Part shown: one piece after another, positions 1 to 48,575 of the stretch
How the letters are laid out: each line of letters begins with the position of its first letter
How positions within the stretch are numbered: position 1 is the first letter of the stretch
IMG/VR virus record: IMGVR_UViG_2582581022_000007
Coordinates: 1-48,575 of that record
Reading direction: 5' to 3' (one strand)
DNA length: 48,575 nt
DNA from: a virus
Lineage: Duplodnaviria > Heunggongvirae > Uroviricota > Caudoviricetes
Made by a program: the position numbers and the translations under genes
The notes under the pieces: generated by a model
Seen by the model: only the letters and a program-made list of their open reading frames with translations
Database searches by the model: none
Told to the model about the DNA's origin: nothing

Positions 1-1
1 C

Positions 2-562
2 CTTTTCCATGAGCTGGTAACACCATCGATTGTGCTGGAACTGCTGGATGAACAGGAAAGAAACCAGCAATACATCAAACGCCGCGACCAGGAGAACGAG
101 GAGATTGCGCTTACGGTTGGGAAGCTGCGTGTTGAGCTTGAAGCAGCAGAGAACAACCTTATTGATAGTGAATGCCATGTTGCTGAACTGGAAGAAGCTC
201 TACGCGATAAGCAGGCGTTACTTGAAGCCTCAGAAAAGCGCAACGCAAAATTACAAAGCGAGAATGCATACATCCGCAACCGGTACAAAGAACTGGACCT
301 ATTAATCGGGAAAAACATTCTGGTCATGCAGGCTGCCATTATCGAATGGCAGGCAACTGGCGACGCTAAGAGCGGACTAGCATGGATTTATAACACACTG
401 TTTGGCCCTGGCGAATTACCGGACGAATCTGAGAAAGATGCTCAGGCCTACTTTAATCGCAAATATGCACCGATTGACGAAAAGCTTATGGCGCTTCACA
501 AGTGGTTTTGGGAACAAAGTGAAGCCGAGCGCGCCGCTGGCATTCGCATCAAAGGAGAGTGA
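2..562 (+). CDS. hypothetical phage protein, coiled-coil rich; 5' end truncated by window edge
   Basis: Frame is open from window start (no upstream stop); charged/leucine heptad-like segment LRVELEAAENNLIDSECHVAELEEALRDKQALLEASEKRNAKLQSE; stop at 560-562 followed 1 nt later by next gene ATG. Confidence 0.5.
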   Translation, partial: LFHELVTPSIVLELLDEQERNQQYIKRRDQENEEIALTVGKLRVELEAAENNLIDSECHVAELEEALRDKQALLEASEKRNAKLQSENAYIRNRYKELDLLIGKNILVMQAAIIEWQATGDAKSGLAWIYNTLFGPGELPDESEKDAQAYFNRKYAPIDEKLMALHKWFWEQSEAERAAGIRIKGE

Positions 563-563
563 G

Positions 564-755
564 ATGAACGGACAAATCTCAATTGTTCGACCGGGAGCAT
601 GTGACGATTGCGAGATACGAATGATTATTCGTCTGGCGAGGGGGAAAACAATAACTGCTCTCATTACTCCAGAAAATCTCGCATTAGCATTAACCGGAAA
701 GTCAGACCTGCCAGTAGAGCTAAAGCTGCGAAATGTTGAGATTAAGGTGAAATAG
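564..755 (+). CDS. small hypothetical phage protein (63 aa)
   Basis: ATG at 564 preceded by AAAGGAGAG RBS; tight packing with neighbours. Confidence 0.5.
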   Translation: MNGQISIVRPGACDDCEIRMIIRLARGKTITALITPENLALALTGKSDLPVELKLRNVEIKVK

Positions 756-757
756 CT

Positions 758-1153
758 ATGACCACTATTACCAAAGAGCGACTGCTGACAATCAAGCAGT
801 GGCGCGAAACATACGGACCGGGTAGCAACGTTGTACTGCCAGCAGAAGAAGCGGAAGAACTGGCACGAATTGCTCTGGCATCGCTGGAAGTCGAGCCGAT
901 AGGTTTCCGTTGCAGGCGCAATGATAACCTTGGTGATTGGAGTTACGTATATCATCGAGAGCCAGATGATTTTGAGCGCAAACATTTAGTGATAGAGGGC
1001 ATTTACGCCGCCCCTCCAGCGCAAGTAGTACCGGAAGAAAAACCAATGCCTAATCCTCTTAGCATGTACGCGGTTGATGCTGTTGCCGCTATTGCAGAGG
1101 TGAGAGGCTGGAACGCCTGCCGTGCCGCTATGCTTCAGGGGAAAGGAGACTGA
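758..1153 (+). CDS. hypothetical phage protein; N-terminus paralogous to downstream DUF551-like gene
   Basis: N-terminal MTTITKE...ELARIALASLEVEP mirrors MTTITRE...ELARIALASLEAEP of the 1363..1989 product. Confidence 0.55.
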   Translation: MTTITKERLLTIKQWRETYGPGSNVVLPAEEAEELARIALASLEVEPIGFRCRRNDNLGDWSYVYHREPDDFERKHLVIEGIYAAPPAQVVPEEKPMPNPLSMYAVDAVAAIAEVRGWNACRAAMLQGKGD

Positions 1154-1154
1154 T

Positions 1155-1352
1155 ATGGATAAAAACACCACTGCTTACTGGAATCTGTCACTTGATACCG
1201 AATGCCCAAAATGCGGTCACAATTTCGATCTGCTTTGTGACGCTGATTTCTGGGAGTTTTCTGGAGCTAAACAGGCATGTGAAGAAATAAAAGGTTACGA
1301 AACATGCTGTCCAGAATGTAACCATGAATTTAAAACAGATTTCGTGTATTGA
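1155..1352 (+). CDS. small zinc-ribbon-like protein (65 aa)
   Basis: ATG at 1155 with GAAAGGAGAC RBS; two Cys pairs CPKCG ... CCPEC. Confidence 0.5.
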   Translation: MDKNTTAYWNLSLDTECPKCGHNFDLLCDADFWEFSGAKQACEEIKGYETCCPECNHEFKTDFVY

Positions 1353-1362
1353 GGCATAACAA

Positions 1363-1989
1363 ATGACCACTATTACCAGAGAACAGGCACAGAAAATTAT
1401 TGAAGCAGCCGATGAGGTTATTAGTGCGCTTGCCGGAACTAACGAGGATGTTCACCCTGGTAGCGATAACATGCTACGCCTGTGGGATGACCTGAATGAC
1501 CGTTACGCGCCCCCTGAAGTTGTGCGTGAGCTGGCACGAATTGCACTGGCATCACTGGAAGCAGAGCCTGTAAGCCAAACTTACAACTTGCCAGAATTAA
1601 TCGAAGGGATGGAAGTTTCCATTGATGTAAGCACTTGTGATGCTGATTTAGGTAATCGCTATTTCGGTACCGTCACCGAGGCGTTAGAACTTGATACAGC
1701 CAAGAATGGTTACATCCTCCTAGTTCAGGACGCAGAGCCAAACTTCGATGTAAATGGCAACTCTCCGGTAATTCCGGGCGGTTGGATAAGCTGTAGTGAG
1801 CGAATGCCGGATAGCAAAACAGCCGTTCTTGTTGCCAGGGAGTTTGACAGGAAAGGTGACTGGCGAATGAAATGGGCGACTTACATCCCGGGGCATCCTG
1901 ACGCTAATGATGGGTGGGTAATACCTGGTGCGTCGTGGATACCATCACACTGGATGCCGCTACCAGAACCGCCGCAGGAGGCAAAATGA
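1363..1989 (+). CDS. DUF551-like phage protein
   Basis: C-terminal Trp-rich segment GGWISCSERMPDS...WIPSHWMPLPEPP recalled as typical of DUF551 prophage proteins; RBS before ATG. Confidence 0.6.
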   Translation: MTTITREQAQKIIEAADEVISALAGTNEDVHPGSDNMLRLWDDLNDRYAPPEVVRELARIALASLEAEPVSQTYNLPELIEGMEVSIDVSTCDADLGNRYFGTVTEALELDTAKNGYILLVQDAEPNFDVNGNSPVIPGGWISCSERMPDSKTAVLVAREFDRKGDWRMKWATYIPGHPDANDGWVIPGASWIPSHWMPLPEPPQEAK

Positions 1990-2246
1990 TGGATGTAAAA
2001 GAGAAGGTTTTGCAGGTGATACGTTCCCGTGCGGCCCTGCAAGAGAAAGCTCTCGGCGGGGAATATCCATTCACGATAGCAACCTGGAATCTGCGGTTGG
2101 CAATGGAGAAGGAATTTCCTGATGAAGAATGGCGCTCGGCAGATTTGCGCAAAATTCTTATGGAGCTGGCTAAAGACGGAACAGTATCTAAAGATACCCA
2201 TGCCAGCCGGATTGGTCAGGCGGTATGGAGACTGGAGGTGAGGTAA
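1986..2246 (+). CDS. hypothetical phage protein (86 aa)
   Basis: ATG at 1986 with CAGGAGG RBS 5 nt upstream, overlapping stop of previous gene. Confidence 0.5.
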   Translation: MMDVKEKVLQVIRSRAALQEKALGGEYPFTIATWNLRLAMEKEFPDEEWRSADLRKILMELAKDGTVSKDTHASRIGQAVWRLEVR

Positions 2247-2607
2247 TGGCTAAATCCGCAGCAGAACGCAAAGCCGCGCAGCGGGCCCGCCAGGCTGAAT
2301 CTGGTAACCGCAAGCTTGAATTGCAACTCGATGAGCAGGAGCATGAGATGCTGGCGCGGAACTGCGCCGCCCGGCGCCCTGGTCGTGCGCCGCCCGGCGC
2401 CCTGGTCGTGCGCCGTATGAGATGAGCGAGTACATCGCGTTGCTTATCCGCCAGGATGATGCGCGAGTTCGTGGCCGTATCAAGTCAATCAGCACCAACC
2501 GCTGCGGCAAGTGCGGCGATGCGTTGCCGGTTAAGTCGTGTCCGTGCGATGGTGATTCGGCATGTTGGGTGACGCGTGGCTGGCATGAGACTAAATTATC
2601 AGTGTGA
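2246..2607 (+). pseudogene. phage gene split into two overlapping ORFs (2246..2425 and 2422..2607) by a 23-bp tandem duplication; C-terminal Cys-rich zinc-finger-like part
   Basis: Removing one 23-bp unit fuses both ORFs into one ~112-aa frame (..RRPGRAPYEMSEYIALLIRQDD..); current ORFs overlap in ATGA. Confidence 0.5.
2364..2409. repeat. perfect 23-bp tandem duplication (GCGCCGCCCGGCGCCCTGGTCGT x2, plus 6-bp partial third copy to 2415)
   Basis: Direct inspection: 2364-2386 identical to 2387-2409. Confidence 0.9.
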
Positions 2608-2616
2608 CATGTCACG
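2603..2616. promoter_or_regulatory. TGTGACATGTCAC palindrome, copy 1 of 3
   Basis: GTGACATGTCAC at 2604-2615 overlapping the stop codon; same 12-mer recurs at 4846-4857 and 23216-23227. Confidence 0.4.
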
Positions 2617-2637
2617 ATATCGACAATAAATTGCAAT

Positions 2638-2664
2638 GGCCGCCGACTATGGCGGCTTTGTTTT
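2638..2664 (+). terminator. rho-independent terminator-like hairpin upstream of terS
   Basis: GGCCGCC-gactat-GGCGGC hairpin followed by TTTGTTTT. Confidence 0.55.
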
Positions 2665-2710
2665 GCGTGTTACTATTACCAAAATGGTAATTATTACTTT
2701 GGTGGTAACA

Positions 2711-3340
2711 ATGCCCGCAGAACCTAAAGCACCAAAACGCAAATCAACGCAGTATAAGCCACTGACAGCGATGCAGGAGGCTTACGCGCAGGAATACACC
2801 AAATGCCCTGAGAATCAGACTCAGGCAGCGATTAACGCAGGATTCTCACCTAATACGGCAGCGGTAAAAGCCAGCGTCATGATGCGTGATGAGCGTATCC
2901 AGAAACGGATCGCCGAACTGATGGAAGAGCGCAACAAGCGTCTGCGTGTCAGTGCTGATTACGTGCTGCTCCGCCTGGTGGAAATCGACCAGATGGATGT
3001 GCTGGACATCCTGAATGAAGATGGCTCAATGAAGCCGATCAGCAGCTGGCCAAAGGTATGGCGTACTTCTCTCAGTGCTCTTGATATTGCAACGATAAAA
3101 ACCACGCAGGCATCACTGCAAAAAGATAATGGTGAAGCGGATCTGTCAGTTGAGGATGTAGAGCATATTCTCAAAAAAATAAAATGGCCGGACAAGGTGA
3201 AGAACCTTGAGCTTATCGGTAAGCACGTCGACGTCAATGCGTTCAAAGAGCGCCTGGAGGTTTCCGGTACCGTCACGATTGCCGACCGCATGGCGAAGGC
3301 CCGTCGTCGCGTGAAAGAACAGGCTGGTGGTGAAGAATGA
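2711..3340 (+). CDS. terminase small subunit
   Basis: Immediately upstream of and overlapping terL; N-terminal region (AMQEAYAQEY...QTQAAINAGFSPNTAAVKASVMMRDERIQKRI) resembles terminase small subunit HTH region; start chosen at ATG 2711 because the ORF-track start at 2636 would span the terminator hairpin. Confidence 0.7.
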   Translation: MPAEPKAPKRKSTQYKPLTAMQEAYAQEYTKCPENQTQAAINAGFSPNTAAVKASVMMRDERIQKRIAELMEERNKRLRVSADYVLLRLVEIDQMDVLDILNEDGSMKPISSWPKVWRTSLSALDIATIKTTQASLQKDNGEADLSVEDVEHILKKIKWPDKVKNLELIGKHVDVNAFKERLEVSGTVTIADRMAKARRRVKEQAGGEE

Positions 3341-4818
3341 CAGCTGCAGCCATGTCGCCGGAAGATCAGCTCGTCGAGGATATCGCATCGTTCACGTATG
3401 ACCCGCTGGGCTATTCGCTGTATGCGTTTCCGTGGGGCGAAGAGGGAACAGAGCTGGCGCATGCCACCGGTCCGCGAAAATGGCAGGCTGATGCATTCCG
3501 CGAGATACGGGATCACCTTCAGAATCCTGCTACCCGTCACCAGCCACTGATGCTGGCCCGCGCATCCGGTCACGGTATCGGAAAATCCGCTTTCATTTCG
3601 ATGCTGATCAACTGGGGCATGTCCACCTGCGAGGACTGCAAGGTGGTGGTGACCGCCAACACAGACAACCAGCTGCGCACCAAAACATGGCCTGAAATCA
3701 TCAAATGGTCGAACCTGGCTATCACGAAAGAATGGTTCACCTGCACCGCCACGGCGATGTACAGCAACGATCCCGGTCACGACAAACGCTGGCGCGCTGA
3801 CGCAATCCCATGGTCTGAGCACAACACAGAGGCGTTCGCCGGTCTGCACAACGAGCGTAAGCGCATCATCGTCGTATTCGACGAGGCGTCCAACATCGCC
3901 GATCTGGTGTGGGAGGTGGCCGAGGGTGCGCTGACGGACGAAGACACCGAAATCATCTGGGTGGCGTTCGGTAACCCGACGCGTAACACCGGGCGTTTCC
4001 GTGAATGCTTCCGAAAATACAAACACCGCTGGAAGTGCGCGCAGATAGACAGCCGTACTGTCGAAGGAACAAACAAGCAGCAGTTGCAGAAATGGGTGGA
4101 CGACTACGGCGAGGATAGCGACTTTGTGAAGGTCCGTGTGCGCGGGATCTTCCCTGATGCGTCTGAAAACCAGTTTATTCCATCCGGCCTGACGCAACCA
4201 GCTGTTGGCAGGGTTATCACTCCGGCACAGGTCCAGCACGCTGCTGTAGTTCTTGGCGTCGACCCGTCTCACCAGGGTAAAGACCCCGCAGTTATCTACC
4301 TGAGGCAGGGGCTGCACTGCAAAAAACTCGGGGAGTGGCAGCGTACCACTGACGATGTGCTGTTTGCGAAAGTGATCGCCGACTTTGAGGATCAGTACCA
4401 GGCTGATGCTGTGTTTATCGATTACGGCTATGGCACAGGTCTTAAATCTGTTGGCGATAACTGGGGGCGTAACTGGACGCTGATAATGTTCGGCAGCGGT
4501 ACGGCAGATCCTGAAATGGGCAATAAGCGCGGCGAGATGTACAAATCAGCCCGTGATGCGCTGAAGCTTGGTGCGCAACTTGATAGCCAGGATTTAGCCG
4601 ACGAGCTGAGCGCTCCTGAATACAAGGTCAGGCTCAAGGACAGCCGGAAGATTTTGCAGGACAAGGAAGAGGTGAAAGAATTGCTTGGCCGGTCACCTAA
4701 CAACGCCGACGCCTATGTGCTGACTTATGCTGCTCCGGTTACTAAAAAACAGTTCAATTATGGGCAGCAGCAAAGCCAGCAGGGTAAGGCTCTCACAGAG
4801 TACGATCCCTATGCATGA
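3337..4818 (+). CDS. terminase large subunit
   Basis: 493 aa; ATPase region (ARASGHGIGKSAF.. / IIVVFDEAS) followed by nuclease-like C-terminal half; position between terS and portal. Confidence 0.85.
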   Translation: MTAAAMSPEDQLVEDIASFTYDPLGYSLYAFPWGEEGTELAHATGPRKWQADAFREIRDHLQNPATRHQPLMLARASGHGIGKSAFISMLINWGMSTCEDCKVVVTANTDNQLRTKTWPEIIKWSNLAITKEWFTCTATAMYSNDPGHDKRWRADAIPWSEHNTEAFAGLHNERKRIIVVFDEASNIADLVWEVAEGALTDEDTEIIWVAFGNPTRNTGRFRECFRKYKHRWKCAQIDSRTVEGTNKQQLQKWVDDYGEDSDFVKVRVRGIFPDASENQFIPSGLTQPAVGRVITPAQVQHAAVVLGVDPSHQGKDPAVIYLRQGLHCKKLGEWQRTTDDVLFAKVIADFEDQYQADAVFIDYGYGTGLKSVGDNWGRNWTLIMFGSGTADPEMGNKRGEMYKSARDALKLGAQLDSQDLADELSAPEYKVRLKDSRKILQDKEEVKELLGRSPNNADAYVLTYAAPVTKKQFNYGQQQSQQGKALTEYDPYA

Positions 4819-4841
4819 AAAAGCCCGCGCATCGGCGGGCT
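4816..4841 (-). terminator. terminator hairpin between convergent terL and moron gene
   Basis: AGCCCGC-gcatc-GGCGGGCT stem-loop; on the minus strand it is followed by TTTTTCA. Confidence 0.55.
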
Positions 4842-4844
4842 GAT

Positions 4845-4858
4845 TGTGACATGTCACA
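4845..4858. promoter_or_regulatory. TGTGACATGTCACA palindrome, copy 2 (perfect 14-mer)
   Basis: Perfect 14-bp palindrome directly next to the terminator hairpin. Confidence 0.4.
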
Positions 4859-4861
4859 TCA

Positions 4862-5278
4862 TTATTTTTCGCTCATTATCTGCTTCAGAAGATAACCTTC
4901 CAGCATCCAGATTTTATTTACCGCATTTTCGCGGGAAATCTTTCGCCCGATCTCTGGGTCGAAGTTCTCAGGGCTGGCGCATGCACTCTCGCCGGTGACA
5001 GTGAATCCATTTCGCAGCACTAGAACGCAAAACGTAAGTACTGCAGCCTGCTCAGGAATGTTCAACTCCTCAACCTTTTCATCATCTGACTTTGTATCAG
5101 TCAAATATTGATGGCGACCTGCTATACCATCAGCAGCCGTGAAGTAATGCTCACTTACTATAACGTCGGCAATCCGTTGTGGCGTAATGCGCGGCGCGTT
5201 TAAGCCTTTAGCCTGAATTTCCTGCTCGATTGCCATGCAGGATGGTGCTGGAGATGCGGTTGATACCATGATTTTCAC
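4862..5278 (-). CDS. hypothetical protein (moron between terL and portal)
   Basis: 138-aa ORF on opposite strand to the structural operon, AAGGTGA RBS 5 nt before ATG, own terminator. Confidence 0.5.
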   Translation of the reverse strand: MKIMVSTASPAPSCMAIEQEIQAKGLNAPRITPQRIADVIVSEHYFTAADGIAGRHQYLTDTKSDDEKVEELNIPEQAAVLTFCVLVLRNGFTVTGESACASPENFDPEIGRKISRENAVNKIWMLEGYLLKQIMSEK

Positions 5279-5476
5279 CTTAAAAAAATGCCCACCGAAG
5301 TGGGAGAACTGGAAGCAAGGGTGCCTTCCATGGCTTTACGGGTTTACAGCGCAACGTCATCGCAATGGCGTTCTGCTGTAAAAGTGACGGTGGTCAGCAT
5401 CAAGGGAAACTGCCACCGCCAATAGCTACACAGCATCGTTCTTATGGGCGCTTCATCACGGTCCTAAGGCGTGATC

Positions 5477-5553
5477 TGGTGCGGCATGCAGGATTCGAAC
5501 CTGCGACCAACCGCTTAGAAGGCGGTTGCTCTATCCAACTGAGCTAATGCCAC
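5477..5553 (-). tRNA. tRNA-Arg (anticodon UCU)
   Basis: Reverse complement folds as cloverleaf: acceptor GTGGCAT/ATGCCGC, D-arm GCTC-AGTTGGAT-AGAGC, anticodon stem ACCGC/GCGGT with loop CTTCTAA, T-arm GCAGG-TTCGAAT-CCTGC, 3' ACCA. Confidence 0.85.
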
Positions 5554-6112
5554 AACGCTGAGAGCACTCCCATCTTTGCTAATGGGCTTCAAGAGCGGCA
5601 GGCCTACCACTTGGAATGCTCTCATCGTTGCATCCTCGTCTCTTCCGAGGTGTCACACCGTATCGCCACGATGGTGAGTCGTCATGTCCGTGCTTACCTG
5701 ACACTGGCTTGCACATTCCGGCTACCCGGTTGGGGAAGTAGCATCAAGGGAACCCATCCGGACCGCTGCGGCACATGTGCCATATGCCGTACTGCTACAC
5801 ATCTGAAAGCGCACTCCACCGTTTGGATTTAACGACCAGGCTCAAAGGTCATTCACTGAAGCGCGCTTTTAGTTGTGTGCGGAGATGATGCTCCGCTTAT
5901 CCACCGCCTTTACTTTTAAGCCCAATTTATTGCTGCGGTACTCCGGGCTACTGCACAAGCGGTTACATAACCACCTCCGCAATTCGTCAATTCAACACGC
6001 GAACTAATTACCTAAAAGGTAATATCTGATGTTATAAGTGTCAATAGCCTACGCTAAATAAATCATATGTGGTTAAATTGGTAATAATTTAATTGCGTAC
6101 GGAGCTATTGCT

Positions 6113-6319
6113 ATGTGTATCGGCAGCAAGCCATCAGTGCCAGCAGCACCAGAAGTACAGGCCGCGCCACAGGAGCAGGATGCAGCAGTTGTCAGTTCTC
6201 GTGACGATGAAGAGCGCCGCCGCCGTGCAGCTGCTGGTCGCAGTTCTACTCTGCTGACTGGTGCGCAGGGCGACACCTCAACCGCAAACACCAGCGGTAA
6301 AACGCTGCTCGGTCAGTAA
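6113..6319 (+). CDS. small hypothetical protein upstream of portal (68 aa)
   Basis: ATG with GGAG RBS 8 nt upstream; ends 15 nt before portal start; low-complexity Ala/Arg-rich product, so could be spurious. Confidence 0.35.
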   Translation: MCIGSKPSVPAAPEVQAAPQEQDAAVVSSRDDEERRRRAAAGRSSTLLTGAQGDTSTANTSGKTLLGQ

Positions 6320-6333
6320 CGGAGTAGGCAGAG

Positions 6334-8004
6334 ATGGCGGAAACCGAAAAAGAGCGTCTGCTGAAGCAGCTCGCACAGCTGAAGAATGAGCGCACATCGT
6401 TCGAGTCGCACTGGCGTGACCTGAGCGACTTCATCAATCCGCGCGGCTCTCGCTTTCTGACGTCTGATGTAAACCGTGATGATCGTCGAAACACCAAGAT
6501 TGTTGATCCTACTGGCTCAATGGCTCAGCGCATTTTGTCCAGCGGCATGATGTCAGGCATCACCAGCCCGGCACGTCCATGGTTCAAACTGGCAACGCCA
6601 GACCCTGACATGATGGATTATGGTCCGGTTAAAGTCTGGCTGGAAGTCGTGCAGCGCCGCATGAACGAAGTGTTCAACAAGTCAAACCTGTATCAGTCAT
6701 TGCCTGTCATGTACGCCAGCCTTGGCACTTTCGGCACCGCCGCAATGGCTGTGCTCGAAGATGACCAGGACGTGATCCGCACAATGCCTTTCCCGATTGG
6801 CAGCTACTACCTGGCTAACAGCCCGCGCGGCAGCGTCGACACATCCTTCCGCCAGTTCTCCATGACTGTTCGTCAGCTTGTGCAGGAATTCGGTCTGGAT
6901 AACGTCAGCTCATCGGTGCAGGGGATGTGGCAAAACGGCACGTATGAAACGTGGATCGAGGTTAACCACTGCATTACTCCAAACGTTAACCGTGATACCG
7001 GGAAGATGGACAGCAAGAACAAGCCGTTCCGCTCTGTGTACTTCGAGAGTGGCGGCGATTCCGACAAGCTGCTGCGTGAGTCCGGCTTCGATGAATTCCC
7101 GATCCTGGCGCCGCGCTGGGAAGTTAACGGCGAAGACGTTTACGCATCTTCCTGCCCTGGCATGCTGGCACTCGGTCAGGTGAAAGCCCTTCAGGTTGAG
7201 CAGAAGCGTAAAGCTCAGCTGATCGATAAGGCTACTAACCCGCCGATGGTCGCACCTACCTCGCTAAAAACACAGCGTGTTTCCCTGCTGCCTGGTGATG
7301 TGACGTACCTCGACGTGTTGAACGGTCAGGACGGTTTCAAACCTGCATACCTGGTAAACCCGAATACTGCAGATCTGCTGGCTGATATTCAGGATACCCG
7401 CCAGACCATCAACAGCGCCTACTTCGTCGACCTCTTCATGATGCTGCAAAACATCAACACCCGCTCTATGCCGGTGGAAGCAGTGATCGAGATGAAGGAA
7501 GAGAAACTTCTGATGCTTGGCCCGGTGCTGGAGCGCCTGAACGACGAAGCACTTAATCCGCTTATTGACCGCGTTTTCTCCATCATGGCGCGCAAGAACA
7601 TGCTTCCTCCACCGCCGGACGTTATGCAGGGTATGCCGCTGCGTATCGAATACATCTCCGTTATGGCGCAGGCTCAGAAATCTATCGGACTCACCAGCCT
7701 TTCGCAGACCGTTGGCTTCATTGGCCAACTCGCACAGCTCAAACCTGAAGCGCTCGACAAGCTCGACGTTGATCAGGCTATCGACGCGTTCTCCGAAATG
7801 TCCGGCGTATCGCCAACCGTCATCATTCCGCAGGAGCAGGTTCAGGGCATTCGTGAAGAGCGCGCCAAACAGGCACAAGCCGCACAGGCAATGGCAATGG
7901 GGCAGGCCGTAGCGCAGGGAGCCAAGACTCTCAGCGAGACGCAAACCACTGACCCGAGCGCATTAACCGCTATCGCTAATGCAGCAGGAGCACCGCAGCA
8001 ATGA
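6334..8004 (+). CDS. portal (head-to-tail connector) protein, T7-like
   Basis: 556 aa directly after terminase; Q/A-rich C-terminal tail (AKQAQAAQAMAMGQAVAQGAK) like podovirus connector proteins. Confidence 0.75.
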   Translation: MAETEKERLLKQLAQLKNERTSFESHWRDLSDFINPRGSRFLTSDVNRDDRRNTKIVDPTGSMAQRILSSGMMSGITSPARPWFKLATPDPDMMDYGPVKVWLEVVQRRMNEVFNKSNLYQSLPVMYASLGTFGTAAMAVLEDDQDVIRTMPFPIGSYYLANSPRGSVDTSFRQFSMTVRQLVQEFGLDNVSSSVQGMWQNGTYETWIEVNHCITPNVNRDTGKMDSKNKPFRSVYFESGGDSDKLLRESGFDEFPILAPRWEVNGEDVYASSCPGMLALGQVKALQVEQKRKAQLIDKATNPPMVAPTSLKTQRVSLLPGDVTYLDVLNGQDGFKPAYLVNPNTADLLADIQDTRQTINSAYFVDLFMMLQNINTRSMPVEAVIEMKEEKLLMLGPVLERLNDEALNPLIDRVFSIMARKNMLPPPPDVMQGMPLRIEYISVMAQAQKSIGLTSLSQTVGFIGQLAQLKPEALDKLDVDQAIDAFSEMSGVSPTVIIPQEQVQGIREERAKQAQAAQAMAMGQAVAQGAKTLSETQTTDPSALTAIANAAGAPQQ

Positions 8005-8300
8005 CGGATATCGATGACGAAGCCCGCAAAGCAGAGCTTGACGCTAAACAGCAACTTCTGGCGCAGCGCGACATTGACGACATTCAGTTTGTCATGGGTA
8101 GCGAGCAGGGCCGCCGCGTGATCTGGTCACTGCTTGAGAAAGGTCAGGTGTTCGGTGCTTGCTTCAACGTAGATCCACACATCACAGCATTCAACGAAGG
8201 GCAGCGCAACCTGGCTCTGGTTCTTTTTCAGCGCGTCATGGCGCACTGCCCCGATCAGTATCTGAAGATGGCCGCAGAGGCCGGAGAGGACAATTTATGA
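8001..8300 (+). CDS. hypothetical head-assembly protein
   Basis: ATGA overlap with portal stop; in structural operon. Confidence 0.5.
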   Translation: MTDIDDEARKAELDAKQQLLAQRDIDDIQFVMGSEQGRRVIWSLLEKGQVFGACFNVDPHITAFNEGQRNLALVLFQRVMAHCPDQYLKMAAEAGEDNL

Positions 8301-8620
8301 CACAGGTACAAACGCAGCGCGTCGTGCGCCTCGATGGTTCCAGCCAGGTAGTTGAGGTTCCGGATCCTGCTCCGGCAGTAATTGGCGCTCCAACCGCGAC
8401 TGATTACGGTGGCGTAAAACTGGGCGCGACAATCGCGGCCCCGGCTGCAATGACGGCCACCAAGGATACAGCCTCATCGGCATCAGATGTTGCTGGTCTG
8501 CTCACCGACCATAACGACCTGGTTACGAAATATAACGCACTGCTGGATGACACCACAGCAGTGCGCACCACGCTGGCATCAGTTCTGGCGCAACTGAAAG
8601 CCAAAACGATCCCGGTTTAA
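8297..8620 (+). CDS. hypothetical structural protein
   Basis: ATG 8297 with GGAGAGGA RBS, ATGA overlap with previous stop; the longer track ORF from 8159 would overlap the upstream gene. Confidence 0.5.
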   Translation: MTQVQTQRVVRLDGSSQVVEVPDPAPAVIGAPTATDYGGVKLGATIAAPAAMTATKDTASSASDVAGLLTDHNDLVTKYNALLDDTTAVRTTLASVLAQLKAKTIPV

Positions 8621-8631
8621 GGAGATAACCA

Positions 8632-9339
8632 ATGAATTTGTTTGAACGTCTTCTGCATCGTCGCCTTTGCAACGAACAACCTGCTGATGGTGGCGCAGCT
8701 CCTGCTGCATCTGAACCTGCTGCATCAACTGGGGATAATCCGGCACCAGCTGGCGATCCGGCTAAATCGGAAGGCGATAAGTCACAGCCAGGCGCTGAAG
8801 GTGACAAACCTCAGGAAGAAAAACCTGCTGATGGTGATAAGCCAGAAGAGAAAAAGCCTGGCGAAGAAAAAGAGCAGAAGCAGGAAGGCGCGCCGGAGAA
8901 ATATGAGTTCAAACCAGCCGAAGGACAGGAGCTTGATGCTGCTGCTCTTGAGCAGTTCGAGCCTATCGCCCGTGAACTGAACCTGACCAATGATCAGGCG
9001 CAGAAGATGGTCGACCTGTACGGCACCAAGATCATGCCAATGGTCCAGCAGCAGCAGGCAGAAGCCTGGCAGAAGACCACCGAGCAGTGGGCTGCTGACG
9101 TGAAGGCAGACAAAGAGATCGGCGGCGACAAGCTCACCGGTAACCTGAGCGCTGCACAGCGTGCTCTTGCTCAGTTCGGTACGCCTGAACTGAAAGAATA
9201 TCTGGAAGGCACTGGCCTGGGTAATCACCCTGAACTGGTCAAGGCGTTCGTGAAAATCGGTAAAGCCATGTCGGAAGACGGCATGGTCGATGGCAGTAAT
9301 CAAGGCCAGCGTAGTGCGGCCGAAGTGCTTTATGGCTAA
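8632..9339 (+). CDS. scaffolding protein (putative)
   Basis: Acidic low-complexity protein (GDKSQPGAEGDKPQEEKPADGDKPEEKKPGEEKEQKQEG) immediately upstream of major capsid gene. Confidence 0.6.
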   Translation: MNLFERLLHRRLCNEQPADGGAAPAASEPAASTGDNPAPAGDPAKSEGDKSQPGAEGDKPQEEKPADGDKPEEKKPGEEKEQKQEGAPEKYEFKPAEGQELDAAALEQFEPIARELNLTNDQAQKMVDLYGTKIMPMVQQQQAEAWQKTTEQWAADVKADKEIGGDKLTGNLSAAQRALAQFGTPELKEYLEGTGLGNHPELVKAFVKIGKAMSEDGMVDGSNQGQRSAAEVLYG

Positions 9340-9356
9340 TAAGAGAGGATATAACC

Positions 9357-10343
9357 ATGGCTGTTAAAGGCGTAAATGCGCTGACGCTGGCTGACTGGGC
9401 TAAGCGTACTGATCCAAACGGGAAGGTCGATAAGATCGTCGAACTCCTTTCCCAGACCAACGAAATCCTGACGGACATGATGTTCGTTGAGGGTAACCTG
9501 CCAACCGGCCACCGTACTACCGTGCGCTCTGGTTTGCCATCTGCTACCTGGCGTTTGCTTAACTACGGCGTGCAGCCAAGCAAATCAACTACAGTACAGG
9601 TAACCGACACCTGCGGGATGCTGGAAACTTATGCCGAAGTTGACAAGTCACTGGCAGATCTGAACGGCAACACCGCTGAATTCCGTCTGTCTGAAGACCG
9701 TGCGTTCATCGAAGGCATGAACCAGCAGATGGCTCAGACTCTGTTCTATGGCGATACAAGTGTTAACCCTCAGCAGTTCATGGGGCTTGCTTCTCGTTAT
9801 TCCAGCAAATCTGCCGGTAATGGGCAGAACATTATTGATGCTGGCGGTACCGGTACCGACAACACTTCTATCTGGCTGGTTGTGTGGGGAGAAAACACGG
9901 TTCACGGTATTTTCCCGAAAGGTCAGAAAGCAGGATTACAGACTCAGAATCTGGGCGAACAGACGCTTATCGATGCTGCTGGTGGTAAATACCAGGGATA
10001 CCGTACCCACTACAAGTGGGATAACGGACTGGCCCTGCGTGACTGGCGCTACGTTGTTCGCATCGCCAACATCGATGTGAGCGATCTGTCTGTTCCAGCT
10101 TCTGCTGCAAACATCGTCACGATGATGGTTAAAGCGCTGCACCGCGTTCCTAACCTGAAGATGGGTCGCGCGGCTTTCTACATGAACCGCACTGTTGCCC
10201 AGGCACTCGACCTGCAATCTCTGGATAAAGCTTCTCTGGCTCTGTCCGTCAAAGAGACTGAGGGCGAATGGTGGACCACTTTCCGTGGCATCCCAATCCG
10301 TGAAACTGACGCAATTCTGGAAACAGAAGCGCGCGTTGTTTAA
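9357..10343 (+). CDS. major capsid protein
   Basis: 328 aa, strong RBS (AGAGAGGATATAACC-ATG), position after scaffold, followed by stem-loop. Confidence 0.7.
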   Translation: MAVKGVNALTLADWAKRTDPNGKVDKIVELLSQTNEILTDMMFVEGNLPTGHRTTVRSGLPSATWRLLNYGVQPSKSTTVQVTDTCGMLETYAEVDKSLADLNGNTAEFRLSEDRAFIEGMNQQMAQTLFYGDTSVNPQQFMGLASRYSSKSAGNGQNIIDAGGTGTDNTSIWLVVWGENTVHGIFPKGQKAGLQTQNLGEQTLIDAAGGKYQGYRTHYKWDNGLALRDWRYVVRIANIDVSDLSVPASAANIVTMMVKALHRVPNLKMGRAAFYMNRTVAQALDLQSLDKASLALSVKETEGEWWTTFRGIPIRETDAILETEARVV

Positions 10344-10359
10344 CGCCTGTCATTAACTA

Positions 10360-10379
10360 ATGGGCCTTAACCGGCCCAT
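10360..10379 (+). other. RNA stem-loop directly after capsid gene (ATGGGCC-ttaacc-GGCCCAT)
   Basis: Perfect 7-bp inverted repeat; no T-run, so more likely processing or attenuation structure than full terminator. Confidence 0.4.
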
Positions 10380-10394
10380 GAATGGAGAAAGAAA

Positions 10395-10835
10395 ATGATC
10401 CTCGACAAACTGTTGATGTTCTCCGAGAAGCAGGCGGTTACAGCTTCTGCTGCTTCTACGGATGTGATTGACCTTGGACCTATCGACGGCACCCGCCGCG
10501 ATATCGGTGTGGGTTATCCGCTGGAGTTCTGGGCAACCGTTGACACCACTGCGACCGCTGCCGGTGCTGCGACTCTTAACGTTCAACTACAGACCAGCCA
10601 GGACAACTCCACCTGGACCACTATCTACGATAGCGGTGCTTTGGCACTTGCTGCGTTGACTGCTGGCAAGCGCCTGTTCTCTGCGAAGGTTCCTGCTGGT
10701 GTTCAGCGTTATCTGCGCGTGAACTACACGGTAGGTACTGGCCCACTGACGGCTGGCGCGTTCACCTCGGGAATTAACCTGGATGTTGATAACAACAGCC
10801 CGTACTACCCGATTCGTTCAAAAGTGACTGGCTAA
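10395..10835 (+). CDS. hypothetical structural protein (possible capsid decoration protein)
   Basis: 146 aa, Thr/Ala/Gly-rich, good RBS (GGAGAAAGAAA-ATG), directly after capsid gene. Confidence 0.45.
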   Translation: MILDKLLMFSEKQAVTASAASTDVIDLGPIDGTRRDIGVGYPLEFWATVDTTATAAGAATLNVQLQTSQDNSTWTTIYDSGALALAALTAGKRLFSAKVPAGVQRYLRVNYTVGTGPLTAGAFTSGINLDVDNNSPYYPIRSKVTG

Positions 10836-10845
10836 GGGGATATCG

Positions 10846-11190
10846 ATGTCAGGTGAAAAAGCAAGATACCGAGTCCTGCGTTTATCACACATTCATAACA
10901 ACCTATGGCCTGAAGGCTCTGAAGTTGAGTATGACGGTGAGCCGGGCACGGCGCTGGAGCCGCTGAACGATGCTGCACGTGCAGCAAAGGCTAAAGCAAA
11001 GCACAAAGGCGAACCAACGGTTGTCGTTGCTGAGCATGAGCCGCTGAACGATGCGGATAGCGCTGATGATGGTCTGGATAAACTCCGCGAAGAGTATGAG
11101 TTCCTCTTCAACGAGAAACCGCATCACAACGCCAAAGCCGAAACGCTCCGCGAGAAGATCGCAGATAAGCGTAAAGAACTGGGCGTCTAA
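10846..11190 (+). CDS. hypothetical structural-module protein
   Basis: RBS AAGGGGA before ATG; followed by hairpin. Confidence 0.5.
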   Translation: MSGEKARYRVLRLSHIHNNLWPEGSEVEYDGEPGTALEPLNDAARAAKAKAKHKGEPTVVVAEHEPLNDADSADDGLDKLREEYEFLFNEKPHHNAKAETLREKIADKRKELGV

Positions 11191-11206
11191 GCCTCGCTAA
11201 TCAAAC

Positions 11207-11228
11207 AGGGGGCTTCGGCCCCCTTCTT
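11207..11228 (+). terminator. terminator-like hairpin (AGGGGGC-ttcg-GCCCCCT + TCTT)
   Basis: Perfect GC-rich stem with weak U-tract. Confidence 0.4.
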
Positions 11229-11241
11229 GCAGGAGTCCGTT

Positions 11242-11565
11242 ATGGATCTGGTAAACCTCAAAACCGGCACCGACACATATCAGGATGAGGATGGTAAAAC
11301 CCAGACTCGTGATGATTATCCGTGGGGCCTTTGCATTGAGTTGAACAACGAGACGCTCGCCAAGCTCAAGGCAACGCCTCAATCCGCTGGCACTGAAGTA
11401 ATGATCACCGCAAAGGCAACTATTCGCTCAACGTCTACCCGCGAAACGGAAGATGGAATGCAGCATAACGCCAGTCTGCAGATCACTGATATGGCACTCA
11501 GCCCCGTATCCGGGGAGCAACCGAAGACAGCAGCGCAAACTCTTTACGGTGGGGAGGATGATTAA
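11242..11565 (+). CDS. hypothetical structural protein
   Basis: ATG at 11242 after GCAGGAG RBS. Confidence 0.5.
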   Translation: MDLVNLKTGTDTYQDEDGKTQTRDDYPWGLCIELNNETLAKLKATPQSAGTEVMITAKATIRSTSTRETEDGMQHNASLQITDMALSPVSGEQPKTAAQTLYGGEDD

Positions 11566-12170
11566 TGGCCTCCGTTATCGAGATCTGCAACCGCGCGCTG
11601 AGCAATATCGGCAACAGCCGCAGCATAAACAGTCTGAATGAAGCCAGTAAAGAGGCCGGACAGTGCTCCCTGCATTATGATGCTTGCCGCGATGCTGCTC
11701 TGGCTGATTTCGACTGGAACTTTGCTACCAAGCGCGTTGCGCTAGCTGATACCAATAATCCACCTCCTGACTGGCAATACGCCTACCAGTACCCATCTGA
11801 TTGTGTTCGCATAACCGAGATCATGCCGACAGGCATACGCAATCCTACTGCTGAGCAGCGCATTGAGTATGTTGTCGGTTCCAATGAGGACCTGACAGGT
11901 AAGCTCATTTACACCGATCAGCCGAAAGCGTGGTTGAAGTACGTGGCGCGGGTTACTGACGTCAATATGTATGACGCCATTTTTATGGAGGCGCTTTCCT
12001 GGCGTCTGGCTGCTGCTATCAATATGGCGCTGACCGGTAGCGCAGATCTCGGTAACAACGCACTGACGATGTACAACCGCGTGATCCTGAGTGCTGGCTC
12101 ACATAGCCAGAACGAATCACAGGAGCCACAACCACCGGTAGATGAGTTCACAGCAGCGAGGTTGTCATAA
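11565..12170 (+). CDS. tail tubular protein A-like (adaptor/gatekeeper), T7 gp11-like by size and position
   Basis: 201 aa immediately before an 825-aa gene, matching the gp11 (196 aa)/gp12 (794 aa) pair of T7-like podoviruses; ATGA overlaps. Confidence 0.45.
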   Translation: MASVIEICNRALSNIGNSRSINSLNEASKEAGQCSLHYDACRDAALADFDWNFATKRVALADTNNPPPDWQYAYQYPSDCVRITEIMPTGIRNPTAEQRIEYVVGSNEDLTGKLIYTDQPKAWLKYVARVTDVNMYDAIFMEALSWRLAAAINMALTGSADLGNNALTMYNRVILSAGSHSQNESQEPQPPVDEFTAARLS

Positions 12171-14647
12171 TGGCTTTTAGCTGGATTCAACCGAGCTTTG
12201 CCGGTGGTGAAATTGGTCCGTCACTGTATGGCCGCATTGATATGTCAAAGTATCAGGTGGCGCTTCGCAAGTGCGATAACTTCATTGTTCGTCAGTATGG
12301 CGGTGTCGAGAACAGACCAGGTACGCGCTTTGTTGGCCCAGCTAAATATCCTGATCGCAAGTGCCGGTTAATCCCGTTTCAGTTCTCGACCGTCCAGACC
12401 TACGCGCTTGAGTTCGGTCATAACTATATGCGCGTCATTAAAGACGGAGCTTATGTTCTGACGACCAGTAATGTGATTTATGAGCTGGCGATGCCGTATG
12501 CTGATACCGACCTTTTCCGCATTAAATTCACGCAGAGCGCCGACGTTCTGACGCTGGTGCATCCTGCTTACCCGCCGAAAGAGCTGCGTCGTTACGCGCA
12601 CGACAACTGGCAGATTGTCGACGTCACCACCAAAAACGGACCGTTCGAAGATATCAACGTTGACGAGACAGTAAAGGTATACGCCAGCGCCAGCACCGGC
12701 ACCATTACGCTGACGGCCAGCTCTGCCATCTTCGGTGCTGAGCAGGTCGGAAAACTGTTCTATCTCGAGCAGCCTGCTATTGATTCCGTACCGGTATGGG
12801 AAACCAGCAAGACCACGGCAATCAATGATGTTCGTCGTGCAGACAGCAACTACTACCGCGCCAATACTGCTGGCAAGACCGGAACACTTCGCCCTTCGCA
12901 TACCGAGGGAATGTCGTGGGATGGCTGGGGCGGTACCGGTTCAGATGATACCGGGATCCAGTGGGAGTACCTGCACAGCGGTTTTGGCATTGCCAGAATC
13001 ACAGCGGTGGCTGGTGATGGACTGACAGCAACTGCCGATGTGGTTTCATTCATTCCTTCTCAGGCGGTTGGGTCCACTAACGCCAGCTATAAGTGGGCGA
13101 AATACGCATGGAACAGCGTTAACGGCTACCCGAGCACCGTTGTTTACTACCAGCAGAGGCTGTATTTTGCCGCGTCTACCGCGTACCCGCAAACCATCTG
13201 GGCAAGCCGCACCGGCGATTATAAGGACTTCGGAAAGAACAACCCTATTCAGGATGATGATCGGATTATTTACACCTACGCCGGTAGGCAGGTGAATGAA
13301 ATCCGCCATCTTATTGACGTTGGCAACCTGGTCGCGCTGACTTCCGGAGGGGAATATACGATATCCGGGGACCAGAATAAGGTTCTCACGCCGTCGGCGT
13401 TTTCTTTCAGCTCACAGGGTAATAACGGGTCCAGTAACGTGCCACCTATTGCCGTGGCTAACATTGCGTTGTTCATCCAGGAGAAAGGAAGCGTGGTCCG
13501 TGATCTGGCGTATTCATTTGATGTTGACGGATACCAGGGCACCGACCTGACCATACTGGCAAACCACCTTTTCCAGAAGCACAGTATTGTTGACTGGTCA
13601 TTCTGCATCGTGCCGTACAGCAGCGCGTTCTGCATTCGTGATGACGGCAAGTTGCTGGTGTTGACCTATCTGCGTGATCAGCAGGTTTTTGCCTGGGCAC
13701 CGCAATCCAGTGCCGGTAAGTACGAAAGCACCTGCTCCATCAGTGAAGGCAGCGAGGATGCTGTTTACTTCGTGGTTAACCGTACTATTAATGGGCAGAC
13801 TGTGCGTTACATCGAGCGCCTTTCCAGTCGCCTGTTCACCAACGATGAAGATGCGTTCTTTGTCGACTGCGGCCTGAGCTACGACGGACGCAACACATCA
13901 TCACGCACAATGACCATCAGCGGTGGCACGGGTGACTGGAGCTATCAGGTTGATTATCCGGTTACGGTGAGTGGTGGAGCGTATTTCGTTAATACTGATG
14001 TTGGTTCTCAGATTCAGTTCCCATATACCGGAACGGATCCAGACACCAACGAACCGGTGGCTAAAGAGCTGCGCGGCGATATCATCTCGGTAACAAGCAA
14101 TACCGCAGTTACCGTCCGATTCAATCGCAACGTTCCGGAGATACTTCGCAATGTGCCAACAACTAACTGGCAGATGGCCCGACAGACGTTCGGCGGCCTT
14201 TCTCACCTCGAAGGGCAAACGGTAAACATCCTGTCAGATGCCAGCGTTGAACCACAGAAAACAGTAACTGGTGGCTCTGTCACGCTGGAATCACCAGGCG
14301 CAGTTGTGCACATCGGTCTTCCTATCACTGCTGAATTCGAAACACTGGATATCAATATCAACGGCCAGGAAACGCTGCTGGATAAAAAGCAGGTCATTCC
14401 TACTGTCACGATGGTGGTTAATGCCAGCCGTGGCATCTGGGCCACTACTCCTGGTGGGACATGGTACGAATACCAGCAGCGTGAATTTGAGTTCTACGAC
14501 GATCCTGTTGATGACGCTACCGGCAAGGTTGAAGTAAAACTCGACAGCAACTGGGATAAAAACGGACGCGTTAAGGTTCGCCAACTTGATCCTTTGCCGC
14601 TGTCAGTGCTTGCTGTTCTTCCTCGACTTACCGTCGGAGGCTTCTGA
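12170..14647 (+). CDS. tail tubular protein B-like (nozzle), T7 gp12-like by size and position
   Basis: 825 aa, overlapping start/stop with neighbours. Confidence 0.5.
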   Translation: MAFSWIQPSFAGGEIGPSLYGRIDMSKYQVALRKCDNFIVRQYGGVENRPGTRFVGPAKYPDRKCRLIPFQFSTVQTYALEFGHNYMRVIKDGAYVLTTSNVIYELAMPYADTDLFRIKFTQSADVLTLVHPAYPPKELRRYAHDNWQIVDVTTKNGPFEDINVDETVKVYASASTGTITLTASSAIFGAEQVGKLFYLEQPAIDSVPVWETSKTTAINDVRRADSNYYRANTAGKTGTLRPSHTEGMSWDGWGGTGSDDTGIQWEYLHSGFGIARITAVAGDGLTATADVVSFIPSQAVGSTNASYKWAKYAWNSVNGYPSTVVYYQQRLYFAASTAYPQTIWASRTGDYKDFGKNNPIQDDDRIIYTYAGRQVNEIRHLIDVGNLVALTSGGEYTISGDQNKVLTPSAFSFSSQGNNGSSNVPPIAVANIALFIQEKGSVVRDLAYSFDVDGYQGTDLTILANHLFQKHSIVDWSFCIVPYSSAFCIRDDGKLLVLTYLRDQQVFAWAPQSSAGKYESTCSISEGSEDAVYFVVNRTINGQTVRYIERLSSRLFTNDEDAFFVDCGLSYDGRNTSSRTMTISGGTGDWSYQVDYPVTVSGGAYFVNTDVGSQIQFPYTGTDPDTNEPVAKELRGDIISVTSNTAVTVRFNRNVPEILRNVPTTNWQMARQTFGGLSHLEGQTVNILSDASVEPQKTVTGGSVTLESPGAVVHIGLPITAEFETLDININGQETLLDKKQVIPTVTMVVNASRGIWATTPGGTWYEYQQREFEFYDDPVDDATGKVEVKLDSNWDKNGRVKVRQLDPLPLSVLAVLPRLTVGGF

Positions 14648-15111
14648 TGATTAACGCTCAGATCGTACCAACTACCGCAGAACACATCGAAGCCATGCTT
14701 CCACGTGTCCGCCAGGCTGATATCGATGAGTTTATGGCAACTAATGGATGGAGTCCGCGCCGCGTGCTGGAAACTGGTCTGCGCACGTCAACATTTTGCT
14801 GTGCCGGATTGATTAACGGTGAAGTGGTGACTGTCTTTGGCGTAGCACCAGCATCGATGATCGGCGGCAGCGGTATTCCGTGGCTGGTGGGCACTGACGC
14901 GCTGGAGAAATACCAGAGCACCTTCCTTCGCCGCTGTGGGAAAGTGGTCAATGCAATGCTTACTGTTTACCCGTATCTTGAAAATTATGTTGATGCACGT
15001 AACCACACTGCGCGCATTTGGCTTCACTGGCTGGGATTCACCATCGACGAAGCTCAGCCATACGGCATTAAAAACCTACCGTTTCACCGTTTCCACATGG
15101 AGAGAAAATAA
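14647..15111 (+). CDS. internal virion protein (putative)
   Basis: 154 aa between nozzle gene and internal-virion block. Confidence 0.4.
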   Translation: MINAQIVPTTAEHIEAMLPRVRQADIDEFMATNGWSPRRVLETGLRTSTFCCAGLINGEVVTVFGVAPASMIGGSGIPWLVGTDALEKYQSTFLRRCGKVVNAMLTVYPYLENYVDARNHTARIWLHWLGFTIDEAQPYGIKNLPFHRFHMERK

Positions 15112-15653
15112 TGTGCAGCCCGGCTATCGCTCTCGCTGGCGCCAGTGTCGCTTTAAGTGGCGTTTCAGCATACAACCAGTACCAGCAAGGTAAGTATTCG
15201 TCTGCTGTTGCCGAGCAAAATGCAGAGGTGGCGACGGCACAGGCACAGGATTCTATCAACCGTGGCAACGCTCAGGCTGATGAGGTTCGTCGCCGTAATC
15301 GTCAGGCCGCTGGCACCCAGGCGGCAACCATGGGCGCTACAGGTGCAGATCTATCCACTGGTGGATCGCTGGATATCTTTGGTGATACGGCTCAGTTTGG
15401 TGCACTGGATGCGCTGACAACGGTCAATAACGCTCAGCGTGAAGCGTATGGCTATCAGGTTCAGGCAGAAAACTACAAAGCCCAGGCCAGTGCTTCGCGT
15501 AAGCAGGGGAATATGGGCGCATTTACCACACTGCTGACTGCTCCGCTTAATGCGTATGGTGCTTATAGGATTGGTGGTGGTGAATGGAACCCGTTCACAC
15601 AAAGCACCCCAGCACCAATTAGTGTCGCTATCGGTACACCAACCGGTCGATAA
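15111..15653 (+). CDS. internal virion protein (putative), Ala/Gln-rich
   Basis: 180 aa, in same operon. Confidence 0.4.
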   Translation: MCSPAIALAGASVALSGVSAYNQYQQGKYSSAVAEQNAEVATAQAQDSINRGNAQADEVRRRNRQAAGTQAATMGATGADLSTGGSLDIFGDTAQFGALDALTTVNNAQREAYGYQVQAENYKAQASASRKQGNMGAFTTLLTAPLNAYGAYRIGGGEWNPFTQSTPAPISVAIGTPTGR

Positions 15654-15665
15654 GGAGACATAGAA

Positions 15666-18287
15666 ATGCCAACAGTACCAACAGTCACCGGTCGTCAGGT
15701 CGAAAGCAGGGGGTTTCAGTCTCCTGGTTTTCAGGCATTAGATCAGCCAAACATTGGTGATGCTATCGTCGACGCTGGCAGCAAAGCCATCAACGTATTT
15801 GGAGAGGCCAAGCAACGGGCAAATGTGGCACTTACCCAAGAGGCAACTCTTCAACTGAATGCGGTTGGCAACGATCTGCTAAATAACCCTGATTCAGGAT
15901 TCATGAATCTGCAAGGGAAGAACGCGATCGGCAAGTGGCAGGAGTACGTGCAGCAGTTTGATTCTCAGGCGCAGAGCATTGCAGCAAGCCTGCCGGATGA
16001 GCAGGCGCGAAATGCGTTTCTTCAGCAGGCACAGCAGCAGAGAATCCAGTTCAAGACGACCGCTGTTCGCCATGAAGTTGGGCAGGTGCGTCAGTACGAA
16101 GCAGGTATGCAGGAGGGAACGTTACGTTCGCTGGCACAGCAGGCGATTTCTCCTGGTCTGTTTGTTCCTGCATTGATGAATGCTCGTAATTCTATTATCG
16201 CTTATGGGAAAGCCCACGGACAGAGCGATGAGGAAATAGAGTCTAATTTCGTGCAGTGGCGTGAGCAGGCCGCCAACCGCGCCAGCGAAGCATGGTATAC
16301 ACCAACCTATCAGCAAATCATGGGGCCGGAAGGTAAGATCGAAGTTACCGACACTCCGAGCGAATCGCAGCTTTTTTCCGCGATGATCTGGCAGGAATCC
16401 GGAGGTAATCAGTATGGCAAAGACGGTTTACCACTGGTATCTCCGAAAGGTGCAGTAGGGGTGGCGCAGGTGATGGAGGATACGGGGCCGGAAGCAGCAC
16501 GACTGGCTGGCGTACCGTGGGATCGTGATAAGTGGCTGAACGATACGCGCTACAATGCGAAGCTTGGTCAAGCCTACTTCGGCGCGCAGATGAAGAAGTA
16601 TGACAATAATCCTGTACTGGCGGTGGCGGCGTATAACGCTGGGCCAGGTGCGGTTGATGGATGGATAAAGCAGTTTGGCGACCCGCGTACTGGTGCGGTG
16701 AGCAATGAGCAATTCGCTGCGGCAATCCCTTATGATGAAACTCGCAACTATGTCGCGAAAGTAACCGGCAGCGCTCCGGCGATACCAGGAACTGCTACGA
16801 TGGAAAACCTCATCAATCAGCCTTTCTGGGATGCGATGAGTCCGCAGAACAAATCAGCGATGATGAGCAAAGTGGCAGGCATGTACGATATGCAAGCCGC
16901 AGCTGGTCGCGTGTCATTGCAAAGCCGCATGCAGGATGACCTTGCTAAATTAGAGTCAGGACAGAAAGTTAACCCGATCTCGGAACGTGAGTGGCTGGCG
17001 GTCATGCCGTTGCAGGCAAGCCCGGCGGAGCGCATTCAGATGCGCGAGTCATTCCAGCAATATCAGCAGGCGATGACGCTGCAACCGGTATATCAATCCA
17101 TTGTTCAGGGGTCTGCGCAGCAGGGTATCGCTGCGGTGCAGTCTATGGTGCCGCAGGAAGATGACCCTGACTTTAAATTTAAGCAGAGCTTGTACGCAAC
17201 TGCGCAGGCCAAACTGAATCAGGTAATTAAAGCGCGCGAGTCCGACCCGGGTACGTGGCTACAAGCCAACTCGCCGGTGGTGAAAAACGCCTTTGAGCAA
17301 TATCAGAACAACCAGGCATCAGGTGAATATCTGGTTTCCCGTCTGCAAGCAGAGAAAGACCGCCTTGGTATCAATAGTAAGAAGGTACTTCCTGACGCCA
17401 TGGTTAACAACCTCATTTCTCAGATCGATAACAATAAAGAATCAAGCGTAACCGCCATTCAGTCGGTGGCGCAGTCGTTCGGAAAATACTCCGATCAGGT
17501 TATGCAGCAGGTGCAGAAAAGCGCATATCCAGCGCTTCAAGTCATCATGGCGACCAATAATCCTCGGGCCGCCAACGCGCTCTGGCAAAACCGCAGTGTT
17601 AAAACTTCTGACCTGCGCGGCAGCTTTGAGAAGACAGACGCCGACAGCGCTGATTCATCTTGGAATGACCAGGCAAAAGATTTTGCCGGGACGATGGTTG
17701 TACAGCCTGGCGGGTCTGCCGTGTGGAACAACTTCAACGATCAGGGTAAACGCCTGACCTACACCTATATGCAGCGCGGCATGTCGCCTGGCGATGCAGC
17801 AAAACAGGCATATCAGGACGTTCTCGGTGAGCAGTATCAGACCAATGGCACCTGGCGTATGCCTAACAACGCCGGGCATGATATTCGTGACGTTAATGAC
17901 GGCGCTAACGTGTACCTGAAGAATCTGTCAGCAGATCAGATCATGCCGCTAATCGGTGACGCCCGTCTGCCGGATGAGGTTAACCGAGAGCAAAGTATTT
18001 CCCGCATTCGTGATAACGCACAGTGGGTAACCAACAGCGACGAAACAGGGCTTACGCTGATGATGAATGGTCTGTTGATCAACAATGCGCAGGGGCAGCC
18101 GATTACAGTTTCGTTTGCTGACCTCGCGAAACTTGGCGCTGGCAACCGTACAACTTGGAACAGCCTGACCAAATTAGTGCAGACGCCGGTTAAGTACACT
18201 CCGGGCCAGTCGAAGAATTACACGGTAGAAAGTCAGCGTGAAAATCTGATCAACATTATCCAGAACGGCCAGCAGACGGGACGATAA
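15666..18287 (+). CDS. internal virion/ejection protein with lytic transglycosylase (SLT) domain
   Basis: SLT motifs IWQESGGNQ ... GAVGVAQVM ... AVAAYNAGPGAV in an 873-aa protein. Confidence 0.8.
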   Translation: MPTVPTVTGRQVESRGFQSPGFQALDQPNIGDAIVDAGSKAINVFGEAKQRANVALTQEATLQLNAVGNDLLNNPDSGFMNLQGKNAIGKWQEYVQQFDSQAQSIAASLPDEQARNAFLQQAQQQRIQFKTTAVRHEVGQVRQYEAGMQEGTLRSLAQQAISPGLFVPALMNARNSIIAYGKAHGQSDEEIESNFVQWREQAANRASEAWYTPTYQQIMGPEGKIEVTDTPSESQLFSAMIWQESGGNQYGKDGLPLVSPKGAVGVAQVMEDTGPEAARLAGVPWDRDKWLNDTRYNAKLGQAYFGAQMKKYDNNPVLAVAAYNAGPGAVDGWIKQFGDPRTGAVSNEQFAAAIPYDETRNYVAKVTGSAPAIPGTATMENLINQPFWDAMSPQNKSAMMSKVAGMYDMQAAAGRVSLQSRMQDDLAKLESGQKVNPISEREWLAVMPLQASPAERIQMRESFQQYQQAMTLQPVYQSIVQGSAQQGIAAVQSMVPQEDDPDFKFKQSLYATAQAKLNQVIKARESDPGTWLQANSPVVKNAFEQYQNNQASGEYLVSRLQAEKDRLGINSKKVLPDAMVNNLISQIDNNKESSVTAIQSVAQSFGKYSDQVMQQVQKSAYPALQVIMATNNPRAANALWQNRSVKTSDLRGSFEKTDADSADSSWNDQAKDFAGTMVVQPGGSAVWNNFNDQGKRLTYTYMQRGMSPGDAAKQAYQDVLGEQYQTNGTWRMPNNAGHDIRDVNDGANVYLKNLSADQIMPLIGDARLPDEVNREQSISRIRDNAQWVTNSDETGLTLMMNGLLINNAQGQPITVSFADLAKLGAGNRTTWNSLTKLVQTPVKYTPGQSKNYTVESQRENLINIIQNGQQTGR

Positions 18288-18288
18288 T

Positions 18289-19995
18289 ATGCCGATTTAT
18301 ACAGATGACCCAGGGCAGGGAATAAACCAGCCGCTGTCGAATGCCCCATCAGGGCTTGGTGAATCGCTGCTTTCCTCCCTGAAAGAGGGATTCAAAGAGG
18401 GGCCTGTTGTGTCAGGTTATCGGTTTTCTCAAGCCGACCAACTGGCAAATGACCCAAATTCGACCATCGTCAGTAAATCTGACGCGGAAACACGCCTTAA
18501 AGAGTACGGCGTTAAAAGTATCAATGTGCCTGACGGCGGTGTTACACAAACATTCCTCGACCATGTGATCAGCGAGCGCAGAGAAACTCTGGCGAAGCAG
18601 CAGATCGCCATGTCTGCCCCGTCTGGATGGGTTGCCACTCCGCTTAACTTTGCCGCAAACCTTGCAGGATCAATGGCTGATCCCGGTAACGTGGCTTTGG
18701 CGCTGGTCCCGTTCGGTGGAGAAGCAAAGGCGGCAACTATGCTTGGGCGCTTCGGTGAGCGTCTTTCCACTGGTACTCGGCTTGGCGCTGCTCAGGCCAT
18801 TGCCACCGTACCTCTGACGGCACAGGCAGCAGCGGCAGAAGGAGATGACTTCACATATGGCAACGCGCTGGAGAGCACCTTCTTTAACACCATCGCTGGC
18901 GGGTTGATGCACGCTGGCGGCGGGCTGATATCGGATGTGGTACGCTCCCGCAGGGCTGGTACTGTTGAAAATCCTGCTGCCTCGCAAGACGTTCAGCCTG
19001 TCGCTGATGCGCAGCCAACACCGGTGTTTACGCCTGACAATATACCGGCAGGCGTAAATATTCCTGAGTCCGGCACCAACGCCGATCTGTCAGCGGCAAT
19101 CGCGCGGGATGCGGAAGCGTATGCCTACAGCCGCGCCTATGATGATGTTGTGCCGGAATATATGGTAAGGCAGCAGGAGCTACAGACAGGGAGCATTGAC
19201 AACGTTGCGGATCTGCGAACTGAGTTGGTGACCAACAACAGGCAAAGTGAGGCACTTGACGCAACTCTGGCCCAGCGCACGACCGATTACCAGGCGCAAC
19301 GCATGAAATTCAAAGCAGCACGAGCCAGGGCGCAGCGAGATATTGAGGTTGAGAAAGACGCCATCACCGCGCGTAACCAGGAAATTACGCAACAGATTGA
19401 ACGTAATGCTGCAGCAGAGCAGGCAAAAGGCAGAGAGGCGCAACTGTCCCGCAAAGAGATACCTGACGACTTGGCGCCGTTGATAGCCCAGCGTGCGCAA
19501 CAGATTCGCGAAAGCATGCAGATGTCGCCTGTGGCTGGCGCAGTGCGCACTGCGTCGGCAGCGGTTCGTGAGGCTGACTGGAGCGTTAACCAGCAGGCGT
19601 ATCGAGGCTCACTGGCGCACATGATGGAAGGGCGCTCGCCTGATATTGAGCCATTCTATGATCTGCACAAACCAGCTCTACGCGAGCGTGCTATCCAGCG
19701 CATACAAAATCCGGTGCGGCAGGCTGATGAAGGTTCCCGCGCCGTCAGTGAAAGTGCGGATCGTGTGTGGCAGGATACGCAGAATGTTGACCATGAAATA
19801 ACAGCGGCTACCGCTGATCTGGAAAATGAATTTAATATCAGTGATGCGCTGCTGAACGACATTGCCACTGACAATCCTGACCTGGCTGCGTCGATGCGGG
19901 AGAATATTGCAGCGATCCGTGCAGAGGCCAGTGACGACTCTATCGGAAAAGCGTACCGCGCTTTCGCCGCCTGTCTGATTAACCGGGGGCTGTAA
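18289..19995 (+). CDS. internal virion/ejection protein (putative)
   Basis: 568 aa, abuts SLT-protein gene. Confidence 0.45.
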   Translation: MPIYTDDPGQGINQPLSNAPSGLGESLLSSLKEGFKEGPVVSGYRFSQADQLANDPNSTIVSKSDAETRLKEYGVKSINVPDGGVTQTFLDHVISERRETLAKQQIAMSAPSGWVATPLNFAANLAGSMADPGNVALALVPFGGEAKAATMLGRFGERLSTGTRLGAAQAIATVPLTAQAAAAEGDDFTYGNALESTFFNTIAGGLMHAGGGLISDVVRSRRAGTVENPAASQDVQPVADAQPTPVFTPDNIPAGVNIPESGTNADLSAAIARDAEAYAYSRAYDDVVPEYMVRQQELQTGSIDNVADLRTELVTNNRQSEALDATLAQRTTDYQAQRMKFKAARARAQRDIEVEKDAITARNQEITQQIERNAAAEQAKGREAQLSRKEIPDDLAPLIAQRAQQIRESMQMSPVAGAVRTASAAVREADWSVNQQAYRGSLAHMMEGRSPDIEPFYDLHKPALRERAIQRIQNPVRQADEGSRAVSESADRVWQDTQNVDHEITAATADLENEFNISDALLNDIATDNPDLAASMRENIAAIRAEASDDSIGKAYRAFAACLINRGL

Positions 19996-22541
19996 TGGCT
20001 AACGAATTTCTTACGCAATGCGAAATGACCGTCAATGCAGCTGCCGGGCGCAAGCTGTCTGATGACGAAATGGAATCTTTGGTGCGTGACATGAACGACA
20101 CCACAAACCGGATACTGGCTGGTAATGAAGCACTGACGCTGGAAGAAGCAGCGATGCGCGCCGCGCAGGAGCTTGGTAATCGCGAGCAACTGGCTAAAGT
20201 CATTGAGGCACGGAATAAGGCCATTAATACCCGTATTGCAGCTCAGCGCCTTGGCGAGCTTCGCCGGACTTGGAAAGACCGTCCTGACATCGGTCTGGAG
20301 GCTATTCTTGTCGGACGTAATGACGCGCGCACTGGTTCCCGCCGCTCGGTATCCTCTGAGGTTGCCCAACTGCGCGGTAAGTATCATGCTGGTATCAACT
20401 ATGATTTCGACCAGGCAGGACTGGTTAAATTTATTGCCAGTGGCAGCAATGACCGCGAGATAGCCGACGCCATGTGGCGCATTGGCCGCGGACAGAAAAC
20501 GGACGGTATGACGCCGCAATCAGTCAGTGCCGCTAAGATCATCATGAAGTGGCAGGAAACTGCGCGCGTGGATGAAAACCGTGCTGGTGCCTGGATTGGT
20601 AAGATGCCTGGCTACATCGTCCGGCAGTCGCATGACATACTGAAAATCCGTGCCGCCGGGTATGAATCCTGGCGCAATACCATTCTGCCGCGGCTGGATG
20701 ATGCCACCTTTGACGGGATCACAGACCGAGAAGGGTTCCTGCGTGGTGTCTACGACGGCCTTGCCTCCGGTGTGCACCTTACCTCTGAAAAACCAGACTG
20801 GATGAATGGCTTTAAGGGATCGGCGAATGCGGCCAAACGAGCCAGCCAGGAGCGGGTGTTGCACTTCAAAGACGGTGTTAACTGGCACGAATACAACGAG
20901 CAATTCGGAACTGGCAGCCTGCGTGAGGCAGTATTCGGCGGACTGAACAGCGCGGCGCGCACTACGGGCATGATGCGCGTGCTTGGTACCAACCCGCAGA
21001 ACATGTTCAAGTACCTGACAGACACCATCGCAAAAGACGTGAGCAAGCAGAGCAACCCTTCGGCGCTGGCTGATTTCATGACCAAGGTGCGCCGCCTGAA
21101 TCGCACGGTTATGCCACAGGTTGATGGATCGCTGAATATCCCCGGCAGTGTTGGCTGGGCTAATGCCTCAGCCAACGTGCGCGGCTGGCTGCGTATGAGT
21201 CAGCTTGGAGGAGCGGTCATTTCATCTTTTAACGACGTGCCAATCTCGGCGACAGAAATGCGGTATCAGGGCCAGAACTTCATGCAGGCGCTGACCGGCG
21301 CGATGAAGGGGCGCTTTTCCCGCTACACCAGTGATGAGCAGAAGGAGATCCTTTCATCTATCGGCGTTTACTCCGACACGATGACGCAGGAAATCATCCG
21401 TCGCATGTCTGGCGACGACAGCATGAGCGGCAAGATGGGGCGTGCGCAGCAGCTATTCTTCAAATACAACCTTATGAACTTCTGGACAGAATCCGGGCGT
21501 AACAGCAACGCCATGATGATAACAAACTGGCTGGCGAAGAACGCCGATCAGCAATTTTCTGCACTGCCGGAGGACCTGCGCCGCGTTCTGGACCTGCACG
21601 GCATAGGTGACGCTGAATGGAATATCTACCGCAGCATGGACATGGCAGACAGCGAAGGCCGCAAATTCATGACGACCAGCGGAATTCGTGGCGTTCCGGA
21701 TGAGGTGATAGCCTCATATGTTGAAGGAAAAGGCATGAAGGTCACCGAGCGATCTATTGCCGATGCGAGAGACACGCTGGAAAGCCAACTTCGTGGGTAT
21801 ATTCTTGACCGACTAAACATCGCTATGTCAGAGCCGGGAGATCGTACGCAGGCGTTTATGAAGATGGGCACTGTACCAGGAACAGTAGCTGGGGAGGCAA
21901 TACGTTTCGCTGGTCAGTACAAATCGTTCACTGCGAGTTTCATGCAGAACGTGCTTGGACGTGAGGTATTCGGGCGCGGTTATACTCCCGCTGGCCTGGG
22001 TGAATCAAAAACAGGATCGCTGACGAATGCGCTGCTGCGTAACGGAAAAGGTGCATTCTTGGGGGCGGCAAACCTGTTCGTCTGGGCAACCATGTTTGGC
22101 TATATCTCTATGCAGTCGAAACTATTGCTTAAGGGGCAGACGCCGCGTCCGGCAGATGCCAAGACATTCCTCGCAGCCGCATCTCAGGGCGGCGGCCTAG
22201 GCATCTTGGGCGACTTCATGTTTGGCGAAGTCAATCGCATGGGTGCTGGTCCAGTGACATCATTGATGGGGCCAGCCGCGTCGAACGCTGATAGCATTAT
22301 CACGCTGTTCCAGCAGACAACGCGCGGCGATGCAGACCTGGGTGACTGGTATCGCACCGCGCTGGACAATACGCCTTTCCTTAACGTGTTCTGGCTGCGC
22401 ACAGCAATGAATGGTTTAATATTGAACCGTATACAGGATGCTCTTGACCCTGGATCACTGGAGCGCTATCAGCGCCGTGTTGAACGGGAGCAGGGTAACG
22501 ACTTTCTGATCCCACCATCGCAGTTCATGCTAGGGAAGTAA
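19995..22541 (+). CDS. internal virion/ejection protein (putative)
   Basis: 848 aa; ATGG overlap with previous stop. Confidence 0.45.
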   Translation: MANEFLTQCEMTVNAAAGRKLSDDEMESLVRDMNDTTNRILAGNEALTLEEAAMRAAQELGNREQLAKVIEARNKAINTRIAAQRLGELRRTWKDRPDIGLEAILVGRNDARTGSRRSVSSEVAQLRGKYHAGINYDFDQAGLVKFIASGSNDREIADAMWRIGRGQKTDGMTPQSVSAAKIIMKWQETARVDENRAGAWIGKMPGYIVRQSHDILKIRAAGYESWRNTILPRLDDATFDGITDREGFLRGVYDGLASGVHLTSEKPDWMNGFKGSANAAKRASQERVLHFKDGVNWHEYNEQFGTGSLREAVFGGLNSAARTTGMMRVLGTNPQNMFKYLTDTIAKDVSKQSNPSALADFMTKVRRLNRTVMPQVDGSLNIPGSVGWANASANVRGWLRMSQLGGAVISSFNDVPISATEMRYQGQNFMQALTGAMKGRFSRYTSDEQKEILSSIGVYSDTMTQEIIRRMSGDDSMSGKMGRAQQLFFKYNLMNFWTESGRNSNAMMITNWLAKNADQQFSALPEDLRRVLDLHGIGDAEWNIYRSMDMADSEGRKFMTTSGIRGVPDEVIASYVEGKGMKVTERSIADARDTLESQLRGYILDRLNIAMSEPGDRTQAFMKMGTVPGTVAGEAIRFAGQYKSFTASFMQNVLGREVFGRGYTPAGLGESKTGSLTNALLRNGKGAFLGAANLFVWATMFGYISMQSKLLLKGQTPRPADAKTFLAAASQGGGLGILGDFMFGEVNRMGAGPVTSLMGPAASNADSIITLFQQTTRGDADLGDWYRTALDNTPFLNVFWLRTAMNGLILNRIQDALDPGSLERYQRRVEREQGNDFLIPPSQFMLGK

Positions 22542-22542
22542 T

Positions 22543-22914
22543 ATGAACAGAATTATATTAATGACTCTTCTTATTTTTTTTGTTGGAAAAGCTTCTGCTG
22601 ATACTACATCACCTTTAATGATTCAGCCTAAAAATGGAGAAACATTGGAGGATTCTAAAAAGCATACAATGGAATACTTTGGATGCATAAAAGGGCAGGC
22701 TGTAAAGTATGCCAAGACAGGAGAAAGTGTTGATTCCATATCAAAAGCTTCGGTTGTGTCATGCGAGTCATATATACCAATGATCGCCGAGTCGAATATA
22801 TATTATTTAAACTCTTCGCAAGATGGTAAGCGGCAATTTACAGAAAGGCTAAAATCTGATGGTGAGAGATTAGCCACAAAATTTGCCATGGATGAGAAGA
22901 TTAAAAATAAATAG
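22543..22914 (+). CDS. secreted protein with N-terminal signal peptide (moron)
   Basis: MNRIILMTLLIFFVGKASA signal-like N-terminus; markedly AT-rich relative to flanking structural genes. Confidence 0.55.
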   Translation: MNRIILMTLLIFFVGKASADTTSPLMIQPKNGETLEDSKKHTMEYFGCIKGQAVKYAKTGESVDSISKASVVSCESYIPMIAESNIYYLNSSQDGKRQFTERLKSDGERLATKFAMDEKIKNK

Positions 22915-22922
22915 GTGACCAC

Positions 22923-23219
22923 ATGCAAGCTATTGGTTTCATTGTTTACATAGTTGTTGGTCTTTTTCAGTTGGCTGCGATCATGGCTGGTCTTGAATCG
23001 TGGTGGGGACTGCACTGGATAGTGGCCGCACCCATTGCTTTCATCGTTAGTTATATCCCTTTGGTCGGTTCCATTGTTGGAATGGTTGGCGCTGTCGACG
23101 TATGGCGTTGGGAATGGTGGCAGGCAGGGCTTCTTTTCTTTGGCGGCCTGGTTTTTGCTATTGCGTGCGGGGGGATGTCTTCGTTCTTCGAATGGCTATC
23201 CTTCAGGAAAAGAGCGTGA
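22923..23219 (+). CDS. small inner-membrane protein (moron; possible superinfection-exclusion function)
   Basis: 98 aa, mostly hydrophobic with Trp-rich loops; stop codon embedded in palindrome copy 3. Confidence 0.5.
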   Translation: MQAIGFIVYIVVGLFQLAAIMAGLESWWGLHWIVAAPIAFIVSYIPLVGSIVGMVGAVDVWRWEWWQAGLLFFGGLVFAIACGGMSSFFEWLSFRKRA

Positions 23220-23228
23220 CATGTCACA
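23215..23228. promoter_or_regulatory. GTGACATGTCAC palindrome, copy 3
   Basis: 12-mer at 23216-23227 overlapping TGA stop and abutting terminator. Confidence 0.4.
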
Positions 23229-23256
23229 AAGGCCGCCGAAGCGGCCTTAATTTTTT
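23229..23256 (+). terminator. rho-independent terminator
   Basis: AAGGCCGC-cgaa-GCGGCCTT hairpin followed by AATTTTTT. Confidence 0.7.
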
Positions 23257-23407
23257 AACGCCCGCCAGGACGAGAATCGGCAGAACGACCACCGCAGCGT
23301 GATCCATCCGAAGCCGTATCGCTGTCATGCTGGCAGTTTCCAGCAAAAGCTTGTGTAGCAGAACCCAGAGAAAACAGAACAAACAGCACTGCTAATGCTT
23401 TTTTCAT
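23255..23407 (-). CDS. small secreted peptide (50 aa) with signal peptide
   Basis: Not in ORF track (<60 aa); my translation MKKALAVLFVLFSLGSATQAFA-GNCQHDSDTASDGSRCGGRSADSRPGGR; weak RBS. Confidence 0.3.
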   Translation of the reverse strand: MKKALAVLFVLFSLGSATQAFAGNCQHDSDTASDGSRCGGRSADSRPGGR

Positions 23408-23475
23408 TTCTTATTTCCATGTGTAGGCCAATAAATTATGGCGAAGAATTGTAGCGCGTCCATGCGCTACCGTCA

Positions 23476-24165
23476 TCAGAACTTACCAGCCATGCTGTTG
23501 ATGTACTGCGTATGAGTCTGGATATCGCGCAGGCATTTACTGGCGCCGACAATATAGCTCATCATGGCCGCGAACTCTGCTACAGCACCTTCAACATCAT
23601 GCCCGTCGGAATCCAGTTGGCGCAGCAGGTTCATCATCAAAGAGTGCTCTCTCAAACCAAGAACACCTTCAGGTGAATGGATGTGTTCACGGTAGTTTGG
23701 CTTGAGTGGGGCGCTGTATTCCTGTTTCTCTTCCGTCTTCATCGCTTCCAGAATGGCGGGCATGAAGCTGGCTACAACCTTTTGCGCTTTGTCTGCCGGT
23801 GATAATTCTTCACGAACGTATCGACCAGTGCGGCGGATTTGCGGAAGAACGTCGCCAGTTACCCATTTGCGGAAACGATAGGGGATAGTACCAGGAGTTA
23901 CCGCATCGCGGCAGCGCAGGATCAGAGTGTAGAGGCCGGATTCAGAGATGATGAGGGTATTAGGGTTCCCTCGTTTTCCGTCGGTTAAAGCGACGGTATT
24001 CTTTTCGTCGTCATCCAATTTAAGCAGAGCATCACGGTTGTTTGATATACCAAGAGCATTACATACATCTAACGCAATAAACCATGGCTCGCCGTCGATG
24101 ATGATTGCACGAATATCGGCTTGCGATTCGAAAGAAAAAACTGAAGTATTTTTTTGAGTTGTCAT
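23476..24165 (-). CDS. phage antirepressor (Bro-N/AntA-like N-terminal domain)
   Basis: N-terminal FSFESQADIRAIIIDGEPWFIALDVCNALGI resembles Bro-N/AntA; start set at ATG 24165 with GGTGA RBS. Confidence 0.7.
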   Translation of the reverse strand: MTTQKNTSVFSFESQADIRAIIIDGEPWFIALDVCNALGISNNRDALLKLDDDEKNTVALTDGKRGNPNTLIISESGLYTLILRCRDAVTPGTIPYRFRKWVTGDVLPQIRRTGRYVREELSPADKAQKVVASFMPAILEAMKTEEKQEYSAPLKPNYREHIHSPEGVLGLREHSLMMNLLRQLDSDGHDVEGAVAEFAAMMSYIVGASKCLRDIQTHTQYINSMAGKF

Positions 24166-24323
24166 AGTGATCACCTTTTAGTCTGGTTAATCACCACCGG
24201 AGGTTCCAATCTCGGAGGTGGTGAACTGTGCAGGGTTGGAACTACCGGCTAAAAGGACCCGGCGCACCTTTCGGTGCCCCCACACAGCCCACCATAATGC
24301 GAATGTGGCCGTGCTTAACGCAT

Positions 24324-24343
24324 AAAAAAACCGCTTGCGCGGT
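24324..24343 (-). terminator. rho-independent terminator on minus strand
   Basis: Minus-strand ACCGCGCAAGCGGT hairpin followed by TTTTTTT. Confidence 0.5.
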
Positions 24344-24480
24344 GAATGCGCCTTTTAGTATCCGGGGTTCCAATCCCGGCACTGGATTTTGCCAGTGCCT
24401 GATCACTATGGCACAAGTATTTTGCGTTGTAAATTTACCGTAAAGGTAATAATAAACGCATTATGTAGGTTATTTCAACC

Positions 24481-24741
24481 TTATGTGGTTTGTCTGCGTA
24501 GCTGTTCAACGCAGTAGTCGAGATGCGTTTGCACATCCTTCATGGACAACTGCGAGCTGGTGACATAGTTCACCAGTGCAGTAAGTTCGGCCAGCGGCCC
24601 GTCGACGTTGAATCCGTCTTTATCAAGTTCCCGCAATAAAGTCATAAGGTGCGAGTTCTCCACCAGGGATATAACGCCTCCCGGCGTGTGTACTCTTTCA
24701 TAAAATCCATCTTCCAGTGGGTGGTGATACCGCTGTTGCAT
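24481..24741 (-). CDS. stand-alone paralog of the antirepressor C-terminal domain (86 aa)
   Basis: SLVENSHLMTLLRELDKDGFNVDGPLAELTALVNYVTSSQLSMKDVQTHLDY parallels LGLREHSLMMNLLRQLDSDGHDVEGAVAEFAAMMSYIVGASKCLRDIQTHTQY of 23476..24165; ATG 24741 with GGAGAA RBS. Confidence 0.5.
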   Translation of the reverse strand: MQQRYHHPLEDGFYERVHTPGGVISLVENSHLMTLLRELDKDGFNVDGPLAELTALVNYVTSSQLSMKDVQTHLDYCVEQLRRQTT

Positions 24742-24936
24742 TAACCATTCTCCATACAAACACTGTATATATATACATATATCAGATGAACCACTGTTTC
24801 ACCAGTATGATTTTTAATTACCTGTGAGGTAATAACTTTGTTGATTACATCTCGTGCGATTCATATATGGTTCGTTGGGTAATAGAATAACCAGTAGTGC
24901 GGTGCGCCGGGTGCTGCGACTTTCTGGAGTTTAAAC

Positions 24937-27648
24937 ATGACGGTCTCAACCGAAGTTGACCACAATGACTACACGGGTAACGGGGTCACGACATCATTCC
25001 CATATACCTTCCGAATTTTTCATAATCATGATCTGGTGGTGCAGGTTGTTGACCTGAGCGAAAACATCACTGAATTAACACTGGACACAGATTACACGGT
25101 GACAGGTGCTGGCGGATATACTGGCGGGAATGTTGTTTTATCGTCGCCTCTTGCCAATGGTTATCAGATTTCGATATCCAGAGAGTTACCGGTTACCCAG
25201 GAGACCGATCTCAGAAATCAGGGTAAGTTTTTCGCAGAAGTGCATGAGGATGCTTTTGATAAGTTAACCATGCTGATACAGCAGGCAATTAGTTGGCTGC
25301 GCCTTTCTTTACGTAAGCCGTCTTTTATTGCAAATTATTATGATGCCCTGGGTAACTACATACGAAATCTTCGTGACCCGTCACGACCACAGGATGCAGC
25401 TACAAAAAATTACGTTGACGGGGTTGCTGAAGGTAACATTTCTTATGCAGATTCTCTATTTAAAAGAACCTTAAGAGTTCCTGAGGATTATGTTGACCAG
25501 ATACCATCAAATGCTGATAGATCAAATAAAATACTTGCTTTTGATTCTGGAGGTAAACCGATTGCTGTTTTACCTGAATCTGGTTCTGCTTCAGATGTTT
25601 TAATTGAGCTGGCAAATAACGGTGATAAAAAAATTGGTAGCTCATATGGTGGCACAGTTTATAGCGACTACCAACAATCAATTTTTGTCAAAAAAGGAGA
25701 TTTTTATTCCGGTTTAAGCATATCGGGAAAAGATGATGCCTACCTTTTTTCTGATGGGCTATGGTATGTATGGACTGGCGCATTACCGCACACGATCTTG
25801 TCGGGTGAAACTCCTGATGTAGAAACAACTAAATGGGCTTGTGTAGGCCTGCTTAATGGGCATGAAATTTGTTCTGCTCTTAACTATAGCGATTCATGGG
25901 GCATCCATGATGATTCACCATTACTTCGCAAAGCCATCATTAGTTTAATAAGAACTGGATATGCAAGATTTTGCATTAACGCTGGCGTTACTATTAACCT
26001 TTTTACTGATTGCGAAATTCCGTTCTATCTGGATGGGAGGGCTGTGTCTTTCCGTTTTCATGGAGAAACAGCAATTGGTTCTTTAGGAAGAGTGTCAGAA
26101 CTAGTAGTAGCTCTAGGTATTAGAGGTCTTGTATTCGAGGCTATTCAAGTAGAGATTGACCATTTCACTATGCGTCAGTGGGTTGGTAATGCTGGGCAGT
26201 CTATTGTCAGTTATACATCTGATACAGTTACGCTATCTTTTGACCCATGGCCTGACGGACGCACCCCAGTGATATGGCCTTGGGGAACTACTGCTGGTGA
26301 TGGCACTGTTTACACAAGCTTTTTAGAATTTAAAACTGACAGTGGTGGTTATTACGCATCTGGCGTAACTCGCAACTTAGATGGAACCGTAACACTAACC
26401 AATGTCCATCCTATTGGGCCAACTAATACAATCGCTTCCGCAACGATTGTTAACTTTTTCCAGAGTCATGCTAATAACTATCCAGAAGGAAGTTTCGCAG
26501 ATACGGCAGCAGTAATCACCCTGGGGGTATCAGAAAACCCATTTATTCATAACTTATGGGTGCTTGCTGTCTATCGAGGCTTTGCTCACGGTCTTGGCTC
26601 TGGAGCAGGTCCGGGAGTATTGATGGGAAATATCGGCGTATGGTCTGATATTGTCGTAGACAACGCTTTATACTTTATAGCTAATACTGATGTGAATCCA
26701 TCATCTGGGCAAGGCATCAACAATGGGATGTTCAATAACATTCAGTTATCAAACGTCCGTCGTGGAATAAGAGCACGTAGAGCCTACAATCTTGCATTCA
26801 CAAACCTTCAGCATATTGCTAGCGGTAATGTTTCATTTGATGCTGTTACTATACTGGCAAATGAAATAGAAGGTGTTACTTTAAATGGATCTCAGTTTGG
26901 TTGGACATCTATCGACTGGGTTATAGATACATGGGTTCCTAAACTACTCAAGTGTACCCGATTACGTCGCTCCTCTATTACTGGATGCGTGTTCGGTCGA
27001 CATGATGTAACCATCACAAGAGGTGCCGTAATTGACGTTAAGGACGGCACAATACTAGGTTTAACACTAACTGGTAATTCTATGGTTACAATCGACGAAA
27101 ACTCAGATTCAAGTAACTATGGATGGATTGAGTGTAATGAGCTTAAATCATCAGTTATTTCTGATAACTCCCCTAGTTCAGGTAGTGAGCTTGGTGGAAG
27201 CATTAATCTCTCGCTGAGAACTGCTTCTAATGACTTAACAAAATTTGATAACACATATTTTGGTCAACCAGTCAGAACAAACGCAGAAGCTGGTGTGTTT
27301 GATAATGAACTAGCATCCGGTGGAAATGTTTTTGACAGCACAACTGAATACAGAGACGCAGGTAAAATTTTAATCTTTGTTGATGTAAACAATGCTGCTG
27401 TATGGCCTGATAATTCAAGGAATATCATACCATTCGGCGGAGGATTAACAGGAGGTAAAACACTTGGATTGCCTACCCCAGCAGTACTCCTGTCATTGAA
27501 AAGAAGAAGTGTTCTGGTTGATTTGTCATCTGTGGTTTTTGGTAGCCAGACAATTGGAGTGTATAACGGGGCAACTTTGGTATCAACAATATCAACTCCT
27601 GGTGTTTATGAGTTTCTCCTCGTAGGGGCAAAATACATAAAATTATAA
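24937..27648 (+). CDS. tailspike / tail fiber with conserved podovirus N-terminal anchor and AT-rich variable receptor-binding region
   Basis: N-terminus MTVSTEVDHNDYTGNGVTTSFPYTF is the phage tail-fibre head-binding motif as I recall it; 903 aa; composition drops to AT-rich after ~residue 170; terminator follows. Confidence 0.8.
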   Translation: MTVSTEVDHNDYTGNGVTTSFPYTFRIFHNHDLVVQVVDLSENITELTLDTDYTVTGAGGYTGGNVVLSSPLANGYQISISRELPVTQETDLRNQGKFFAEVHEDAFDKLTMLIQQAISWLRLSLRKPSFIANYYDALGNYIRNLRDPSRPQDAATKNYVDGVAEGNISYADSLFKRTLRVPEDYVDQIPSNADRSNKILAFDSGGKPIAVLPESGSASDVLIELANNGDKKIGSSYGGTVYSDYQQSIFVKKGDFYSGLSISGKDDAYLFSDGLWYVWTGALPHTILSGETPDVETTKWACVGLLNGHEICSALNYSDSWGIHDDSPLLRKAIISLIRTGYARFCINAGVTINLFTDCEIPFYLDGRAVSFRFHGETAIGSLGRVSELVVALGIRGLVFEAIQVEIDHFTMRQWVGNAGQSIVSYTSDTVTLSFDPWPDGRTPVIWPWGTTAGDGTVYTSFLEFKTDSGGYYASGVTRNLDGTVTLTNVHPIGPTNTIASATIVNFFQSHANNYPEGSFADTAAVITLGVSENPFIHNLWVLAVYRGFAHGLGSGAGPGVLMGNIGVWSDIVVDNALYFIANTDVNPSSGQGINNGMFNNIQLSNVRRGIRARRAYNLAFTNLQHIASGNVSFDAVTILANEIEGVTLNGSQFGWTSIDWVIDTWVPKLLKCTRLRRSSITGCVFGRHDVTITRGAVIDVKDGTILGLTLTGNSMVTIDENSDSSNYGWIECNELKSSVISDNSPSSGSELGGSINLSLRTASNDLTKFDNTYFGQPVRTNAEAGVFDNELASGGNVFDSTTEYRDAGKILIFVDVNNAAVWPDNSRNIIPFGGGLTGGKTLGLPTPAVLLSLKRRSVLVDLSSVVFGSQTIGVYNGATLVSTISTPGVYEFLLVGAKYIKL

Positions 27649-27655
27649 GCTTAAC

Positions 27656-27680
27656 AGGCCGGGAAACCGGCCTATTTTTT
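27656..27680 (+). terminator. rho-independent terminator after tailspike
   Basis: AGGCCGG-gaaa-CCGGCCT hairpin + ATTTTTT. Confidence 0.75.
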
Positions 27681-27801
27681 ACTAATTATTTTTTGAAGTT
27701 ACTAAATAGTCACAATGAAAATTTAAACCATATATGGTTTATTGTGTATGATGTGATCACCAACTAATGGGGGTCTTTATGCACAGTAAACGGTGGTCAC
27801 C

Positions 27802-28206
27802 ATGTCAGCCCAGCTAACCAGTGAGTCTTTAAATCAGTGGCTTAGTATGGGTTCTCTGGCTGCAGTGATCGCAGGAGTTCCACCAGAGGTGGCGCTTGGT
27901 GCTTTATCAGGTGCGGTAATATTTATTACCTCAGCCGTTGAGTATCCAATACGCCGTCGGGTTCTCCTGTCGATGCTCAGCTTCCTCTGCGGGCTTCTAT
28001 TCTACAAACCAACTGCATCAATCCTTATCGGCGTAGCCAGCCTGATCCCAACTATCACGCAGGACTCTTTCGAGAAAGGGATCGTCTTCTCTGCTGGCGC
28101 GTTCGTGTCGGCAATCGTCGCAGTACGTATTGGTATCTGGCTCTATCACCGTTCCGACAATCCACGCGATTTAATCCCGGGGAGAAAAGACGATGACAAC
28201 TCATGA
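27802..28206 (+). CDS. holin (putative), multi-pass membrane protein
   Basis: ~134 aa with several hydrophobic segments and charged C-terminus, first gene of lysis cassette. Confidence 0.5.
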   Translation: MSAQLTSESLNQWLSMGSLAAVIAGVPPEVALGALSGAVIFITSAVEYPIRRRVLLSMLSFLCGLLFYKPTASILIGVASLIPTITQDSFEKGIVFSAGAFVSAIVAVRIGIWLYHRSDNPRDLIPGRKDDDNS

Positions 28207-28498
28207 GCTGCTTTTACTGATTGCCAATGCGGTTATCTGTTCAGCTATAGCAATCCGCGTCGGTACATTCAGGCGTAATGGATCGCAACACCGCCGGTGG
28301 GGTGGGTGGATAGCCTACTTCCTTATCGTGGCATCAGCCAGCATCCCCGTCCGGGCTGCATATGCAATCTGGTATCACACACCAATGTCCGCTGATTTAT
28401 CAGAGGTCATCATCAATGCTGTCATGCTTGCCGCCGTTCTGAAGACGCGCGGTAACGTCGTGCAGATATTCAAAATATCGAGGTCTCAACATGAGTGA
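28193..28498 (+). CDS. second small membrane protein of lysis cassette (holin/antiholin-like)
   Basis: 101 aa, hydrophobic segments, GGAGAAAAGACG-ATG RBS, overlaps neighbours. Confidence 0.45.
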   Translation: MTTHELLLLIANAVICSAIAIRVGTFRRNGSQHRRWGGWIAYFLIVASASIPVRAAYAIWYHTPMSADLSEVIINAVMLAAVLKTRGNVVQIFKISRSQHE

Positions 28499-28970
28499 AC
28501 TTGCATGGATTTCTGAAGGAAGAAAATATATAGGGCAACTGGAAATCAAAGGCCCTCGTCATAATCCTCTAATTCTCCAGTTCTGGAAGGATATTAAACG
28601 AGGTGGTATCAAAGATGATGAAACGCCATGGTGTGCTGCATACGTCGGATCAATGCTCGAGCGTGTCGGAATCAAATCAACCCGTTTCGAGTCTGCAAAA
28701 TCTTACCTCAACTGGGGCGTCGAAATTAGCGAACCAGCTTATGGGTGTGTAGTGGTATTCAATCGTGACGGTGGCGGACATGTCGGGTTTGTTGTCGGAC
28801 AGCAACAGAACGGTGACCTGATGGTGCTGGGCGGTAATCAGTCAGATGCCATCAATATTCGTGCATTTTCACGCTCCCGTGTCACCGGTTACCGCTGGCC
28901 TGTTAATGTTGCCAAGGACAACAGGAAGTTACCTTTAATGACCGGCTCATTATCGGTGAGTGAATCATGA
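28491..28970 (+). CDS. endolysin (putative CHAP/NlpC-P60-like peptidoglycan hydrolase)
   Basis: Cys...His motifs (ETPWCAAYV ... GGHVGFVV) typical of CHAP-type hydrolases; between holin-like genes and spanins. Confidence 0.55.
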   Translation: MSELAWISEGRKYIGQLEIKGPRHNPLILQFWKDIKRGGIKDDETPWCAAYVGSMLERVGIKSTRFESAKSYLNWGVEISEPAYGCVVVFNRDGGGHVGFVVGQQQNGDLMVLGGNQSDAINIRAFSRSRVTGYRWPVNVAKDNRKLPLMTGSLSVSES

Positions 28971-29449
28971 TCAGAGCATTCATGAAAGCGTACTGGAAAC
29001 AGTTGCTTATCGTGGCGATGCTTGCTGCTCTGGTGATCGTCGGCGTTGTTGCCTGGAATGTTCATGGCAGCCGACAGTATGACGCCGGGTATGCGCAGGC
29101 AAAGACAGACCGTAAAACCGAAGATGATAAAGCTCGTCAGCACGACGAACAGGAGAAAGCAATCAATGAACGTAAAGCGCAGCAGAGGATCGACCAGGCG
29201 CGCAATGATGCTCTTGATGCTGCCGCTCGCGCTGGCAGGTTGCAGCAACAGCTCGTTGCCATCCGTGAGCAGCTCAGGCAGTATAACGCCATTGTCGGCG
29301 CTGGGCCGTCAGCCGCAGACACCGGTGTTTTGCTTGCCGACTTGCTCAGCAAATCTCTCGAGCGAAACCGACAACTGGCAGAGTACGCTGATCGGGCAGC
29401 CGAAGCAGGAAGAGTCTGTGAAAAGCAGTACGATTCGCTGACCAGGTGA
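28967..29449 (+). CDS. i-spanin (Rz-like)
   Basis: N-terminal transmembrane segment (LLIVAMLAALVIVGVVAW) then coiled-coil; contains embedded o-spanin in +1 frame. Confidence 0.7.
   Translation: MIRAFMKAYWKQLLIVAMLAALVIVGVVAWNVHGSRQYDAGYAQAKTDRKTEDDKARQHDEQEKAINERKAQQRIDQARNDALDAAARAGRLQQQLVAIREQLRQYNAIVGAGPSAADTGVLLADLLSKSLERNRQLAEYADRAAEAGRVCEKQYDSLTR
29205..29441 (+). CDS. o-spanin (Rz1-like lipoprotein) embedded within Rz gene
   Basis: MMLLMLPLALAGCSNSS lipobox, Pro-rich mature part, fully inside Rz in a different frame. Confidence 0.65.
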   Translation: MMLLMLPLALAGCSNSSLPSVSSSGSITPLSALGRQPQTPVFCLPTCSANLSSETDNWQSTLIGQPKQEESVKSSTIR

Positions 29450-29622
29450 CATGGCATTTTTCATGGTACTGATTTCCGGCGACGGTATATAAAACGGTAT
29501 TGGAAATTTTGTTTCTTTAAAAGTTGTTGTCAGTCAATTACTTATGTTGTCCGTAAATAATTGAGTGGGAATGATTTAACGTCTGGCAACAGCCTGCACG
29601 TAAAAGCAGTAAAGTACCTCTA

Positions 29623-29654
29623 AGCCCGCGTAACTGCGGGCTTTTTTGTTTTTG
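29623..29654 (+). terminator. rho-independent terminator after lysis cassette
   Basis: AGCCCGC-gtaact-GCGGGCT + TTTTTTGTTTTTG. Confidence 0.75.
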
Positions 29655-29880
29655 TATCTGGCACTTTCTGGCAGCTGTTAGCAACGGGAAGCACGGTTTT
29701 TTCAATGGAATTTTTGATGGTACTCTCTGGTTTCGAATTCAGGTTTGAAAAAGTACCATGTGATAAATTTCGGTTGAGTTATGGTATTTATTTTTTATAA
29801 CTCAATTAAAAACAGAGAGTTAAACAAGTTTTCTGAATTTTTTACAACATGGTATTTTTGATAAAGGAAAACAATAAAAC

Positions 29881-31071
29881 ATGTTGACTGACACCAGGCT
29901 GCGTCACCTTAAGCCGAAGGAGAAACTCTATAAAGTTAATGACCGTGATGGTCTGTATGTTGCGGTCACTCCGGCTGGAACTATTTCATTTCGTTATAAC
30001 TATTCAATAAACGGAAGACAGGAGACCGTTACTTTTGGCCGCTATGGTGTTGGAGGGATCACGCTTGCAGAAGCGCGTGAACGGCTCAATGAAGCTAAAA
30101 AAATGGTTGCCAGTGGAAGATCGCCAGCGAGGGAAAAAGCTAGAGATAAAGCTCGTATCAAAGATGCGGAGACTTTTGGTGCATGGGCTGAGAAATGGTT
30201 ACGCGGTTATCAAATGGCTGAATCGACGCGTGATATGCGGCGTTCGGTATATCAAAGGGAGTTGAAGTCAAAATTTGCGCAGCAGAAATTGACCGAGATT
30301 ACACATGAAGACTTACGCGCATTAACCGATAACATTGTCGAGAGAGGGGCACCGGCGACAGCTGTGCACGCCAGAGAGATTGTATTGCAAGTCTATCGCT
30401 GGGCTATTGAGCGCGGTCAGAAGGTTGAGAATCCCGCTGATCTGGTACGGCCTGCAAGCATAGCGAAATTTGAGCCTCGTGACAGGGCATTGACGCCAGT
30501 TGAAATTGGTCTGATGTATCGGTACATGGAACGGGTAGGAACGACGCCATCAATCAGAGCAGCGGTTAAACTTTTGCTGTTAACGATGGTACGTAAAAGT
30601 GAGCTTACTAACGCAACCTGGAACGAGATCAATTTTAGTGAGGCATTATGGACGATACCAAAGGAGAGGATGAAACGACGTAATCCACATTTGGTTTTTC
30701 TTTCCAGACAGGCAATGGATATTATGATTGCTCTCAAAACCTTTGCCGGTAGCTCTGATTTTATCCTTCCTTCGCGGTACGATTCCGATGCGCCAATGAG
30801 TAGCGCTACTTTAAACCGGGTTTTGACACTGACGTATCGTCTGGCTCAGAAAGAAGGGGACTTGTTACCTAAGTTTGGTCCCCATGACTTACGGCGTACT
30901 GCCAGCACCTTGCTACATGAGGCCGGGTACAATACTGACTGGATTGAGAAGTGCCTTGCCCATGAACAAAAGGGGGTACGAGCTGTTTATAACAAGGCTG
31001 AATATCGTGAGCAGAGGGCCGAGATGCTACAAGATTGGGCGAATATGATTGATGAATGGACTAGTAAGTAG
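29881..31071 (+). CDS. int: tyrosine recombinase/integrase, P4-type
   Basis: N-terminal arm-binding-like region (RLRHLKPKEKLYKVNDRDGLYVAV); C-terminal catalytic signature HDLRRTASTLLHEAGY...CLAHEQKGVRAVYNKAEY. Confidence 0.9.
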   Translation: MLTDTRLRHLKPKEKLYKVNDRDGLYVAVTPAGTISFRYNYSINGRQETVTFGRYGVGGITLAEARERLNEAKKMVASGRSPAREKARDKARIKDAETFGAWAEKWLRGYQMAESTRDMRRSVYQRELKSKFAQQKLTEITHEDLRALTDNIVERGAPATAVHAREIVLQVYRWAIERGQKVENPADLVRPASIAKFEPRDRALTPVEIGLMYRYMERVGTTPSIRAAVKLLLLTMVRKSELTNATWNEINFSEALWTIPKERMKRRNPHLVFLSRQAMDIMIALKTFAGSSDFILPSRYDSDAPMSSATLNRVLTLTYRLAQKEGDLLPKFGPHDLRRTASTLLHEAGYNTDWIEKCLAHEQKGVRAVYNKAEYREQRAEMLQDWANMIDEWTSK

Positions 31072-31125
31072 TTAATAATCAGTGATTTAAGTGGATATAC
31101 TTCTTTTATCTACGCCAGGAGAGCA

Positions 31126-31142
31126 ATTTTAGCCGCTAAAAT
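31126..31142. promoter_or_regulatory. 17-bp perfect palindrome ATTTTAGCCGCTAAAAT (KorB operator-like), copy 1
   Basis: Matches the TTTAGC(C/G)GCTAAA IncP KorB operator consensus as I recall it; ~55 bp upstream of gene 31195. Confidence 0.5.
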
Positions 31143-31194
31143 TTACTGAATCTTTACTGGTTTTATCTGGATTGCATAAAAAGGAAAAATAAAA

Positions 31195-31824
31195 GTGCCT
31201 GAGTTGTCTGTAATTATACAATGGATGAATCAATACCCTAAGACCGGCTGGCTATTGCTGTGTATCTATATTGCACTCGGTGTAGTTCGTCACAGAGTAA
31301 TTAATGCTGAATCTGGAAGTGTATTTCGTGGACTACTCAATCTTAGGAAGCGCCGGCTAGAGCAAATGCTGACACAGCCATATTTGAATAAAAATGCGGT
31401 CCGTCTGGCAAAGCGTGAGCTTCGTCAGCGCAGCCTTTATCGGCTCACAGGCTTGTATAATTATCGGCTGCAGGATTTGGCTGTAATAATGTGTGATCGT
31501 TATGGGTTGCGGGCTGGTTATCTCAAGCCGTGGCGTAACTGGCTCGAAGAACGGGATGGACGGATTGTGTTCAACAGGAAATGGCATTGTTTTCGCTGGC
31601 GTCTTTTTCTGGTAGGTCAGATTGTAAACACAGTTCTACTAATCTTATTCATTATGTATATAGTTTCTCATTCTTCGGCCGAAATGATCGCACCGCTTAT
31701 GTTACTCTTCATGCTTGTATGGTGGTTTCCTTGGCTAATGATCACCTCGGTACCTACCCCTAGGTGGACTCGCGAAATGGAAGTCTATCTTGAGAAATTT
31801 AACGCTGAACAGACCATGGTTTAA
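31195..31824 (+). CDS. hypothetical membrane protein
   Basis: 209 aa, several hydrophobic segments; GTG start with AAGGA RBS; flanked by palindrome copies 1 and 2. Confidence 0.45.
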   Translation: MPELSVIIQWMNQYPKTGWLLLCIYIALGVVRHRVINAESGSVFRGLLNLRKRRLEQMLTQPYLNKNAVRLAKRELRQRSLYRLTGLYNYRLQDLAVIMCDRYGLRAGYLKPWRNWLEERDGRIVFNRKWHCFRWRLFLVGQIVNTVLLILFIMYIVSHSSAEMIAPLMLLFMLVWWFPWLMITSVPTPRWTREMEVYLEKFNAEQTMV

Positions 31825-31961
31825 ACTGTTCTTTGTTACCATGCATTCAGAGTGAATTGTCAGAGTTTTGGAAGATTCCATCCTACGAGTAATACTCACA
31901 AGGTAATTCACATAATCAATAGGTTAAGTCATAAGCTTCTTGACCCTACATGAGAAGACGA

Positions 31962-31978
31962 ATTTTAGCTGCTAAAAG
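31962..31978. promoter_or_regulatory. KorB operator-like palindrome, copy 2 (ATTTTAGCTGCTAAAAG)
   Basis: One central and one terminal mismatch; flanking ~15 bp also resemble copy 1. Confidence 0.4.
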
Positions 31979-32401
31979 TTTGGGCATATTTGGACTTAAA
32001 TGCCACCGACATGATTCTAATAATTAAGCCAGTACCTAATGAGCCAAGAGAAGACAACTGTAAACGCCCCTTGGCTTAGACTTGCTTTCAGGAAAGCGAA
32101 TGCTTTTTATGGTCAGGGACAAGTAAGGGGATGAGCCATTGCATAACCATAAAACCAATTCGTTCTATGTCATTACAGATCGGCTTCAGTGATTTACTGG
32201 TGAGGTAGTATCACTGTGATCCGTTTTGCATAACGCTTACAGCTGCGCTACAAACAATAAACTATAATACTGTATTTTCAAAATCATCAATTTGAAGCAG
32301 GGTAATCGCGAAAAACCCTCGTAAGTGGCTGGTTATAATTCAATAAAGTGGATGATATTAAGACTTAAACTGCCACCATAATAGCTCGTGGATATACTAT
32401 T

Positions 32402-33373
32402 TTAAATATAAAATTCTTTCCTCACAGACGCTAAGGCCTTGGACACAGCCTGCTTTGTCATAGTTGTGTAGTGATTTTTTTCTAAAACCTGTGCGGTTTC
32501 AAACTGGTTAAAACCTTGGTGTTTTAATATGATTATTTTTTTCTTAGTATCAGTGAATTTGGAGTCAACCATTCGTCTGGCAATATTCCTAAGTTTATCT
32601 AGATCTGCTGGGGTTAAAGTTTGACCCTGCATCCACTCATGAAAATAGGTATCAATCAATATATCCCCTGTGTTTGCGTTAGCTTTATGCGGTTTAGCGC
32701 ATTGCCGTCTAAGCCTTATTAATTCTTTATTGAACTGTTCGAGAGACCGCTTTCCTTGTCTGTATTTGGGATTCCATAGACCATTGGTGAGTTTGGGCCT
32801 ATGGTCAGAACAATATCGATGACTAAGGACCTGTTTTTCATGAACGGGGAACTCATTATCGTTAGCAACAAATTCTGATATCTCACTGATCAACTTGGAA
32901 AATTCGGTTAGATTACCGCAGAACTCGCAATAACCGAGCTTACGCTGTGAATTTATAGTTACTCCTTTTGCAGGAGAGGATTTCTTCGGCCGCTTGGATG
33001 CGCACTCACTGACTAATTCAATAAGAGACTCAATCGTAGCGGTAAAGCATTTATCAAGAGAAGTTTGTTGATCTAAAGTCAGAACGAAATTACGCAAAAG
33101 AAGTCTTTGTGCCTGTACTACGACGTTTAAGCCCACTTTTTTAAGTACATCACTAAATCCTAGATTTACTCCAGAAATGTAGTCTTTATGACTTGGTGGC
33201 AGGGAATTTACATAAGCAGCTACTGCTGGATCAATAACTTCCTGTATGAGACGCAGTATTGGATACCTCCGTGAAAATATGGAGTACGGATAACTACGCT
33301 CTACAAATAATTTAATTGCAGCTGCAACTGTGAGGTCACAGCCTTCCCAGATAGTAATTTTCATGTCAACCAT
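32402..33373 (-). CDS. hypothetical regulator-like protein with Cys/His cluster and C-terminal HTH-like segment
   Basis: AT-rich ORF divergent from alpA; CEFCGN...CSDH cluster; start set at first ATG not overlapping alpA; no convincing RBS. Confidence 0.4.
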   Translation of the reverse strand: MVDMKITIWEGCDLTVAAAIKLFVERSYPYSIFSRRYPILRLIQEVIDPAVAAYVNSLPPSHKDYISGVNLGFSDVLKKVGLNVVVQAQRLLLRNFVLTLDQQTSLDKCFTATIESLIELVSECASKRPKKSSPAKGVTINSQRKLGYCEFCGNLTEFSKLISEISEFVANDNEFPVHEKQVLSHRYCSDHRPKLTNGLWNPKYRQGKRSLEQFNKELIRLRRQCAKPHKANANTGDILIDTYFHEWMQGQTLTPADLDKLRNIARRMVDSKFTDTKKKIIILKHQGFNQFETAQVLEKNHYTTMTKQAVSKALASVRKEFYI

Positions 33374-33450
33374 TTTAGCCAATGAATAGGTTTTAGCAAG
33401 TGGTAATGCTTGGCATTGTATAGGCCTGATTGGAAACAGGAGGAAGGCAG

Positions 33451-33681
33451 ATGCAAACAAAGGCACATAGCACGCTCATTAACAGAAAAACACTTCTGGA
33501 AATGATCCCATTGTCAGCCCGCACTATTTATAACCTTGAACAGCGAGGCGAGTTTCCTCGCCGTATAGCACTTACTAGTCGAAATGTTGCATGGCAGTTA
33601 TCCGAAGTGGAACAGTGGATTGCGGATCGTAAATCAGCAATGTTTAAAGCGGCCAGACCCGGTGTTGTTTTAGGTAGGTAA
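33451..33681 (+). CDS. alpA: AlpA-family transcriptional regulator (prophage CP4-57 regulatory protein type)
   Basis: ~76 aa with LLEMIPLSARTIYNLEQRGEFPRRI HTH; AGGAGGAAGG RBS before ATG 33451. Confidence 0.75.
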   Translation: MQTKAHSTLINRKTLLEMIPLSARTIYNLEQRGEFPRRIALTSRNVAWQLSEVEQWIADRKSAMFKAARPGVVLGR

Positions 33682-33686
33682 CAGCA

Positions 33687-34544
33687 ATGTCATTGAACAT
33701 AATGGAAGCATTTGAAGCTAAGCCACAACCAATTGATTACGTCTTGCCTAATTTGGCTATTGGTACTATCGGAGCGATTGTTTCTCCGGGAGGCGCTGGA
33801 AAGTCAATGCTGGCATTACAATTGGCTGTGCAGATTACTTGTGGTGTAGATCTTTTAAACTTTGGTGAATATCCGACTGGGTTGGTGGCATATTTACCTG
33901 TGGAGGACTCTGAAACCATCGTTCACCATCGTTTATATGCGTTGGGAAAATATCTAACAGCACGTCAGCAGCAGATTGTAGCTGATAAGCTACTGGTCGA
34001 ACCTTTGGTAGGGAAGTGTCCAAATATTTTCTTGCCGGATTGGAGCAACTTGATCAATGAAGTTTCAAAAGGTAGACGTTTAATAATTTTGGATACTCTT
34101 CGCCGTTTCCACCAGGAGGATGAGAATAATAGCGCAGCAATGTCCAAAGTCATTGGAAAGCTAGAAGGTATTGCTGCTGATACTGGATGTTCGATTATAT
34201 TTCTACACCATTCAAACAAAGGCGCTGCCACGATGGGGGTTGGTGATATACAGCAGGCAAGCAGGGGTAGTAGCGTCCTGGTTGATAATATACGGTGGCA
34301 ATCTTATCTGGCGGGCATGACCGCCTTGGAAGCGAAGACGTATGGTATTTCTGATGATGTTCGAGGTCAATTTGTTAGATTTGGAATAAATAAAGTAAAT
34401 TATGGAGAACGTGCGCCAGATCGTTGGTTACAGAGACATGAGGGGGGAGTATTAAAAATAACGGCGCTCAGCTCGAAGAATAATAAAAAGCTTACTAAAG
34501 AAAGAACATCTACCTGGAGTGGCGCTGACAATGACAACTGGTAA
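33687..34544 (+). CDS. RecA-fold P-loop ATPase (AAA_25/RepA-like)
   Basis: Walker A IVSPGGAGKSMLALQLA, Walker B-like RLIILDTL, IIFLHHSNK; typical partner of alpA in integrative islands. Confidence 0.6.
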   Translation: MSLNIMEAFEAKPQPIDYVLPNLAIGTIGAIVSPGGAGKSMLALQLAVQITCGVDLLNFGEYPTGLVAYLPVEDSETIVHHRLYALGKYLTARQQQIVADKLLVEPLVGKCPNIFLPDWSNLINEVSKGRRLIILDTLRRFHQEDENNSAAMSKVIGKLEGIAADTGCSIIFLHHSNKGAATMGVGDIQQASRGSSVLVDNIRWQSYLAGMTALEAKTYGISDDVRGQFVRFGINKVNYGERAPDRWLQRHEGGVLKITALSSKNNKKLTKERTSTWSGADNDNW

Positions 34545-35313
34545 TAAAGTGGCACCCACAAGTACAGCTTGGCAAGCCCGAGTAATTCTGTACCAGCCAA
34601 GCCAGCGTCCTAAGGAGGTGAAGGGACAATGGATGGAGACTAGTTTTGGTCGTTGTCGTGTTACCGGACGGCTCGGACAGCGTCATGCCGATATCGTAGA
34701 GACAATATTATATGTTGCCGAGCAACGTCGTGAAATTTCTGATGGTGGAATCGAATTATTAGTAGATCCAGCGAAAGTACGCCGAACGCTATCCGATGCA
34801 CAATACAGTTATGGTCGTATACAGAAATTGCTTTTAGATCTGCGCGTCGCAACAGTTGAAATTATAACGCCAGAGCTGGAGAAAAGCGGCGACTGTATAA
34901 TAGGGGGACTGATCGATCATGTAGTGCCATCACCTATGACGCGTCCAGATCCTTTGACTGGGGGAGAACGCCGTTTATGGCGTGTCCGTCTGGGTGTTGC
35001 ATTAGCGATGTTACTCAAAAAAGATTTGCCATTTTATTATCATCCTGGCCCCATAGCTCGGCTACAACATGGTATTAGCCAGGCAGTCGCTCGTCATGTC
35101 TTAACCCATAGTAATAATCCTTTAGGAGGGTGGTATATGGATACGTTGATATTAGCAGTATGCGGTGAAGGAACGAGTAATATGACTTTACGTAACTATC
35201 GTCGGAGATTGAAAGAAGATTCCGTGCAATTGCTGGAAATTGGAATTGATTTGAACGGTTCTAGGATAAAACGTGTCACAACGGCCCGATATTGTGTCAC
35301 AACGGCCCGATAG
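34519..35313 (+). CDS. hypothetical protein, possibly replication-associated (3' end overlaps iteron array)
   Basis: 264-aa ORF; last ~40 nt lie within 21-bp iterons; start codon uncertain (GTG 34519 or ATG 34531). Confidence 0.35.
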   Translation: MALTMTTGNKVAPTSTAWQARVILYQPSQRPKEVKGQWMETSFGRCRVTGRLGQRHADIVETILYVAEQRREISDGGIELLVDPAKVRRTLSDAQYSYGRIQKLLLDLRVATVEIITPELEKSGDCIIGGLIDHVVPSPMTRPDPLTGGERRLWRVRLGVALAMLLKKDLPFYYHPGPIARLQHGISQAVARHVLTHSNNPLGGWYMDTLILAVCGEGTSNMTLRNYRRRLKEDSVQLLEIGIDLNGSRIKRVTTARYCVTTAR

Positions 35314-35356
35314 CGTGTTATAGCGGCCCGGTAGCGTGCTACAGCGGCCCGATTTT
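35273..35356. repeat. iteron-like array, 4 tandem 21-bp repeats (GTGTCACAACGGCCCGATATT and variants)
   Basis: Units at 35273, 35294, 35315, 35336 share GTG-yyAyAgCGGCCCGrTa core; followed by AT-rich region with GATC sites. Confidence 0.7.
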
Positions 35357-35564
35357 TTACTATTCAGCAGTATTTACAGGATCGTTCAGGATCTACAGTC
35401 TTTGAAATCACCTGCCTGAGCAGGCGCTTTCAAATCTAGAATCGGCCAAAGGCCGATGGTTGTACGCCAGAAGAAGAGATTACTTACTCGTTTGGTATAT
35501 TGACACTTGAGGTAGGTTTTATGACATATGAGGTACGCCCCTAGCTTTAGGCATAGGGAGGAAG

Positions 35565-35581
35565 ATTTTAGCCGCTAAAAT
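35565..35581. promoter_or_regulatory. KorB operator-like perfect palindrome ATTTTAGCCGCTAAAAT, copy 3
   Basis: Identical 17-mer to copy 1; ~400 bp upstream of mobC-like gene. Confidence 0.5.
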
Positions 35582-35970
35582 CTGCAATGCACATGCTTTG
35601 ACAATGTAAGTAAAAAAGTGCATGAGAAAATAAAATATTTCTTACAATATATCGAAACATAAATACAGTTGGTGGACGCCCATTTATAACTACTAAAGGT
35701 CATTTTCAAAAGGGAGAAATATAGTTTCCTTGCAAGAAACACATTTGCTGCAGATCTTTACCCGAGTAATCCTATATTAATACGCTAAGAAAACACATCC
35801 TGTACACTGAAATACACATTGATGTGCACAGATATACTACGGCAACAGGAGGGCAGGACATGTAAAGTAGGCCCACCGCTACGGTGTTCCAACTTTACCA
35901 CTCCCTATTCGCCGCATCGCGGCTCAAGGGCGTCCTGCTCTGCCAGGCTACCGCCTGTATGGAGAGCTAT

Positions 35971-36324
35971 ATGAAAGTTACTCAGACTAGAAAAAATAGT
36001 ACGCCAATAAAAGTTTATTGTTTACCCGAAGAAAAAATTCTCATCCAAGAAAATGCAGAAGCATCTGGATTAAGTGTTGCCTGTTTTGTTCGTAGAGTTG
36101 CAATGGGTTATCAGGTTGATTCTATCGTAGATATAAAACAGGTTAATGAACTTAGCCGAGTAAACGCTGATCTTGGAAGACTTGGCGGATTACTTAAATT
36201 ATGGCTCGCAAATGATCCTCGAACAGTTGATTTTTCACCCACCCTGATAAGAACCTTGCTTGCGAAAATAGAATCAACTCGGCAAGAACTAAGGAACATT
36301 ATGGATAAAATCTTGGATAAATAA
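35971..36324 (+). CDS. MobC-like ribbon-helix-helix mobilisation accessory protein (putative)
   Basis: 117 aa from ATG 35971 (GGAGAG RBS); IKVYCLPEEKILIQENAEASGLSVACFVRRVAMG resembles relaxosome RHH proteins. Confidence 0.45.
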   Translation: MKVTQTRKNSTPIKVYCLPEEKILIQENAEASGLSVACFVRRVAMGYQVDSIVDIKQVNELSRVNADLGRLGGLLKLWLANDPRTVDFSPTLIRTLLAKIESTRQELRNIMDKILDK

Positions 36325-36405
36325 ATGTGTGGTTTCCTATATACCTGCGTCTGTTAAAAGACAGTGTGTTAAATATTACTGAACTGATGAAAAAGAGGTG
36401 AGCAA

Positions 36406-37200
36406 ATGAATTTAATGTTCCGAGTGGTTTCATTACAAAGAGGGATTTTAGCCGCTAAAAAAGCTTTAATAGTTCCTTTCGTGGCGTCCGTCATGGCATT
36501 ACCGGTTAAGGCCGGAATTCCCGTTATTGATGGCACTAATGTGGTTCAGACCACAATCAGCGCAGTTAACAACGTTCAGGCTGTGACTAAACAGATCCAG
36601 CAGTACCAGACGCAGCTGCAGCAGTATGAAAACATGCTCAAAAATACCGTCGCACCTGCGGCCTATATCTGGGATCAGGCCAATTCAACCATCAACAAAT
36701 TGTTGCAGGCGCAGGACACTCTTAATTACTACAAAAATCAGGCCGGGAGTCTTGATTCATATCTGAAACGTTATCAGGACGTGAATTACTACCGCTCATC
36801 ACCGTGCTTTAACAGTAATGTTGAATGTACTGCAGATGAAATCAGCGCACTGCGTAAAGCAGAACAGAACAGCTCTGAGGCGCGTAAAAAGGCCAATGAC
36901 GCCGTTTTTAAGGCTCTTGATGAACAGCAAGAAACACTGCAAAGCGATGCTGATAACCTGGCAGATTTGCAAACTCAGGCAACCGGCGCACAAGGGCAAA
37001 TGGAAGCTATTCAGGCCGCTAACCAGCTTGCAAGTGCTCAAACGAACCAGCTGCTGCAAATCCGCTCGCTCCTGGTAGCCCAGCAAAACGCTGCAGCAAC
37101 ACTGGCACAGGCTCAGGCAGATAAAGAATCACAACAGATAGCCGCTGATGAAAAAGCGTTAGCTGGAGAGAATACACCAAGCCCGAAGCGAATTTGGTGA
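36406..37200 (+). CDS. trbJ: TrbJ/VirB5-like type IV secretion protein
   Basis: Signal peptide, Q-rich coiled-coil (QIQQYQTQLQQYENMLKNT), ~260 aa, followed by small lipoprotein and TrbL-like gene as in IncP trbJ-trbK-trbL. Confidence 0.6.
   Translation: MNLMFRVVSLQRGILAAKKALIVPFVASVMALPVKAGIPVIDGTNVVQTTISAVNNVQAVTKQIQQYQTQLQQYENMLKNTVAPAAYIWDQANSTINKLLQAQDTLNYYKNQAGSLDSYLKRYQDVNYYRSSPCFNSNVECTADEISALRKAEQNSSEARKKANDAVFKALDEQQETLQSDADNLADLQTQATGAQGQMEAIQAANQLASAQTNQLLQIRSLLVAQQNAAATLAQAQADKESQQIAADEKALAGENTPSPKRIW
36445..36461. promoter_or_regulatory. KorB operator-like palindrome, copy 4 (ATTTTAGCCGCTAAAAA), inside trbJ 5' end
   Basis: 16/17 palindrome; encodes ILAAK within the putative signal peptide. 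Confidence 0.4.
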
Positions 37201-37211
37201 GGAAACGCAGA

Positions 37212-37385
37212 ATGAAAGATAATCTTTTGATTGTATTTATTCTGATCAGTTTATTGGCCATATGTTCTTGCGATAAAAATGATAAAGATTGTTTATCGAC
37301 GCCAGATAATAAATTTGATGAAAATAAATACGATAAATGTGCTCTACGGAGTAATAATAAACCAAGCCCTAAACGAGAATGGTAA
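37212..37385 (+). CDS. trbK: small lipoprotein, TrbK-like (entry exclusion) by position
   Basis: MKDNLLIVFILISLLAICSC signal/lipobox-like N-terminus, 57 aa, between trbJ-like and trbL-like genes. Confidence 0.45.
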   Translation: MKDNLLIVFILISLLAICSCDKNDKDCLSTPDNKFDENKYDKCALRSNNKPSPKREW

Positions 37386-38779
37386 TCATGAAAATAGCAA
37401 GTAAGCTCACCTTTCTAGGTATCATAATTTTCTTTTCTATAAATGCCTATGCTGGTCAATTAGATAGTAGCGGGCTACTTGATTCTTTATTAGATAAGTT
37501 TCAACAAGTAGCCAGTACATGGACAACAGTAATTGCTGACTATGCAAATTGGCTCTTCTGGGGGCTGGTATTAATAAGTATGGTTTGGACATTTGGTATG
37601 ATGGCAATGCAAGGAGAAGGGTTGACAGGCGTACTTGCTGAAATAGTTCGCTTTTTTGCCGTCATTGGTTTTTTTTATTATCTTTTAATCAACGGCCCAT
37701 CCATATCGCAATCCATAATTAATTCAATGAGGCAACTTGCAGCAAACGCTTTAGGAATAAGTACTGGTATTTCGCCCTCAAGCATAGTTGATATGGCGTT
37801 TGCGATATTAACAAAGGTCAGTTCAGCCGCATCAATTTGGTCGCCAATGATATCCACCATTATGATAACAGTAGCGATAATCGTTTTGGTAGTGATGTCC
37901 CTTATAGCGATAAATATGCTAATCATGTTGGTTTCTGCATGGGTGTTATGTTATGCAGGAGTTATATTGCTTGGATTTAGTGGTTCGAAATGGACCTCTG
38001 ATATAGCAATTAATTACTTACGAACTGTTTTATCGATTGGCATTCAATTATTCACGATGACATTAATTATTGGGATTGGACAATCATTTATAGATCAATA
38101 TTTTTCTCTTATTAAAGATGATGTTCCTGATCTTAATAGTCTTATCGTTTTGCTTCTGGCGTCAATTATCCTGTTAGTATTAACGAATAAGCTACCACTG
38201 TTGTTATCAGGTGTTGTAGGAGGAGCTTCTTTACAAGGGATTGGTGGATTTGGGGCGGGTATGATTACTGGCGCTGCCGCTACTGCCATCAGCGGTGCTG
38301 GAGCAATTGCAATGGGGGCATCAGCTCAAGTCAGCGGCGGAGCCTCTGCATTAAAGGCAGCGTTCGAGTCTGCGCAAGCTGCCATGGCCGAGGAATCTGG
38401 TTCAGGTGGTGGAGGCGGTTCCGGTGGAGGATTTGGCGTCGGGGAAGATACCGGTTCTGTAGATACTTCTGGAGGCCAACCCTCAGGCAGTTCCGGTGGT
38501 TCGTCAGCATGGAGCAGTTCAGTTAGCTCCAGCGGAGGAAGTCAGGGGTTTGCTTCATTCTCACGAGCTGGCCGCATGGCAAGCCATATGGGAAGCATCA
38601 TGGCCAACGGAGCTGCTGAGTACCAGAAAATGAAGCGAAGTAGCAATTCTTCTCGTGTCCAACAAACTATTGGAGGGGAGTTGGCGACTCAGATACGTAA
38701 GCAGACAGCTACTCATCGGGATAACCGCGAACATGATGATTTTGCCGATGATAGCTTATCGGGTAATAATAAATCTTGA
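37379..38779 (+). CDS. trbL: TrbL/VirB6-like polytopic membrane protein
   Basis: 466 aa, many transmembrane segments, Gly/Ser-rich C-terminal tail (SGSGGGGGSGGGFGVGEDTGS). Confidence 0.65.
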   Translation: MVIMKIASKLTFLGIIIFFSINAYAGQLDSSGLLDSLLDKFQQVASTWTTVIADYANWLFWGLVLISMVWTFGMMAMQGEGLTGVLAEIVRFFAVIGFFYYLLINGPSISQSIINSMRQLAANALGISTGISPSSIVDMAFAILTKVSSAASIWSPMISTIMITVAIIVLVVMSLIAINMLIMLVSAWVLCYAGVILLGFSGSKWTSDIAINYLRTVLSIGIQLFTMTLIIGIGQSFIDQYFSLIKDDVPDLNSLIVLLLASIILLVLTNKLPLLLSGVVGGASLQGIGGFGAGMITGAAATAISGAGAIAMGASAQVSGGASALKAAFESAQAAMAEESGSGGGGGSGGGFGVGEDTGSVDTSGGQPSGSSGGSSAWSSSVSSSGGSQGFASFSRAGRMASHMGSIMANGAAEYQKMKRSSNSSRVQQTIGGELATQIRKQTATHRDNREHDDFADDSLSGNNKS

Positions 38780-38860
38780 ATCATGTGCGTCAGTTAACGA
38801 GGTAGCGTGAGCTGACGCTTTCACTGTGCGAACTTTACTCCTGCAATTCAAAGGAAAAAC

Positions 38861-39325
38861 ATGTCCAGGACTCCCTATACACGGTTACGTATTGAGGGCT
38901 TCCGCAAAGCAGAGGCTTCCCTGAGACTTGAAGGAATGGACCCCAGTGGTACGCCACTGTACGAGTCCATTAAGGCACGTATTATTTCAGGTGAACTGAC
39001 GTATGAGCAGGGGCGTTCAGAGATTCTTACATACTACACAAAAGCAGATACTGACGGGCCTGTGACAGTGGGAGAGATGCTGGTAGAGGAATTTTTAAAA
39101 CCGCTGAACATGTCTCATGATGAACTGGCGGAAGCTATGGGTATCTGCAAGCAGTATATTGACGATATTATCTGCGGTTTGCGTCGTCTTACGGATGATG
39201 AGGCTCGCGTTCTTGCTGTCATATTTGGTACTGATGAGGACTTTTGGAGTAACCTTCAAAAGTTGCAAGATTGCAAGGAAAACCAAGTAAGTAGCCTTCG
39301 TCCACTTCGTGTTAGACCATGCTAG
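38861..39325 (+). CDS. HigA-like XRE-family HTH protein with N-terminal VbhA/FicA-like SxxxEG motif region
   Basis: C-terminal VGEMLVEEFLKPLNMSHDELAEAMGICKQYIDDIICGLRRLTDDEARVLAVIFGTDEDFWSNLQ matches HigA antitoxin HTH pattern; N-terminal ASLRLEGMDPSG has the (S/T)xxxE(G/N) motif. Confidence 0.55.
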   Translation: MSRTPYTRLRIEGFRKAEASLRLEGMDPSGTPLYESIKARIISGELTYEQGRSEILTYYTKADTDGPVTVGEMLVEEFLKPLNMSHDELAEAMGICKQYIDDIICGLRRLTDDEARVLAVIFGTDEDFWSNLQKLQDCKENQVSSLRPLRVRPC

Positions 39326-39514
39326 CTGCTCTTCACATGTCATGAATGTTAGAATATTTGTTCAAAGTCATTTCTTCAGAGCAAAATTTTTAATAGCGGA
39401 TAGAAAAATGCAAGGTATGTTGGAAAAATAAACGAAGCGAGTACGCAAACGTCTTGAAATGCAGTAACATCATTCCGCCACACTGGCAGTTGGCTAACGG
39501 CGAAAGGAGTTCAT

Positions 39515-40747
39515 GTGAGCCAAGAAGATGATGATAAGTATCCAGCTAGCGCCGTATCCTCATGGAGCGGCTTCGTTTATCAAGGGAAAATTGCATTATA
39601 TCACTCCCTCAAGATTATTCACGATGGCGATCTAGACTTTGAGCTTCAGCTAGACAGTAGTGACGACTTCGCTATTTATAAAAATGGAAAACTACACACA
39701 GCCCATCAAGTCAAAGCGAAGATAAGTAAATATCGAAGTGGTTACACCAAGGCGCTGGAACAGTCTACTTTAATCGAACACGACAAAATCCAAGGGACAA
39801 CGCGTTACTTCCATGTATCTGTTCCTCTAAATAATACGGACGATCATAGAGGCGCTAGCGGAGAAATAGTAAAATTCTATCGCTATGGGGATAATTATTA
39901 TTGTGGTTTGGGTGAAATTGAAGGGCTTACCAAAGAACTAATAAAAAAAATATGTAATAAGCAGCACATCATTGTCAGTGATAACCTTATAAATTTTAAC
40001 TATTGTTTACTTTCTGAAAAAATCAGCACCAAGGCAATATACAATCATAAATTAAATCAGGTTGGCGGAATTTCAGAAAACAGAGCAGCATATGAGGGTC
40101 GTATCAAGGCCAGAAATATTCTAGAAGACCTGCTAACCGAAAACCCCTATCAGAATAGGGACTACTATGCAGTTGCATTAAAGGCCAGGCTTCAAACTCA
40201 TCTGGAAGAGAGGTTGGATCAGGCGCTTCCAACAATGAGTGACACTACTTACGAGAGAGCTAGATGTCTGTGTGAGCACATTCGCGAAACTCATATCAAT
40301 GAATTGAAAGCCCTATGCCAGATGATGAAGCCCTCCGAGCGATTTCAAGACGTTCAGACGAACGACATCAGGCGATACACCAAGCTTATCCAGGCTATTT
40401 CGGTGGAGCCTATATTCAACCACCTCCCACACTACCTTGACAGCGAAAATCGATTTTACGTACCTACCGCTCTTGATGTAGATGAAAGCGAAGAGTGTGA
40501 GTTTGACATGACCCGTGAAATGAAAAACAACGGGGATCTGCTGAGACTACTTTTTGAGTATAACCATCTAATCGCCAGCAAAGCAGAAGCCTCATTCACC
40601 TTTAATACAAAATTTACAAACTCAGATGACTTCGACAACAAGCAGACCACTGAAAAGCTCGAAAGCAACATCACCAAGTCGCTATGCATTAGCGTGATAA
40701 CAAAAGACGATGCGGAGGAACGACTGAATGATAAAGCAACTCATTGA
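39515..40747 (+). CDS. candidate defence effector, LmuA-like (N-terminal PD-(D/E)xK-like nuclease motifs)
   Basis: GTG start with AAAGGAG RBS; GFVYQGKIALYHS...DLDFELQLDSSDDF...HQVKAK suggests D...D...(E/Q)xK nuclease; first gene of coupled operon. Confidence 0.45.
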   Translation: MSQEDDDKYPASAVSSWSGFVYQGKIALYHSLKIIHDGDLDFELQLDSSDDFAIYKNGKLHTAHQVKAKISKYRSGYTKALEQSTLIEHDKIQGTTRYFHVSVPLNNTDDHRGASGEIVKFYRYGDNYYCGLGEIEGLTKELIKKICNKQHIIVSDNLINFNYCLLSEKISTKAIYNHKLNQVGGISENRAAYEGRIKARNILEDLLTENPYQNRDYYAVALKARLQTHLEERLDQALPTMSDTTYERARCLCEHIRETHINELKALCQMMKPSERFQDVQTNDIRRYTKLIQAISVEPIFNHLPHYLDSENRFYVPTALDVDESEECEFDMTREMKNNGDLLRLLFEYNHLIASKAEASFTFNTKFTNSDDFDNKQTTEKLESNITKSLCISVITKDDAEERLNDKATH

Positions 40748-41393
40748 TGAAGCACTTGTTGCACATGGCTTTGTTAGTAAACGCGACTTGGACAACACAA
40801 GCTTTTATATTCGCGAGTCTGGATCTGCTATCAGGTTTGCAGTTCTATATAATCTTGATGACCTTCCTGACCCAGCCGAATTGAATAATAGAATCAATCA
40901 TCTTGCTCCTAGTGAATTTCTCAGAAACCCAAGCTTTAAGAAAAACTGCGACTTGATTTGTATTTATCGTCTTGATGTTCTGGCCAATTTCAAAGATCAC
41001 GAAGAAGAGATTTTCGCAATTGAAGAAGATCCGCACTTCTATAAAAAGTATGTTCTCTATTACAGTATCGCGGAAGAAAGTGCACTCACTAATTTCACCT
41101 ACGACAAACTGGTATCTGTTATTGCTGACAAAAAAGAATTTCTTGAATACAAAGAAAATCCTCTTAACGCCACACAATACAGCTTTGCGGCGAAGACCTT
41201 TATCAAGCTTCCTTTTTTAGAGTTACCTAACCATCAAGAAAATCTTGTGTCCTTGAGGTTACAGGCAGCAGAGGCCGTTGCACAAGCCAGCCTGAACGAT
41301 ACGTATTTGACTATCCAGAAAGTCACAGATAAAAACGCCGACGAAATTATCAAGGAAATGATTAAAAATGAACTGGCAAATATCCAAGATTGA
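40728..41393 (+). CDS. small middle-gene protein of the operon (LmuC-like by position)
   Basis: 221 aa; overlaps upstream gene by 20 nt and downstream gene by 26 nt; GGAGGA RBS. Confidence 0.45.
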   Translation: MIKQLIDEALVAHGFVSKRDLDNTSFYIRESGSAIRFAVLYNLDDLPDPAELNNRINHLAPSEFLRNPSFKKNCDLICIYRLDVLANFKDHEEEIFAIEEDPHFYKKYVLYYSIAEESALTNFTYDKLVSVIADKKEFLEYKENPLNATQYSFAAKTFIKLPFLELPNHQENLVSLRLQAAEAVAQASLNDTYLTIQKVTDKNADEIIKEMIKNELANIQD

Positions 41394-43701
41394 AGTCTCT
41401 AGCTTCAAAGCTTTCAAGCATATCTATTTGGATCTTGACAAGTCGTCTTTGCTAACTCTGGACGGCCCTAACGGTTATGGTAAAACAAGCATATTCGACG
41501 CAATCGAACTATTGCTTACCGGCCAGATCAGTCGAATACAAAATCTATTCAAGACATTACTAACCAAGAACAAGAGAGACTACGCGGACAATCTTTTCTG
41601 GAATAGTCGCTCAGGAGAGAACGATCTCTGCATTAAGATTGAATTTACTAATGATGGTCGCAAACTTGTCTTAGCTAGACATTGCCAAGCTGCAATATTC
41701 AAAAAACCAGTAAACAATCGTGCAGACAAATACGAAAATTTCAAGCTTTATGAGCTGCCAGAATTCGAATCGTCTGAATTCACTAAGATCAATCTGCGCG
41801 ATAATAATTTCCTTGATGAAATTTTCGGAAAGAATTTCAGGGAAAACTTCTCCTTTCTTAACTATTTGGAGCAAGGGCAAAACCGGCTGTTACACACTCG
41901 GGTAGACGAACGGAAGGATAAACTAGGAAACCTATTTAATATCAGTGATATCGAAGCCGAGATTGAAAACTGCAACACTGTATACAGCAAACTCACAAGG
42001 TACATCAATAATCCTGAACGCACGGCAAAAGCTGCATCTCTTATTGAAGAAATAGCCATCCTAAAGGACACATTGCAGGCAGTGGCTGGGAACATTAAGT
42101 ACAAAAAACTCTCGACGACTGATGTCCAACCGGGGTGGGACAAGGAGATAATGTTCTCTACGTATTCGTCAGTGGACCATGCAGCCTACCAGGAATCAGT
42201 TCGTAAGATTATTGCCCTTCTACCACTCAAAGCCACGATAAAAACTAGGGTCCATAACGAGAGAATTGATGCCTACATCGGTCGTAATGAGGAATCTCTG
42301 AGAAGTCTGGCGCAGTTTGGTAAAGACCTGGGCAAGCTTGATGTGCTTGACGCTATCAAGAAAGGGATTGATGAGTTAGAACGTTCAGCAAGTATCATTA
42401 AACGTGGTGCTACGGTGATCAAGCTCGAAGAAGCTCGTTCATTACAAGGTTGGGCGGGTGGGCGTCTTGAGTGGTTTGAGTTACAAATTAATTCTCGAAA
42501 CAGCTTACAAGTAAAAAGTAGCGCCAACACGAACGTTGTAGCCGAATTGGAACGTCTAAAAAGGCAGTTACTTAGGGAACATAAAAAGTCTTATCCCGAC
42601 GAGCAGTTGTGCCCTCTCTGTGGTGCTGACTGGGAAGATCACAAATTAATGGCAGATGCTATTGAAGCAAGAACTAAGCAGATCTCTGAATCATTAGGAC
42701 AGGACGGTAAGGACTTAGTTAACCTTATCGCTGCTATGGACGCAGAGCTGAAACTTATCGACTCCTTTATACAAGACAGCCTGAAACTCCTTACGCCTAC
42801 ATTTGAATCGAACCTTCATGTAGGGCTGACCAGAATTAAGCTTCGGCTCCCGGCAATAACCCAAGTACTGGAAAAGCTGCAAAGCGAAAATATTCAATTT
42901 ACTGATTCATTCACGGAAATTGATGACTTAGTAGATGAGCGACTTGAAAAGCTCAAAGAGATTCTAAGAAATAAAAAACAGGTTGAGGCTGATGCCTTAA
43001 CGCTGCCGGAGGACTGGCGAGAAACCATAAATAGCTCTTTTAAAGATCTGCAGGACTTCTACATAGTCACGGCTGAAGACCTAAAGGGTAAAGAGCATTA
43101 CATATCGATTAAAGCTAACGAGGCTCAAAGTTCTAGGCTCCAAACTTGTATTAAAGATCTTAATCTTATCGAAAAAGAAACCATGGCAGCTCAAAAAGCA
43201 CAAGGTAAAATCGAAAAGCTCCGCAACACTTTGAAAAAGACCGAGCAGAACTATACTGACCAAACAATTTCGGCTATTGAGTTCATATTCCACATTTATA
43301 GTGGTCGGCTGATCCAAAACTACCAGCGTGGCCTGGGCCTGTTTATTGAGAGCCGCGAAGGTACGCAACTGAGGTTCCTGACTGCTGAGAAGTCTGAACA
43401 CGACGCAGTCATGTCCATGAGTTCAGGTCAGGTGTCTGCGCTCAGCCTTGCTTTCTTCCTCGCGCTCAACAAAGTCTATGCACGGGTTCCTCTCATATTG
43501 ATTGACGACCCGTCGCAATCACTGGATGAAGTAAACGTTGCTTCGTTGACCGATCTACTCCGTTGCGAACTCAAACATTGCCAGTTGGTTGTCTCATCGC
43601 ACGAGGACGATATCTCGGCCTATATGCGCTACCGGTTCGACAGAGCCGGTTTGACAACAAGTTCGCTCAACATGCAGCTTTTGGCGAAAGAAGCTTCGTA
43701 A
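41368..43701 (+). CDS. SMC/Rad50-like ABC ATPase with mid-protein CxxC (zinc-hook-like); LmuB-like
   Basis: Walker A GPNGYGKTS (res ~33-41), CPLCG near res ~415 in long charged helix-rich middle, C-terminal SGQVSALSLAF signature, LILIDDP Walker B, SSHED. Confidence 0.75.
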   Translation: MNWQISKIEVSSFKAFKHIYLDLDKSSLLTLDGPNGYGKTSIFDAIELLLTGQISRIQNLFKTLLTKNKRDYADNLFWNSRSGENDLCIKIEFTNDGRKLVLARHCQAAIFKKPVNNRADKYENFKLYELPEFESSEFTKINLRDNNFLDEIFGKNFRENFSFLNYLEQGQNRLLHTRVDERKDKLGNLFNISDIEAEIENCNTVYSKLTRYINNPERTAKAASLIEEIAILKDTLQAVAGNIKYKKLSTTDVQPGWDKEIMFSTYSSVDHAAYQESVRKIIALLPLKATIKTRVHNERIDAYIGRNEESLRSLAQFGKDLGKLDVLDAIKKGIDELERSASIIKRGATVIKLEEARSLQGWAGGRLEWFELQINSRNSLQVKSSANTNVVAELERLKRQLLREHKKSYPDEQLCPLCGADWEDHKLMADAIEARTKQISESLGQDGKDLVNLIAAMDAELKLIDSFIQDSLKLLTPTFESNLHVGLTRIKLRLPAITQVLEKLQSENIQFTDSFTEIDDLVDERLEKLKEILRNKKQVEADALTLPEDWRETINSSFKDLQDFYIVTAEDLKGKEHYISIKANEAQSSRLQTCIKDLNLIEKETMAAQKAQGKIEKLRNTLKKTEQNYTDQTISAIEFIFHIYSGRLIQNYQRGLGLFIESREGTQLRFLTAEKSEHDAVMSMSSGQVSALSLAFFLALNKVYARVPLILIDDPSQSLDEVNVASLTDLLRCELKHCQLVVSSHEDDISAYMRYRFDRAGLTTSSLNMQLLAKEAS

Positions 43702-43856
43702 AAGCCACCTTGGCCACCTATTAGAGCGGGTGGCTAAATTTAGTGTTTCACTACAAATAGCATAAAAGGATGCAAAAATTCGGCGAATTTATTCCACGTG
43801 TTTTTTTAAATTCAATGTATGTTAAAATTGTGTCTATTTTATATCAGGATTGTCAA

Positions 43857-44744
43857 ATGAACTCAATTGTTACAGCTAAGGCATTGTCAGCAAGGAAAAA
43901 GTTTGCAGGCCGTCAATGGTTCTACGATTTTAGAGAACTAACTCAGCGTATTGATGAACAAAATGCCCAAAAAATTGCAGATAGCCTTTCCGTTCGATAT
44001 TCAAAACTAACAAAATTTTGGGATAAGGAAAAGAATTCAGAATGGATGTGCAGAATTTATTTATCGGCAAAAATGGTGATGAACGCCACAATACAGATTA
44101 ACTCCATGGAGTTTGCAAAAGAACGCAATATCCGTATCACAACTCCTTATTTAACATATTATTCCCTCCTTTCACTTCTTCGAGGAATCGTCTACACATT
44201 ACCAGAAGTGGAATGGGAGAATGGAAAGCTTATTGAGATATCGCATCACAAAGCTATAAATTTGGCATTCGACCATCTTTCGGCATTTAATAAGGACTTA
44301 TCTGAAGAGTTTAAAAATATCACGCTCACAGCCAAGGCATATCGTGAATTAATTTCGTATCGCTCCCCAACGTCGGGTGACTCTATAATTGAATCAATAA
44401 GCATCGAAGCGATTGCCACATTGCTAGCTGAGGTGGCACAATTTAACTCTGAAATTTTGGAGTCATCCATTATTAAGAAAGCAGATGGCGCTTCGTTTGA
44501 GTTTCTTAGTAAGTATATAAAAGAGTTATCTGGCATTACTATCGAAGGTATCAATTTCTTCGATCAAGAAGATGCTTATAGGTTAAACTATCTTCGCCGA
44601 AAATACCCTCTACCTCCAAATGTTCTTCATGTCATGACGGAAGGACATGTAGAGGATTTTTTTGGGGCATGGCTACCTAGTGAAGAAATTGAAGGTGCTT
44701 TTGACCCAGATGAAAATTGGGGAGTTATTTTTGATATCCCATAG
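43857..44744 (+). CDS. hypothetical protein (orphan gene between two defence loci)
   Basis: 295 aa from ATG 43857 (AGGA RBS); follows hairpin after previous operon; no motifs I can assign. Confidence 0.4.
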   Translation: MNSIVTAKALSARKKFAGRQWFYDFRELTQRIDEQNAQKIADSLSVRYSKLTKFWDKEKNSEWMCRIYLSAKMVMNATIQINSMEFAKERNIRITTPYLTYYSLLSLLRGIVYTLPEVEWENGKLIEISHHKAINLAFDHLSAFNKDLSEEFKNITLTAKAYRELISYRSPTSGDSIIESISIEAIATLLAEVAQFNSEILESSIIKKADGASFEFLSKYIKELSGITIEGINFFDQEDAYRLNYLRRKYPLPPNVLHVMTEGHVEDFFGAWLPSEEIEGAFDPDENWGVIFDIP

Positions 44745-45064
44745 TTAATTAATTGCGAAGATTATTTTTTTTGTTAATCCAGAACTAAATTGGAATGAAA
44801 AAATATGGGGTTGGGTAGTAAATAGAGCCAATTCCCCATATCCTTCATGGCAAGAATGTTTAAGCGGTATATAACACGTTTATGGACATTCATGAGTTAT
44901 GATTTTTATAAATTAGCATTTCTAAAATCAACTTGGATATTGTAAACCTAGGTCAGTTGACCAAATCTATTACGACACTATACTATACATTTGTCTTTCG
45001 TCTAAATGCCGCTAGGTCAATATCAACGGTATTGACCTTTGCTTCGAATGAATCTTTATAAATA

Positions 45065-45916
45065 CTATGGGTAAATTAAATTGTGCTTAGTATATAAGAA
45101 CTGGACTACACCTTGGGAGTTTAAAATTCCATGAATAAAGATTGAGAACCAGTTGTTTGGTGTGCTGTACGACTGATCATATCTATTTAATGCATCATTC
45201 AAATATCTCGAAAAGTCAGCAATGGTTGGAGTATTGGCTAATGGTAACGTTTGAATTTTTAAGCTTGGGTTTTGTGTCGTTGTATCCCATTCACCTTCTA
45301 GCCAATTAATAATTCCTGATGGGAGAACAACTTTCTCCGTGTGGTATTTTATGCTGTCTATTTCTAAGTGCTGTGGTAAAACATAAGCTATTTCAATTTT
45401 AGCTTTTGGAAATTGAGGGTCTTGAGTAATGTTACACGACAAAAGCCTCTGATTAAGAAAAACGTCATAATAAGGATGTAGTATCCTTTTATTTCCATCC
45501 GTTAAATTCGTTTTTCGTTTGCTGTTGCAATCACAAGCTGGAACTAAATTTTTTGAATACACAGAAAAGCAAGGGTAGTCATCTTTAGGAAACAGGTGAT
45601 CAAGGGTTCCTGTTTTTAATGAACCGCACATTGGGCAAACGTTTGGTGAAGATGCTCTTAAATCATCAATGAACTTTAAGTCAGTTGGTGGTGAAGCGTA
45701 GTGCTTCTTCAATGCTATTGATAAATCATTGGTAATGTTGACGTTCGCAACTGATAGTGCGTTACCATTATTAGCGTCATAGTCTTGGTATCCATTTAAA
45801 ATGATCTGTAACTCATTGTGTAAATGCGGATAACTTGTTCTATGAAGCCTGTCTCTTTGAGACGTTGTCGTTATTTTCTCAATATCATTTACCGCAGGTA
45901 AAGGAAGCTTTTTCAC
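45065..45916 (-). CDS. HNH endonuclease (PtuB-like)
   Basis: CPMCGS...TLDHLFPK...PACDCNSKR HNH/zinc-finger motifs; GTG start 2 nt after upstream ATPase stop with GGAGGA RBS. Confidence 0.75.
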   Translation of the reverse strand: MKKLPLPAVNDIEKITTTSQRDRLHRTSYPHLHNELQIILNGYQDYDANNGNALSVANVNITNDLSIALKKHYASPPTDLKFIDDLRASSPNVCPMCGSLKTGTLDHLFPKDDYPCFSVYSKNLVPACDCNSKRKTNLTDGNKRILHPYYDVFLNQRLLSCNITQDPQFPKAKIEIAYVLPQHLEIDSIKYHTEKVVLPSGIINWLEGEWDTTTQNPSLKIQTLPLANTPTIADFSRYLNDALNRYDQSYSTPNNWFSIFIHGILNSQGVVQFLYTKHNLIYP

Positions 45917-45918
45917 AA

Positions 45919-47385
45919 TTAATCCTCCATCATGCGTTTTAATCGCATTAAGGCTGATAGCGAAATTTCATTGCCTAGCTGTTCTTCTACGTCAGAAAAG
46001 CTCTTGCCTTTCACTCTATCGTAGAGTTTTTCTGAAAGTCTTATTTCAGTATCTTCCTGAAAGATAAACTGTGAAATAGAATCTACAGTTGCTCCAAATG
46101 TCGGTAACCTCGGTTTATCAGTTACGAGCCTGTGATCTGATATTGAGAGAACAGCTACCTGTTCATTTGATACTTCACGGACAAAATACGCCGAATGAGT
46201 TGCTATAAGTGCCTGTGAGCCTGTTTTTTCTAATAGGAAGTCTAGTAGTCCTATAAAATCAACAATCATGTTAGGATGCATGTGCGTTTCAGGTTCATCC
46301 ATCAATACAAACGTACCGTTTTCAATGAACAAGCAACTCAGTAAAGCAACCTTAAAGAAGGTTAACTGCCCGCTACTAAGCGGGTAGAGTCCGTCGCCTC
46401 TTTTTAATTTAGGGTCTAGGTTGTGCTCAATACTAGCCCAACGCATCAAAGAATCTTGCTCTCCGTTTCCTTGTAAAAAACTCCATAGATTGATTGTTCG
46501 TTCATTTTTTAACTGTAAAAAGATATTTCTAGGGTCTAATCCTGCTTGGTAAAGTGAATCCAAAAAAAGGTTTTTTCGAGTATTTTCACCAATCTCATCT
46601 GCACTTCTCGCTAATTGTACGAGGCAATCACCAATATTATGTGTCCCTTTTCGAGTCAGATTTAACCGTCTATAGTAAAGCTTCTGTGTCGCTCTTCTTT
46701 CAGGGGGAAACGTGTTTGAGGTTTCACCAGGTGTCGCTATTGCGATAATACGATTGATTAGAGGTCGTTTACCGTCATCGTCAACCAGTGACAACCCTTT
46801 ATCTTTATATTGCAGTGCCCCTCGGCAAAATGCTTTAAGCGACTCGCTTTTACCAACACCATTTTTACCTATCAACACAAAAATTCGCTTCGGTATGATA
46901 CTTTGGTGGTTGTATTTTAATGACAGTTGATGAAGCTCTTCAAAACCATCTAACTGGAACTTAAGTTCTAACGAGTTGGATATAGCTACATCACTTTTTA
47001 GCTCTTCTCCAATAATAATACTGTTAGCATTGTGATAAGCGAAGAACGGCTCGGAGTTACGCATGAAACCAAGTTTAAATACTTCAGTATCAATGGCTTT
47101 TCTTACCCATTTTTCATCAGTGTCTTTATATTGAGAAAGATCATTTACTGTACGTAAGAATAGTTCGGCTCCTTCGCGGCCAAACCCGTCGTAAAGGTCT
47201 CGGTAGCTTTGCATGTCAGGTAACAAAGTAAAAAATGGAGGAAGGTCCTCTGAATAAACAACCTCTTTATCAGCCTTTTTTAGGTACTCCCATAGCGTTT
47301 CTTTTTTTTCATAAAAGAGAAGCTCTTCCTCTTTGTTTTCTATGTTATCTGGAGCCATAAAGCCAATTAACATTGAGCCTTCCAT
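45919..47385 (-). CDS. ABC-type/AAA_21-like ATPase (PtuA-like) with ~170-aa N-terminal extension
   Basis: Walker A IGKNGVGKS at res ~173-180, signature LSSGQLTFFKVALL, Walker B FVLMDEPETHMHP, H-loop IATHSAYF. Confidence 0.75.
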   Translation of the reverse strand: MEGSMLIGFMAPDNIENKEEELLFYEKKETLWEYLKKADKEVVYSEDLPPFFTLLPDMQSYRDLYDGFGREGAELFLRTVNDLSQYKDTDEKWVRKAIDTEVFKLGFMRNSEPFFAYHNANSIIIGEELKSDVAISNSLELKFQLDGFEELHQLSLKYNHQSIIPKRIFVLIGKNGVGKSESLKAFCRGALQYKDKGLSLVDDDGKRPLINRIIAIATPGETSNTFPPERRATQKLYYRRLNLTRKGTHNIGDCLVQLARSADEIGENTRKNLFLDSLYQAGLDPRNIFLQLKNERTINLWSFLQGNGEQDSLMRWASIEHNLDPKLKRGDGLYPLSSGQLTFFKVALLSCLFIENGTFVLMDEPETHMHPNMIVDFIGLLDFLLEKTGSQALIATHSAYFVREVSNEQVAVLSISDHRLVTDKPRLPTFGATVDSISQFIFQEDTEIRLSEKLYDRVKGKSFSDVEEQLGNEISLSALMRLKRMMED

Positions 47386-47665
47386 TGGTCTATGTTCTTC
47401 GGATATACAAACCTTAAATTCACATCTAATTTTGAACCCGAAGTCATTTCACGATGTTTCAGCAGGTGAGATGATCACTTGACCAGCCAATGGGATATGT
47501 TCAGCGGTTTTGTTCAGGCTAAATAAAACTTTTAATGACTCCATTTATTTCCCTATTTAATCATGACTTTAACAGCAATCAATTTAGCAATTCGGTATAC
47601 CGAAGTAGATGGCAATTTGGACTGAAGTTCTCTCACTTATTCAGTTTCTAGCTGATGGTTGCGAC

Positions 47666-48237
47666 TTAAGGGCGTTTCATTCTAATTCCATTAATTGGGA
47701 TGGTAATCCTCCCATTTTTAACCGCAATTAAACGTAGAAGTCTAGCGGCCATTAATGGTGGTTTTCCTCCATTGGCTTTGTGTGGCCGTTCATAATTGGA
47801 AAAACTAAAACCATTTAGTGGCATAGTCTTACACTTCTTCAAGTGTATCAAATAAATGTTTGCTGACCTAGCTGTACATGATCGTTTTGTTATGTAGTTC
47901 GATGTAGGCATTTTGCTGTGGTTTGCCAGGCTGAGTGTACTCAATACGGATCCCATGCATTTTCGACCATTTTGTAAACCCTTGGCTGATTAACTCAGGC
48001 CCATTGTCAAAGCGTATCGCTAGCAGTTTTGTTCGCCATTCGAGCAATTGATTTAGTGTTCTTATCACTTGCAGTGCCAGCAATGAGAACTCTGCTTTAA
48101 TCGGCAAACCTCGTTTGAAGTCGTCGATGACGTTGAAGAACTGATAGCTGCGTCCATCCGCTAGCAGGTCAGCGCTATGTAAAGTGTATAGAGATAAGTT
48201 GGAGGTACAAGGTGGATAGAATTACATCGGAACCAGC
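47666..48237 (-). pseudogene. IS3-family transposase (DDE integrase core) remnant, N-terminally truncated and frameshifted
   Basis: Two overlapping frames: ...FFNVIDDFKRGLPIKAEF...RFDNGPELISQ...QPGKPQQNAYIE and ...NYERPHKANGGKPPLMAARL; in-frame stop at 48238, no start. Confidence 0.65.
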
Positions 48238-48481
48238 GATGACTTGTGGCAGAGAAACAAGAACTTCGTCAGGACATGAAAGAATCCTCAGCTTGGGCCA
48301 ACGTCGAACTAAACACCGATGAGACGCAAAAAATCAAAAAATTTACGCATGGTATAGATGATGGTATCGATAAACCTTTTCTTTATAACAAGCTGTTATT
48401 TCTATATATTTTTTTCTCGTTGATATTCGAGTGGGAATGATTTGACCCTGCACTATGAATGAACAAAACCCTCTGTTACTA

Positions 48482-48574
48482 CCTGTCTCTTGATCAGATC
48501 TCCTGATCAAGAGACTTCATCACCAGGTAACCCTCAACCATATCCTGAAGTCTGAACCAGCCATCCCACATGAC
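48482..48574 (-). mobile_element. terminus of an IS50-like (IS4-family) insertion sequence with 3' end of its transposase gene; element continues past window end
   Basis: CTGTCTCTTGATCAGATCT at 48482-48500 equals the Tn5/IS50 inside-end repeat as I recall it (two GATC sites); minus-strand frame ends ..GWFRLQDMVEGYLVMKSLDQEI* with stop inside the repeat. Confidence 0.55.
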
Positions 48575-48575
48575 T

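Follow-up and report, generated by a model that had tools for sequence, protein, structure and literature searches.

KorB, a ParB-family CTP-dependent clamp, is both the master regulator and the partition protein of IncP-1 plasmids, and its RK2-type long-range silencing requires a co-repressor. To our knowledge, repression is the only activity of KorB shown so far. Only one of the RK2 operators, OB3, reportedly supports partition, the other RK2 OB sites being destabilising (Williams et al., 1998). KorB loads at its operator, OB, and then slides over kilobase distances (PMC11790492, PMC13584720); the OB oligonucleotide of one KorB study is GGGATATTTTAGCGGCTAAAAGGA (PMC13584720). VirB of Shigella is a ParB-like CTP-dependent anti-silencer that is loaded at a parS-like site (cited in PMC13584720). 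In SGI1, parS sites matching those of the IncC helper are present and functional (PMC10954446).

Excision of PIME1 elements is induced by the divergent IncP-1 plasmids pB10 and pKJK5, not by IncN, IncX or IncL/M plasmids, and luxR and alpA are essential for this helper-induced excision (10.64898/2026.01.12.698999). In the same work, the PIME1 oriV was mapped downstream of repA, pB10 abundance and colony size fell only if the PIME excised and replicated, and the inducing signal is, according to the authors, not known (10.64898/2026.01.12.698999). That 2026 preprint does not mention KorB (10.64898/2026.01.12.698999), and we found no mention of KorB or its operator in PIME1/GIsul2 descriptions among the searchable texts. 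The operator sites described here are a new feature of PIME1/GIsul2 elements, no prior report having been found in the literature searched.

KorB operator copies in an island at guaA

In the window, that is, the whole 48,575-nt stretch of DNA analysed, the sites are part of a GIsul2/PIME1-family integrative mobilizable element of 18.9 kb inserted at guaA (29560-48440). Its left end is marked by an exact attL core, ATTGAGTGGGAATGA, which forms the last 15 bp of guaA (29560-29574, plus strand). Homology to E. coli islands begins at 29560 and homology to the related locus L003 at 29561, and the E. coli RM10042 copy of the island begins at the guaA stop codon. The right end carries an attR-like repeat, TTCGAGTGGGAATGA (48426-48440, plus strand), with two mismatches to the attL core and 0.08 chance matches expected.

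Next to attL stands a tyrosine integrase gene, int (29881-31071, plus strand; Pfam Phage_integrase, Arm-DNA-bind_3 and Phage_int_M), followed by orf209 (31195-31824, plus strand), which encodes a predicted membrane protein without a family match in Pfam, NCBIfam or PADLOC. This gene is the cargo of an int-luxR hotspot: it is missing from L004 and L005, and SIR2 or EexN genes occupy the same position in other islands. The luxR regulator of PIME1 elements follows on the minus strand (32402-33373, with an open frame reaching 33466); its product corresponds to a 323-aa RefSeq protein, which several genome annotations label 'LuxR family', and the region has a G+C content of ∼39–42%. Further along are the excision regulator alpA (33451-33681, plus strand; Pfam Phage_AlpA, RefSeq coordinates by homology), an IncQ-type RepA helicase (33687-34544, plus strand; Pfam AAA_25, with homologues named 'helicase RepA family'), a RepC-like protein without a Pfam match whose gene neighbours repA and is conserved in related loci (34519-35313, plus strand), and 3.9 copies of a 21-bp iteron, found by Tandem Repeats Finder, that form a putative oriV (35272-35353). 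An IncP-type oriT core (35850-35950, plus strand; nic-like motif TCCTG|C at 35933-35943) aligns with the oriT of the IncP-1 plasmid p14EC001a (L001) and of other islands. It precedes traJ (35971-36324, plus strand), which encodes a NikA-like oriT-binding protein with 60% amino acid identity to TraJ of p14EC001a. The IncP-like trbJ-trbK-trbL genes proposed in the initial annotation are indeed present (36406-38779, plus strand) and encode an IncP-type VirB5, an entry-exclusion lipoprotein and VirB6 (Pfam TrbL); they share 91% nucleotide identity with roughly 50-kb IncP-1 plasmids, and the homology begins at 36446. The remainder comprises a HigA-like helix-turn-helix protein (38861-39325, plus strand; TIGR02607, HTH_3) and cargo (39515-47385) with a Lamassu/ABC-3C defence system (39515-43701) and the candidate system PDC-M01 (45065-47385), assigned from Pfam CTD1, MComp1 and SMC_N and from PADLOC LmuA/C/B and PDC-M01A/B.

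The initial annotation had described four copies of a 17-bp palindrome, ATTTTAGCCGCTAAAAT, and all four were recovered. Copies 1 (31126-31142) and 3 (35565-35581) are exact and perfectly palindromic, copy 4 (36445-36461) has one mismatch (last T>A) and copy 2 (31962-31978) has two (central C>T and last T>G). Together they yield eight strand-matches in the window versus 0.30 expected by chance, a count matched in none of 100 shuffles. The 13-bp core of the IncP-1 KorB operator, TTTAGCSGCTAAA, is found unaltered in copies 1, 3 and 4; copy 2, TTTAGCTGCTAAA, keeps both 6-bp arms and differs in the core only at its central base, a T. The operator sequence given in the initial annotation agrees with the published oligonucleotide, and the exact 13-mer is repeated on IncP-1 plasmids, with 13 copies on p14EC001a and 9 on R751. 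The sequence identity of the island sites to OB is directly established.

OB1 is located 55 bp past the int stop codon and upstream of orf209, a position also filled in L002, L003, L006, L007, L008 and L086; together with OB2 it brackets orf209, as had been noted. OB2 is the site closest to luxR in the window (424 bp from the luxR stop), its left flank (31912-31977) is a duplicate of the post-int segment, roughly 78% diverged, and its central-T variant also occurs in L004, L005 and L025. OB3, with equivalents in L002-L008, L086 and L087, lies between oriV and oriT, and a promoter-like TTACAA-N16-TACAGT follows it after ∼65 bp; around both OB1 and OB3 the predicted promoters match the consensus weakly. 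OB4 is within the 5′ end of trbJ, where it encodes ILAAKK, and OB occupies the same place in trbJ of p14EC001a (8468) and R751 (25579); p14EC001a has a further copy directly after its traJ. OB3 and OB4 do bracket a mobilization gene, and also enclose oriT, but the gene is traJ (PF21983; RefSeq traJ) and not mobC-like as first described. Purine-rich, GAG-containing left flanks were likewise seen here and in close enterobacterial relatives, but they are not kept in other subfamilies; these flanks are therefore outside the site proper and lineage-specific.

Family-wide conservation of OB and absence of KorB in cis

To be common background had been raised as a way in which the motif could lose its meaning, but 115 OB sites were found in 0.73 Mb of island cores versus 3 in 0.82 Mb of flanking DNA, and at least two of the three flank sites closely precede a traJ-trbJKL cassette. 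No OB was found in IncQ-like contigs that have a related RepA and lack int or trb genes. Of the 34 distinct 5′ ends of island trbJ genes, 32 had an OB; the TrbJ proteins are 53–100% identical and the codons next to the site vary freely while the 13-mer stays invariant. An OB also lies in 22 of 24 distinct int-luxR intervals, where LuxR is 44–54% identical; four minimal intervals of 54–84 bp contain one OB each. When 28 distinct luxR 3′ regions were compared, 19 had an OB within 200 bp of the luxR stop; outside the enterobacterial clade of the window it lies this close downstream in 19 of 22. Relatives without luxR have OB upstream of alpA instead, and GIsul2-type islands retain only the trbJ site. 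The operator also occurs in the islands L086, which has a different replicon, and L087, whose integrase and insertion site both differ, as well as in L083, an element of the experimentally used type that encodes a relaxase. Because the 13-mer is invariant while the flanking DNA is unalignable and the island core proteins are merely 45–60% identical, OB is a selectively conserved hallmark of the island family, although the conservation of its positions could stem from descent rather than from position-specific function.

No KorB for these sites was found in the islands. Using KorB, IncC, KorA, TrbA and KorC of an IncP-1 plasmid as queries, tblastn searches of the window and of 80 related loci retrieved through RepA gave no match at E≤0.01, and Pfam scans of the island ORFs revealed no ParB domain, upholding the earlier statement that the window has no korB. 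None of the fetched loci contained a KorB-locking motif of the KorA/TrbA type, no KorA operator was found in the window, and the one TrbA-operator-like 10-mer there has one mismatch and is not above chance, so silencing over long distances, as on RK2, is not obviously an option. With no KorB encoded by the element, OB would have to be used in trans. Among 5426 E. coli genomes, 68 have a korA-incC-korB region of the p14EC001a type, and none of 30 strains with a full-length island was among the matches listed (60 of the 68), which suggests that the island sites normally wait without a KorB supplier.

Proposed roles of the operators in helper exploitation

We consider it quite probable that the four palindromes are KorB operators that act in trans as docking sites for the KorB of an IncP-1 helper. 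Among the three origins proposed in the initial annotation (control in trans by a plasmid in the same cell, relics, or binding by another island protein), the first, with an IncP plasmid in that part, is the one that the sequence evidence favours. From sequence we infer both the binding of KorB to island OB and the effects that would follow. When an IncP-1 helper is in the cell, its KorB clamp would load at island OB. OB3 is upstream of the putative oriT/traJ promoter in a position like that of RK2 class II operators, and OB4, at its plasmid-like place in trbJ, and OB1, before orf209, may be further control points, so that the IncP-derived transfer cassette and adjacent cargo would come under the helper's own KorB control. 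The excised and amplified island (about 8 copies with 4 sites each) could in addition recruit the IncC-KorB partition machinery of the helper and compete for KorB, and such recruitment or titration would explain the lower pB10 copy number and small colonies with an excising, replicating PIME. Given the differing behaviour of OB sites on RK2, a centromere role of island OB is not guaranteed. As an input for sensing the helper, the best candidate is the OB that sits at the int/luxR junction or, where relatives lack luxR, ahead of alpA.

One possibility, which we regard as tentative, sharpens the docking-site explanation and does not exclude it: KorB at the int/luxR-junction OB may itself be the inducing signal that turns on luxR and alpA and hence excision, either by sliding over luxR to the divergent luxR/alpA promoter and relieving silencing, as VirB does against H-NS, or by blocking convergent read-through from int. 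Induction is IncP-1-specific yet common to the divergent subgroups of pB10 and pKJK5, which do not have oriT recognition in common, and the 13-mer is identical in the IncP-1 plasmids examined, R751 and p14EC001a. OB was the only helper-factor site found in the window among those searched and the sole recognisable element of the minimal int-luxR spacers; its frequent proximity to the luxR stop, its shift to alpA where luxR is missing, the requirement for both genes in excision by an inducer not known to the preprint authors and the G+C content of the region all point the same way. However, KorB as a repressor does not by itself account for excision induction, nothing in this analysis gives evidence of H-NS silencing or read-through, the nearest site to luxR in the window is the distant central-T variant, GIsul2-type islands lack the junction OB, and a different product of the IncP-1 plasmid, working through the LuxR or AlpA protein, could equally be the inducer.

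Less likely, and compatible with KorB binding, is that OB serves chiefly as a short shared sequence for module swaps between islands and helper plasmids. The 91% homology to plasmids starts exactly at OB4, and OB pairs bracket the variable int-luxR cargo slot in the window and in L086; but RecA-dependent recombination is inefficient over as little as 13–17 bp, a simple OB-by-OB deletion leaves the 120 bp from traJ to OB4 unexplained, and in L004 and L083 the cargo is bordered by a single OB. That the sites are relics, derived together with the traJ/trbJKL cassette from an ancestral IncP-1 plasmid and now functionless or kept only as trbJ coding sequence, is disfavoured and appears very improbable. 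The trbJ and post-traJ copies do have exact positional counterparts on IncP-1 plasmids, and it is the trbJ copy alone that GIsul2-type islands retain, but the constancy of the 13-mer among divergent trbJ genes with freely variable adjacent codons contradicts this reading, as do the copies that follow int or luxR, precede alpA or lie between the replication genes and traJ; these copies have no plasmid counterpart and sit in non-coding DNA with unalignable flanks. Scarcely credible, finally, is a coincidental match to the operator of an island or host protein such as AlpA, LuxR, the HigA-like protein or TraJ. Several island HTH or RHH proteins have no known specificity, but none is KorB-, KorA- or TrbA-like and no candidate is common to all OB-carrying elements: some lack luxR (GIsul2 type, L009), GIsul2-type islands with OB have no traJ detectable by tblastn, and the same site on IncP-1 plasmids, which have neither AlpA nor LuxR, is the known KorB operator. 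The OB sites are a strong lead to how IncP-1-dependent islands may detect and exploit their helper plasmid.

Comparison with known systems

The element shares its insertion site with PIME1EcRHB23-C07, PIME1MmNCTC12028 and GIsul2 or 'IncP islands' at guaA, and its gene set (int, luxR, alpA, repA/repC, an IncP-like oriT, traJ, trbJ-K-L and defence cargo) with PIME1/GIsul2 elements. With the IncP-1 plasmids RK2/RP4, R751 and p14EC001a it has in common an identical 13-bp operator in several copies per element, often with the same 15–17 bp extension and with one copy in the 5′ end of trbJ. In contrast, these plasmids encode KorB, IncC, KorA and TrbA in cis and have KorA and TrbA operators at target promoters, whereas the island lacks all four genes, its co-operators were not found, and its sites are chromosomal, in hosts usually without an IncP-1 plasmid. 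VirB, a ParB-family clamp that is loaded at a distance from the promoter and turns genes on, would be a template if KorB were the inducer; the likeness is an analogy only.

SGI1 is likewise a mobilizable element that has no partition system of its own and carries helper ParB sites, which helper-induced replication multiplies, destabilising the helper and stabilising the element (PMC10954446); the fall in pB10 abundance seen when a PIME excises is in keeping with this pattern. The two cases differ in element family, helper group (IncP-1 here, IncA/IncC for SGI1) and ParB protein, no Sci-like enhancer protein was identified on the island, and the function of the island sites is predicted from sequence. 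KorB, moreover, doubles as a global transcriptional repressor in the helper, and the island sites can therefore have regulatory effects.

KorB operators on a guaA island

A mismatch-tolerant search of the window for ATTTTAGCCGCTAAAAT returned the four palindromes that the initial annotation had likened to the KorB operator (OB), two of them exact and two with 1-2 mismatches, against a mean of 0.30 sites in shuffled sequence; none of the 100 shuffles that defined the chance level attained the observed count. OB1 (31126-31142) is an exact copy 55 bp past the int stop. OB2 (31962-31978) has two mismatches and lies between orf209, the gene for a predicted membrane protein of 209 aa, and the 3′ end of luxR. 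OB3 (35565-35581), again exact, lies between the iterons and oriT, and OB4 (36445-36461), with one mismatch, is located in trbJ and is of the plasmid type. OB1, OB3 and OB4, which carry the inverted repeat TTTAGC(C/G)GCTAAA, match the 13-bp core TTTAGCSGCTAAA exactly, and OB2 keeps both arms intact, the central base (T) being its sole core difference. The operator sequence given in the initial annotation proved to be right: the OB oligonucleotide of a 2026 KorB/TrbA study is GGGATATTTTAGCGGCTAAAAGGA (PMC13584720), and the 13-mer is found 13 times on the IncP-1 plasmid p14EC001a and nine times, as exact copies, on R751, which was used as the IncP-1beta reference plasmid in place of pB10 (NC_004840). 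The copies in the window are dispersed over one element and far exceed chance.

That element is an 18.9-kb island (29560-48440) bounded on the left by ATTGAGTGGGAATGA at 29560, which forms the 3′-terminal 15 bp of guaA, and on the right by a two-mismatch repeat at 48426. Its left part carries, in order, int, orf209, the gene of a 323-aa 'luxR' regulator (minus strand) and alpA. The replication module comprises an IncQ-type repA, a repC-like gene and an array of 21-bp iterons (3.9 copies), and the transfer module an IncP-type oriT, traJ (the gene first described as mobC-like) and trbJ-trbK-trbL, followed by a HigA-like gene. No relaxase or further secretion-system genes were found among the island ORFs. 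The cargo, a Lamassu system (LmuA/LmuC/LmuB, ABC-3C; 39515-43701) and the candidate defence pair PDC-M01A/B (45065-47385), fits the reported role of such islands as carriers of anti-phage systems. The features that define the PIME1/GIsul2 family are all present, namely a tyrosine integrase, insertion at the guaA 3′ end, att repeats, alpA, a luxR-type regulator, repA/repC with iterons, and an IncP-like oriT with traJ and trbJ-K-L without a complete type IV secretion system. Judged by its genes, this organisation matches the GIsul2/'IncP island' group (PMC5704250), and more precisely the PIME1 subfamily, in a group with about 1,100 such islands in RefSeq (10.64898/2026.01.12.698999). In E. coli RM10042, and likewise in about 30 more complete genomes of the species, the same island (99% identity) adjoins guaA; strain RHB23-C07 is not among the E. 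coli matches listed, and the likeness to the experimentally tested element is one of organisation only.

In the window, guaA and the island are separated by a prophage. This epsilon15/phiV10-like prophage (1-29559; tail, tailspike and lysis genes) is 82-88% identical to parts of phiV10 and epsilon15. Its end is ∼110 bp short of the island's att core at 29560, and the two elements therefore appear to occupy the guaA attachment site as a tandem pair; their junction was not covered at ≥80% by any complete E. coli genome.

The initial annotation had seen no korB gene in the window, and this held. With KorB, IncC, KorA, TrbA and KorC of p14EC001a as tblastn queries, no match at E≤0.01 was obtained in the window or in 80 related loci fetched by RepA, and Pfam scans of the island ORFs revealed no ParB domain. 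The conserved C-terminal KorA/TrbA motif that locks KorB is absent from every reading frame of all fetched loci, and a search of LuxR, AlpA and all other frames for a KorB-interacting KorA/TrbA-like C-terminal domain likewise gave none. Since the island encodes no homologue of korB, incC or korA, the sites are orphan operators, presumably used in trans, outside any IncP-1 backbone. Of 5426 complete E. coli genomes, 68 have a korA-incC-korB region of the p14EC001a type, and none of the 30 strains with a full-length island is among the 60 of these 68 genomes that were listed, so the operators are normally without their protein.

Operator positions across the island family

To our set of 80 loci, obtained from GTDB species representatives by RepA alignment (A1), we added one read-archive assembly and E. 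coli genomes, mapped genes by tblastn and located the OB sites. Operators recur in the opening codons of trbJ, in nearly all islands as well as in the IncP-1 plasmids p14EC001a and R751; between int and luxR, which are convergent, mostly 15-60 bp past the luxR stop; directly after the traJ stop, as also on p14EC001a; ahead of alpA in those relatives that lack luxR; and, in the enterobacterial clade, between the replication genes and traJ. Counts were made by position and not by motif, and are thus free of ascertainment bias. Among the distinct trbJ 5′ ends of the islands, whose TrbJ products are 53-100% identical to that of the window, 32 of 34 have an exact OB. The distinct int-luxR intervals range from 54 to 4074 bp, and 22 of the 24 contain at least one OB; the four minimal ones (54-84 bp) have one apiece. 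The core does not vary in 88 distinct 63-mers, and alignment of the 25-bp flanks fails between subfamilies. The purine-rich flanks that had been noted at the window's copies were considered as a shared feature and rejected, as they are not kept outside the enterobacterial clade.

Island cores contain 115 sites in 0.73 Mb compared with 3 in 0.82 Mb of flanking DNA, so the motif is not common background; at least two of the three flank sites lie just upstream of the traJ-trbJKL cassette of the E. coli PSS-08-1 island. IncQ-like contigs with a related RepA but without int or trb genes have no OB. The sites are present across otherwise different elements: the island of E. coli EC13, with a different replicon, has four exact OB in the architecture seen in the window; the PSS-08-1 island, with a different integrase and located at thrW, has two tandem OB upstream of traJ; and L083, a guaA island that has a relaxase gene and belongs to the type used in experiments, has OB after luxR, after traJ and in trbJ. 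GIsul2-type islands retain the trbJ site alone. On the sequence evidence, OB is a hallmark of the whole island family, and the pattern excludes a chance origin.

An alternative is that the operators are inert relics. The trbJ site has counterparts on p14EC001a and R751, and the conserved position of an OB may reflect mere descent. However, at several of the positions the plasmids have no equivalent site and the DNA is otherwise unconstrained, which argues strongly against inert relics.

Surroundings of the sites and the transfer cassette

Between OB1 and orf209 is a weak promoter-like element (weak -35), ∼11 bp downstream of the operator. The int-luxR interval is a cargo hotspot bordered by OB (31143-32401 in the window, 9134-10348 in the EC13 island and 4796-8626 in L083). 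Since the left flank of OB2 is a ∼78% diverged duplicate of the segment following int, OB1 and OB2 bracket the cargo slot, and the EC13 island likewise has OB on both sides of its cargo. The slot holds orf209 in the window, a gene for an EexN-family entry-exclusion lipoprotein in the EC13 island, a gene for a 1276-aa SIR2-domain protein in L083, and other DNA in the related island L004.

OB3 is ∼65 bp upstream of TTACAA-N16-TACAGT, a weak promoter-like match, a spacing that resembles that of RK2 class II operators. R751 trbB follows the same logic, with an OB ∼180 bp upstream and a TrbA operator over the -10 element. We take CGATATATCG to be the TrbA operator, in agreement with its position before trbB in R751. 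The sole 10-mer in the window that resembles it, CAATATATCG at 35645, has one mismatch to CGATATATCG and was discarded because such matches occur at chance frequency; it is kept in close relatives. No KorA operator (GTTTAGCTAAAC) is present in the window with up to two mismatches. A locally striking pair of TTTTAGC half-sites (33373 and 33391, 18 bp apart, spanning 33373-33397) in the luxR/alpA divergent promoter was considered as extra KorB/KorA half-sites and dropped, as it is not conserved across the family.

Relatives without luxR, from Zobellella and Oceanisphaera, have OB upstream of alpA (L009, at 9390-9700, L010, L031 and L038), with two each in L009 and L010. The same region contains GTTTAGCTTAAC, one mismatch from the KorA operator, in L009, L010 and L031, and exact CGATATATCG, as before R751 trbB, in L009, L010 and L038. 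Together, the OB, KorA-like and TrbA operators before alpA look like a complete IncP-1-style regulated promoter of the excision regulator.

The trbJ-trbK-trbL segment (36446-38580; 8467-10628 on p14EC001a) has 91% nucleotide identity to enterobacterial IncP-1 plasmids of ∼40-55 kb, among them the mcr-1 plasmid p14EC001a, whereas the island TraJ is only 60% identical in protein to that of p14EC001a. The trbJKL homology begins exactly at OB4. These relationships suggest a recent module exchange. We considered loss of traI by deletion between an OB after traJ and the OB in trbJ, and rejected it since 120 unrelated bp separate traJ and OB4. The sequence relationship points to the ∼40-55 kb enterobacterial mcr-1 IncP-1 plasmids, such as p14EC001a, as the natural helpers of those E. 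coli PIME1 elements that lack a relaxase and that neither pB10 nor pKJK5 can mobilise (10.64898/2026.01.12.698999). In the window's oriT, 8 bp (GAGGCTGC) are missing at 35944, directly 3′ of the nic-like TCCTGCTCTGC; GAGGCTGC is present in all close relatives examined (L002, at 21385, L003, L004, L006 and the EC13 island). An OB-oriT-traJ-trbJKL cassette also occurs at 11636-15073 of the PSS-08-1 island, an unrelated element with a different integrase, a tRNA-Thr site, Pycsar cargo and its two tandem OB 2 bp apart, and from this distribution the cassette seemingly acts as a portable module with which IncP-1 plasmids are exploited.

Possible roles of helper-supplied KorB

KorB is a ParB-family, CTP-dependent clamp that loads at OB and slides for kilobases, represses promoters, strongly once KorA or TrbA captures it there, and partitions the plasmid together with IncC (PMC11790492, PMC13584720). 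The IncP-1 plasmids pB10 and pKJK5, but not IncN, IncX or IncL/M plasmids, induce PIME1 excision and ∼8-fold replication, for which int, luxR and alpA are essential, and pB10 abundance and colony size drop solely when the island can excise and replicate (10.64898/2026.01.12.698999). The most economical reading is that the sites probably serve as docking or loading sites for KorB supplied by the helper. The OB3-oriT-traJ-OB4/trbJKL cassette would be kept wired to the helper's transfer regulon, and the excised island, at about 8 copies with four sites each, would add around 30 operators per cell, a number similar in magnitude to what the helper itself carries. These amplified operators could recruit IncC-KorB and compete for KorB, and such titration might de-repress the kil and tra functions of the plasmid, a step that rests on established IncP-1 biology. 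Recruitment or titration of KorB would account for the lower pB10 abundance and the small colonies. The sites may also stabilise the excised island through the helper's partition proteins and confer helper incompatibility, a reading to which the fall in pB10 abundance and in colony size lends indirect support.

Whether KorB additionally triggers the island is a more tentative matter. The PIME1 inducer is 'currently under investigation' (10.64898/2026.01.12.698999). KorB is the best current candidate for this signal, because pB10 and pKJK5, although divergent, both give the IncP-1-specific induction but do not have oriT recognition in common (10.64898/2026.01.12.698999), and because OB is the sole helper-factor site found on the island among those searched. 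In such a sensor, which we regard as possible but doubtful, KorB would load at the operator of the int/luxR junction and slide into the regulatory region, and the island would read the loaded KorB as a cue to excise and replicate. A repressor could induce by relief of silencing, as VirB does, or by blocking convergent int-luxR transcription. The full sequence of events, in which the orphan operators sense the helper and, once amplified, titrate KorB and so de-repress or destabilise the helper, we consider unlikely; if true, a repressor would have been co-opted as an inducer and afterwards turned on its own plasmid.

KorB operators on these islands are not described in the literature searched, the Harmer et al. 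2017 GIsul2 paper lying outside its coverage. Neither 'KorB' nor 'operator' occurs in the PIME1 preprint (10.64898/2026.01.12.698999), nor does 'operator' in the GIsul2 integrase paper or 'KorB' in a review of integrative mobilizable elements (PMC5704250). By exploiting IncP-1 plasmids, these islands carry defence systems and resistance genes (e.g. sul2) through the Pseudomonadota. To the question of how a plasmid is detected by the islands, the family-wide orphan OB bring a concrete molecule and concrete sites. If the docking sites work as proposed, KorB titration would be a suggested way to destabilise broad-host-range resistance plasmids.

On RK2, a single operator (OB3 of that plasmid) reportedly supports partition, and the remaining OB are said to be destabilising. 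A parallel is SGI1, which carries its helper's ParB-binding sites without a ParA or ParB of its own, as the window island does at the level of sequence; SGI1 has two parS mimics, which rise in number when the helper induces its replication and which make SGI1 more stable and IncC plasmids less so (PMC10954446). The concept of an element that mimics its helper's ParB sites is already known from SGI1, and what is new here is the unrelated element family and the dual-function ParB. If the sites act as docking sites for KorB, the islands would represent a second, independent integrative element that mimics the ParB sites of its helper, and the first such case in which the ParB doubles as a global regulator.

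Follow-up and report, generated by a model that had tools for sequence, protein, structure and literature searches.

PIME1 elements are defined by a divergent pair of alpA and luxR-family genes (Perta et al., bioRxiv 10.64898/2026.01.12.698999). For a Morganella element homologous to the island described below, excision, about 8-fold replication and mobilisation with IncP helpers have been shown, and excision in the relatives is a response to IncP helper plasmids (10.64898/2026.01.12.698999). In the same preprint a 'repA-oriV' fragment of PIME1MmNCTC12028, with four iterons downstream of repA, rescued a temperature-sensitive vector, and mutation of either repA or oriV abolished replication of the fragment. 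The copy number of the helper falls when the island replicates, and the inducing signal is given as still unknown. The preprint credits repA, and its text assigns the 260-aa gene no role (10.64898/2026.01.12.698999). Among IncQ-type replicons, the IncQ-3 cluster III plasmids pJF-707, pUL3AT and p435_c4 are said to be without repC (PMC7557826).

Here we have analysed a candidate replication origin, and the gene that ends in it, in the window, i.e. the whole stretch of 48,575 nucleotides from IMG/VR virus record IMGVR_UViG_2582581022_000007.

Identity and gene content of the island

Positions 29560-43734 of the window align with the guaA-adjacent element of E. coli M8, which is a 99.5% identical copy, and 29560-29574 are the final 15 bp of guaA. 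The genes surrounding the candidate origin are:

32402-33466, minus strand: 354-aa gene, divergent from alpA, 'LuxR-family' by its RefSeq name
33430-33681, plus strand: alpA, AlpA-family regulator (Pfam Phage_AlpA, E 7.5e-13; RefSeq annotation of the E. coli M8 copy)
33687-34544, plus strand: repA, IncQ (RSF1010)-type hexameric replicative helicase (Pfam AAA_25, E 2.7e-29)
34531-35313, plus strand: rep (ORF260), probable iteron-binding initiator with two winged-helix domains; alternative GTG start at 34519
35972-36324, plus strand: traJ, oriT-binding relaxosome protein (Pfam NikA-like, E 1.3e-22; NCBIfam TraJ, 159 bits)

The island carries a tyrosine integrase with Int domains at the guaA 3' end, the divergent alpA/luxR-family pair (luxR by RefSeq name; the 354-aa product had no Pfam match), repA together with traJ, trbJ and trbL but no full T4SS, and an IncP-like oriT, in which the nic region is conserved and the inverted repeat is specific to the element. 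Judged from its sequence, it is a PIME1-type integrative mobilizable element at the 3' end of guaA. It can be equated provisionally with PIME1EcRHB23-C07 of the preprint, on the basis of its architecture and the 17-nt oriT repeat, since a 17-bp inverted repeat is given for the oriT of that element (10.64898/2026.01.12.698999). Unlike PIME1MmNCTC12028, the E. coli element is without a relaxase, and pB10 and pKJK5 induced it without mobilising it (10.64898/2026.01.12.698999).

The first-pass annotation, made from the letters of the window, had placed the origin just downstream of alpA and a RecA-fold ATPase. Pfam bears out both genes, and the ATPase can be specified as an IncQ-type helicase, as RepA matches RSF1010 RepA (PDB 1G8Y) with E 1.2e-112. 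The gene that follows the origin had been called mobC-like; it is instead traJ, its NCBIfam score of 159 bits exceeding the TraJ equivalog cut-off of 134 bits. Apart from the hexameric helicase, the hallmarks of an IncQ replicon, i.e. the RepC initiator and the RepB primase with its ssiA/ssiB sites, were not encountered: the island ORFs scanned contained no primase domain, and no ssiA/ssiB-like sites were recognised in the island.

The iteron array and the downstream spacer

The stretch from the 3' end of ORF260 to traJ contains the following features:

35270-35353, plus strand: iterons, 4 x 21 bp (Tandem Repeats Finder, family alignment, shuffles)
35354-35400, unstranded: candidate DNA-unwinding/helicase-entry stretch with CAGGATC twice (65% AT, conserved motif)
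35401-35415/35420-35434, unstranded: inverted repeat with 15-nt arms TTTGAAATCACCTGC and GCAGGCGCTTTCAAA (DNA fold -8.7 kcal/mol, z -3.25)
35441-35469, unstranded: stem-loop ATCGGCC-AAA-GGCCGAT (35441-35457; 7-bp stem, 3-nt loop), then GGTTGTACGCCA (conserved; z -3.72)
35494-35535, plus strand: two 21-bp direct repeats, GGTATATTGACACTTGAGGTA and GGTTTTATGACATATGAGGTA (spacer repeat search)
35567-35579, unstranded: perfect match to the presumed IncP KorB operator consensus TTTAGCCGCTAAA, within the palindrome 35563-35583 (motif scan)
35594-35673, unstranded: most AT-rich spacer stretch, 72-78% AT (composition)
35848-35960, unstranded: IncP-type oriT with a 17-nt inverted repeat, 35862-35878/35882-35898 (IncP alignment, Rfam)

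The four 21-bp tandem repeats beginning within the 3' end of an ORF, as first described, were recovered by Tandem Repeats Finder at 35272-35353 (period 21, 3.9 copies, 83% matches, score 101). When the window was shuffled 100 times with dinucleotides preserved, the top score at periods of at least 10 was 60, and no shuffle reached 101. In the register of the family alignment the units are 35270-35290 AACGTGTCACAACGGCCCGAT, 35291-35311 ATTGTGTCACAACGGCCCGAT, 35312-35332 AGCGTGTTATAGCGGCCCGGT and 35333-35353 AGCGTGCTACAGCGGCCCGAT, the first two covering the final 14 codons of ORF260 (34531, or 34519, to 35313). The family consensus is AGCGT[G/C][T/G/C]CACA[C/G/A]C[C/G]GCCCGAT. No further copies, such as an operator 5' of repA, were found elsewhere in the window.

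The proposal of an origin was to be given up if related elements lacked the repeats, or varied in their number, and had no linked replication genes. In 72 of 79 related loci, a chain of at least two units (mostly four) lies at or across the ORF260 stop codon, with the same 21-bp period and about four copies, and replication genes are always linked. In the island the start of ORF260 overlaps the repA stop by 14 nt, and in 80 related loci, drawn from gamma-, beta- and alpha-proteobacteria, repA likewise reaches past the ORF260 start. In most related loci the array starts between -43 and +1 relative to the stop codon, and the repeat is therefore a feature of the DNA and not a protein repeat. Units 3 and 4 contain several substitutions and overall identity is only 83%, as might be expected of a functionless, decaying tandem duplication that arose by chance at a gene end. 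This reading is refuted by conservation, and its probability is negligible: position, period and copy number are kept across three proteobacterial classes and plasmids, the CACA...GCCCG core is invariant, and the shuffles never matched the observed score.

PIME1MmNCTC12028 shares with the island the gene order guaA-int-luxR/alpA-repA-[260-aa gene]-iterons-oriT-traJ-trbJ-trbL and an IncP-like oriT. There too, an array of four 21-bp iterons overlaps the 3' end of the 260-aa gene, and inverted repeats, a direct repeat and AT-rich sequence come after the array. The iterons themselves differ (of the AACTCACAAAGGCCCGA type), and a putative DnaA box is given in the preprint (10.64898/2026.01.12.698999), whereas none was found in the window. 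Four direct repeats of 21 bp agree with what is expected of an iteron oriV, i.e. at least three helically phased repeats with a unit of about 17-22 bp, and the array is very probably the oriV iteron set of the PIME1-type element at guaA. The replication data are those of the homologous element, whose Rep is 67% identical. The suggestion of an oriV in a mobilisable island that replicates after excision is supported by the Morganella element and fragment, and with the conserved array. The origin as such is ordinary, i.e. an iteron oriV in a family of elements for which a close relative already had its origin mapped.

The AT-rich, GATC-containing sequence of the first-pass annotation was upheld in part. 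The first 40 bp past the array are 65% AT (58% over the whole 618-bp spacer), but the most AT-rich stretch starts 240 bp downstream of the last iteron. GATC is not enriched (3 in 800 bp against 2.9 expected); both GATC sites sit inside a CAGGATC motif with two copies 10 bp apart (35377-35383 and 35387-35393), and this motif is conserved. Two or three copies of CAGGAT[C/A], spaced by 9-10 bp, lie no more than 40 bp from the last iteron in 57 of 71 related loci, and the same arrangement is found on plasmids pSMBC31-5K and pJF-707. The stretch 35354-35400 is nearly free of self-structure (fold energy -1.1 kcal/mol), and since it is only 65% AT the site of unwinding is uncertain. No match to the DnaA box TTATCCACA with up to two mismatches was found in 35200-36000, and a consensus scan of 35200-36100 gave no promoters or terminators. 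DnaA boxes are not universal in iteron origins, and IncQ origins are independent of DnaA.

Short hairpins, also noted initially, were found at three places, i.e. the 15-nt inverted repeat, the stem-loop and the palindrome around 35567-35579. The ATCGGCC-AAA-GGCCGAT stem-loop occurs 80-125 bp past the array in about 40 of 71 related loci, where a few symmetric changes preserve the stem, and it is present in GIsul2 too, which has a different initiator. Together with its tail (35441-35469) it may serve as a signal for priming or loading, or be a palindrome to which a protein binds. An IncQ ssiA/ssiB site was considered for it and rejected at the sequence level, an RSF1010-type plasmid having no similar hairpin or tail. 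The motif of the 35494-35535 direct repeats was found in 24 of 71 related loci, and TTGACACTTGAGG within them is common to GIsul2.

A nearby oriT had been suspected; it is present, albeit beyond the 35273-35600 interval first considered. It aligns collinearly with the traK-traJ intergenic regions of the IncP-1 plasmids pB11 and pDS1, the M. morganii element and GIsul2, with GGGCAGGA, TATTCGC and TCCTGC invariant, and Rfam traJ-II (RF01760) scores 83.5 bits over 35851-35949. The nick presumably falls, as in RP4, on the minus strand between 35854 and 35853 (5'-ATGTCCTG/CCC), 8 nt from the inverted repeat. The RP4/pB11 oriT has the same spacing and traJ downstream; the island differs in its 17-nt arms and is without traK and traI.

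The sequence TTTAGCCGCTAAA is what we take to be the KorB operator consensus of RK2. A scan of the island gave three perfect sites and one with a single mismatch, against 0.04 expected, those at 31128, 35567 and 36447 among them, and KorB-type sites are syntenic in 43 of 86 related loci. IncP-1 pB11 has the 13-mer of 35567-35579 in its trfA/trbA and trbA-trbB intergenic regions. These are the regions for which the RP4 KorB operators OB10 and OB9 have been reported. Given their position next to oriV, these sites may offer KorB, which represses globally and takes part in partition in the helper plasmid, direct access to the island, which suggests a route for mutual sensing or interference between IncP helper and island.

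ORF260 as the candidate initiator

The predicted structure of the ORF260 protein has a two-domain WH1-WH2 fold, as in Rep_3/Pi-RepE initiators. A Foldseek search of the model against the PDB gave nothing significant. The best structural matches of the protein are initiators bound to iterons. Sequence searches gave no match in the PDB (single sequence and profile), Pfam or NCBIfam, and neither ORF260 nor 98 family members matched Rep_3 (PF01051) or RepC (PF06504) in Pfam. ORF260 as a divergent IncQ RepC was rejected (BLASTP E 5.9; hhalign probability 10.9%, over 122 C-terminal columns only), although a remote kinship of its C-terminal winged helix with RepC is possible. The family comprises about 450 clusters at 50% identity and has no Pfam model; RefSeq labels many of its members 'ABC transporter ATPase'.

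Variation in the iterons is matched by variation in ORF260. Iteron base 6 was G in all 33 loci with R225 and a base other than G wherever residue 225 is Y, S, T, L, D or H; in all 17 loci with K218 it was C. All 20 loci with D222 had G at base 7, and loci with N222 had T or C. Residues 218, 222 and 225 share one face of helix 217-229. At base 14 the 26 loci with R96 had G and the 30 loci with Q96 or H96 had C, i.e. consistent in 56 of 56, although only two independent changes occurred on the tree. On a neighbour-joining tree with Fitch parsimony, all 10 changes of base 6 fell on branches that also change residue 225 (13 of 110 branches; about 1.2 expected), the tree being derived from the same alignment and long branches favouring coincident changes. 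At the level of sequence, the DNA preference can apparently be read off a few residues, i.e. R225 paired with G at base 6, D/N222 with G or T at base 7 and R/Q96 with G or C at base 14, and these pairs supply testable specificity swaps for an iteron and its initiator.

Could RepA alone initiate at the array, with ORF260 in an accessory role or as a regulator of copy number, whether or not it binds the repeats? The wording 'repA-oriV' implies RepA as initiator, deletion of repA strongly lowered amplification and a repA mutant clone did not replicate (10.64898/2026.01.12.698999); furthermore, ORF260 has no sequence-level family. However, in the M. morganii locus the ORF260 homolog lies between repA and the four iterons, so that the clone would include it, and deleting repA may have polar effects on the gene that overlaps it. 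The RSF1010 helicase, of which RepA is a close homolog, is not the protein that binds the iterons in IncQ. RepA clades with 35-96% identity share one iteron family, and the covariation falls on helices of ORF260.

A further comparison is offered by GIsul2 (pIP40a), which has alpA-repA-repC and 22-bp repeats at the same integration site and in the same slot between alpA and trbJ. Its RepA is 62% identical, its tandem array likewise starts in the 3' end of the second gene, and it shares the ATCGGCC..GGCCGAT-GGTT..ACGCCA hairpin, the TTGACACTTGAGG motif and the IncP-like nick region. In contrast, its second gene encodes an IncQ-type RepC (PF06504) with no BLASTP similarity to ORF260 (hhalign 10.9%), and its repeats (22 bp x 2.9) are unrelated in sequence to the window iterons. 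In other guaA elements of E. coli the initiator is a RepA_C protein, and the 21-bp array is different again. From these swaps it follows that the type of repeat goes with the initiator gene, not with the helicase. Initiation by RepA alone is thus unlikely, and the ORF260 product most likely binds the 21-bp iterons, a role that seems not to have been assigned to it before.

With ORF260 as initiator, monomers of the 260-aa protein would bind the four iterons after excision, the 21-bp spacing aligning them along the same side of the DNA. Iteron bases ~6-7 would be read by the recognition helix (residues 217-229) of the C-terminal winged helix, and bases ~12-14 by the third helix (residues 94-106) of the N-terminal winged-helix domain. 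Binding would open the adjacent 35354-35400 with its CAGGATC repeats, where the co-translated RepA helicase would be loaded. Replication would be IncQ-like, with the unrelated-looking Rep standing in for RepC; for the primer, host DnaG and the helper's TraC are guesses.

ORF260 with its 4 x 21-bp array is also found as a cassette on autonomous plasmids of 5-9 kb (pSMBC31-5K, pJF-707, pUL3AT and a Citrobacter plasmid), where the ORF260 homolog is the sole initiator candidate among the annotated genes. A homolog with 40% identity is accompanied by four perfect 21-bp repeats of different sequence. These plasmids bear on another reading, in which the array serves as an operator or resembles a centromere, its role being repA-rep autoregulation, a roadblock before traJ or partition. 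Iteron arrays commonly act in autoregulation and handcuffing as well, this one overlaps the 3' end of its own gene, and the KorB operator sequences make partition-type interactions plausible. Nevertheless, no par genes are linked, the best structural matches of ORF260 are iteron-bound initiators, the cassette is the only candidate initiator and origin among the annotated genes of the small plasmids, and the homologous region is needed for replication (10.64898/2026.01.12.698999). The repeats may have a regulatory function besides that of an origin; that the former replaces the latter is very unlikely.

Comparison with known initiators and replicons

ORF260 probably represents an unrecognised family of two-winged-helix iteron initiators that replaces RepC in IncQ-type replicons, i.e. 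in PIME1/'IncP island' elements across Proteobacteria and in small resistance plasmids, with a specificity readable from few residues and KorB operators beside oriV. The replicon for which it is the likely initiator occurs in mobilizable islands by the hundreds, which bear many anti-phage systems, and is also found in GES-carbapenemase plasmids. If true, a widespread mis-annotation would be corrected, and replicon-typing tools should recognise ORF260 replicons.

Pi (R6K), RepE (F), RepA (pPS10) and RctB, all of the WH1-WH2 type, show no sequence similarity to ORF260. ORF260 differs from them in having no DnaA box at its origin and in being paired with a plasmid-encoded IncQ-type helicase, not host DnaB.

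The likeness to IncQ (RSF1010) consists of a RepA helicase gene overlapping a downstream initiator gene. IncQ origins have 3.5-4 direct repeats of 20-22 bp (22 bp x 3.5 in an RSF1010-type plasmid), akin to the island, and presumably share the same logic, in which the initiator melts adjoining DNA and RepA enters. The island differs in having no RepC (by Pfam), RepB primase or recognised ssiA/ssiB, in an origin that directly follows the initiator gene, and in being integrative.

In the IncQ-3 plasmids pJF-707 and pUL3AT an ORF260 homolog (61% identity) directly follows repA, as in the island, and pJF-707 has four 21-bp repeats (AGCGTGGCACAGCGGCCCGAT) at the stop codon of this homolog, then CAGGATA repeats. 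These plasmids differ from the island in being autonomous, in their MobA/primase-like gene and in the GC-rich palindromes of the IncQ-3 origin after the repeats. If our assignment is true, ORF260 would fill the reported 'missing repC' of pJF-707 and pUL3AT.

Island context and the iteron array

Positions 1 to ~29550 of the window are prophage, with tail genes, holin, CHAP endolysin and a spanin-like DUF2514 gene. Since this prophage ends ~110 nt ahead of a 15-bp sequence identical to the 3' end of guaA, it lies in tandem with an island, just in front of this sequence. A perfect 23-bp tandem repeat, TGCGCCGCCCGGCGCCCTGGTCG, is found in the prophage part (2363-2408, 2.3 copies, TRF score 106). 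When aligned, 29560-43734 matches, with 97.2% identity, an E. coli M8 island that immediately follows guaA; about 20-30 complete E. coli genomes have copies that are at least 99% identical, and about 200 have related ones. The gene order is tyrosine integrase, a 209-aa protein of no known function, a divergent 'LuxR-family' gene plus alpA, an AAA_25 ATPase (repA), a 260-aa ORF (ORF260), the iteron array, traJ, trbJ, trbL, a HigA-like gene and an ABC-three-component (ABC-3C) defence system.

Features of the prophage, island and cargo
24937-27648: prophage tail spike
29560-29574: 15-bp guaA 3'-end copy
34531(34519)-35313, plus strand: ORF260
35270-35353: four head-to-tail 21-bp iterons, units 1-4 being AACGTGTCACAACGGCCCGAT, ATTGTGTCACAACGGCCCGAT, AGCGTGTTATAGCGGCCCGGT and AGCGTGCTACAGCGGCCCGAT
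39515-43701: ABC-3C system (CTD1 effector, MComp1, SMC-like ATPase)
45919-47385: second AAA_21/AAA_15 ATPase gene and 283-aa partner

The island is of the family of mobilizable elements that a bioRxiv preprint posted in January 2026 (10.64898/2026.01.12.698999) defined as PIMEs; an alpA/luxR pair marks the PIME1 subfamily, and the preprint counts GIsul2, BcenGI2 and the 'IncP island' among the relatives. The ABC-3C and second-ATPase cargo fits the carriage of defence systems by PIMEs.

The four 21-bp repeats that the first-pass annotation saw beginning in the 3' end of an ORF were borne out. TRF reports 35272-35353 with period 21, 3.9 copies and score 101; when the window was shuffled 100 times with dinucleotides preserved, the top score (period at least 10) was 60. 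Units 1-2 overlap the last 14 codons of ORF260, and no further copies were found elsewhere in the window.

The array was followed in relatives, with one genome per species, giving 80 loci from gamma-, beta- and alpha-proteobacteria. The AAA_25 repA overlaps the ORF260 gene start by ~11 nt in almost all loci, and a chain of at least two 21-bp units, mostly exactly four, is found at the stop codon in 72/79, in most loci starting at -43 to +1 relative to the stop of the ORF260 homolog. From 56 distinct loci the consensus AGCGT[G/C][T/G/C]CACA[C/G/A]C[C/G]GCCCGAT was obtained, with CACA and GCCCG invariant and positions 6, 7, 12 and 14 variable. The array is very probably the set of oriV iterons to which ORF260 binds.

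ORF260 as a predicted iteron-binding initiator

A word-indexed search retrieved 616 homologs of the 260-aa protein, and the family comprises 449 cluster representatives at 50% identity. Many homologs are annotated as 'ABC transporter ATPase', and no Pfam domain was detected in the 98 family members scanned. Though it belongs to no sequence-level family, the protein is predicted from its structural model to have the architecture of iteron initiators, with N- and C-terminal winged-helix domains (WH1-WH2). The alignment columns most informative on the variable iteron bases in the 56 loci are clustered on two helices of this model.

Covariation between iteron bases and ORF260 residues
Base 6, residue 225: R225, G in 33/33 loci; Y, S, T, L, D or H, C or T
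Base 6, residue 218: K218, C in 17/17 loci
Base 7, residue 222: D222, G in 20/20 loci; N222, T or C; A222, A
Base 14, residue 96: R96, G (26 loci); Q or H, C (30 loci)

In the model, helix 217-229 is the predicted recognition helix of WH2, and residues 218, 222 and 225 would be on the same side of it; residues 95, 98 and 102, ranking after 96 for base 14, would all lie with residue 96 in WH1 helix 94-106. On a neighbor-joining tree with Fitch parsimony, all inferred base 6 changes (10/10) coincide with changes at residue 225, which occur on 13/110 branches, so that ~1.2 coincidences would be expected, on a tree built from the same alignment and with long branches that favour coincidences. Base 14 changed only twice, each time together with Q to R at residue 96.

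Origin flank, oriT and KorB operator matches

Beyond the array, CAGGAT[C/A] occurs 2-3 times with 9-10-bp spacing, at most 40 bp from the last iteron, in 57/71 loci and in plasmids; this stretch is a candidate melting and helicase-entry site, on the model of IncQ and P1/oriC-type origins. The AT-rich flank noted in the first-pass annotation is only moderate next to the array (65% AT over 40 bp, 58% over the 618-bp spacer), with 72-78% AT reached at 35594-35673, and the GATC sites placed there show no enrichment. The hairpins it described are real. A 7-bp stem with a 3-nt loop, ATCGGCC-NNN-GGCCGAT, followed by GGTT..ACGCCA, is present in about 40/71 loci, and the stem is kept through a few symmetric changes. 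GIsul2 has this hairpin too, so it is independent of the type of initiator. No DnaA box (up to 2 mismatches) was found in 35200-36000 and no primase gene in the island, and priming is the weakest part of the origin model.

Features of the origin flank and transfer region
35377-35383 and 35387-35393: CAGGATC copies
35441-35469: hairpin and following motif
35848-35960: oriT region
35862-35878/35882-35898: 17-nt inverted repeat
31128-31140, 31964-31976 (1 mismatch), 35567-35579 and 36447-36459: KorB operator matches

The oriT region is collinear with the traK-traJ intergenic oriT of IncP-1 pB11 and of pDS1, and the M. morganii element and GIsul2 align with it as well. By analogy with RP4, the minus strand is presumably the one nicked, between ATGTCCTG and CCC, with 8 nt separating the nick from the inverted repeat. 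The island has traJ without a relaxase. Rfam traJ-II matches the oriT region with 83.5 bits; this 'traJ-II RNA' (RF01760), filed as a cis-regulatory RNA, coincides at 35851-35949 with the inverted repeat and nick region, and may reflect DNA-level oriT structure rather than RNA. Several E. coli island copies carry IS3-, IS2- or IS1-family insertions inside the alpA-to-traJ segment, which could have inactivated their replication or transfer module.

All four matches in the window to TTTAGCSGCTAAA, the IncP (RK2) KorB operator consensus, are inside the island, with 0.04 expected by chance, and are embedded in the 22-nt repeat AGAGnnATTTTAGCCGCTAAAA. Perfect sites are found in 43/86 loci, recurrently after int/luxR and at the trbJ start. 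IncP-1 pB11 carries the same 13-mer in the trfA/trbA and trbA-trbB intergenic regions, between trbN and trbO, and inside the trbJ 5' end; the island trbJ site is therefore inherited, and the intergenic sites are extra. The PIME preprint (10.64898/2026.01.12.698999) makes no mention of KorB. Bound KorB might be what lies behind helper sensing, hitch-hiking on partition, or the decrease that has been reported for pB10 copy number.

Comparison with known replicons

For PIME1MmNCTC12028, excision, ~8-fold amplification and mobilisation, dependent on an IncP helper, have been reported, and its repA-oriV clone rescued a temperature-sensitive plasmid unless repA or oriV was mutated; the oriT of the E. 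coli element PIME1EcRHB23-C07 is IncP-like with a 17-bp inverted repeat, and the E. coli element is reported to be induced, yet not mobilised, by pB10 or pKJK5 (10.64898/2026.01.12.698999). The reading of the array as an origin is thus supported, in line with what experiments on a homologous element indicate. Nowhere does the preprint text mention the gene between repA and the iterons. As the M. morganii element has an ORF260 homolog (67% identity) between repA and four iterons, the 'repA-oriV' fragment must have contained it.

GIsul2 (pIP40a) resembles the island in alpA and in RepA (62% identical) but differs in having an IncQ-type RepC after RepA, and unrelated 22-bp repeats (2.9 copies) beginning inside the repC end. 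ORF260 is not similar to RepC by BLASTP, and hhalign gives a probability of only 10.9%. Many E. coli guaA islands have, instead of the alpA-repA-rep260-iteron cassette, alpA and an initiator of the RepA_C family (PF04796). This replacement has its own third kind of 21-bp array (2.6 copies; E. coli 1223 island, 3931-6004), and the flanks, including traJ, are still ~94% identical, which indicates modular exchange of rep-ori cassettes. One iteron family accompanies RepA clades of 35% to 96% identity. From both swaps and the divergent RepA clades it follows that the repeats go with the initiator gene rather than with the helicase.

Eight plasmids, mostly of 5-9 kb, have ORF260 homologs, and 6/8 matches also cover the annotated repA helicase gene. 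Those considered further were pSMBC31-5K (5.7 kb), pJF-707 (8.3 kb), pUL3AT (9.0 kb) and a 5.2-kb Citrobacter plasmid. All three plasmids with sequence examined have four 21-bp repeats beginning within 2 nt after the stop codon, with the unit AGCGTGGCACACCCGCCCGAT in pSMBC31-5K, AGCGTGGCACAGCGGCCCGAT in pJF-707 and, in four perfect copies of different sequence, GTGTAGCATATTCCTGTTCGT in the Citrobacter plasmid, where the ORF260 homolog is only 40% identical. A 2020 comparison described the IncQ-3 plasmids pJF-707, pUL3AT and p435_c4 as lacking repC, and speculated that they do without repC or receive it in trans (PMC7557826). An ORF260-family gene, in RefSeq 'ABC transporter ATPase', follows repA in pJF-707 and pUL3AT (NC_017097.1). 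The same repA-ORF260-repeat cassette is present in pSMBC31-5K, which is outside the PMC7557826 list.

As an origin, the array belongs to a known kind, and for this family it has in essence been described before (10.64898/2026.01.12.698999). What is added is the assignment of a mis-annotated 260-aa gene as a predicted iteron-binding initiator replacing RepC in IncQ-type replicons, its candidate recognition residues, and its link to plasmids reported as repC-less.

Follow-up and report, generated by a model that had tools for sequence, protein, structure and literature searches.

The trbJ, trbK-like and trbL genes of a guaA-inserted IncP island as a candidate exclusion-identity cassette for an IncP-type helper

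Genomic islands of the PIME1/GIsul2 type, or 'IncP islands', were described between 2011 and 2017 and have been studied experimentally in a 2026 preprint (bioRxiv 10.64898/2026.01.12.698999; hereafter the preprint). GIsul2 (Nigro and Hall 2011; Harmer et al. 2017) lies in the 3' end of guaA and carries int, alpA, repA(/repC) and trbJ-trbK-trbL with no relaxase, coupling protein or other type IV secretion system (T4SS) genes, and both remodeling of the mating pore and the use of IncP helpers have already been proposed for it (PMC5704250). The IncP islands of Brucella suis and Burkholderia glumae occupy the same site and encode TraJ, TrbJ, a small ORF and TrbL, together with their own MOBP relaxase and TraK (PMC5704250). 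PIME1 has low overall sequence similarity to GIsul2; the preprint recognizes PIME1/2 elements by int, alpA and repA, plus trbJ and trbL, all oriented as int, with a luxR-family regulator divergent from alpA as a hallmark of PIME1. Excision, replication and transfer of PIME1 relatives were shown there to be helper-dependent, and the E. coli element was induced by pB10 and pKJK5 without being mobilized by either, its helper not being found.

The DNA analyzed here (the window, 48,575 nt) contains a complete integrative mobilizable element of 18.9 kb (29563-48443) in the 3' end of guaA. Its borders are a 15-bp direct repeat, GAGTGGGAATGATTT, present in two exact copies in the window against 0 expected; the attL core (29563..29577, +) is formed by the final guaA codons (EWE and stop), and the attR core (48429..48443, +) is followed by native guaA downstream sequence. 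E. coli RM10042 carries the identical att core at the end of guaA and at the far end of its island. An epsilon15-like prophage lies to the left of attL, in tandem with the island. A tyrosine integrase, the guaA insertion site, the flanking repeats, the shared orientation of int, alpA and repA with trbJ and trbL, an iteron-type oriV downstream of repA and an IncP-like oriT with nick region and inverted repeat are all present, and the DNA that bears trbJ-trbK-trbL (trbJKL) is an island of this already described family. Among 5,426 complete E. coli genomes, about 240 chromosomal sites carry the module, which is thus already known. The closest matches are E. coli and Shigella islands, 97-99% identical and none identical; an island-type context without TrbE or TrbI was found in 53 of the 80 loci fetched, from many genera, the nine closest of which (L010-L018) are islands of enterobacterial genera. 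Since the island is a textbook member of its family, the value of the assignment lies in correct annotation, as a mobilizable element carrying defense systems and not a dead T4SS fragment; what appears to be new here is a mosaic structure of its pore genes, the match of its oriT to that of a candidate helper, a likeness between the TrbK and TrbJ tails, and predicted KorB operators.

The island runs from int through alpA, repA, oriV, oriT, traJ and trbJKL to its cargo. The integrase gene (29881..31071, +; Pfam Phage_integrase, Arm-DNA-bind_3 and Phage_int_M) adjoins guaA in phage-free genomes and is followed by a conserved ORF (31195..31824, +), annotated as hypothetical at the same position in loci L001 and L005, for which neither Pfam nor PADLOC gave a match. 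The ORF divergent from alpA (32402..33373, -) occupies the position of the PIME1 luxR-family regulator, which it fits in size, place and orientation; RefSeq lists its L005 homologue among LuxR family regulators, and the ORF itself matched no Pfam or NCBIfam model, for a LuxR domain or otherwise, even at E<=10. The excision/regulation gene alpA (33430..33681, +; Pfam Phage_AlpA, 7.5e-13) precedes repA (33687..34544, +), which encodes an RSF1010 RepA-like AAA_25 helicase (Pfam AAA_25, 2.7e-29; 'helicase RepA family' in RefSeq). An ORF between repA and oriV (34519..35313, +), hypothetical in L005, overlaps the iterons with its 3' end; a RepC-like role for it went unsupported, even at E<=10, by Pfam, NCBIfam and PADLOC. 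Downstream of trbL lie a HigA-family antitoxin-like HTH gene (38861..39325, +; TIGR02607, 64 bits against a cut-off of 47.7), a Lamassu / ABC-3C defense system (LmuA, LmuC, LmuB; 39515..43701, +; Pfam CTD1, MComp1 and SMC_N; PADLOC) and a candidate defense pair, PDC-M01 A/B (45065..47385, -; PADLOC). Compared by description, PIME1-EcRHB23-C07 shares with this element the guaA attB, gene order and orientation from int to trbL, the iteron oriV, the IncP-like oriT, the lack of a relaxase, a Lamassu system and an E. coli host; it differs in size (22.2 kb) and in distal cargo, PDC-M01 and the tandem prophage being features of the window. GIsul2 carries sul2/CR2 and ars, whereas no resistance genes were seen in the window.

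An earlier note on the window had recognized, in canonical IncP order, genes for a TrbJ-like protein, a small lipoprotein and a TrbL-like protein, and the ORFs are as it gave them. The P-type VirB5-like gene trbJ (36406..37200, +) scored 386.6 bits with NF010452 (cut-off 286) and 184.5 with TIGR02780 (cut-off 100.55), and 18 bits, under the cut-off of 24.7, with the Pfam T4SS (VirB5) model; no solved structures related to TrbJ were found. The P-type VirB6-like gene trbL (37388..38779, +; start 37379 or 37388) scored 272.2 bits with TIGR02783 (cut-off 128.85) and 104.8 with PF04610 (cut-off 25.9). The TrbJ and TrbL scores are far beyond chance, and the homology check against IncP Trb proteins that the note had suggested groups both with the P-type families. 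The 57-residue lipoprotein encoded between them (37212..37385, +; ORF start 37194 or 37212) has a signal peptide, a lipobox cysteine followed by aspartate, two further cysteines and a conserved C-terminal tail. It gave no match to the TrbK_RP4 model (TIGR04359) even at E<=10, a model with which the TrbK of plasmid p14EC001a scores 24.1 (cut-off 23) and that of the RP4-like plasmid PB11 75.8; with the position and architecture of TrbK retained, it is predicted to be an entry-exclusion lipoprotein and is called TrbK below. The locus resembles RP4/RK2 Tra2 in the order trbJ-trbK-trbL, in a TrbJ and a TrbL that pass the P-type equivalog models, in a KorB operator within the first trbJ codons and in the likeness of the TrbJ and TrbK tails, and differs from it in sequence, TrbJ being 57% and TrbL 47% identical and TrbK undetectable by tblastn or HMM.

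When all Trb and Tra proteins of an RP4-like and an E. coli IncP plasmid were compared by tblastn with the whole window, TraJ, TrbJ and TrbL alone were matched; relaxase, coupling protein and other T4SS genes, including the ATPases, are absent from the window, as the earlier note had stated. Nor does a T4SS lie next door: guaA and yfgI flank the element in related E. coli genomes, and the window copy ends at attR. An integrative conjugative element (ICE), intact or defective, was rejected, neither VirB4, coupling protein and relaxase genes of its own nor their pseudogenes being found in the window by tblastn. Of the proposal that the genes are a captured fragment of a conjugative element, the plasmid ancestry holds; the genes are not isolated, being one module of an integrative mobilizable element that is complete. 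A strong form of that proposal would make them a functionless, decaying relic of a defective ICE or of an IncP plasmid that had integrated. In its favor, the island has just three or four out of about 20 transfer genes, and in E. coli there are copies that have been truncated or interrupted by insertion sequences. However, the ORFs are all intact, and dN/dS against a second island lineage is 0.12 for traJ, 0.12 for trbJ, 0.19 for trbK and 0.14 for trbL, values that show purifying selection on all four; the gene set recurs in the 53 island-type loci, the island has a complete set of att sites, oriV and oriT, and relatives excise, replicate and transfer in experiments. The selection and distribution data effectively refute a remnant, which we regard as very improbable.

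The reading that we favor, with a probability of roughly 55%, is that trbJKL may constitute the mating-pore module of the guaA-inserted element, a private exclusion-identity cassette that would borrow the machinery of an IncP helper. The origin region upstream, which the earlier note had proposed as a candidate, is real and double. The oriV contains about four 21-bp direct repeats (CGTGTCACAACGGCCCGATAT-like; 35272..35353, +; repeat search), a layout that is functional in the Morganella element PIME1-MmNCTC12028 according to the preprint. An IncP-type oriT (~35849..35960, -), found by alignment with plasmid oriTs, lies immediately upstream of traJ; alignment with RP4 predicts a nick region GTCCTG/CCC on the minus strand, cleaved between 35854 and 35853, and a TraJ-type 17-nt inverted repeat occupies 35862-35878 and 35882-35898, a 17-bp repeat having been reported for E. 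coli PIME1 in the preprint. The following gene (35971..36324, +), which the earlier note had called MobC-like, does encode a ribbon-helix-helix (RHH) protein, though not MobC: it is the oriT-binding relaxosome protein TraJ (NF010451, 159.4 bits against a cut-off of 134; Pfam NikA-like), Pfam and NCBIfam returning NikA-like, TraJ, MobA(RHH) and MbpA models and no MobC model.

The nick region of the island, GGGCAGGACATGTAAAGTAGGCCCACC, is identical to that of plasmid pCFSA664-2, and its inverted repeat is 1 nt from that of p14EC001a, whereas the RP4-type oriT differs in both; RP4-type references were PB11 and an RP4-oriT vector, in place of pB10 (NC_004840). These matches point to the missing helper of E. 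coli PIME1, which is most likely to be found among enterobacterial IncP-1-like plasmids, many of them mcr-1-bearing, of the p14EC001a/pMCR_1511 and pCFSA664-2 types, and not among classical RP4/pB10-type plasmids; if the prediction is true, the islands would be linked to the spread of an mcr-1-carrying plasmid group. Counting against these helpers, the island TraJ is just 60-69% identical to theirs (69% to that of pCFSA664-2, 60% to p14EC001a and 54% to PB11), and its nick core is GTCCTG/C in place of the canonical ATCCTG/C, a variant that pCFSA664-2 has too. Also counting against them, of 295 E. coli genomes with the island or an IncP plasmid, no more than 1 has both, with about 3 expected, numbers too small for enrichment or depletion.

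The pore genes themselves appear to be a mosaic with respect to these plasmids. In p14EC001a/pMCR_1511 (~50 kb, mcr-1) and pCFSA664-2 (~41 kb), which are complete conjugative plasmids, we found the TrbJ body, a near-identical TrbL Gly/Ser tract and the closest oriT, together with a TrbJ tail, TrbK and TrbL membrane domain of another type. Residues 37-240 of the island TrbJ have 1 difference from p14EC001a despite a dS of 0.30 (dN/dS 0.007), and overall TrbJ identity is 92% to the p14EC001a/pMCR_1511 type and 89% to pCFSA664-2. Across the plasmid comparison dS was 0.08-0.6 for codons 41-240 of trbJ and 0.19-0.56 for codons 341-420 of trbL, and saturated in trbK and in trbL codons 1-340, while the window of trbJ codons 221-260 gave a dS of 0.80 and a dN of 0.21, the last ~25 codons of trbJ falling in the divergent block. 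TrbK is 24-25% and TrbL 55-56% identical to the counterparts in both plasmid types, and the C-terminus of the island TrbL is ~50 residues shorter. Among the 72,556 plasmids of PLSDB, the island trbK had no match by tblastn or blastn, and the TrbL membrane domain no counterpart above 58% identity. The synonymous sites thus suggest a plasmid-like TrbJ body joined to a private allele of the TrbJ tail, TrbK and the TrbL membrane domain. Adjacent genes are co-inherited anyway, and the boundary may therefore be a historical accident and not that of a functional module. The identical TrbJ body would also suit plain supplementation, in which extra, interchangeable TrbJ and TrbL raise the number of pores or mend a helper defect, TrbK being a passenger and exclusion identity unchanged; this would resemble the relaxase cross-complementation of the Morganella island, and the preprint reports that a helper can use an island-encoded relaxase. 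We think this improbable: it leaves unexplained both the distinct allele, absent from the plasmids searched, and the invariance of the TrbK tail across the island family.

That tail resembles the tail of TrbJ. The island TrbK ends in NNKPSPKREW and TrbJ in NTPSPKRIW, and a likeness of this kind was found in 80 loci. When 84 sequences were reduced to 65 distinct tail pairs, TrbK and its cognate TrbJ were alike over their last ~12 residues in at least six mutually dissimilar tail classes, with a BLOSUM score of 40 for cognate tails vs 20 (0 of 10,000 permutations). In three sequences TrbK provided the C-terminus that best matched TrbJ among all 353-536 ORFs. Identical tail residues have the same codon in 61% of cases, which argues against recent gene conversion. 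The tail is the most conserved part of TrbK across 14 clusters and is invariant within the island TrbK family, and the mosaic break in the trbJ of the window falls just before the tail. Tentatively, and with rather more doubt than we attach to the cassette as such, P-type TrbK may exclude by mimicking the C-terminal tail of TrbJ, the pilus-tip/stalk protein; the TrbJ tail, TrbK and the TrbL membrane domain would then be an exchangeable exclusion-identity module, of which the islands carry a private version that re-labels the helper pore. The likeness hints, at the level of sequence, at what in the donor determines IncP entry exclusion. This determinant was not identified in the searchable literature, which made no mention of the TrbK/TrbJ tail likeness and did not include Haase et al. 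1996 on TrbK.

Under the cassette proposal, the element would remain integrated until an IncP-type plasmid enters, then be excised by Int, AlpA and the divergent regulator and replicate through RepA and the iterons, as shown for close relatives. Its oriT, bound by the island TraJ, would be offered to the relaxase and coupling protein of the helper, and TrbJ, TrbK and TrbL would serve as an alternative exclusion-identity cassette for the helper pore, a TrbJ body held identical to that of the enterobacterial IncP-1-like plasmids presumably still fitting their T4SS while the private allele alters exclusion identity. In the donor, the cassette could make helper-carrying cells accessible as recipients, the effect that SGI1 achieves with TraG, and in island carriers expressed TrbK, possibly with TrbJ, could shield from redundant matings. 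By analogy and not membership, SGI1 with IncA/C is likewise a relaxase-less island that replaces a few helper pore subunits (TraN, TraH, TraG) and alters exclusion; it differs in its unrelated proteins (MPF-F vs MPF-T), its helper and its lack of an exclusion lipoprotein. Two points count against the proposal: the island TrbL has the shorter C-terminus noted above, and the Morganella relative, unlike SGI1, showed no drop in helper-island co-transfer (preprint).

The earlier note had also suggested that the lipoprotein alone could exclude incoming IncP-like plasmids. Such exclusion is plausible: RP4 trbJ and trbK in recipients are published to exclude 10^4-fold and to protect from killing by the RP4 T4SS; the island TrbK, only 24-25% identical to those of the nearest plasmids, probably has an exclusion specificity of its own. 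Taken further, trbJ-trbK(-trbL) might be solely a recipient-side shield that guards the host from IncP donor entry and lethal zygosis, with no part in island transfer. This would matter especially since the defense cargo could otherwise keep a plasmid from becoming established and producing a TrbK of its own; trbK is published to protect from lethal zygosis, to which defense-carrying recipients are the vulnerable ones, and the island carries Lamassu and PDC-M01. The conservation of the TrbK tail across clusters also suits a shield. Yet TrbL has no known recipient-side role and is equally conserved, the island TrbK diverges from those of plasmids circulating in the same hosts, and pB10 and pKJK5 can be introduced into island-carrying strains (preprint). 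Moreover, traJ and then trbJKL lie downstream of oriT, co-oriented and closely spaced, and the gaps contain no good terminator. We consider a shield alone unlikely, if less so than supplementation. A promoter and terminator scan of 35300-39600 found sites no more frequent than in shuffles and was hence uninformative.

No KorA operator (GTTTAGCTAAAC) was present in the window. KorB operators (OB; consensus from PMC2680271 and PMC3614916) are predicted at three exact sites, with one further site at one mismatch, against 0.04 expected: TTTAGCCGCTAAA at 31128..31140, upstream of the ORF at 31195-31824; the one-mismatch site TTTAGCTGCTAAA at 31964..31976; 35567..35579, between oriV and oriT; and 36447-36459, inside trbJ. 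These sites, a wiring unreported for the islands, could plausibly connect helper and hitch-hiker at the molecular level; they could explain sensing of the helper, hitch-hiking on its partition, or the loss of helper copy number observed in the preprint. Predicted KorB operators are scattered over related islands too.

Between positions 36406 and 38779 lie three ORFs that run in the same direction, with ends that overlap or almost touch. The first (trbJ, 36406-37200, plus strand, 264 aa) scored 386.6 bits against the NCBIfam equivalog model of P-type TrbJ (cut-off 286), and the third (trbL, 37379/37388-38779, plus strand, 463-466 aa) scored 272.2 bits against that of P-type TrbL (cut-off 128.85), besides a Pfam TrbL/VirB6 score of 104.8 bits; with the small ORF sitting between them, the genes reported in the earlier note are real and almost rightly named. 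The gene directly upstream of trbJ (35971-36324, plus strand) had been described as MobC-like, a label dropped here because its profile matches were to NF010451 TraJ (159.4 bits, cut-off 134) and Pfam NikA-like; it is traJ, encoding the ribbon-helix-helix oriT-binding protein of IncP plasmids. The reported lack of any other type IV secretion gene was borne out: when all Trb and Tra proteins from PB11, an RP4-like plasmid, and from p14EC001a, an enterobacterial IncP-1-like plasmid, served as tblastn queries against the whole 48.6-kb window, only TraJ, TrbJ and TrbL gave matches.

The small ORF (37194/37212-37385, plus strand, 57-63 aa) had no match to the TrbK_RP4 model, and databases name its product hypothetical. 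It encodes a signal peptide, a lipobox-like ..ICSC followed by Asp, two more invariant cysteines and an invariant C-terminus, DKCALRxNNxPSPKREW. Asp at +2 of a lipoprotein is a mark of inner-membrane retention; RP4 TrbK was reported in the cytoplasmic membrane. On architecture and synteny, not HMM membership, it is treated here as a putative divergent TrbK. The exact 57-aa lipoprotein (cluster P0001, 37212-37385) was present in at least 1000 Enterobacterales contigs, its only public names being 'hypothetical protein' or, wrongly, NosL.

These genes lie within a complete integrative mobilizable element, an island bounded by a 15-bp direct repeat, GAGTGGGAATGATTT, which has exactly two copies in the window (29563-29577 and 48429-48443; none expected) and corresponds to the end of guaA (..EWE stop); E. 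coli RM10042 carries the same island, with the same repeats, between guaA and yfgI. From the first repeat the order is a tyrosine integrase, an unknown ORF, a regulator divergent from alpA, AlpA, a RepA-type AAA_25 helicase, another unknown ORF, oriV, oriT, traJ, trbJ, the small lipoprotein and trbL, followed by a HigA-like gene and defence cargo, namely a Lamassu/ABC-3C system (LmuA/C/B, 39515-43701, LmuA of Cap4-nuclease type) and a PDC-M01 candidate defence pair (45065-47385, minus strand); the ORF at 43770-44744 had no family match. The single candidate ori region of the earlier note proved to hold two origins, about four 21-bp iterons (oriV, 35272-35353) and an IncP-type oriT (~35849-35960). 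A conserved ORF with no detectable family lies between repA and oriV (34519-35313) and could be a candidate iteron-binding initiator, since the iterons overlap its 3' end.

Such an arrangement is known. A 2017 review (PMC5704250) described GIsul2 and 'IncP islands' as guaA-inserted elements with TrbJ, TrbK and TrbL and no other pore protein, and proposed that they reshape the pore of an IncP helper, as SGI1 does with IncC plasmids. A January 2026 preprint (bioRxiv 10.64898/2026.01.12.698999) named the family PIME and counted 1,136 elements; its E. coli PIME1 has exactly the gene order, 17-bp oriT repeat and Lamassu cargo of the element studied here, which is a PIME1 by the preprint's criteria. 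The 'luxR' nature of the regulator comes from a RefSeq name, and HMM search of the divergent regulator did not reproduce a LuxR identity. We regard the identity of the island as such an element as close to certain. Far from being an isolated fragment, as had been suggested, trbJ-trbK-trbL without the remaining secretion genes is the normal state in this family of mobilizable islands.

The module is also widespread and intact. From traJ to trbL it occupies 241 chromosomal places among 5,426 complete E. coli genomes, 203 of which have at least 80% of it covered at one place. A second island type in E. coli PEC1003 (NZ_CP160643, 11500-15000) carries traJ-trbJ-trbK-trbL at 86% nucleotide identity, adjoins tRNA-Thr/proA and has no repA or alpA near. 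Compared with this tRNA-Thr lineage all four genes are intact, with dN/dS of 0.12 (traJ), 0.12 (trbJ), 0.19 (trbK) and 0.14 (trbL) at dS 0.28-0.72; the island transfer genes are maintained, not decaying. An island-type context, with TraJ, RepA, AlpA or Int near and TrbE and TrbI absent, was found in 53 of 80 loci fetched from other genomes, spanning Enterobacterales, Xanthomonas, Pseudomonas, Burkholderiales and others.

Two types of plasmid carry the most closely related DNA, IncP plasmids of about 50 kb from E. coli, Klebsiella and Salmonella (p14EC001a, pMCR_1511), many with mcr-1, and minimal IncP-1-like plasmids of about 41 kb (pCFSA664-2). Protein identities to p14EC001a and pCFSA664-2 were, respectively, 92% and 89% for TrbJ, 24% and 25% for TrbK, 56% and 55% for TrbL, and 60% and 69% for TraJ. 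At the nucleotide level the likeness is confined to the trbJ body (36541-37125, 90-99% identity to plasmids) and the Gly/Ser-rich tract of trbL (~38368-38583, codons ~341-400, 86-93% to enterobacterial IncP plasmids), with 37-72% identity outside these patches. Within them dS was 0.08-0.6 (0.19-0.34 over trbL codons 341-400), and it was saturated in trbK and trbL codons 1-340; the span with the last trbJ codons (221-260) gave dS 0.80 and dN 0.21. Compared with p14EC001a, TrbJ residues 37-240 show a single amino-acid replacement and 33 synonymous changes (dN/dS 0.007). Among 72,556 plasmids, no TrbL membrane domain was more than 58% identical to that of the island, and island-type trbK was undetectable as DNA or protein. 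The island thus retains a TrbJ body that would have to fit the enterobacterial IncP pore, alongside private versions of the TrbJ tail, of TrbK and of the membrane domain of TrbL.

The TrbJ tail (37165-37200) in turn resembles that of TrbK (37350-37385): ..NTPSPKRIW and ..NKPSPKREW in the island, ..YTKSPAQSW and ..FTKSPEKKW in p14EC001a, ..YRASPSKTW and ..FKPSEKKEW in PB11. We compared TrbJ with the next lipoprotein ORF, picked on position and lipobox and blind to the tail, in the 80 fetched loci plus references, and the last ~12 residues were alike in almost all P-type loci (L010-L089, L002, L004, L009). The tails fell into six or more classes unlike one another (..SPxxxW, DMGxPTxRSKxKGY, SPKNWLELTR, NPKNWLQVKP, WQYKASSADDF and KWDFLPSSPDRY), TrbJ matching TrbK within each. 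Over 65 distinct pairs the mean score was 40.4 for cognate and 20.4 for non-cognate tails, and none of 10,000 permutations reached the observed sum; as the loci are related, independent events are closer in number to the tail classes than to 65. Among 353-536 six-frame ORFs, TrbK was the best C-terminal match in PB11, p14EC001a and the window, by a small margin in PB11. At identical tail residues the codon was shared in 61% of cases (42% expected), so fresh gene conversion does not simply explain the likeness. The literature searched, which did not include Haase et al. 1996, holds no mention of the shared tail. In RP4, exclusion by the recipient is 3.5-fold with trbK alone and 10^4-fold with trbJ plus trbK, and both genes protect from killing by the RP4 secretion system; in pKPC_UVA01 the TrbK C-terminus is essential. 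These published data agree with a functional TrbJ-TrbK link.

The mosaic breaks just before the TrbJ tail, which suggests that this tail may be inherited together with TrbK and the membrane domain of TrbL as a single specificity unit; linkage by itself could yield the same break. The likeliest role of trbJ-trbK-trbL, in our view, would be to set both the helper's pore and the host of the island apart by a distinct exclusion identity, a role that we propose tentatively and at somewhat less than even odds; for element identity and role combined, our estimate is roughly 0.55.

The oriT carries a 17-nt inverted repeat (35862-35878/35882-35898) and, on the minus strand, the nick region TACTTTACATGTCCTG|CCC. 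In an alignment of six oriTs, the island nick region GGGCAGGACATGTAAAGTAGGCCCACC was the same as in pCFSA664-2 and one base off p14EC001a, the right arm of the repeat was one base off p14EC001a, and the repeat of the tRNA-Thr island was identical to that of pCFSA664-2. RP4-type oriTs have other nick-proximal bases and differ in both arms, and the island nick core reads GTCCTG in place of ATCCTG. When the island oriT was used as a query across the whole database, enterobacterial IncP-1-like plasmids came out on top, with RP4-derived oriTs well behind. According to the preprint, pB10 and pKJK5, both IncP plasmids, trigger excision of the E. coli element but mobilise neither it nor its cloned oriT, and its authors conclude that another helper exists; a Morganella relative excises, replicates via repA-oriV and transfers. 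The oriT likeness fits the failure of pB10 and pKJK5, and we infer that the natural helpers would be plasmids of p14EC001a or pCFSA664-2 type. Of 295 E. coli genomes with an island or an IncP plasmid, at most one has both.

KorB is a ParB-type partition protein and global repressor. Its operator in IncP-1 plasmids is 13 bp, TTTAGC(C/G)GCTAAA (PMC2680271, PMC3614916). The window holds three exact predicted operators (TTTAGCSGCTAAA) and one with a single mismatch, all inside the island (0.04 expected), upstream (31128-31140) and downstream (31964-31976) of the ORF at 31195, between oriV and oriT (35567-35579) and in the first codons of trbJ (36447-36459). A site at the trbJ start was present in 71 of the 80 loci, and the 53 island-type loci contained 127 sites in 604 kb. 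Since operators lie on it, the island could be bound by helper KorB. Such binding might serve regulation, partition hitch-hiking or titration of KorB, all of them conjectural; titration would fit the drop in pB10 copy number reported in the preprint when the Morganella island replicates. The preprint contains no trbJ, trbK or trbL mutants and mentions neither exclusion nor KorB.

Past about 22 kb of the window, GC falls from ~53% to ~42%. The stretch left of attL (1-29559) belongs to an epsilon15/SPN1S-like podovirus prophage and covers its late region, from terminase to tailspike, holin, GH19 endolysin and an Rz-like gene; the prophage integrase gene is outside the window. The prophage abuts the attL core, placing phage and island in tandem at one guaA attachment site, and some E. 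coli genomes retain a remnant of the same junction. A tRNA-Arg (anticodon TCT) lies within the prophage part (5477-5553, minus strand). At the other end (48484-48575), the stem of the native guaA terminator is broken by a sequence that begins CTGTCTCTTGATCAGATCT and resembles the end of an insertion sequence; about 90 bases of this insert fall inside the window.

Follow-up and report, generated by a model that had tools for sequence, protein, structure and literature searches.

A fused VbhA/FicA-like and HigA-like orphan antitoxin gene on an IncP-dependent island, a candidate antidote to two toxins of the helper plasmid

A two-domain antitoxin-like gene without a toxin

An open reading frame on the plus strand of the window (the whole 48,575-nucleotide stretch of DNA that was analyzed) runs from position 38861 to 39325, exactly where the original prediction had placed it, starts with ATG, and encodes a protein of 154 residues. 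This single polypeptide consists of two antitoxin-type modules, an N-terminal one of the VbhA/FicA type and a C-terminal one of the HigA type. The RefSeq label of the protein is only "HigA family addiction module antitoxin", and its 253 homologues are spread over the Enterobacterales. The features of the locus are as follows.

35884 to 38779, plus strand: traJ-trbJ-trbK-like-trbL transfer module, directly upstream of the gene and on the same strand (Pfam TrbL; RefSeq annotation of four E. coli islands)
38787 to 38818, plus strand: imperfect inverted repeat, drawn as a hairpin, in the spacer that separates the gene from the end of trbL; putatively an operator, an attenuator, or nothing
38861 to 39325, plus strand: two-domain orphan antitoxin-like gene, VbhA/FicA-like plus HigA-like helix-turn-helix (HTH) (open reading frame list; domain matches)
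38873 to 39046, plus strand: N-terminal three-helix domain, residues 5–62, of the Fic-antitoxin (VbhA/FicA) type (AlphaFold2; identity to P0361)
38918 to 38935, plus strand: S20-L-R-L-E24-G25, which fits the [S/T]xxxE[G/N] motif of Fic inhibition, where helix 1 ends (conservation)
39050 to 39286, plus strand: HigA-type HTH domain, residues 64–142 (TIGR02607; PDB sequence and fold matches)
39287 to 39322, plus strand: low-confidence C-terminal tail (pLDDT <50 at residues 144–154)

The segment ASLRLEG (residues 19–25) had been read as the SxxxEG motif of Fic antitoxins, with variability among homologues named as the point that would tell against this reading. In alignments of 32 and of 36 homologues, Ser20 is invariant and Glu24 and Gly25 are at least 90% conserved, within a stretch (Phe14 to Glu35) that is almost fixed across the family, and the assignment stands. 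The [S/T]xxxE[G/N] motif and its place in EcFicA (YhfG) and VbhA have been defined previously (PMC5033356). When the N-terminal domain was modeled alone with AlphaFold2 (mean pLDDT 77.5), helices were predicted at residues 5–23, 32–43, and 48–65, and the motif falls at the C terminus of the first; VbhA and EcFicA have been described with this arrangement (PMC5033356). In a Foldseek search against 350,542 PDB chains, the best match was BiaA (5nh2_B), with a non-significant E value of 4 and TM-scores of 0.46–0.53; BiaA is an antitoxin bound to the BepA Fic domain, and the match is a concordant hint only. In PDB sequence searches, neither the N-terminal 66 residues nor a profile built from 11 sequences brought up VbhA, EcFicA, or BiaA.

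Profile searches, to which the original prediction had left both family assignments, upheld HigA above the curated cutoff (see below) and did not reach the gathering scores of the two Fic-antitoxin families: Pfam VbhA (PF18495) gave 13.7–16.2 bits (gathering score 25.9) and Pfam YhfG (PF10832) 13.5 bits (gathering score 22.6), sub-threshold matches that nevertheless recur consistently across the family. P0361, a 65-residue protein whose gene overlaps a Fic gene, is 73% identical to the window protein over residues 7–61 and ~88% identical over residues 13–55 (the latter counted by hand from the alignment), and scores only 19 bits on the Pfam VbhA model. Because this Fic-linked protein fails PF18495 too, the cutoff appears too strict for this branch, and the score of the window protein tells little. 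Decisive for the identity of the N-terminal domain is the genetic linkage of P0361 to a VbhT-like Fic gene, described below.

The HigA/XRE-type HTH that had been recognized in the C-terminal half is borne out. NCBIfam TIGR02607 (HigA) matches residues 67–139 with 64.0 bits (cutoff 47.7) and Pfam HTH_3 matches with 24.8 bits (cutoff 23); the PDB sequence relatives of this half are YbaQ (E = 6.5e-11), VapI, GraA, and several HigA proteins; and a Foldseek search with the AlphaFold2 model is led by YbaQ, PaHigA, VapI, and GraA, with target-normalized TM-scores of 0.7–0.84. Among known antitoxins, the domain is closest to HigA proteins of the short GraA/PaHigA/YbaQ type. In the model of the whole protein (mean pLDDT 72.5), the C-terminal blocks reach 80–92. 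Compared with the HigA of the higBA pair found on IncP plasmids (see below), the domain is 54% identical over 79 residues, with ~75% identity in the first helix segment (residues 64–83) and ~36% in the HTH segment (residues 84–111), both counted by hand from the alignment; this pattern weakly suggests that the protein-binding surface may have been kept and the DNA target changed. When fragments of the fusion are left out of account, P0140, at 48% identity, ranks first of the stand-alone HigA proteins in a set of 1.8 billion protein representatives; it is itself 61% identical to the plasmid HigA and belongs to the same subfamily.

The C-terminal tail is 10 residues longer in the window lineage than in most relatives (154 versus 144 residues), and tail variants are also seen in the homologue alignment. 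DNA matches to other islands stop at nucleotides 409–433 of the 465 in the gene, within the last ~15 codons, which accounts for length variants of 139–154 residues. By our own reading of the sequences and their translations, the extra length may be due to an insertion or deletion of 1 nt with respect to E. coli M8.

The absence of a Fic or HigB partner, on which the original prediction had rested its description of the gene as an orphan, holds throughout the window. The Fic motif is missing from all six reading frames (regular-expression search over the 48.6 kb); when the Fic and HigB proteins of the IncP plasmids and the Fic protein of E. coli M8 served as tblastn queries, no match was better than E = 0.69; and the nine small open reading frames flanking the gene, where a small toxin might have been overlooked, gave no match to Pfam toxin families. 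The upstream neighbor, 81 nt away, is trbL, on the side where the gene for a HigB toxin (RelE fold) would normally adjoin higA, and no HigB-like reading frame was detected.

The upstream inverted repeat that had been reported at 38791–38822 exists, although it lies four bases away from that position, at 38787–38818, with 13-nt arms (38787–38799 and 38806–38818) that are 85% complementary and a 6-nt loop. Folded as an RNA hairpin it reaches −17.5 kcal/mol (z = −1.48), and 17 of 200 shuffled sequences fold equally well; the repeat is no better than chance. Five islands agree in the outer 7 bp of the repeat, a finding of little weight because the entire spacer is 95% identical, and a promoter scan upstream of the gene gave no significant result. 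On small plasmids (see below), a different, perfect 20-bp palindrome lies upstream of both fused and unfused genes and hence is not assignable to the HTH domain; the promoter region of the IncP higBA pair has no similar repeat.

A constant backbone gene beside changing cargo

By means of a junction probe, the locus was found in 116 of 5,426 complete E. coli genomes (~2%), and all 117 matching places are chromosomal; the plasmid collection, searched by megablast, holds no match to the locus. In four annotated E. coli islands, the backbone sits between guaA and yfgI in the order integrase, hypothetical gene, luxR, HTH gene (alpA-like), repA, hypothetical gene, traJ, trbJ, trbK-like gene, trbL, and then the antitoxin-like gene. 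The gene order in the window is the same; guaA is absent from the window, and the guaA site is known from the E. coli relatives. Three perfect KorB operators (TTTAGCCGCTAAA sites) are present in the island backbone.

This arrangement matches that of PIME1, an integrative mobilizable element related to GIsul2 that is excised, replicated, and transferred with IncP help, depresses helper amplification, and stores defense systems in its accessory region; plasmid pB10 served as the helper in the PIME1 experiments and induces these elements (bioRxiv 10.64898/2026.01.12.698999). About 1,100 islands of this family are catalogued. The int-luxR-alpA-repA-traJ-trbJ-trbK-trbL-defense order, the guaA site, and the IncP dependence are shared; the published PIME1 description makes no mention of the present gene, of higA, toxins, antitoxins, or Fic, or of KorB operators. 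Judged by gene order, the backbone of a PIME1-type integrative mobilizable element ends with the present gene, which stands at the border of the cargo hotspot, where what follows it differs among E. coli islands.

E. coli M8: Lamassu/ABC-3C
E. coli HS: PIN-domain gene and a gene for a 1,365-residue protein
E. coli EC416: DEAD-box helicase and a SIR2/ATPase pair
E. coli CD45: type I restriction-modification system, on the opposite strand, and DUF262 genes

The M8 island also carries a Fic/DOC protein ~11 kb downstream of the gene, absent from the window and from the three other islands. In the window, the downstream operon had been called Lamassu-like, correctly so: PADLOC identifies LmuA (78 bits), LmuC (67 bits), and LmuB (278 bits), and Pfam identifies ABC-3C domains (CTD1 and MComp1).

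Counterparts on IncP plasmids and toxin-less relatives

About 80 plasmids of 45–75 kb, from Escherichia, Klebsiella, Enterobacter (including E. kobei), Salmonella, and Citrobacter, encode a TrbJ protein with ~92% identity to that of the window, and those inspected are typed IncP (or rep_cluster_1368)/MOBP/MPF_T. On ~55-kb IncP/MOBP/MPF_T plasmids, the gene for P0361 (vbhA) comes immediately behind korA-incC-korB and shares 4 nt with the gene for a 337-residue Fic-KfrB protein (e.g., at 7119–8129 of NC_022650.1), which carries HPFREGNSRTLR (motif HPFREGNSR) and has as its best PDB relatives VbhT (E = 2e-32) followed by EcFicT (E. coli FicT). About 77 plasmids encode a VbhA that is at least 90% identical to P0361. 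The intact 337-residue Fic-KfrB protein is present on only about 31 plasmids in PLSDB, so the toxin threat would be patchy; a sub-lineage of 47–51 kb mostly retains the KfrB part only, with a broken vbhA. The IncP plasmids also carry a higB-higA pair beside trfA, in which higB (protein WP_071443968.1) matches PF05015 with 86.8 bits.

The best 30 TrbJ plasmids all recur in the match lists for VbhA, Fic-KfrB, or HigA, and one plasmid, CP134900.1, carries both an intact Fic-KfrB and HigBA. Complete pairs homologous to each half of the gene (vbhA-fic::kfrB and higBA) are found, then, on a second replicon that occurs in the same hosts as the carrier, and these close relatives support the earlier suggestions of an orphan antitoxin and of an antidote to a toxin encoded elsewhere. 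When the plasmid proteins are placed on the window by tblastn, VbhA falls at 38879–39043 and HigA at 39050–39286, with a gap of two codons; read in this way, the window protein joins, head to tail, homologues of the two antitoxins that the matching IncP lineage carries. Identities of 73% and 54% in the antitoxin domains as against 92% in TrbJ imply that the antitoxin domains and the transfer genes were not simply co-acquired recently.

At 50% clustering, the two-domain architecture amounts to about one small family, with only two representatives passing E ≤ 1e-30. Outside the islands, the fusion is found, again toxin-less, right after mobQ on mobilizable plasmids of 6–9 kb, which also encode a coupling protein and, in one of the two inspected, an entry-exclusion protein; it is also found on a 3-kb plasmid, and the fusion-bearing small plasmids carry neither Lamassu nor other defense genes. 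The free VbhA-like domain (65–66 residues; "antitoxin VbhA family protein" at NCBI) is very common on plasmids of 2–6 kb; it occurs on 2–4 kb plasmids that have no Fic gene, and the 2.4-kb Rep_1 replicons that carry it have no room for one. The distribution is thus one of complete pairs on the conjugative plasmid and toxin-less candidate antidotes on elements that are incapable of their own transfer.

Both halves of the gene are under purifying selection. Pairwise dN/dS values for the island gene are 0.05–0.48 in both halves, and in comparison with the plasmid-borne fusion, synonymous sites are saturated, with dN values of 0.17 in the N-terminal half and 0.30–0.32 in the C-terminal half.

Set against known systems, the N-terminal domain has, like VbhA/FicA, the motif at the end of helix 1 and three predicted helices, and a 73%-identical homologue is encoded in overlap with a VbhT-like Fic gene; unlike VbhA/FicA, it is fused to an HTH domain, falls below the Pfam cutoffs, and has no Fic partner within 48.6 kb, whereas class I Fic antitoxins are encoded immediately upstream of a Fic gene with which they are co-transcribed; the IncP homologue, with its 4-nt overlap, has such a partner. 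The C-terminal domain has as its closest stand-alone relatives the HigA proteins of higBA pairs on IncP plasmids; it differs from them in lacking an upstream HigB gene, in an N-terminal extension that is another antitoxin, and in a recognition-helix region that has diverged from that of the plasmid HigA. The gene as a whole is like anti-addiction orphans, such as chromosomal ccd in relation to the ccd of the F plasmid and the four orphan antitoxins of pVbh, in that it is toxin-less while full pairs are present on a replicon that is regularly met; unlike those, it combines two unrelated antitoxin types in one protein, is carried by a hitchhiker, and matches both pairs of the presumed helper. 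Orphan antitoxins, the idea of anti-addiction, the island family, and the HigA-family label of the gene are already known. Literature searches combining VbhA with IncP, VbhA with HigA, and orphan antitoxin with anti-addiction turned up no description of such a fusion, and what appears to be new is the VbhA-type domain in the fused protein, the fusion of two antitoxins, and the match to both IncP pairs.

Candidate antidote to helper toxins and alternative readings

We propose that the gene encodes a trans-acting double antidote to the addiction toxins of the helper plasmid, FicT::KfrB and HigB, a proposal that, resting as it does on comparative data, we judge to have an even chance of being right. 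The N-terminal module would bind the FicT::KfrB of the helper, a class I Fic toxin, and plug its ATP/active site with Glu24, and the C-terminal module would bind the HigB RNase toxin of the helper, DNA, or both. The gene is probably co-expressed with the traJ-trbJKL block. Cells that hold the island would then survive loss of the helper (anti-addiction), and cells that receive the island without the helper would be protected, the more so if the Fic toxin passes through the mating channel. Neutralization of helper toxins would be the most likely function because the island is IncP-dependent and the matching lineage carries exactly two corresponding pairs. Cross-neutralization of the Fic toxin is plausible given the ~88% identity between the N-terminal core and the plasmid VbhA; neutralization of HigB by the C-terminal domain, at 54% identity (~36% in the HTH segment), is uncertain. 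Speaking against an antidote, antitoxin specificity is often narrow, intact Fic-KfrB is patchily distributed, the antitoxin domains have diverged from their plasmid counterparts much more than TrbJ has, and the N-terminal domain stays below the Pfam VbhA gathering score and does not find VbhA in PDB sequence searches. Among the matches listed, the E. coli genomes that bear the island and those with the IncP module do not overlap, and the only co-residence seen is in strain LR-27, which holds an IncP plasmid together with a 3.9-kb plasmid carrying an orphan vbhA.

Among the alternatives, the one closest to the original prediction is that the gene encodes a transcriptional regulator specific to the downstream Lamassu (ABC-3C) operon. 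It precedes lmuA, in the same orientation, by 189 nt, and HTH regulators often precede defense operons. The gene is constant while the cargo varies in content and orientation, which argues that it is not a Lamassu partner: four different cargos adjoin it, one on the opposite strand, the lmuA junction is common to only 70 of the 116 E. coli genomes, consistent co-occurrence with lmuA, lmuC, and lmuB is not seen, and the fusion is present on plasmids without Lamassu or any defense genes. On this comparative evidence, such a role is largely refuted; we consider it highly improbable and have rejected it. A broader regulatory role, in which the protein would mainly bind DNA and repress genes of the island (its own gene or those for transfer, excision, or replication), with the VbhA-like domain as a receiver whose binding of FicT and/or HigB alters DNA binding and so reports the helper, would fit the intact HigA-type HTH and the purifying selection on it, as well as the common use by type II antitoxins of their toxin as co-repressor or de-repressor. 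PIME1-type elements respond to a helper-derived inducer, an inverted repeat lies just upstream of the gene, and the three perfect KorB operators already tie the backbone to IncP regulation. We nonetheless hold a helper sensor of this kind to be unlikely. Stand-alone VbhA-like proteins that lack the HTH are the commoner form on small plasmids, and the N-terminal domain would therefore work without DNA binding; the inverted repeat is statistically unremarkable, and an operator search found none. Plasmid pB10 is not known to carry a Fic module, and as it still induces these elements, the Fic toxin would not be needed for induction, a point that also counts against the double antidote.

The toxin to be neutralized might also be one of the host chromosome (EcFicT/YhfG-type) or a Fic protein of another resident element or of the cargo, as could be read from the weak match of the N-terminal domain to YhfG (EcFicA) as well as to VbhA and from the Fic/DOC protein of the M8 island. 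That protein is, however, confined to M8 among the islands compared, the closest full-pair relatives of both domains share one plasmid lineage, and the chromosomal fic gene has its own antitoxin (PMC5033356), so that we give this possibility a low probability. Equally improbable in our view is that the gene is a non-functional remnant of two pairs from an ancestral integrated IncP fragment that lost its toxins and now hitch-hikes with the backbone. The transfer genes are clearly IncP-derived, retention of antitoxins after loss of the toxin is common, and frameshifted or truncated copies exist (e.g., P0123–P0134); a remnant would, on the other hand, be hard to reconcile with the low dN/dS values in both halves and the synonymous saturation relative to the plasmid-borne fusion, with the nearly invariant inhibitory motif and the precise in-frame fusion that has been kept, and with the spread of intact copies over many genera and over replicons of three unrelated kinds.

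The double-antidote proposal can be set beside earlier work in which orphan antitoxins as anti-addiction devices were discussed, translocation of VbhT via conjugative secretion was shown, and transfer of FicT was discussed as "addiction during transfer" (PMC5675462). Anti-addiction would matter here since amplification of the helper is depressed by the island. Conjugative resistance plasmids enforce their maintenance mainly through toxin-antitoxin pairs, and the IncP lineage concerned is conjugative and known from clinical and animal strains of the five genera named above. If correct, the proposal would explain the survival of island-only transconjugants, would make the protein a compact, naturally occurring inhibitor of toxins of two classes, of possible use for curing plasmids, and would give a concrete role to a gene that is present in ~2% of complete E. 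coli genomes and labeled only "HigA family antitoxin".

A more general, and rather doubtful, possibility is that antitoxins of the helper, copied without their toxins, are a routine part of hitchhikers of several kinds (integrative mobilizable islands, MobQ plasmids, and tiny rolling-circle plasmids) and that in the present island these copies are fused in one protein. The host of a hitchhiker could then discard the helper without being killed, and, if FicT::KfrB is injected like VbhT, recipients of the hitchhiker without the helper would be protected; matched antidotes on hitchhikers would weaken addiction to the helper and change the persistence of the plasmid in populations. Among the matches listed, the E. 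coli genomes that bear the island and those with the IncP module do not overlap, and the only co-residence seen is in strain LR-27, which holds an IncP plasmid together with a 3.9-kb plasmid carrying an orphan vbhA.

KorB operators in the island backbone and the vbhA locus of IncP plasmids

The backbone of the island, which runs from int by way of traJ and the trb genes to the fused antitoxin-like gene at 38861-39325, contains perfect copies of the IncP KorB operator as well as a site that departs from it at one position:

Window 31128-31140: perfect KorB operator, TTTAGCCGCTAAA, after int
Window 31964-31976: KorB operator-like site, 1 mismatch
Window 35567-35579: perfect KorB operator, TTTAGCCGCTAAA, upstream of traJ
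Window 36447-36459: perfect KorB operator, TTTAGCCGCTAAA, at the start of trbJ

The operator count in the backbone was matched by none of 100 shuffles, and each of the four E. coli islands compared (M8, HS, EC416 and CD45) has the same sites. Judging from these sites, the island may be wired to KorB, the global regulator of its presumed helper plasmid, and such wiring could have a bearing on the helper signal. KorB operators are absent from the description of the island family (bioRxiv 10.64898/2026.01.12.698999).

In the enterobacterial IncP lineage, korB is followed by vbhA and a Fic domain fused to KfrB, and then by kfrC (IncP plasmid locus L007, 5760-7020; also L008-L010, L016 and L019), with a KorB operator ∼40 nt upstream of vbhA. 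On IncP-1 plasmids, kfrA occupies the position after korB. A sub-lineage of 47-51 kb IncP plasmids has the Fic part deleted and vbhA broken, which indicates that the toxin is under loss in part of the IncP lineage. E. coli strain LR-27 (plasmid records NZ_AP027508.1 and NZ_AP027509.1) harbors a 51-kb IncP plasmid of the enterobacterial lineage, in the Fic-deleted form, together with a 3.9-kb plasmid carrying an orphan vbhA-like gene, the only co-residence of a helper-type plasmid and an orphan antidote among the matches listed.

The palindrome upstream of the vbhA-like gene

On the small plasmids, the vbhA-like gene is preceded, at a distance of ∼40-55 nt, by a 20-bp palindrome without mismatches, and this is found both with and without the fused HTH domain:

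L002 (small plasmid) 1761-1780: palindrome GTAAAGTAGGCCTACTTTAC
L003 (small plasmid) 555-574: palindrome GTAAAGTTAGCTAACTTTAC

The central bases vary between the two, with the symmetry kept. The island has the right-hand half only, AACTTTAC, at about 38822-38829.

Borders of the cargo and of the island

When islands with different cargo are compared, homology stops within the last ∼15 codons of the fused antitoxin-like gene (gene nucleotides 409-433; window 39270-39325), placing the left edge of a cargo-exchange hotspot at the 3′ end of the gene. The window copy has a C-terminal tail that is 10 residues longer (154 versus 144 aa); by eye, a 1-nt indel with respect to the E. coli M8 copy seems to account for this.

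At the other end of the island, a long run of co-directional plus-strand ORFs (556, 328, 825, 873, 568, 848 and 903 aa among others) precedes the integrase:

Window about 1-29500, +: ORF run
Window 29881-31071: island integrase

Because this run looks like a candidate phage structural module, the island in the window seems to abut a prophage, and not guaA directly.

Cargo genes in the window and in other E. coli islands

Further cargo follows the Lamassu genes in the window:

Window 43770-44744, +: 324-aa ORF, directly after lmuB
Window 45065-47385, −: pair of convergent genes (products of 283 and 488 aa)
Window 47666-47956, −: 96-aa ORF

The convergent genes match PDC-M01 B/A, a candidate defence pair in PADLOC (120 and 172 bits), and would by this likeness form a second defence system of the cargo. 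The 324-aa ORF has no match in PADLOC, Pfam or NCBIfam and the 96-aa ORF none in PADLOC; both are cargo genes without assigned function.

At the far end of its cargo, the M8 island (L001 23015-24392) encodes a Fic/DOC family protein with the motif HPFLDGNGR, preceded by an overlapping gene for a 222-aa hypothetical protein; the Fic/DOC gene is found neither in the window nor in the three other islands. The HS island (L004 12581-17848) has as its cargo a gene for a PIN-domain protein and, after it, one for a protein of 1,365 aa, which RefSeq likewise labels 'HigA family addiction module antitoxin' and which is exceptionally large for an HTH-containing protein.

What the first reader, a model, noticed from the sequence alone, without database searches (positions are those of the whole stretch)
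39515..43701. Three-gene translationally coupled operon: nuclease-like protein + small protein + SMC/Rad50-like ATPase with CxxC hook (Lamassu-like candidate defence system)
Seen: three same-strand ORFs with overlapping stop/start codons (40728 overlaps 40747; 41368 overlaps 41393), so likely one co-translated operon. Gene 3 has an N-terminal Walker A (GPNGYGKTS), a C-terminal ABC signature (SGQVSALSLAF) with Walker B (LILIDDP), a long charged middle, and a CPLCG almost exactly mid-protein, the arrangement expected for a Rad50/SbcC-type zinc hook. Gene 1 has N-terminal motifs compatible with a PD-(D/E)xK nuclease (..DLDFELQLDSSDDF..HQVKAK). Inference: effector nuclease, small adaptor, SMC-like sensor is the Lamassu (LmuA-LmuC-LmuB / DdmABC) architecture. 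I cannot verify family membership; if gene 1 and 2 do not match known LmuA/LmuC families this may be a new variant. The locus sits in an AT-rich island next to an ATPase+HNH pair.
Basis: partly seen in the sequence, partly recalled or inferred. Interest (0 to 1): 0.8.

Follow-up and report, generated by a model that had tools for sequence, protein, structure and literature searches.

The report
Long-type Lamassu anti-phage defence operon
These three overlapping genes are an intact Lamassu (ABC-3C) bacterial immune system, made of a Cap4-type DNA-cutting effector, a small adaptor and a Rad50-like zinc-hook ATPase sensor; the family is already catalogued, although this "long" branch has hardly been studied experimentally.

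Summary

**Family matches.** All three proteins hit Lamassu models in PADLOC: LmuA 3e-22, LmuC 9e-19, LmuB 5e-83 over its full length. They also hit the Pfam ABC-3C families CTD1 and MComp1.

**LmuB.** It is 777 aa, with Walker A, an SGQ signature, Walker B LILIDD, and a single CPLC at residue 415. Predicted helical arms of 217 and 209 aa flank the CPLC. One CxxC lies at 0.52-0.55 of the length in 58 of 58 homologues.

**Subtype.** These features define the published "long" Lamassu clade (CTD1/MC1, Rad50/SbcCD-like). This clade differs from the short DdmABC/LmuACB systems that have been solved.

**Distribution.** Gene order and overlaps are conserved down to about 25% identity across phyla. 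Identical proteins are already in RefSeq as "ABC-three component system". The operon sits in the cargo end of a guaA-adjacent integrative element. Copies with 83% nucleotide identity are on Vibrio pVA1 plasmids.

**Verdict.** Known kind, modest interest. The mechanism of long Lamassu remains open.

The parts
39326..39514 (+). Upstream intergenic region of lmuA. The promoter is not identified. There is a possible extended -10 (TGtTAGAAT) at 39347-39355 and a Shine-Dalgarno AGGAG at 39504-39508.
   Evidence: Sequence read. The consensus promoter scan found nothing above the shuffled expectation. Homology to the Vibrio plasmid copies begins only at 39504, so the promoter is context-specific.
39515..40747 (+). 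lmuA: effector protein, 410 aa. It has an N-terminal Cap4-type PD-(D/E)xK nuclease and a C-terminal ABC-3C CTD1 domain.
39542..39889 (+). Nuclease core of LmuA (aa about 10-125), with alpha-beta-beta-beta-alpha-beta topology. The structural alignment to Cap4/LmuA extends to about 175-190 residues and includes the following helices.
39662..39715 (+). Predicted catalytic motif: D50-D51 (39662-39667) and Q65-V-K67 (39707-39715).
   Evidence: D51, Q65 and K67 are invariant, together with Y22 and G24, in 89 homologues of 18-61% identity. Coordinates were verified. The equivalent lysine (K57) is the inactivating mutation used in V. cholerae and B. cellulasensis LmuA.
39869..40582 (+). CTD1 domain of LmuA (aa 119-356). 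It is the presumed LmuB/LmuC-docking and oligomerisation module and includes the acidic stretch DVDESEECEFD (aa 321-331).
   Evidence: Pfam PF20276; 84 of 89 homologues carry it. Acidic stretch located. Nothing in the PDB matches it by sequence.
40728..41393 (+). lmuC: middle component (MComp1/MC1), 221 aa. It overlaps lmuA by 20 nt, with a GGAGG Shine-Dalgarno upstream.
   Evidence: PADLOC LmuC 9.3e-19. Pfam MComp1 1.7e-13. Conserved motifs KN.DL, EED.Y.FKK, F..YK and K(L/I)PF in 30 homologues. No PDB match by sequence and no sequence similarity to SbcD.
41368..43701 (+). lmuB: Rad50/SbcC-like ABC ATPase of the long type, 777 aa. It overlaps lmuC by 26 nt.
   Evidence: PADLOC LmuB PDLC03859 4.8e-83 over aa 1-761. 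Pfam SMC_N and AAA_23. PDB profile search: the best matches are Rad50 heads at 1e-9. Foldseek top match is Rad50 7zr1 at 7.5e-8.
41464..41487 (+). Walker A motif, GPNGYGKT (aa 33-40).
   Evidence: G33, N35, G36, G38 and K39 are invariant.
41941..42591 (+). N-terminal (ascending) helical arm, aa 192-408 (217 aa, 76% helix in the model).
42610..42621 (+). CPLC zinc-hook motif (aa 415-418), in a non-helical loop (aa 409-422) between the two arms.
   Evidence: C415 and C418 are invariant. Exactly one CxxC lies at 0.52-0.55 of the length in 58 of 58 full-length homologues.
42634..43260 (+). C-terminal (descending) helical arm, aa 423-631 (209 aa, 80% helix in the model).
43423..43509 (+). ABC signature SGQ (43423-43431) and Walker B LILIDD (43492-43509). 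The H-loop His745 lies at 43600-43602.
   Evidence: Walker B of the form hhhhDD occurs in 55 of 58 homologues, which is the long-Lamassu form.
43710..43737 (+). Terminator-like hairpin that closes the operon.
   Evidence: Homology to the E. coli and Vibrio copies ends at 43734 and 43705 respectively.

Best explanation
The locus is an intact three-gene type II Lamassu (ABC-3C) defence operon, lmuA-lmuC-lmuB, of the 'long' clade (Cap4 nuclease-CTD1 / MC1 / LmuB of about 800 aa). It is carried as cargo of a guaA-adjacent integrative mobilisable element.

**Shown here:**
- Family membership of all three proteins.
- A Cap4-type PD-(D/E)xK nuclease fold in LmuA, with an invariant D...QxK motif.
- A Rad50-like split ABC ATPase with two roughly equal helical arms and a single invariant CxxC between them.
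- Conserved gene order and overlapping junctions across phyla.

**Inferred from work on short Lamassu and on Rad50/SbcCD:**
- LmuB dimerises through the zinc hook and, together with LmuC, holds LmuA in an inactive monomeric state.
- Binding of aberrant DNA (free double-strand ends, hairpins or replication intermediates of a phage or plasmid), plus ATP-driven head engagement, changes the complex.
- The LmuA nuclease then becomes active, most likely through CTD1-mediated oligomerisation.
- Active LmuA degrades DNA, which aborts the infection at the cost of the cell.
For: **Family matches.** PADLOC gives LmuA 3.3e-22, LmuC 9.3e-19 and LmuB 4.8e-83 over its full length. Pfam gives CTD1 4.7e-43, MComp1 1.7e-13, and SMC_N/AAA_23.

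**LmuB.** Walker A, SGQ, Walker B LILIDD and His745 are present. A single CxxC lies at mid-length in 58 of 58 homologues, and 55 of 58 have an hhhhDD Walker B. Helices at 192-408 and 423-631 flank the CxxC loop. The closest solved relatives are Rad50.

**Operon.** A-C-B synteny with overlapping junctions is found in more than 50 loci, from Gammaproteobacteria to Bacteroidota, Campylobacterota and Firmicutes. The homology block shared with E. coli chromosomes and Vibrio plasmids coincides with the operon boundaries.

**Context.** The defence-island setting includes PDC-M01A/B next door and, in sister islands, a pair of GmrSD-domain proteins.

**Literature.** The features of the long clade are described (PMC12663957; 10.1101/2025.03.14.643221). 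Sequestration of LmuA, DNA-end sensing and LmuA tetramer activation in short systems are described. The requirement for the ATPase, the effector and LmuC, and the abortive-infection phenotype, are described.
Against: - There is no functional test of this operon or of any Cap4-CTD1-MC1 long Lamassu. According, only one long system (B. cereus B4077, hydrolase-protease effector) has been validated.
- The Pfam Cap4_nuclease match of this LmuA is below the gathering score (20.9 against 26.2 bits). The nuclease assignment therefore rests on the predicted fold and on motif conservation.
- The LmuB model is of low confidence overall (pLDDT 62, pTM 0.34, heads poorly modelled). Antiparallel pairing of the two arms is inferred, not seen.
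- CTD1 and MC1 have no sequence relative among solved structures. In published predictions of long complexes, LmuA and LmuC sit near the LmuB heads rather than near the hook, so the release-and-tetramerise step may not carry over from short systems.
Confidence: 0.85

Rival explanations
1. The components are the same but the mechanism differs. As in Rad50-Mre11/SbcCD, the LmuA nuclease stays bound at the LmuB heads (with LmuC acting as the SbcD-CTD-like bridge) and cuts only the DNA end or hairpin that LmuB has clamped. The invader is destroyed directly, rather than LmuA being released and killing the cell.
For: - Long LmuB keeps the canonical hhhhDD Walker B and a single hook, like SbcC/Rad50.
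- Its nearest solved relatives by sequence and by fold are Rad50, not short LmuB.
- The literature predicts that LmuA and LmuC of long systems sit at the heads, with long LmuC placed like the SbcD CTD.
Against: - The Cap4-type nucleases characterised so far (Cap4, short LmuA) are activated by oligomerisation.
- Lamassu-family systems that have been tested show abortive-infection behaviour.
- There is no direct evidence for long systems in either direction.
Confidence: 0.2
2. The operon's main role is competition between mobile elements (anti-plasmid activity, or addiction to the island or plasmid that carries it) rather than anti-phage defence.
For: - It always travels on mobile elements: a guaA-adjacent integrative element in E. 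coli and pVA1-type plasmids in Vibrio.
- The proteins are 85-97% identical across many genera, which implies recent horizontal spread.
Against: - This role does not exclude phage defence.
- Carriage on a plasmid shows that the system tolerates at least that plasmid.
- It sits next to other candidate anti-phage systems.
- It is very rare on viral contigs, with 4 loci among 2.9 million. That says little about what it targets.
Confidence: 0.2
3. It is a housekeeping SbcCD/RecN/RecF-type DNA-repair module, which is how some source databases label it.
For: Some sources name LmuB 'exonuclease SbcC', 'recombinase RecF' or 'DNA repair protein SbcC/Rad50'. There is also a GO 'double-strand break repair' tag on the Vibrio plasmid copy.
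Against: - No NCBIfam repair equivalog comes near its cut-off (RecF 50 bits against 172).
- Similarity to E. coli SbcC is limited to 76 residues of the C-terminal head.
- There is no Mre11/SbcD phosphoesterase partner, and LmuC shows no sequence similarity to SbcD.
- The locus is accessory: it is found in 70 of 5426 E. coli genomes and is AT-rich.
Confidence: 0.02
4. The operon is a decaying, non-functional remnant.
For: Some E. coli copies are damaged: lmuC is truncated in strain VE-V11-M, one copy has an IS1 insertion (H22), and several partial LmuB entries exist. The neighbouring PDC-M01A gene in this window carries a premature stop.
Against: - All three ORFs in this window are full length (410/221/777 aa, as in the homologues), with all catalytic motifs intact.
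- Identical protein sequences occur on 18-37 contigs.
Confidence: 0.05

Closest known systems
Long Lamassu clade, also described as ABC-3C systems with LmuA CTD1-5 / LmuC MC1 / large LmuB (Haudiquet et al. 2025, PMC12663957; Gruber-lab preprint 10.1101/2025.03.14.643221; Pfam PF20276 CTD1 and PF20289 MComp1).
   Same: All diagnostic features match: LmuB of about 800 aa (777 here), Walker B of the form hhhhDD, one CxxC, CTD1 in LmuA, MC1 in LmuC, and a Cap4 effector, which is one of the effector types listed for long systems.
   Different: Nothing differs at the level tested. The clade itself is known almost only from bioinformatics. The single validated long system (B. cereus B4077) has hydrolase-protease effectors, not Cap4.
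Short type II Lamassu with a Cap4 effector: V. cholerae DdmABC/LmuACB and Salmonella enterica LmuACB (CTD7/MC3; PDB 9nxx, 9hqx, 9hr5, 9uxh).
   Same: The gene order is A-C-B. LmuA has a Cap4-type nuclease with a catalytic lysine. The sensor is an SMC-like ATPase. The likely logic is the same: an effector held inactive and activated by DNA ends.
   Different: - CTD1 replaces CTD7 and MC1 replaces MC3. Neither profile search against solved structures returned a Lamassu chain (LmuA profile at E up to 1, LmuB profile at E up to 0.001).
- LmuB is about 170 aa longer and has a canonical DD Walker B, whereas short systems have a deviant one.
- V. cholerae LmuB has no zinc hook.
- LmuA and LmuC are predicted to dock near the heads rather than at the hook.
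Rad50-Mre11 / SbcCD DNA-repair complex.
   Same: LmuB is the same kind of protein: split ABC heads, antiparallel coiled-coil arms and a CxxC zinc hook. Rad50 is its best solved relative. Long LmuC is reported to resemble the SbcD/Mre11 C-terminal region.
   Different: - There is no Mre11/SbcD phosphoesterase. The nuclease is an unrelated PD-(D/E)xK Cap4-type domain on a separate protein.
- The arms are about 200 aa shorter than in SbcC.
- The locus is accessory and mobile.
CBASS Cap4 effector (nuclease + SAVED) and other defence proteins that use the same nuclease module (HerA-DUF4297, the Avs3 nuclease, the protein deposited as 'Anti-bacteriophage protein A' in the E. coli Hachiman structure 8zue).
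   Different: LmuA has no SAVED/CARF sensor, no cyclase, no HerA and no STAND ATPase. The nuclease is fused to CTD1 and partnered with LmuC and LmuB.

Membership tests
Lamassu / ABC-3C (type II, LmuA-LmuC-LmuB) | LmuB: an SMC/Rad50-like ABC ATPase with Walker A, signature motif, Walker B and a long helical insert between the two head halves. | tested here: met
   PADLOC LmuB 4.8e-83 over its full length. Motifs found. Helical middle region at aa 192-631.
Lamassu / ABC-3C (type II, LmuA-LmuC-LmuB) | LmuA: an N-terminal effector domain fused to an ABC-3C C-terminal domain (CTD1-12). | tested here: met
   Pfam CTD1 4.7e-43. PADLOC LmuA 3.3e-22. Cap4-type nuclease fold.
Lamassu / ABC-3C (type II, LmuA-LmuC-LmuB) | LmuC: a small middle component encoded between lmuA and lmuB. 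| tested here: met
   Pfam MComp1 1.7e-13 and PADLOC LmuC 9.3e-19. Its position between A and B is conserved in more than 50 loci.
Lamassu / ABC-3C (type II, LmuA-LmuC-LmuB) | Protection against phage and/or plasmids that requires the ATPase, the effector and LmuC. | not testable with these tools
   This needs cloning, plaque or plasmid-stability assays, and K39A, K67A and delta-lmuC mutants. It has been shown only for other family members.
Lamassu / ABC-3C (type II, LmuA-LmuC-LmuB) | An LmuB2-LmuA1-LmuC1 complex that sequesters monomeric LmuA. | not testable with these tools
   No multimer prediction was available. The complex is known for short systems only.
Long Lamassu clade | LmuB of about 800 aa with a canonical Walker B (hhhhDD). 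| tested here: met
   777 aa with LILIDD. 55 of 58 homologues have hhhhDD. Criterion taken.
Long Lamassu clade | Exactly one CxxC zinc-hook motif at the apex of the coiled coil. | tested here: met
   One CPLC at aa 415 of 777. 58 of 58 homologues have exactly one, at 0.52-0.55 of the length. It lies in a loop between helical arms of 217 and 209 aa. Apex geometry and zinc binding were not observed directly (model pLDDT <50 at the loop).
Long Lamassu clade | LmuC (MC1) with a fold resembling the SbcD/Mre11 C-terminal region. | not tested
Sequence profile comparison with E. coli SbcD shows nothing, as the literature expects.
Cap4/DUF4297 nuclease effector | A PD-(D/E)xK core with conserved acidic residues and a QxK/ExK lysine. 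| tested here: met
Cap4/DUF4297 nuclease effector | A Pfam PF14130 match above the gathering score. | tested here: not met
   20.9 bits against a 26.2 cut-off for this protein. 25 of 89 homologues match at E<1e-3. It is therefore a divergent member by sequence and a clear member by fold.
Housekeeping SbcCD / Rad50-Mre11 | An SbcC/Rad50 equivalog match together with an adjacent Mre11/SbcD phosphoesterase. | tested here: not met
   No NCBIfam equivalog reaches its cut-off. Neither neighbour is a phosphoesterase. hhalign against SbcC aligns only 76 residues.
Short Lamassu (DdmABC type, Cap4-CTD7-MC3) | A CTD7 domain in LmuA, MC3 in LmuC, LmuB of about 600 aa, and a deviant Walker B. | tested here: not met
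   This system has CTD1, MC1, 777 aa and a DD Walker B. Apart from a borderline match of the LmuA profile to the nuclease of 8zue (E 0.045), neither the LmuA nor the LmuB profile search returned a solved Lamassu chain.

The most novel reading that the evidence does not exclude
Long Lamassu systems such as this one may not use the release-and-tetramerise switch of short Lamassu. Instead they may work like a Rad50-Mre11/SbcCD machine with a swapped-in Cap4 nuclease. In this reading LmuA stays docked at the LmuB heads through CTD1 and the SbcD-CTD-like LmuC, and ATP hydrolysis (the canonical DD Walker B is retained) drives local cutting of clamped phage or plasmid DNA ends. That would give direct, non-suicidal immunity.

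If this is right, the operon would be a living intermediate between a DNA-repair complex and an abortive-infection system. It is native to E. coli and is the same across many genera, which would also make it a convenient model.
Probability: 0.2. Interest if true: 0.6.

Novelty: already known. Interest (0 to 1): 0.3.

Why it matters
For genome annotation this is routine. It is a Lamassu/ABC-3C system that PADLOC and Pfam models already recognise, and RefSeq already holds identical proteins.

Its value is as a specimen. It is an intact long-clade Lamassu (Cap4-CTD1/MC1) that is native to E. coli. According to the 2025 literature, only one long-clade system has been validated and none has been solved, and the clade is proposed to be the evolutionary bridge between SbcCD/Rad50-Mre11 repair complexes and the short Lamassu systems.

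The same operon, at 85-97% protein identity, has spread across Enterobacterales, Vibrio, Pseudomonas, Shewanella, Aeromonas, Halomonas and acetic acid bacteria. It is also on the pVA1 plasmids that cause shrimp AHPND, where it could affect phage-based biocontrol.

Tried and rejected
- **Single-sequence and profile searches of the PDB for LmuA and LmuC** gave no significant hit. The relationship to solved LmuA and Cap4 appears only at the fold level.
- **Profile search of the PDB with LmuB** hit only Rad50, SMC and PtuA-type heads, and no short LmuB.
- **hhalign of LmuC against E. coli SbcD** gave no signal. LmuB against SbcC aligned only the signature/Walker B region.
- **NCBIfam** has no model for LmuA or LmuC, and LmuB reached no repair equivalog. 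The housekeeping reading was rejected.
- **Scanning genome contigs with the 89-sequence alignment** failed because it was too divergent. A 12-sequence alignment worked.
The accepted alignment (62-92% identity) gave a low-confidence model (pLDDT 62). It is usable only for secondary structure and for a weak fold match (TM about 0.13).
- **The promoter scan** gave nothing above the shuffled expectation.
- **Rfam** found no RNA family inside the locus.
- **The downstream 324-aa ORF (43770-44744)** was considered as a fourth Lamassu gene and rejected. It is absent from the loci of the genome-contig scan, and the homology blocks shared with the E. coli VE-V11-M-type and Vibrio copies end before it.
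- **The upstream HigA-like gene** was considered as a regulator of the system. It is only 66% identical at the E. coli VE-V11-M locus, where it is not annotated, and is absent from the Vibrio and other loci, so it is not a conserved part of the system.

Full report
**1. Observation.** They are 39515-40747 (410 aa; GTG start preceded by AGGAG), 40728-41393 (221 aa) and 41368-43701 (777 aa), and they overlap by 20 and 26 nt.
- In gene 3: Walker A GPNGYGKT (aa 33-40), a single CPLC (aa 415-418, 0.53 of the length), SGQ (686-688), Walker B LILIDD (709-714) and His745.
- In gene 1: GFVYQG (19-24), DD (50-51) and QVK (65-67).

A hairpin resembling a terminator follows gene 3 at 43710-43737. The operon has 42% GC and the adjacent prophage 53%. 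The ATPase + HNH-like pair next door is real and matches the PADLOC candidate system PDC-M01A/B.

**2. Family assignment.** PADLOC models name all three proteins: LmuA 3.3e-22, LmuC 9.3e-19, and LmuB 4.8e-83 covering aa 1-761 of 777. Pfam finds the ABC-3C C-terminal domain CTD1 in gene 1 (4.7e-43, aa 119-356) and the ABC-3C middle component MComp1 in gene 2 (1.7e-13). Gene 3 matches SMC_N, AAA_23 and AAA_15.

NCBIfam has no model for genes 1 and 2. Gene 3 comes nowhere near any repair equivalog; for example RecF scores 50 bits against a cut-off of 172. RefSeq already annotates near-identical and identical proteins as 'ABC-three component system protein / middle component 1 / AAA family ATPase'.

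**3. The effector (LmuA).** On its own sequence the Cap4_nuclease Pfam match is sub-threshold (20.9 against 26.2 bits, aa 18-72). I therefore collected diverse relatives. There are 265 clusters at 50% identity with E<=1e-3, and I aligned 89 full-length ones of 18-61% identity.
- Only five columns are invariant: Y22, G24, D51, Q65 and K67. D51 and Q65-x-K67 make a D...QxK nuclease signature.
- 84 of the 89 carry CTD1, and 25 of the 89 match Cap4_nuclease at E<1e-3.

AlphaFold2 run on this alignment gave a confident model (pLDDT 92, pTM 0.78). Its N-terminal core has alpha-beta-beta-beta-alpha-beta topology, with D51 at the start of strand 2 and Q65/K67 on strand 3.

- Many restriction endonucleases follow.

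**4. The sensor (LmuB).** In 58 full-length homologues taken from 80 loci in other species, down to 26% identity, every one has exactly one CxxC, at 0.52-0.55 of its length. 55 of the 58 have a Walker B of the form hhhhDD. C415 and C418 are invariant columns.

The AlphaFold model of LmuB is of low overall confidence (pLDDT 62, pTM 0.34, C-terminal head unmodelled). I therefore use it only for secondary structure. Residues 192-408 (217 aa, 76% helix) and 423-631 (209 aa, 80% helix) flank a non-helical loop (409-422) that holds the CPLC. This is the layout expected of an antiparallel coiled coil with the hook at its apex. Pairing of the arms and zinc binding are inferred, not seen.

Rad50 is the closest solved relative in each search:
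- single sequence;
- profile, at 1e-9, with no short LmuB hit at E<=1e-3;
- Foldseek, where Rad50 7zr1 scores 7.5e-8 and a short type II LmuB appears only at rank 42 (the TM-scores are low because the model is poor).

Similarity to E. coli SbcC is limited to 76 residues around the signature and Walker B motifs.

**5. The middle component (LmuC).** Thirty homologues share the motifs KN.DL, EED.Y.FKK.VL.Y, F..YK and K(L/I)PF, followed by a variable linker and a short C-terminal segment. LmuC has no sequence relative in the PDB and no sequence similarity to SbcD. I could not test its fold. The reported resemblance of MC1-type LmuC to the SbcD/Mre11 C-terminal region is taken from the literature.

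**6. One operon and one module.** The A-C-B order, with overlapping or abutting junctions, is kept in more than 50 loci from Gamma- and Betaproteobacteria, Bacteroidota, Campylobacterota and Firmicutes. The DNA shared with 70 E. coli chromosomes (93.7% identity) spans window 39400-43734. The DNA shared with 41 Vibrio plasmids (83% identity) spans 39504-43705, which is almost exactly from the ribosome-binding site to the stop codon. The three genes therefore move as one self-contained cassette.

**7. Subtype.** Two 2025 studies split Lamassu into two groups.
- The 'long' / Rad50-Mre11-like group has LmuB of about 800 aa, a canonical hhhhDD Walker B, always one CxxC, LmuA CTD1-5 and LmuC MC1.
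- The 'short' group has LmuB of about 600 aa, a deviant Walker B, zero to two CxxC motifs, CTD6-12 and MC2-8.

The window's system meets every long-clade criterion that I could test. Cap4 is one of the effector types listed for long systems. All solved and biochemically dissected Lamassu systems (V. cholerae DdmABC, S. enterica LmuACB, B. cellulasensis LmuAB) are short, with CTD7 or CTD12. According, only one long system, with hydrolase-protease effectors, has been validated. A full-text search for 'long Lamassu' returned only that paper and its preprint.

**8. Context.** Window 38065-48575 is 99.99% identical to an E. coli assembly (GCA_901482685.1). The operon lies in the distal cargo region of an integrative mobilisable element. 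The element's gene order is tyrosine integrase (29881), a RepA-like ATPase, TraJ with its traJ-II RNA, TrbJ, TrbL, and a HigA-like gene. In E. coli it sits between guaA and yfgI. Here a prophage lies immediately upstream.

Downstream of the Lamassu operon come an unassigned 324-aa ORF and PDC-M01B/A. Sister islands carry a pair of GmrSD-domain (DUF262-type) proteins at the same end. LmuA proteins of 85-97% identity occur in Klebsiella, Yersinia, Serratia, Pantoea, Morganella, Vibrio, Halomonas, Pseudomonas, Shewanella, Aeromonas and Acetobacter, which indicates recent and wide horizontal spread. Only 4 of 2.9 million viral contigs encode a relative.

**9. Mechanism.**
- Shown here: the identity of the parts and their conserved coupling.
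- Inferred from short Lamassu and from family-level genetics: an LmuB dimer, joined at the zinc hook, together with LmuC holds LmuA as an inactive monomer. DNA ends or replication intermediates of an invader, plus ATP-driven head engagement, free or rearrange LmuA. The Cap4-type nuclease becomes active by oligomerising through its CTD and degrades DNA, which aborts the infection.
- Main uncertainty: whether the release-and-tetramerise step applies to long systems. Their predicted complexes place LmuA and LmuC at the heads, as in SbcCD. [quoted passage not shown] I give about 0.2 to a Rad50-Mre11-like tethered-nuclease mode.

**10. Verdict.** The kind is already known, so interest is modest (0.3). 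What remains of interest is that this is an intact, E. coli-native, very widely disseminated example of the little-studied long clade.

Noticed in passing
window 45919-47385 (-), extending to about 47545: The ATPase of the neighbouring candidate system (PDC-M01A, PADLOC 3e-51) carries an in-frame stop at codon 32 of the 541-aa form seen in sister islands (AETSW becomes AETS*). This leaves a 488-aa ORF that starts at Met54. The neighbouring system may be inactivated or N-terminally shortened in this strain.
   Followed up: partly
window 43770-44744 (+): This 324-aa ORF (295 aa in most annotations) has no hit in Pfam, NCBIfam or PADLOC. It always lies between the Lamassu operon and PDC-M01B in this island family, and it converges on the HNH-like gene. 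It is absent from the Lamassu loci recovered from other species in the genome-contig scan. It could be an unrecognised third partner of PDC-M01 or an independent cargo gene.
   Followed up: partly
L002 (V. parahaemolyticus pVPA3-1, NC_025152.1) 5979-10195, plus 40 other Vibrio plasmids: The pVA1-type plasmids that cause shrimp AHPND carry the same long Lamassu operon (83% nucleotide identity), a few kb from the Cry-like/Pir toxin region. No paper in the searched library mentions Lamassu together with pVA1 or AHPND.
   Followed up: partly
window 38861-39325 (+): This 154-aa protein has a HigA-type HTH antitoxin domain at aa 67-139 (NCBIfam 8.5e-18) and an unassigned N-terminal extension of about 65 aa. 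It sits directly upstream of lmuA, and no toxin partner is visible. It is conserved at this position in the sister islands of E. coli but absent from Lamassu loci elsewhere.
   Followed up: partly
window 29560-39500: This is the backbone of an integrative mobilisable element: tyrosine integrase, RepA-like ATPase, TraJ, TrbJ and TrbL, with a traJ-II cis-regulatory RNA at 35851-35949. It is 99.1% identical to elements inserted next to guaA in several E. coli strains. The Lamassu cargo in the copies held in complete RefSeq E. coli genomes is mostly about 94% identical, so backbone and cargo appear to have different histories.
   Followed up: partly
window 24214-24398 (-) and 5477-5553 (-): The prophage part of the window carries a C4 antisense RNA (24214-24299), an isrK RNA (24324-24398) and a tRNA-Arg(TCT).
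   Followed up: no
L001 (E. coli VE-V11-M) 13329-13820; hit H22 (E. coli 30EVA2): Some E. coli copies of this Lamassu are damaged. In one, lmuC is truncated to 163 aa with a gap before lmuB. In another, an IS1 element has inserted. This suggests occasional loss of function, perhaps because the system is costly.
   Followed up: no
window 47666-48107 (-): Two adjacent short ORFs resemble fragments of an IS3-family transposase (the integrase core), just beyond PDC-M01A. This assignment is by eye from the translations only. The sister locus L089, which matches the window at 99.99% from 38065 to the window end, has a 457-aa DDE transposase called beyond its PDC-M01A; its corresponding position would lie past the end of this window.
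   Followed up: no
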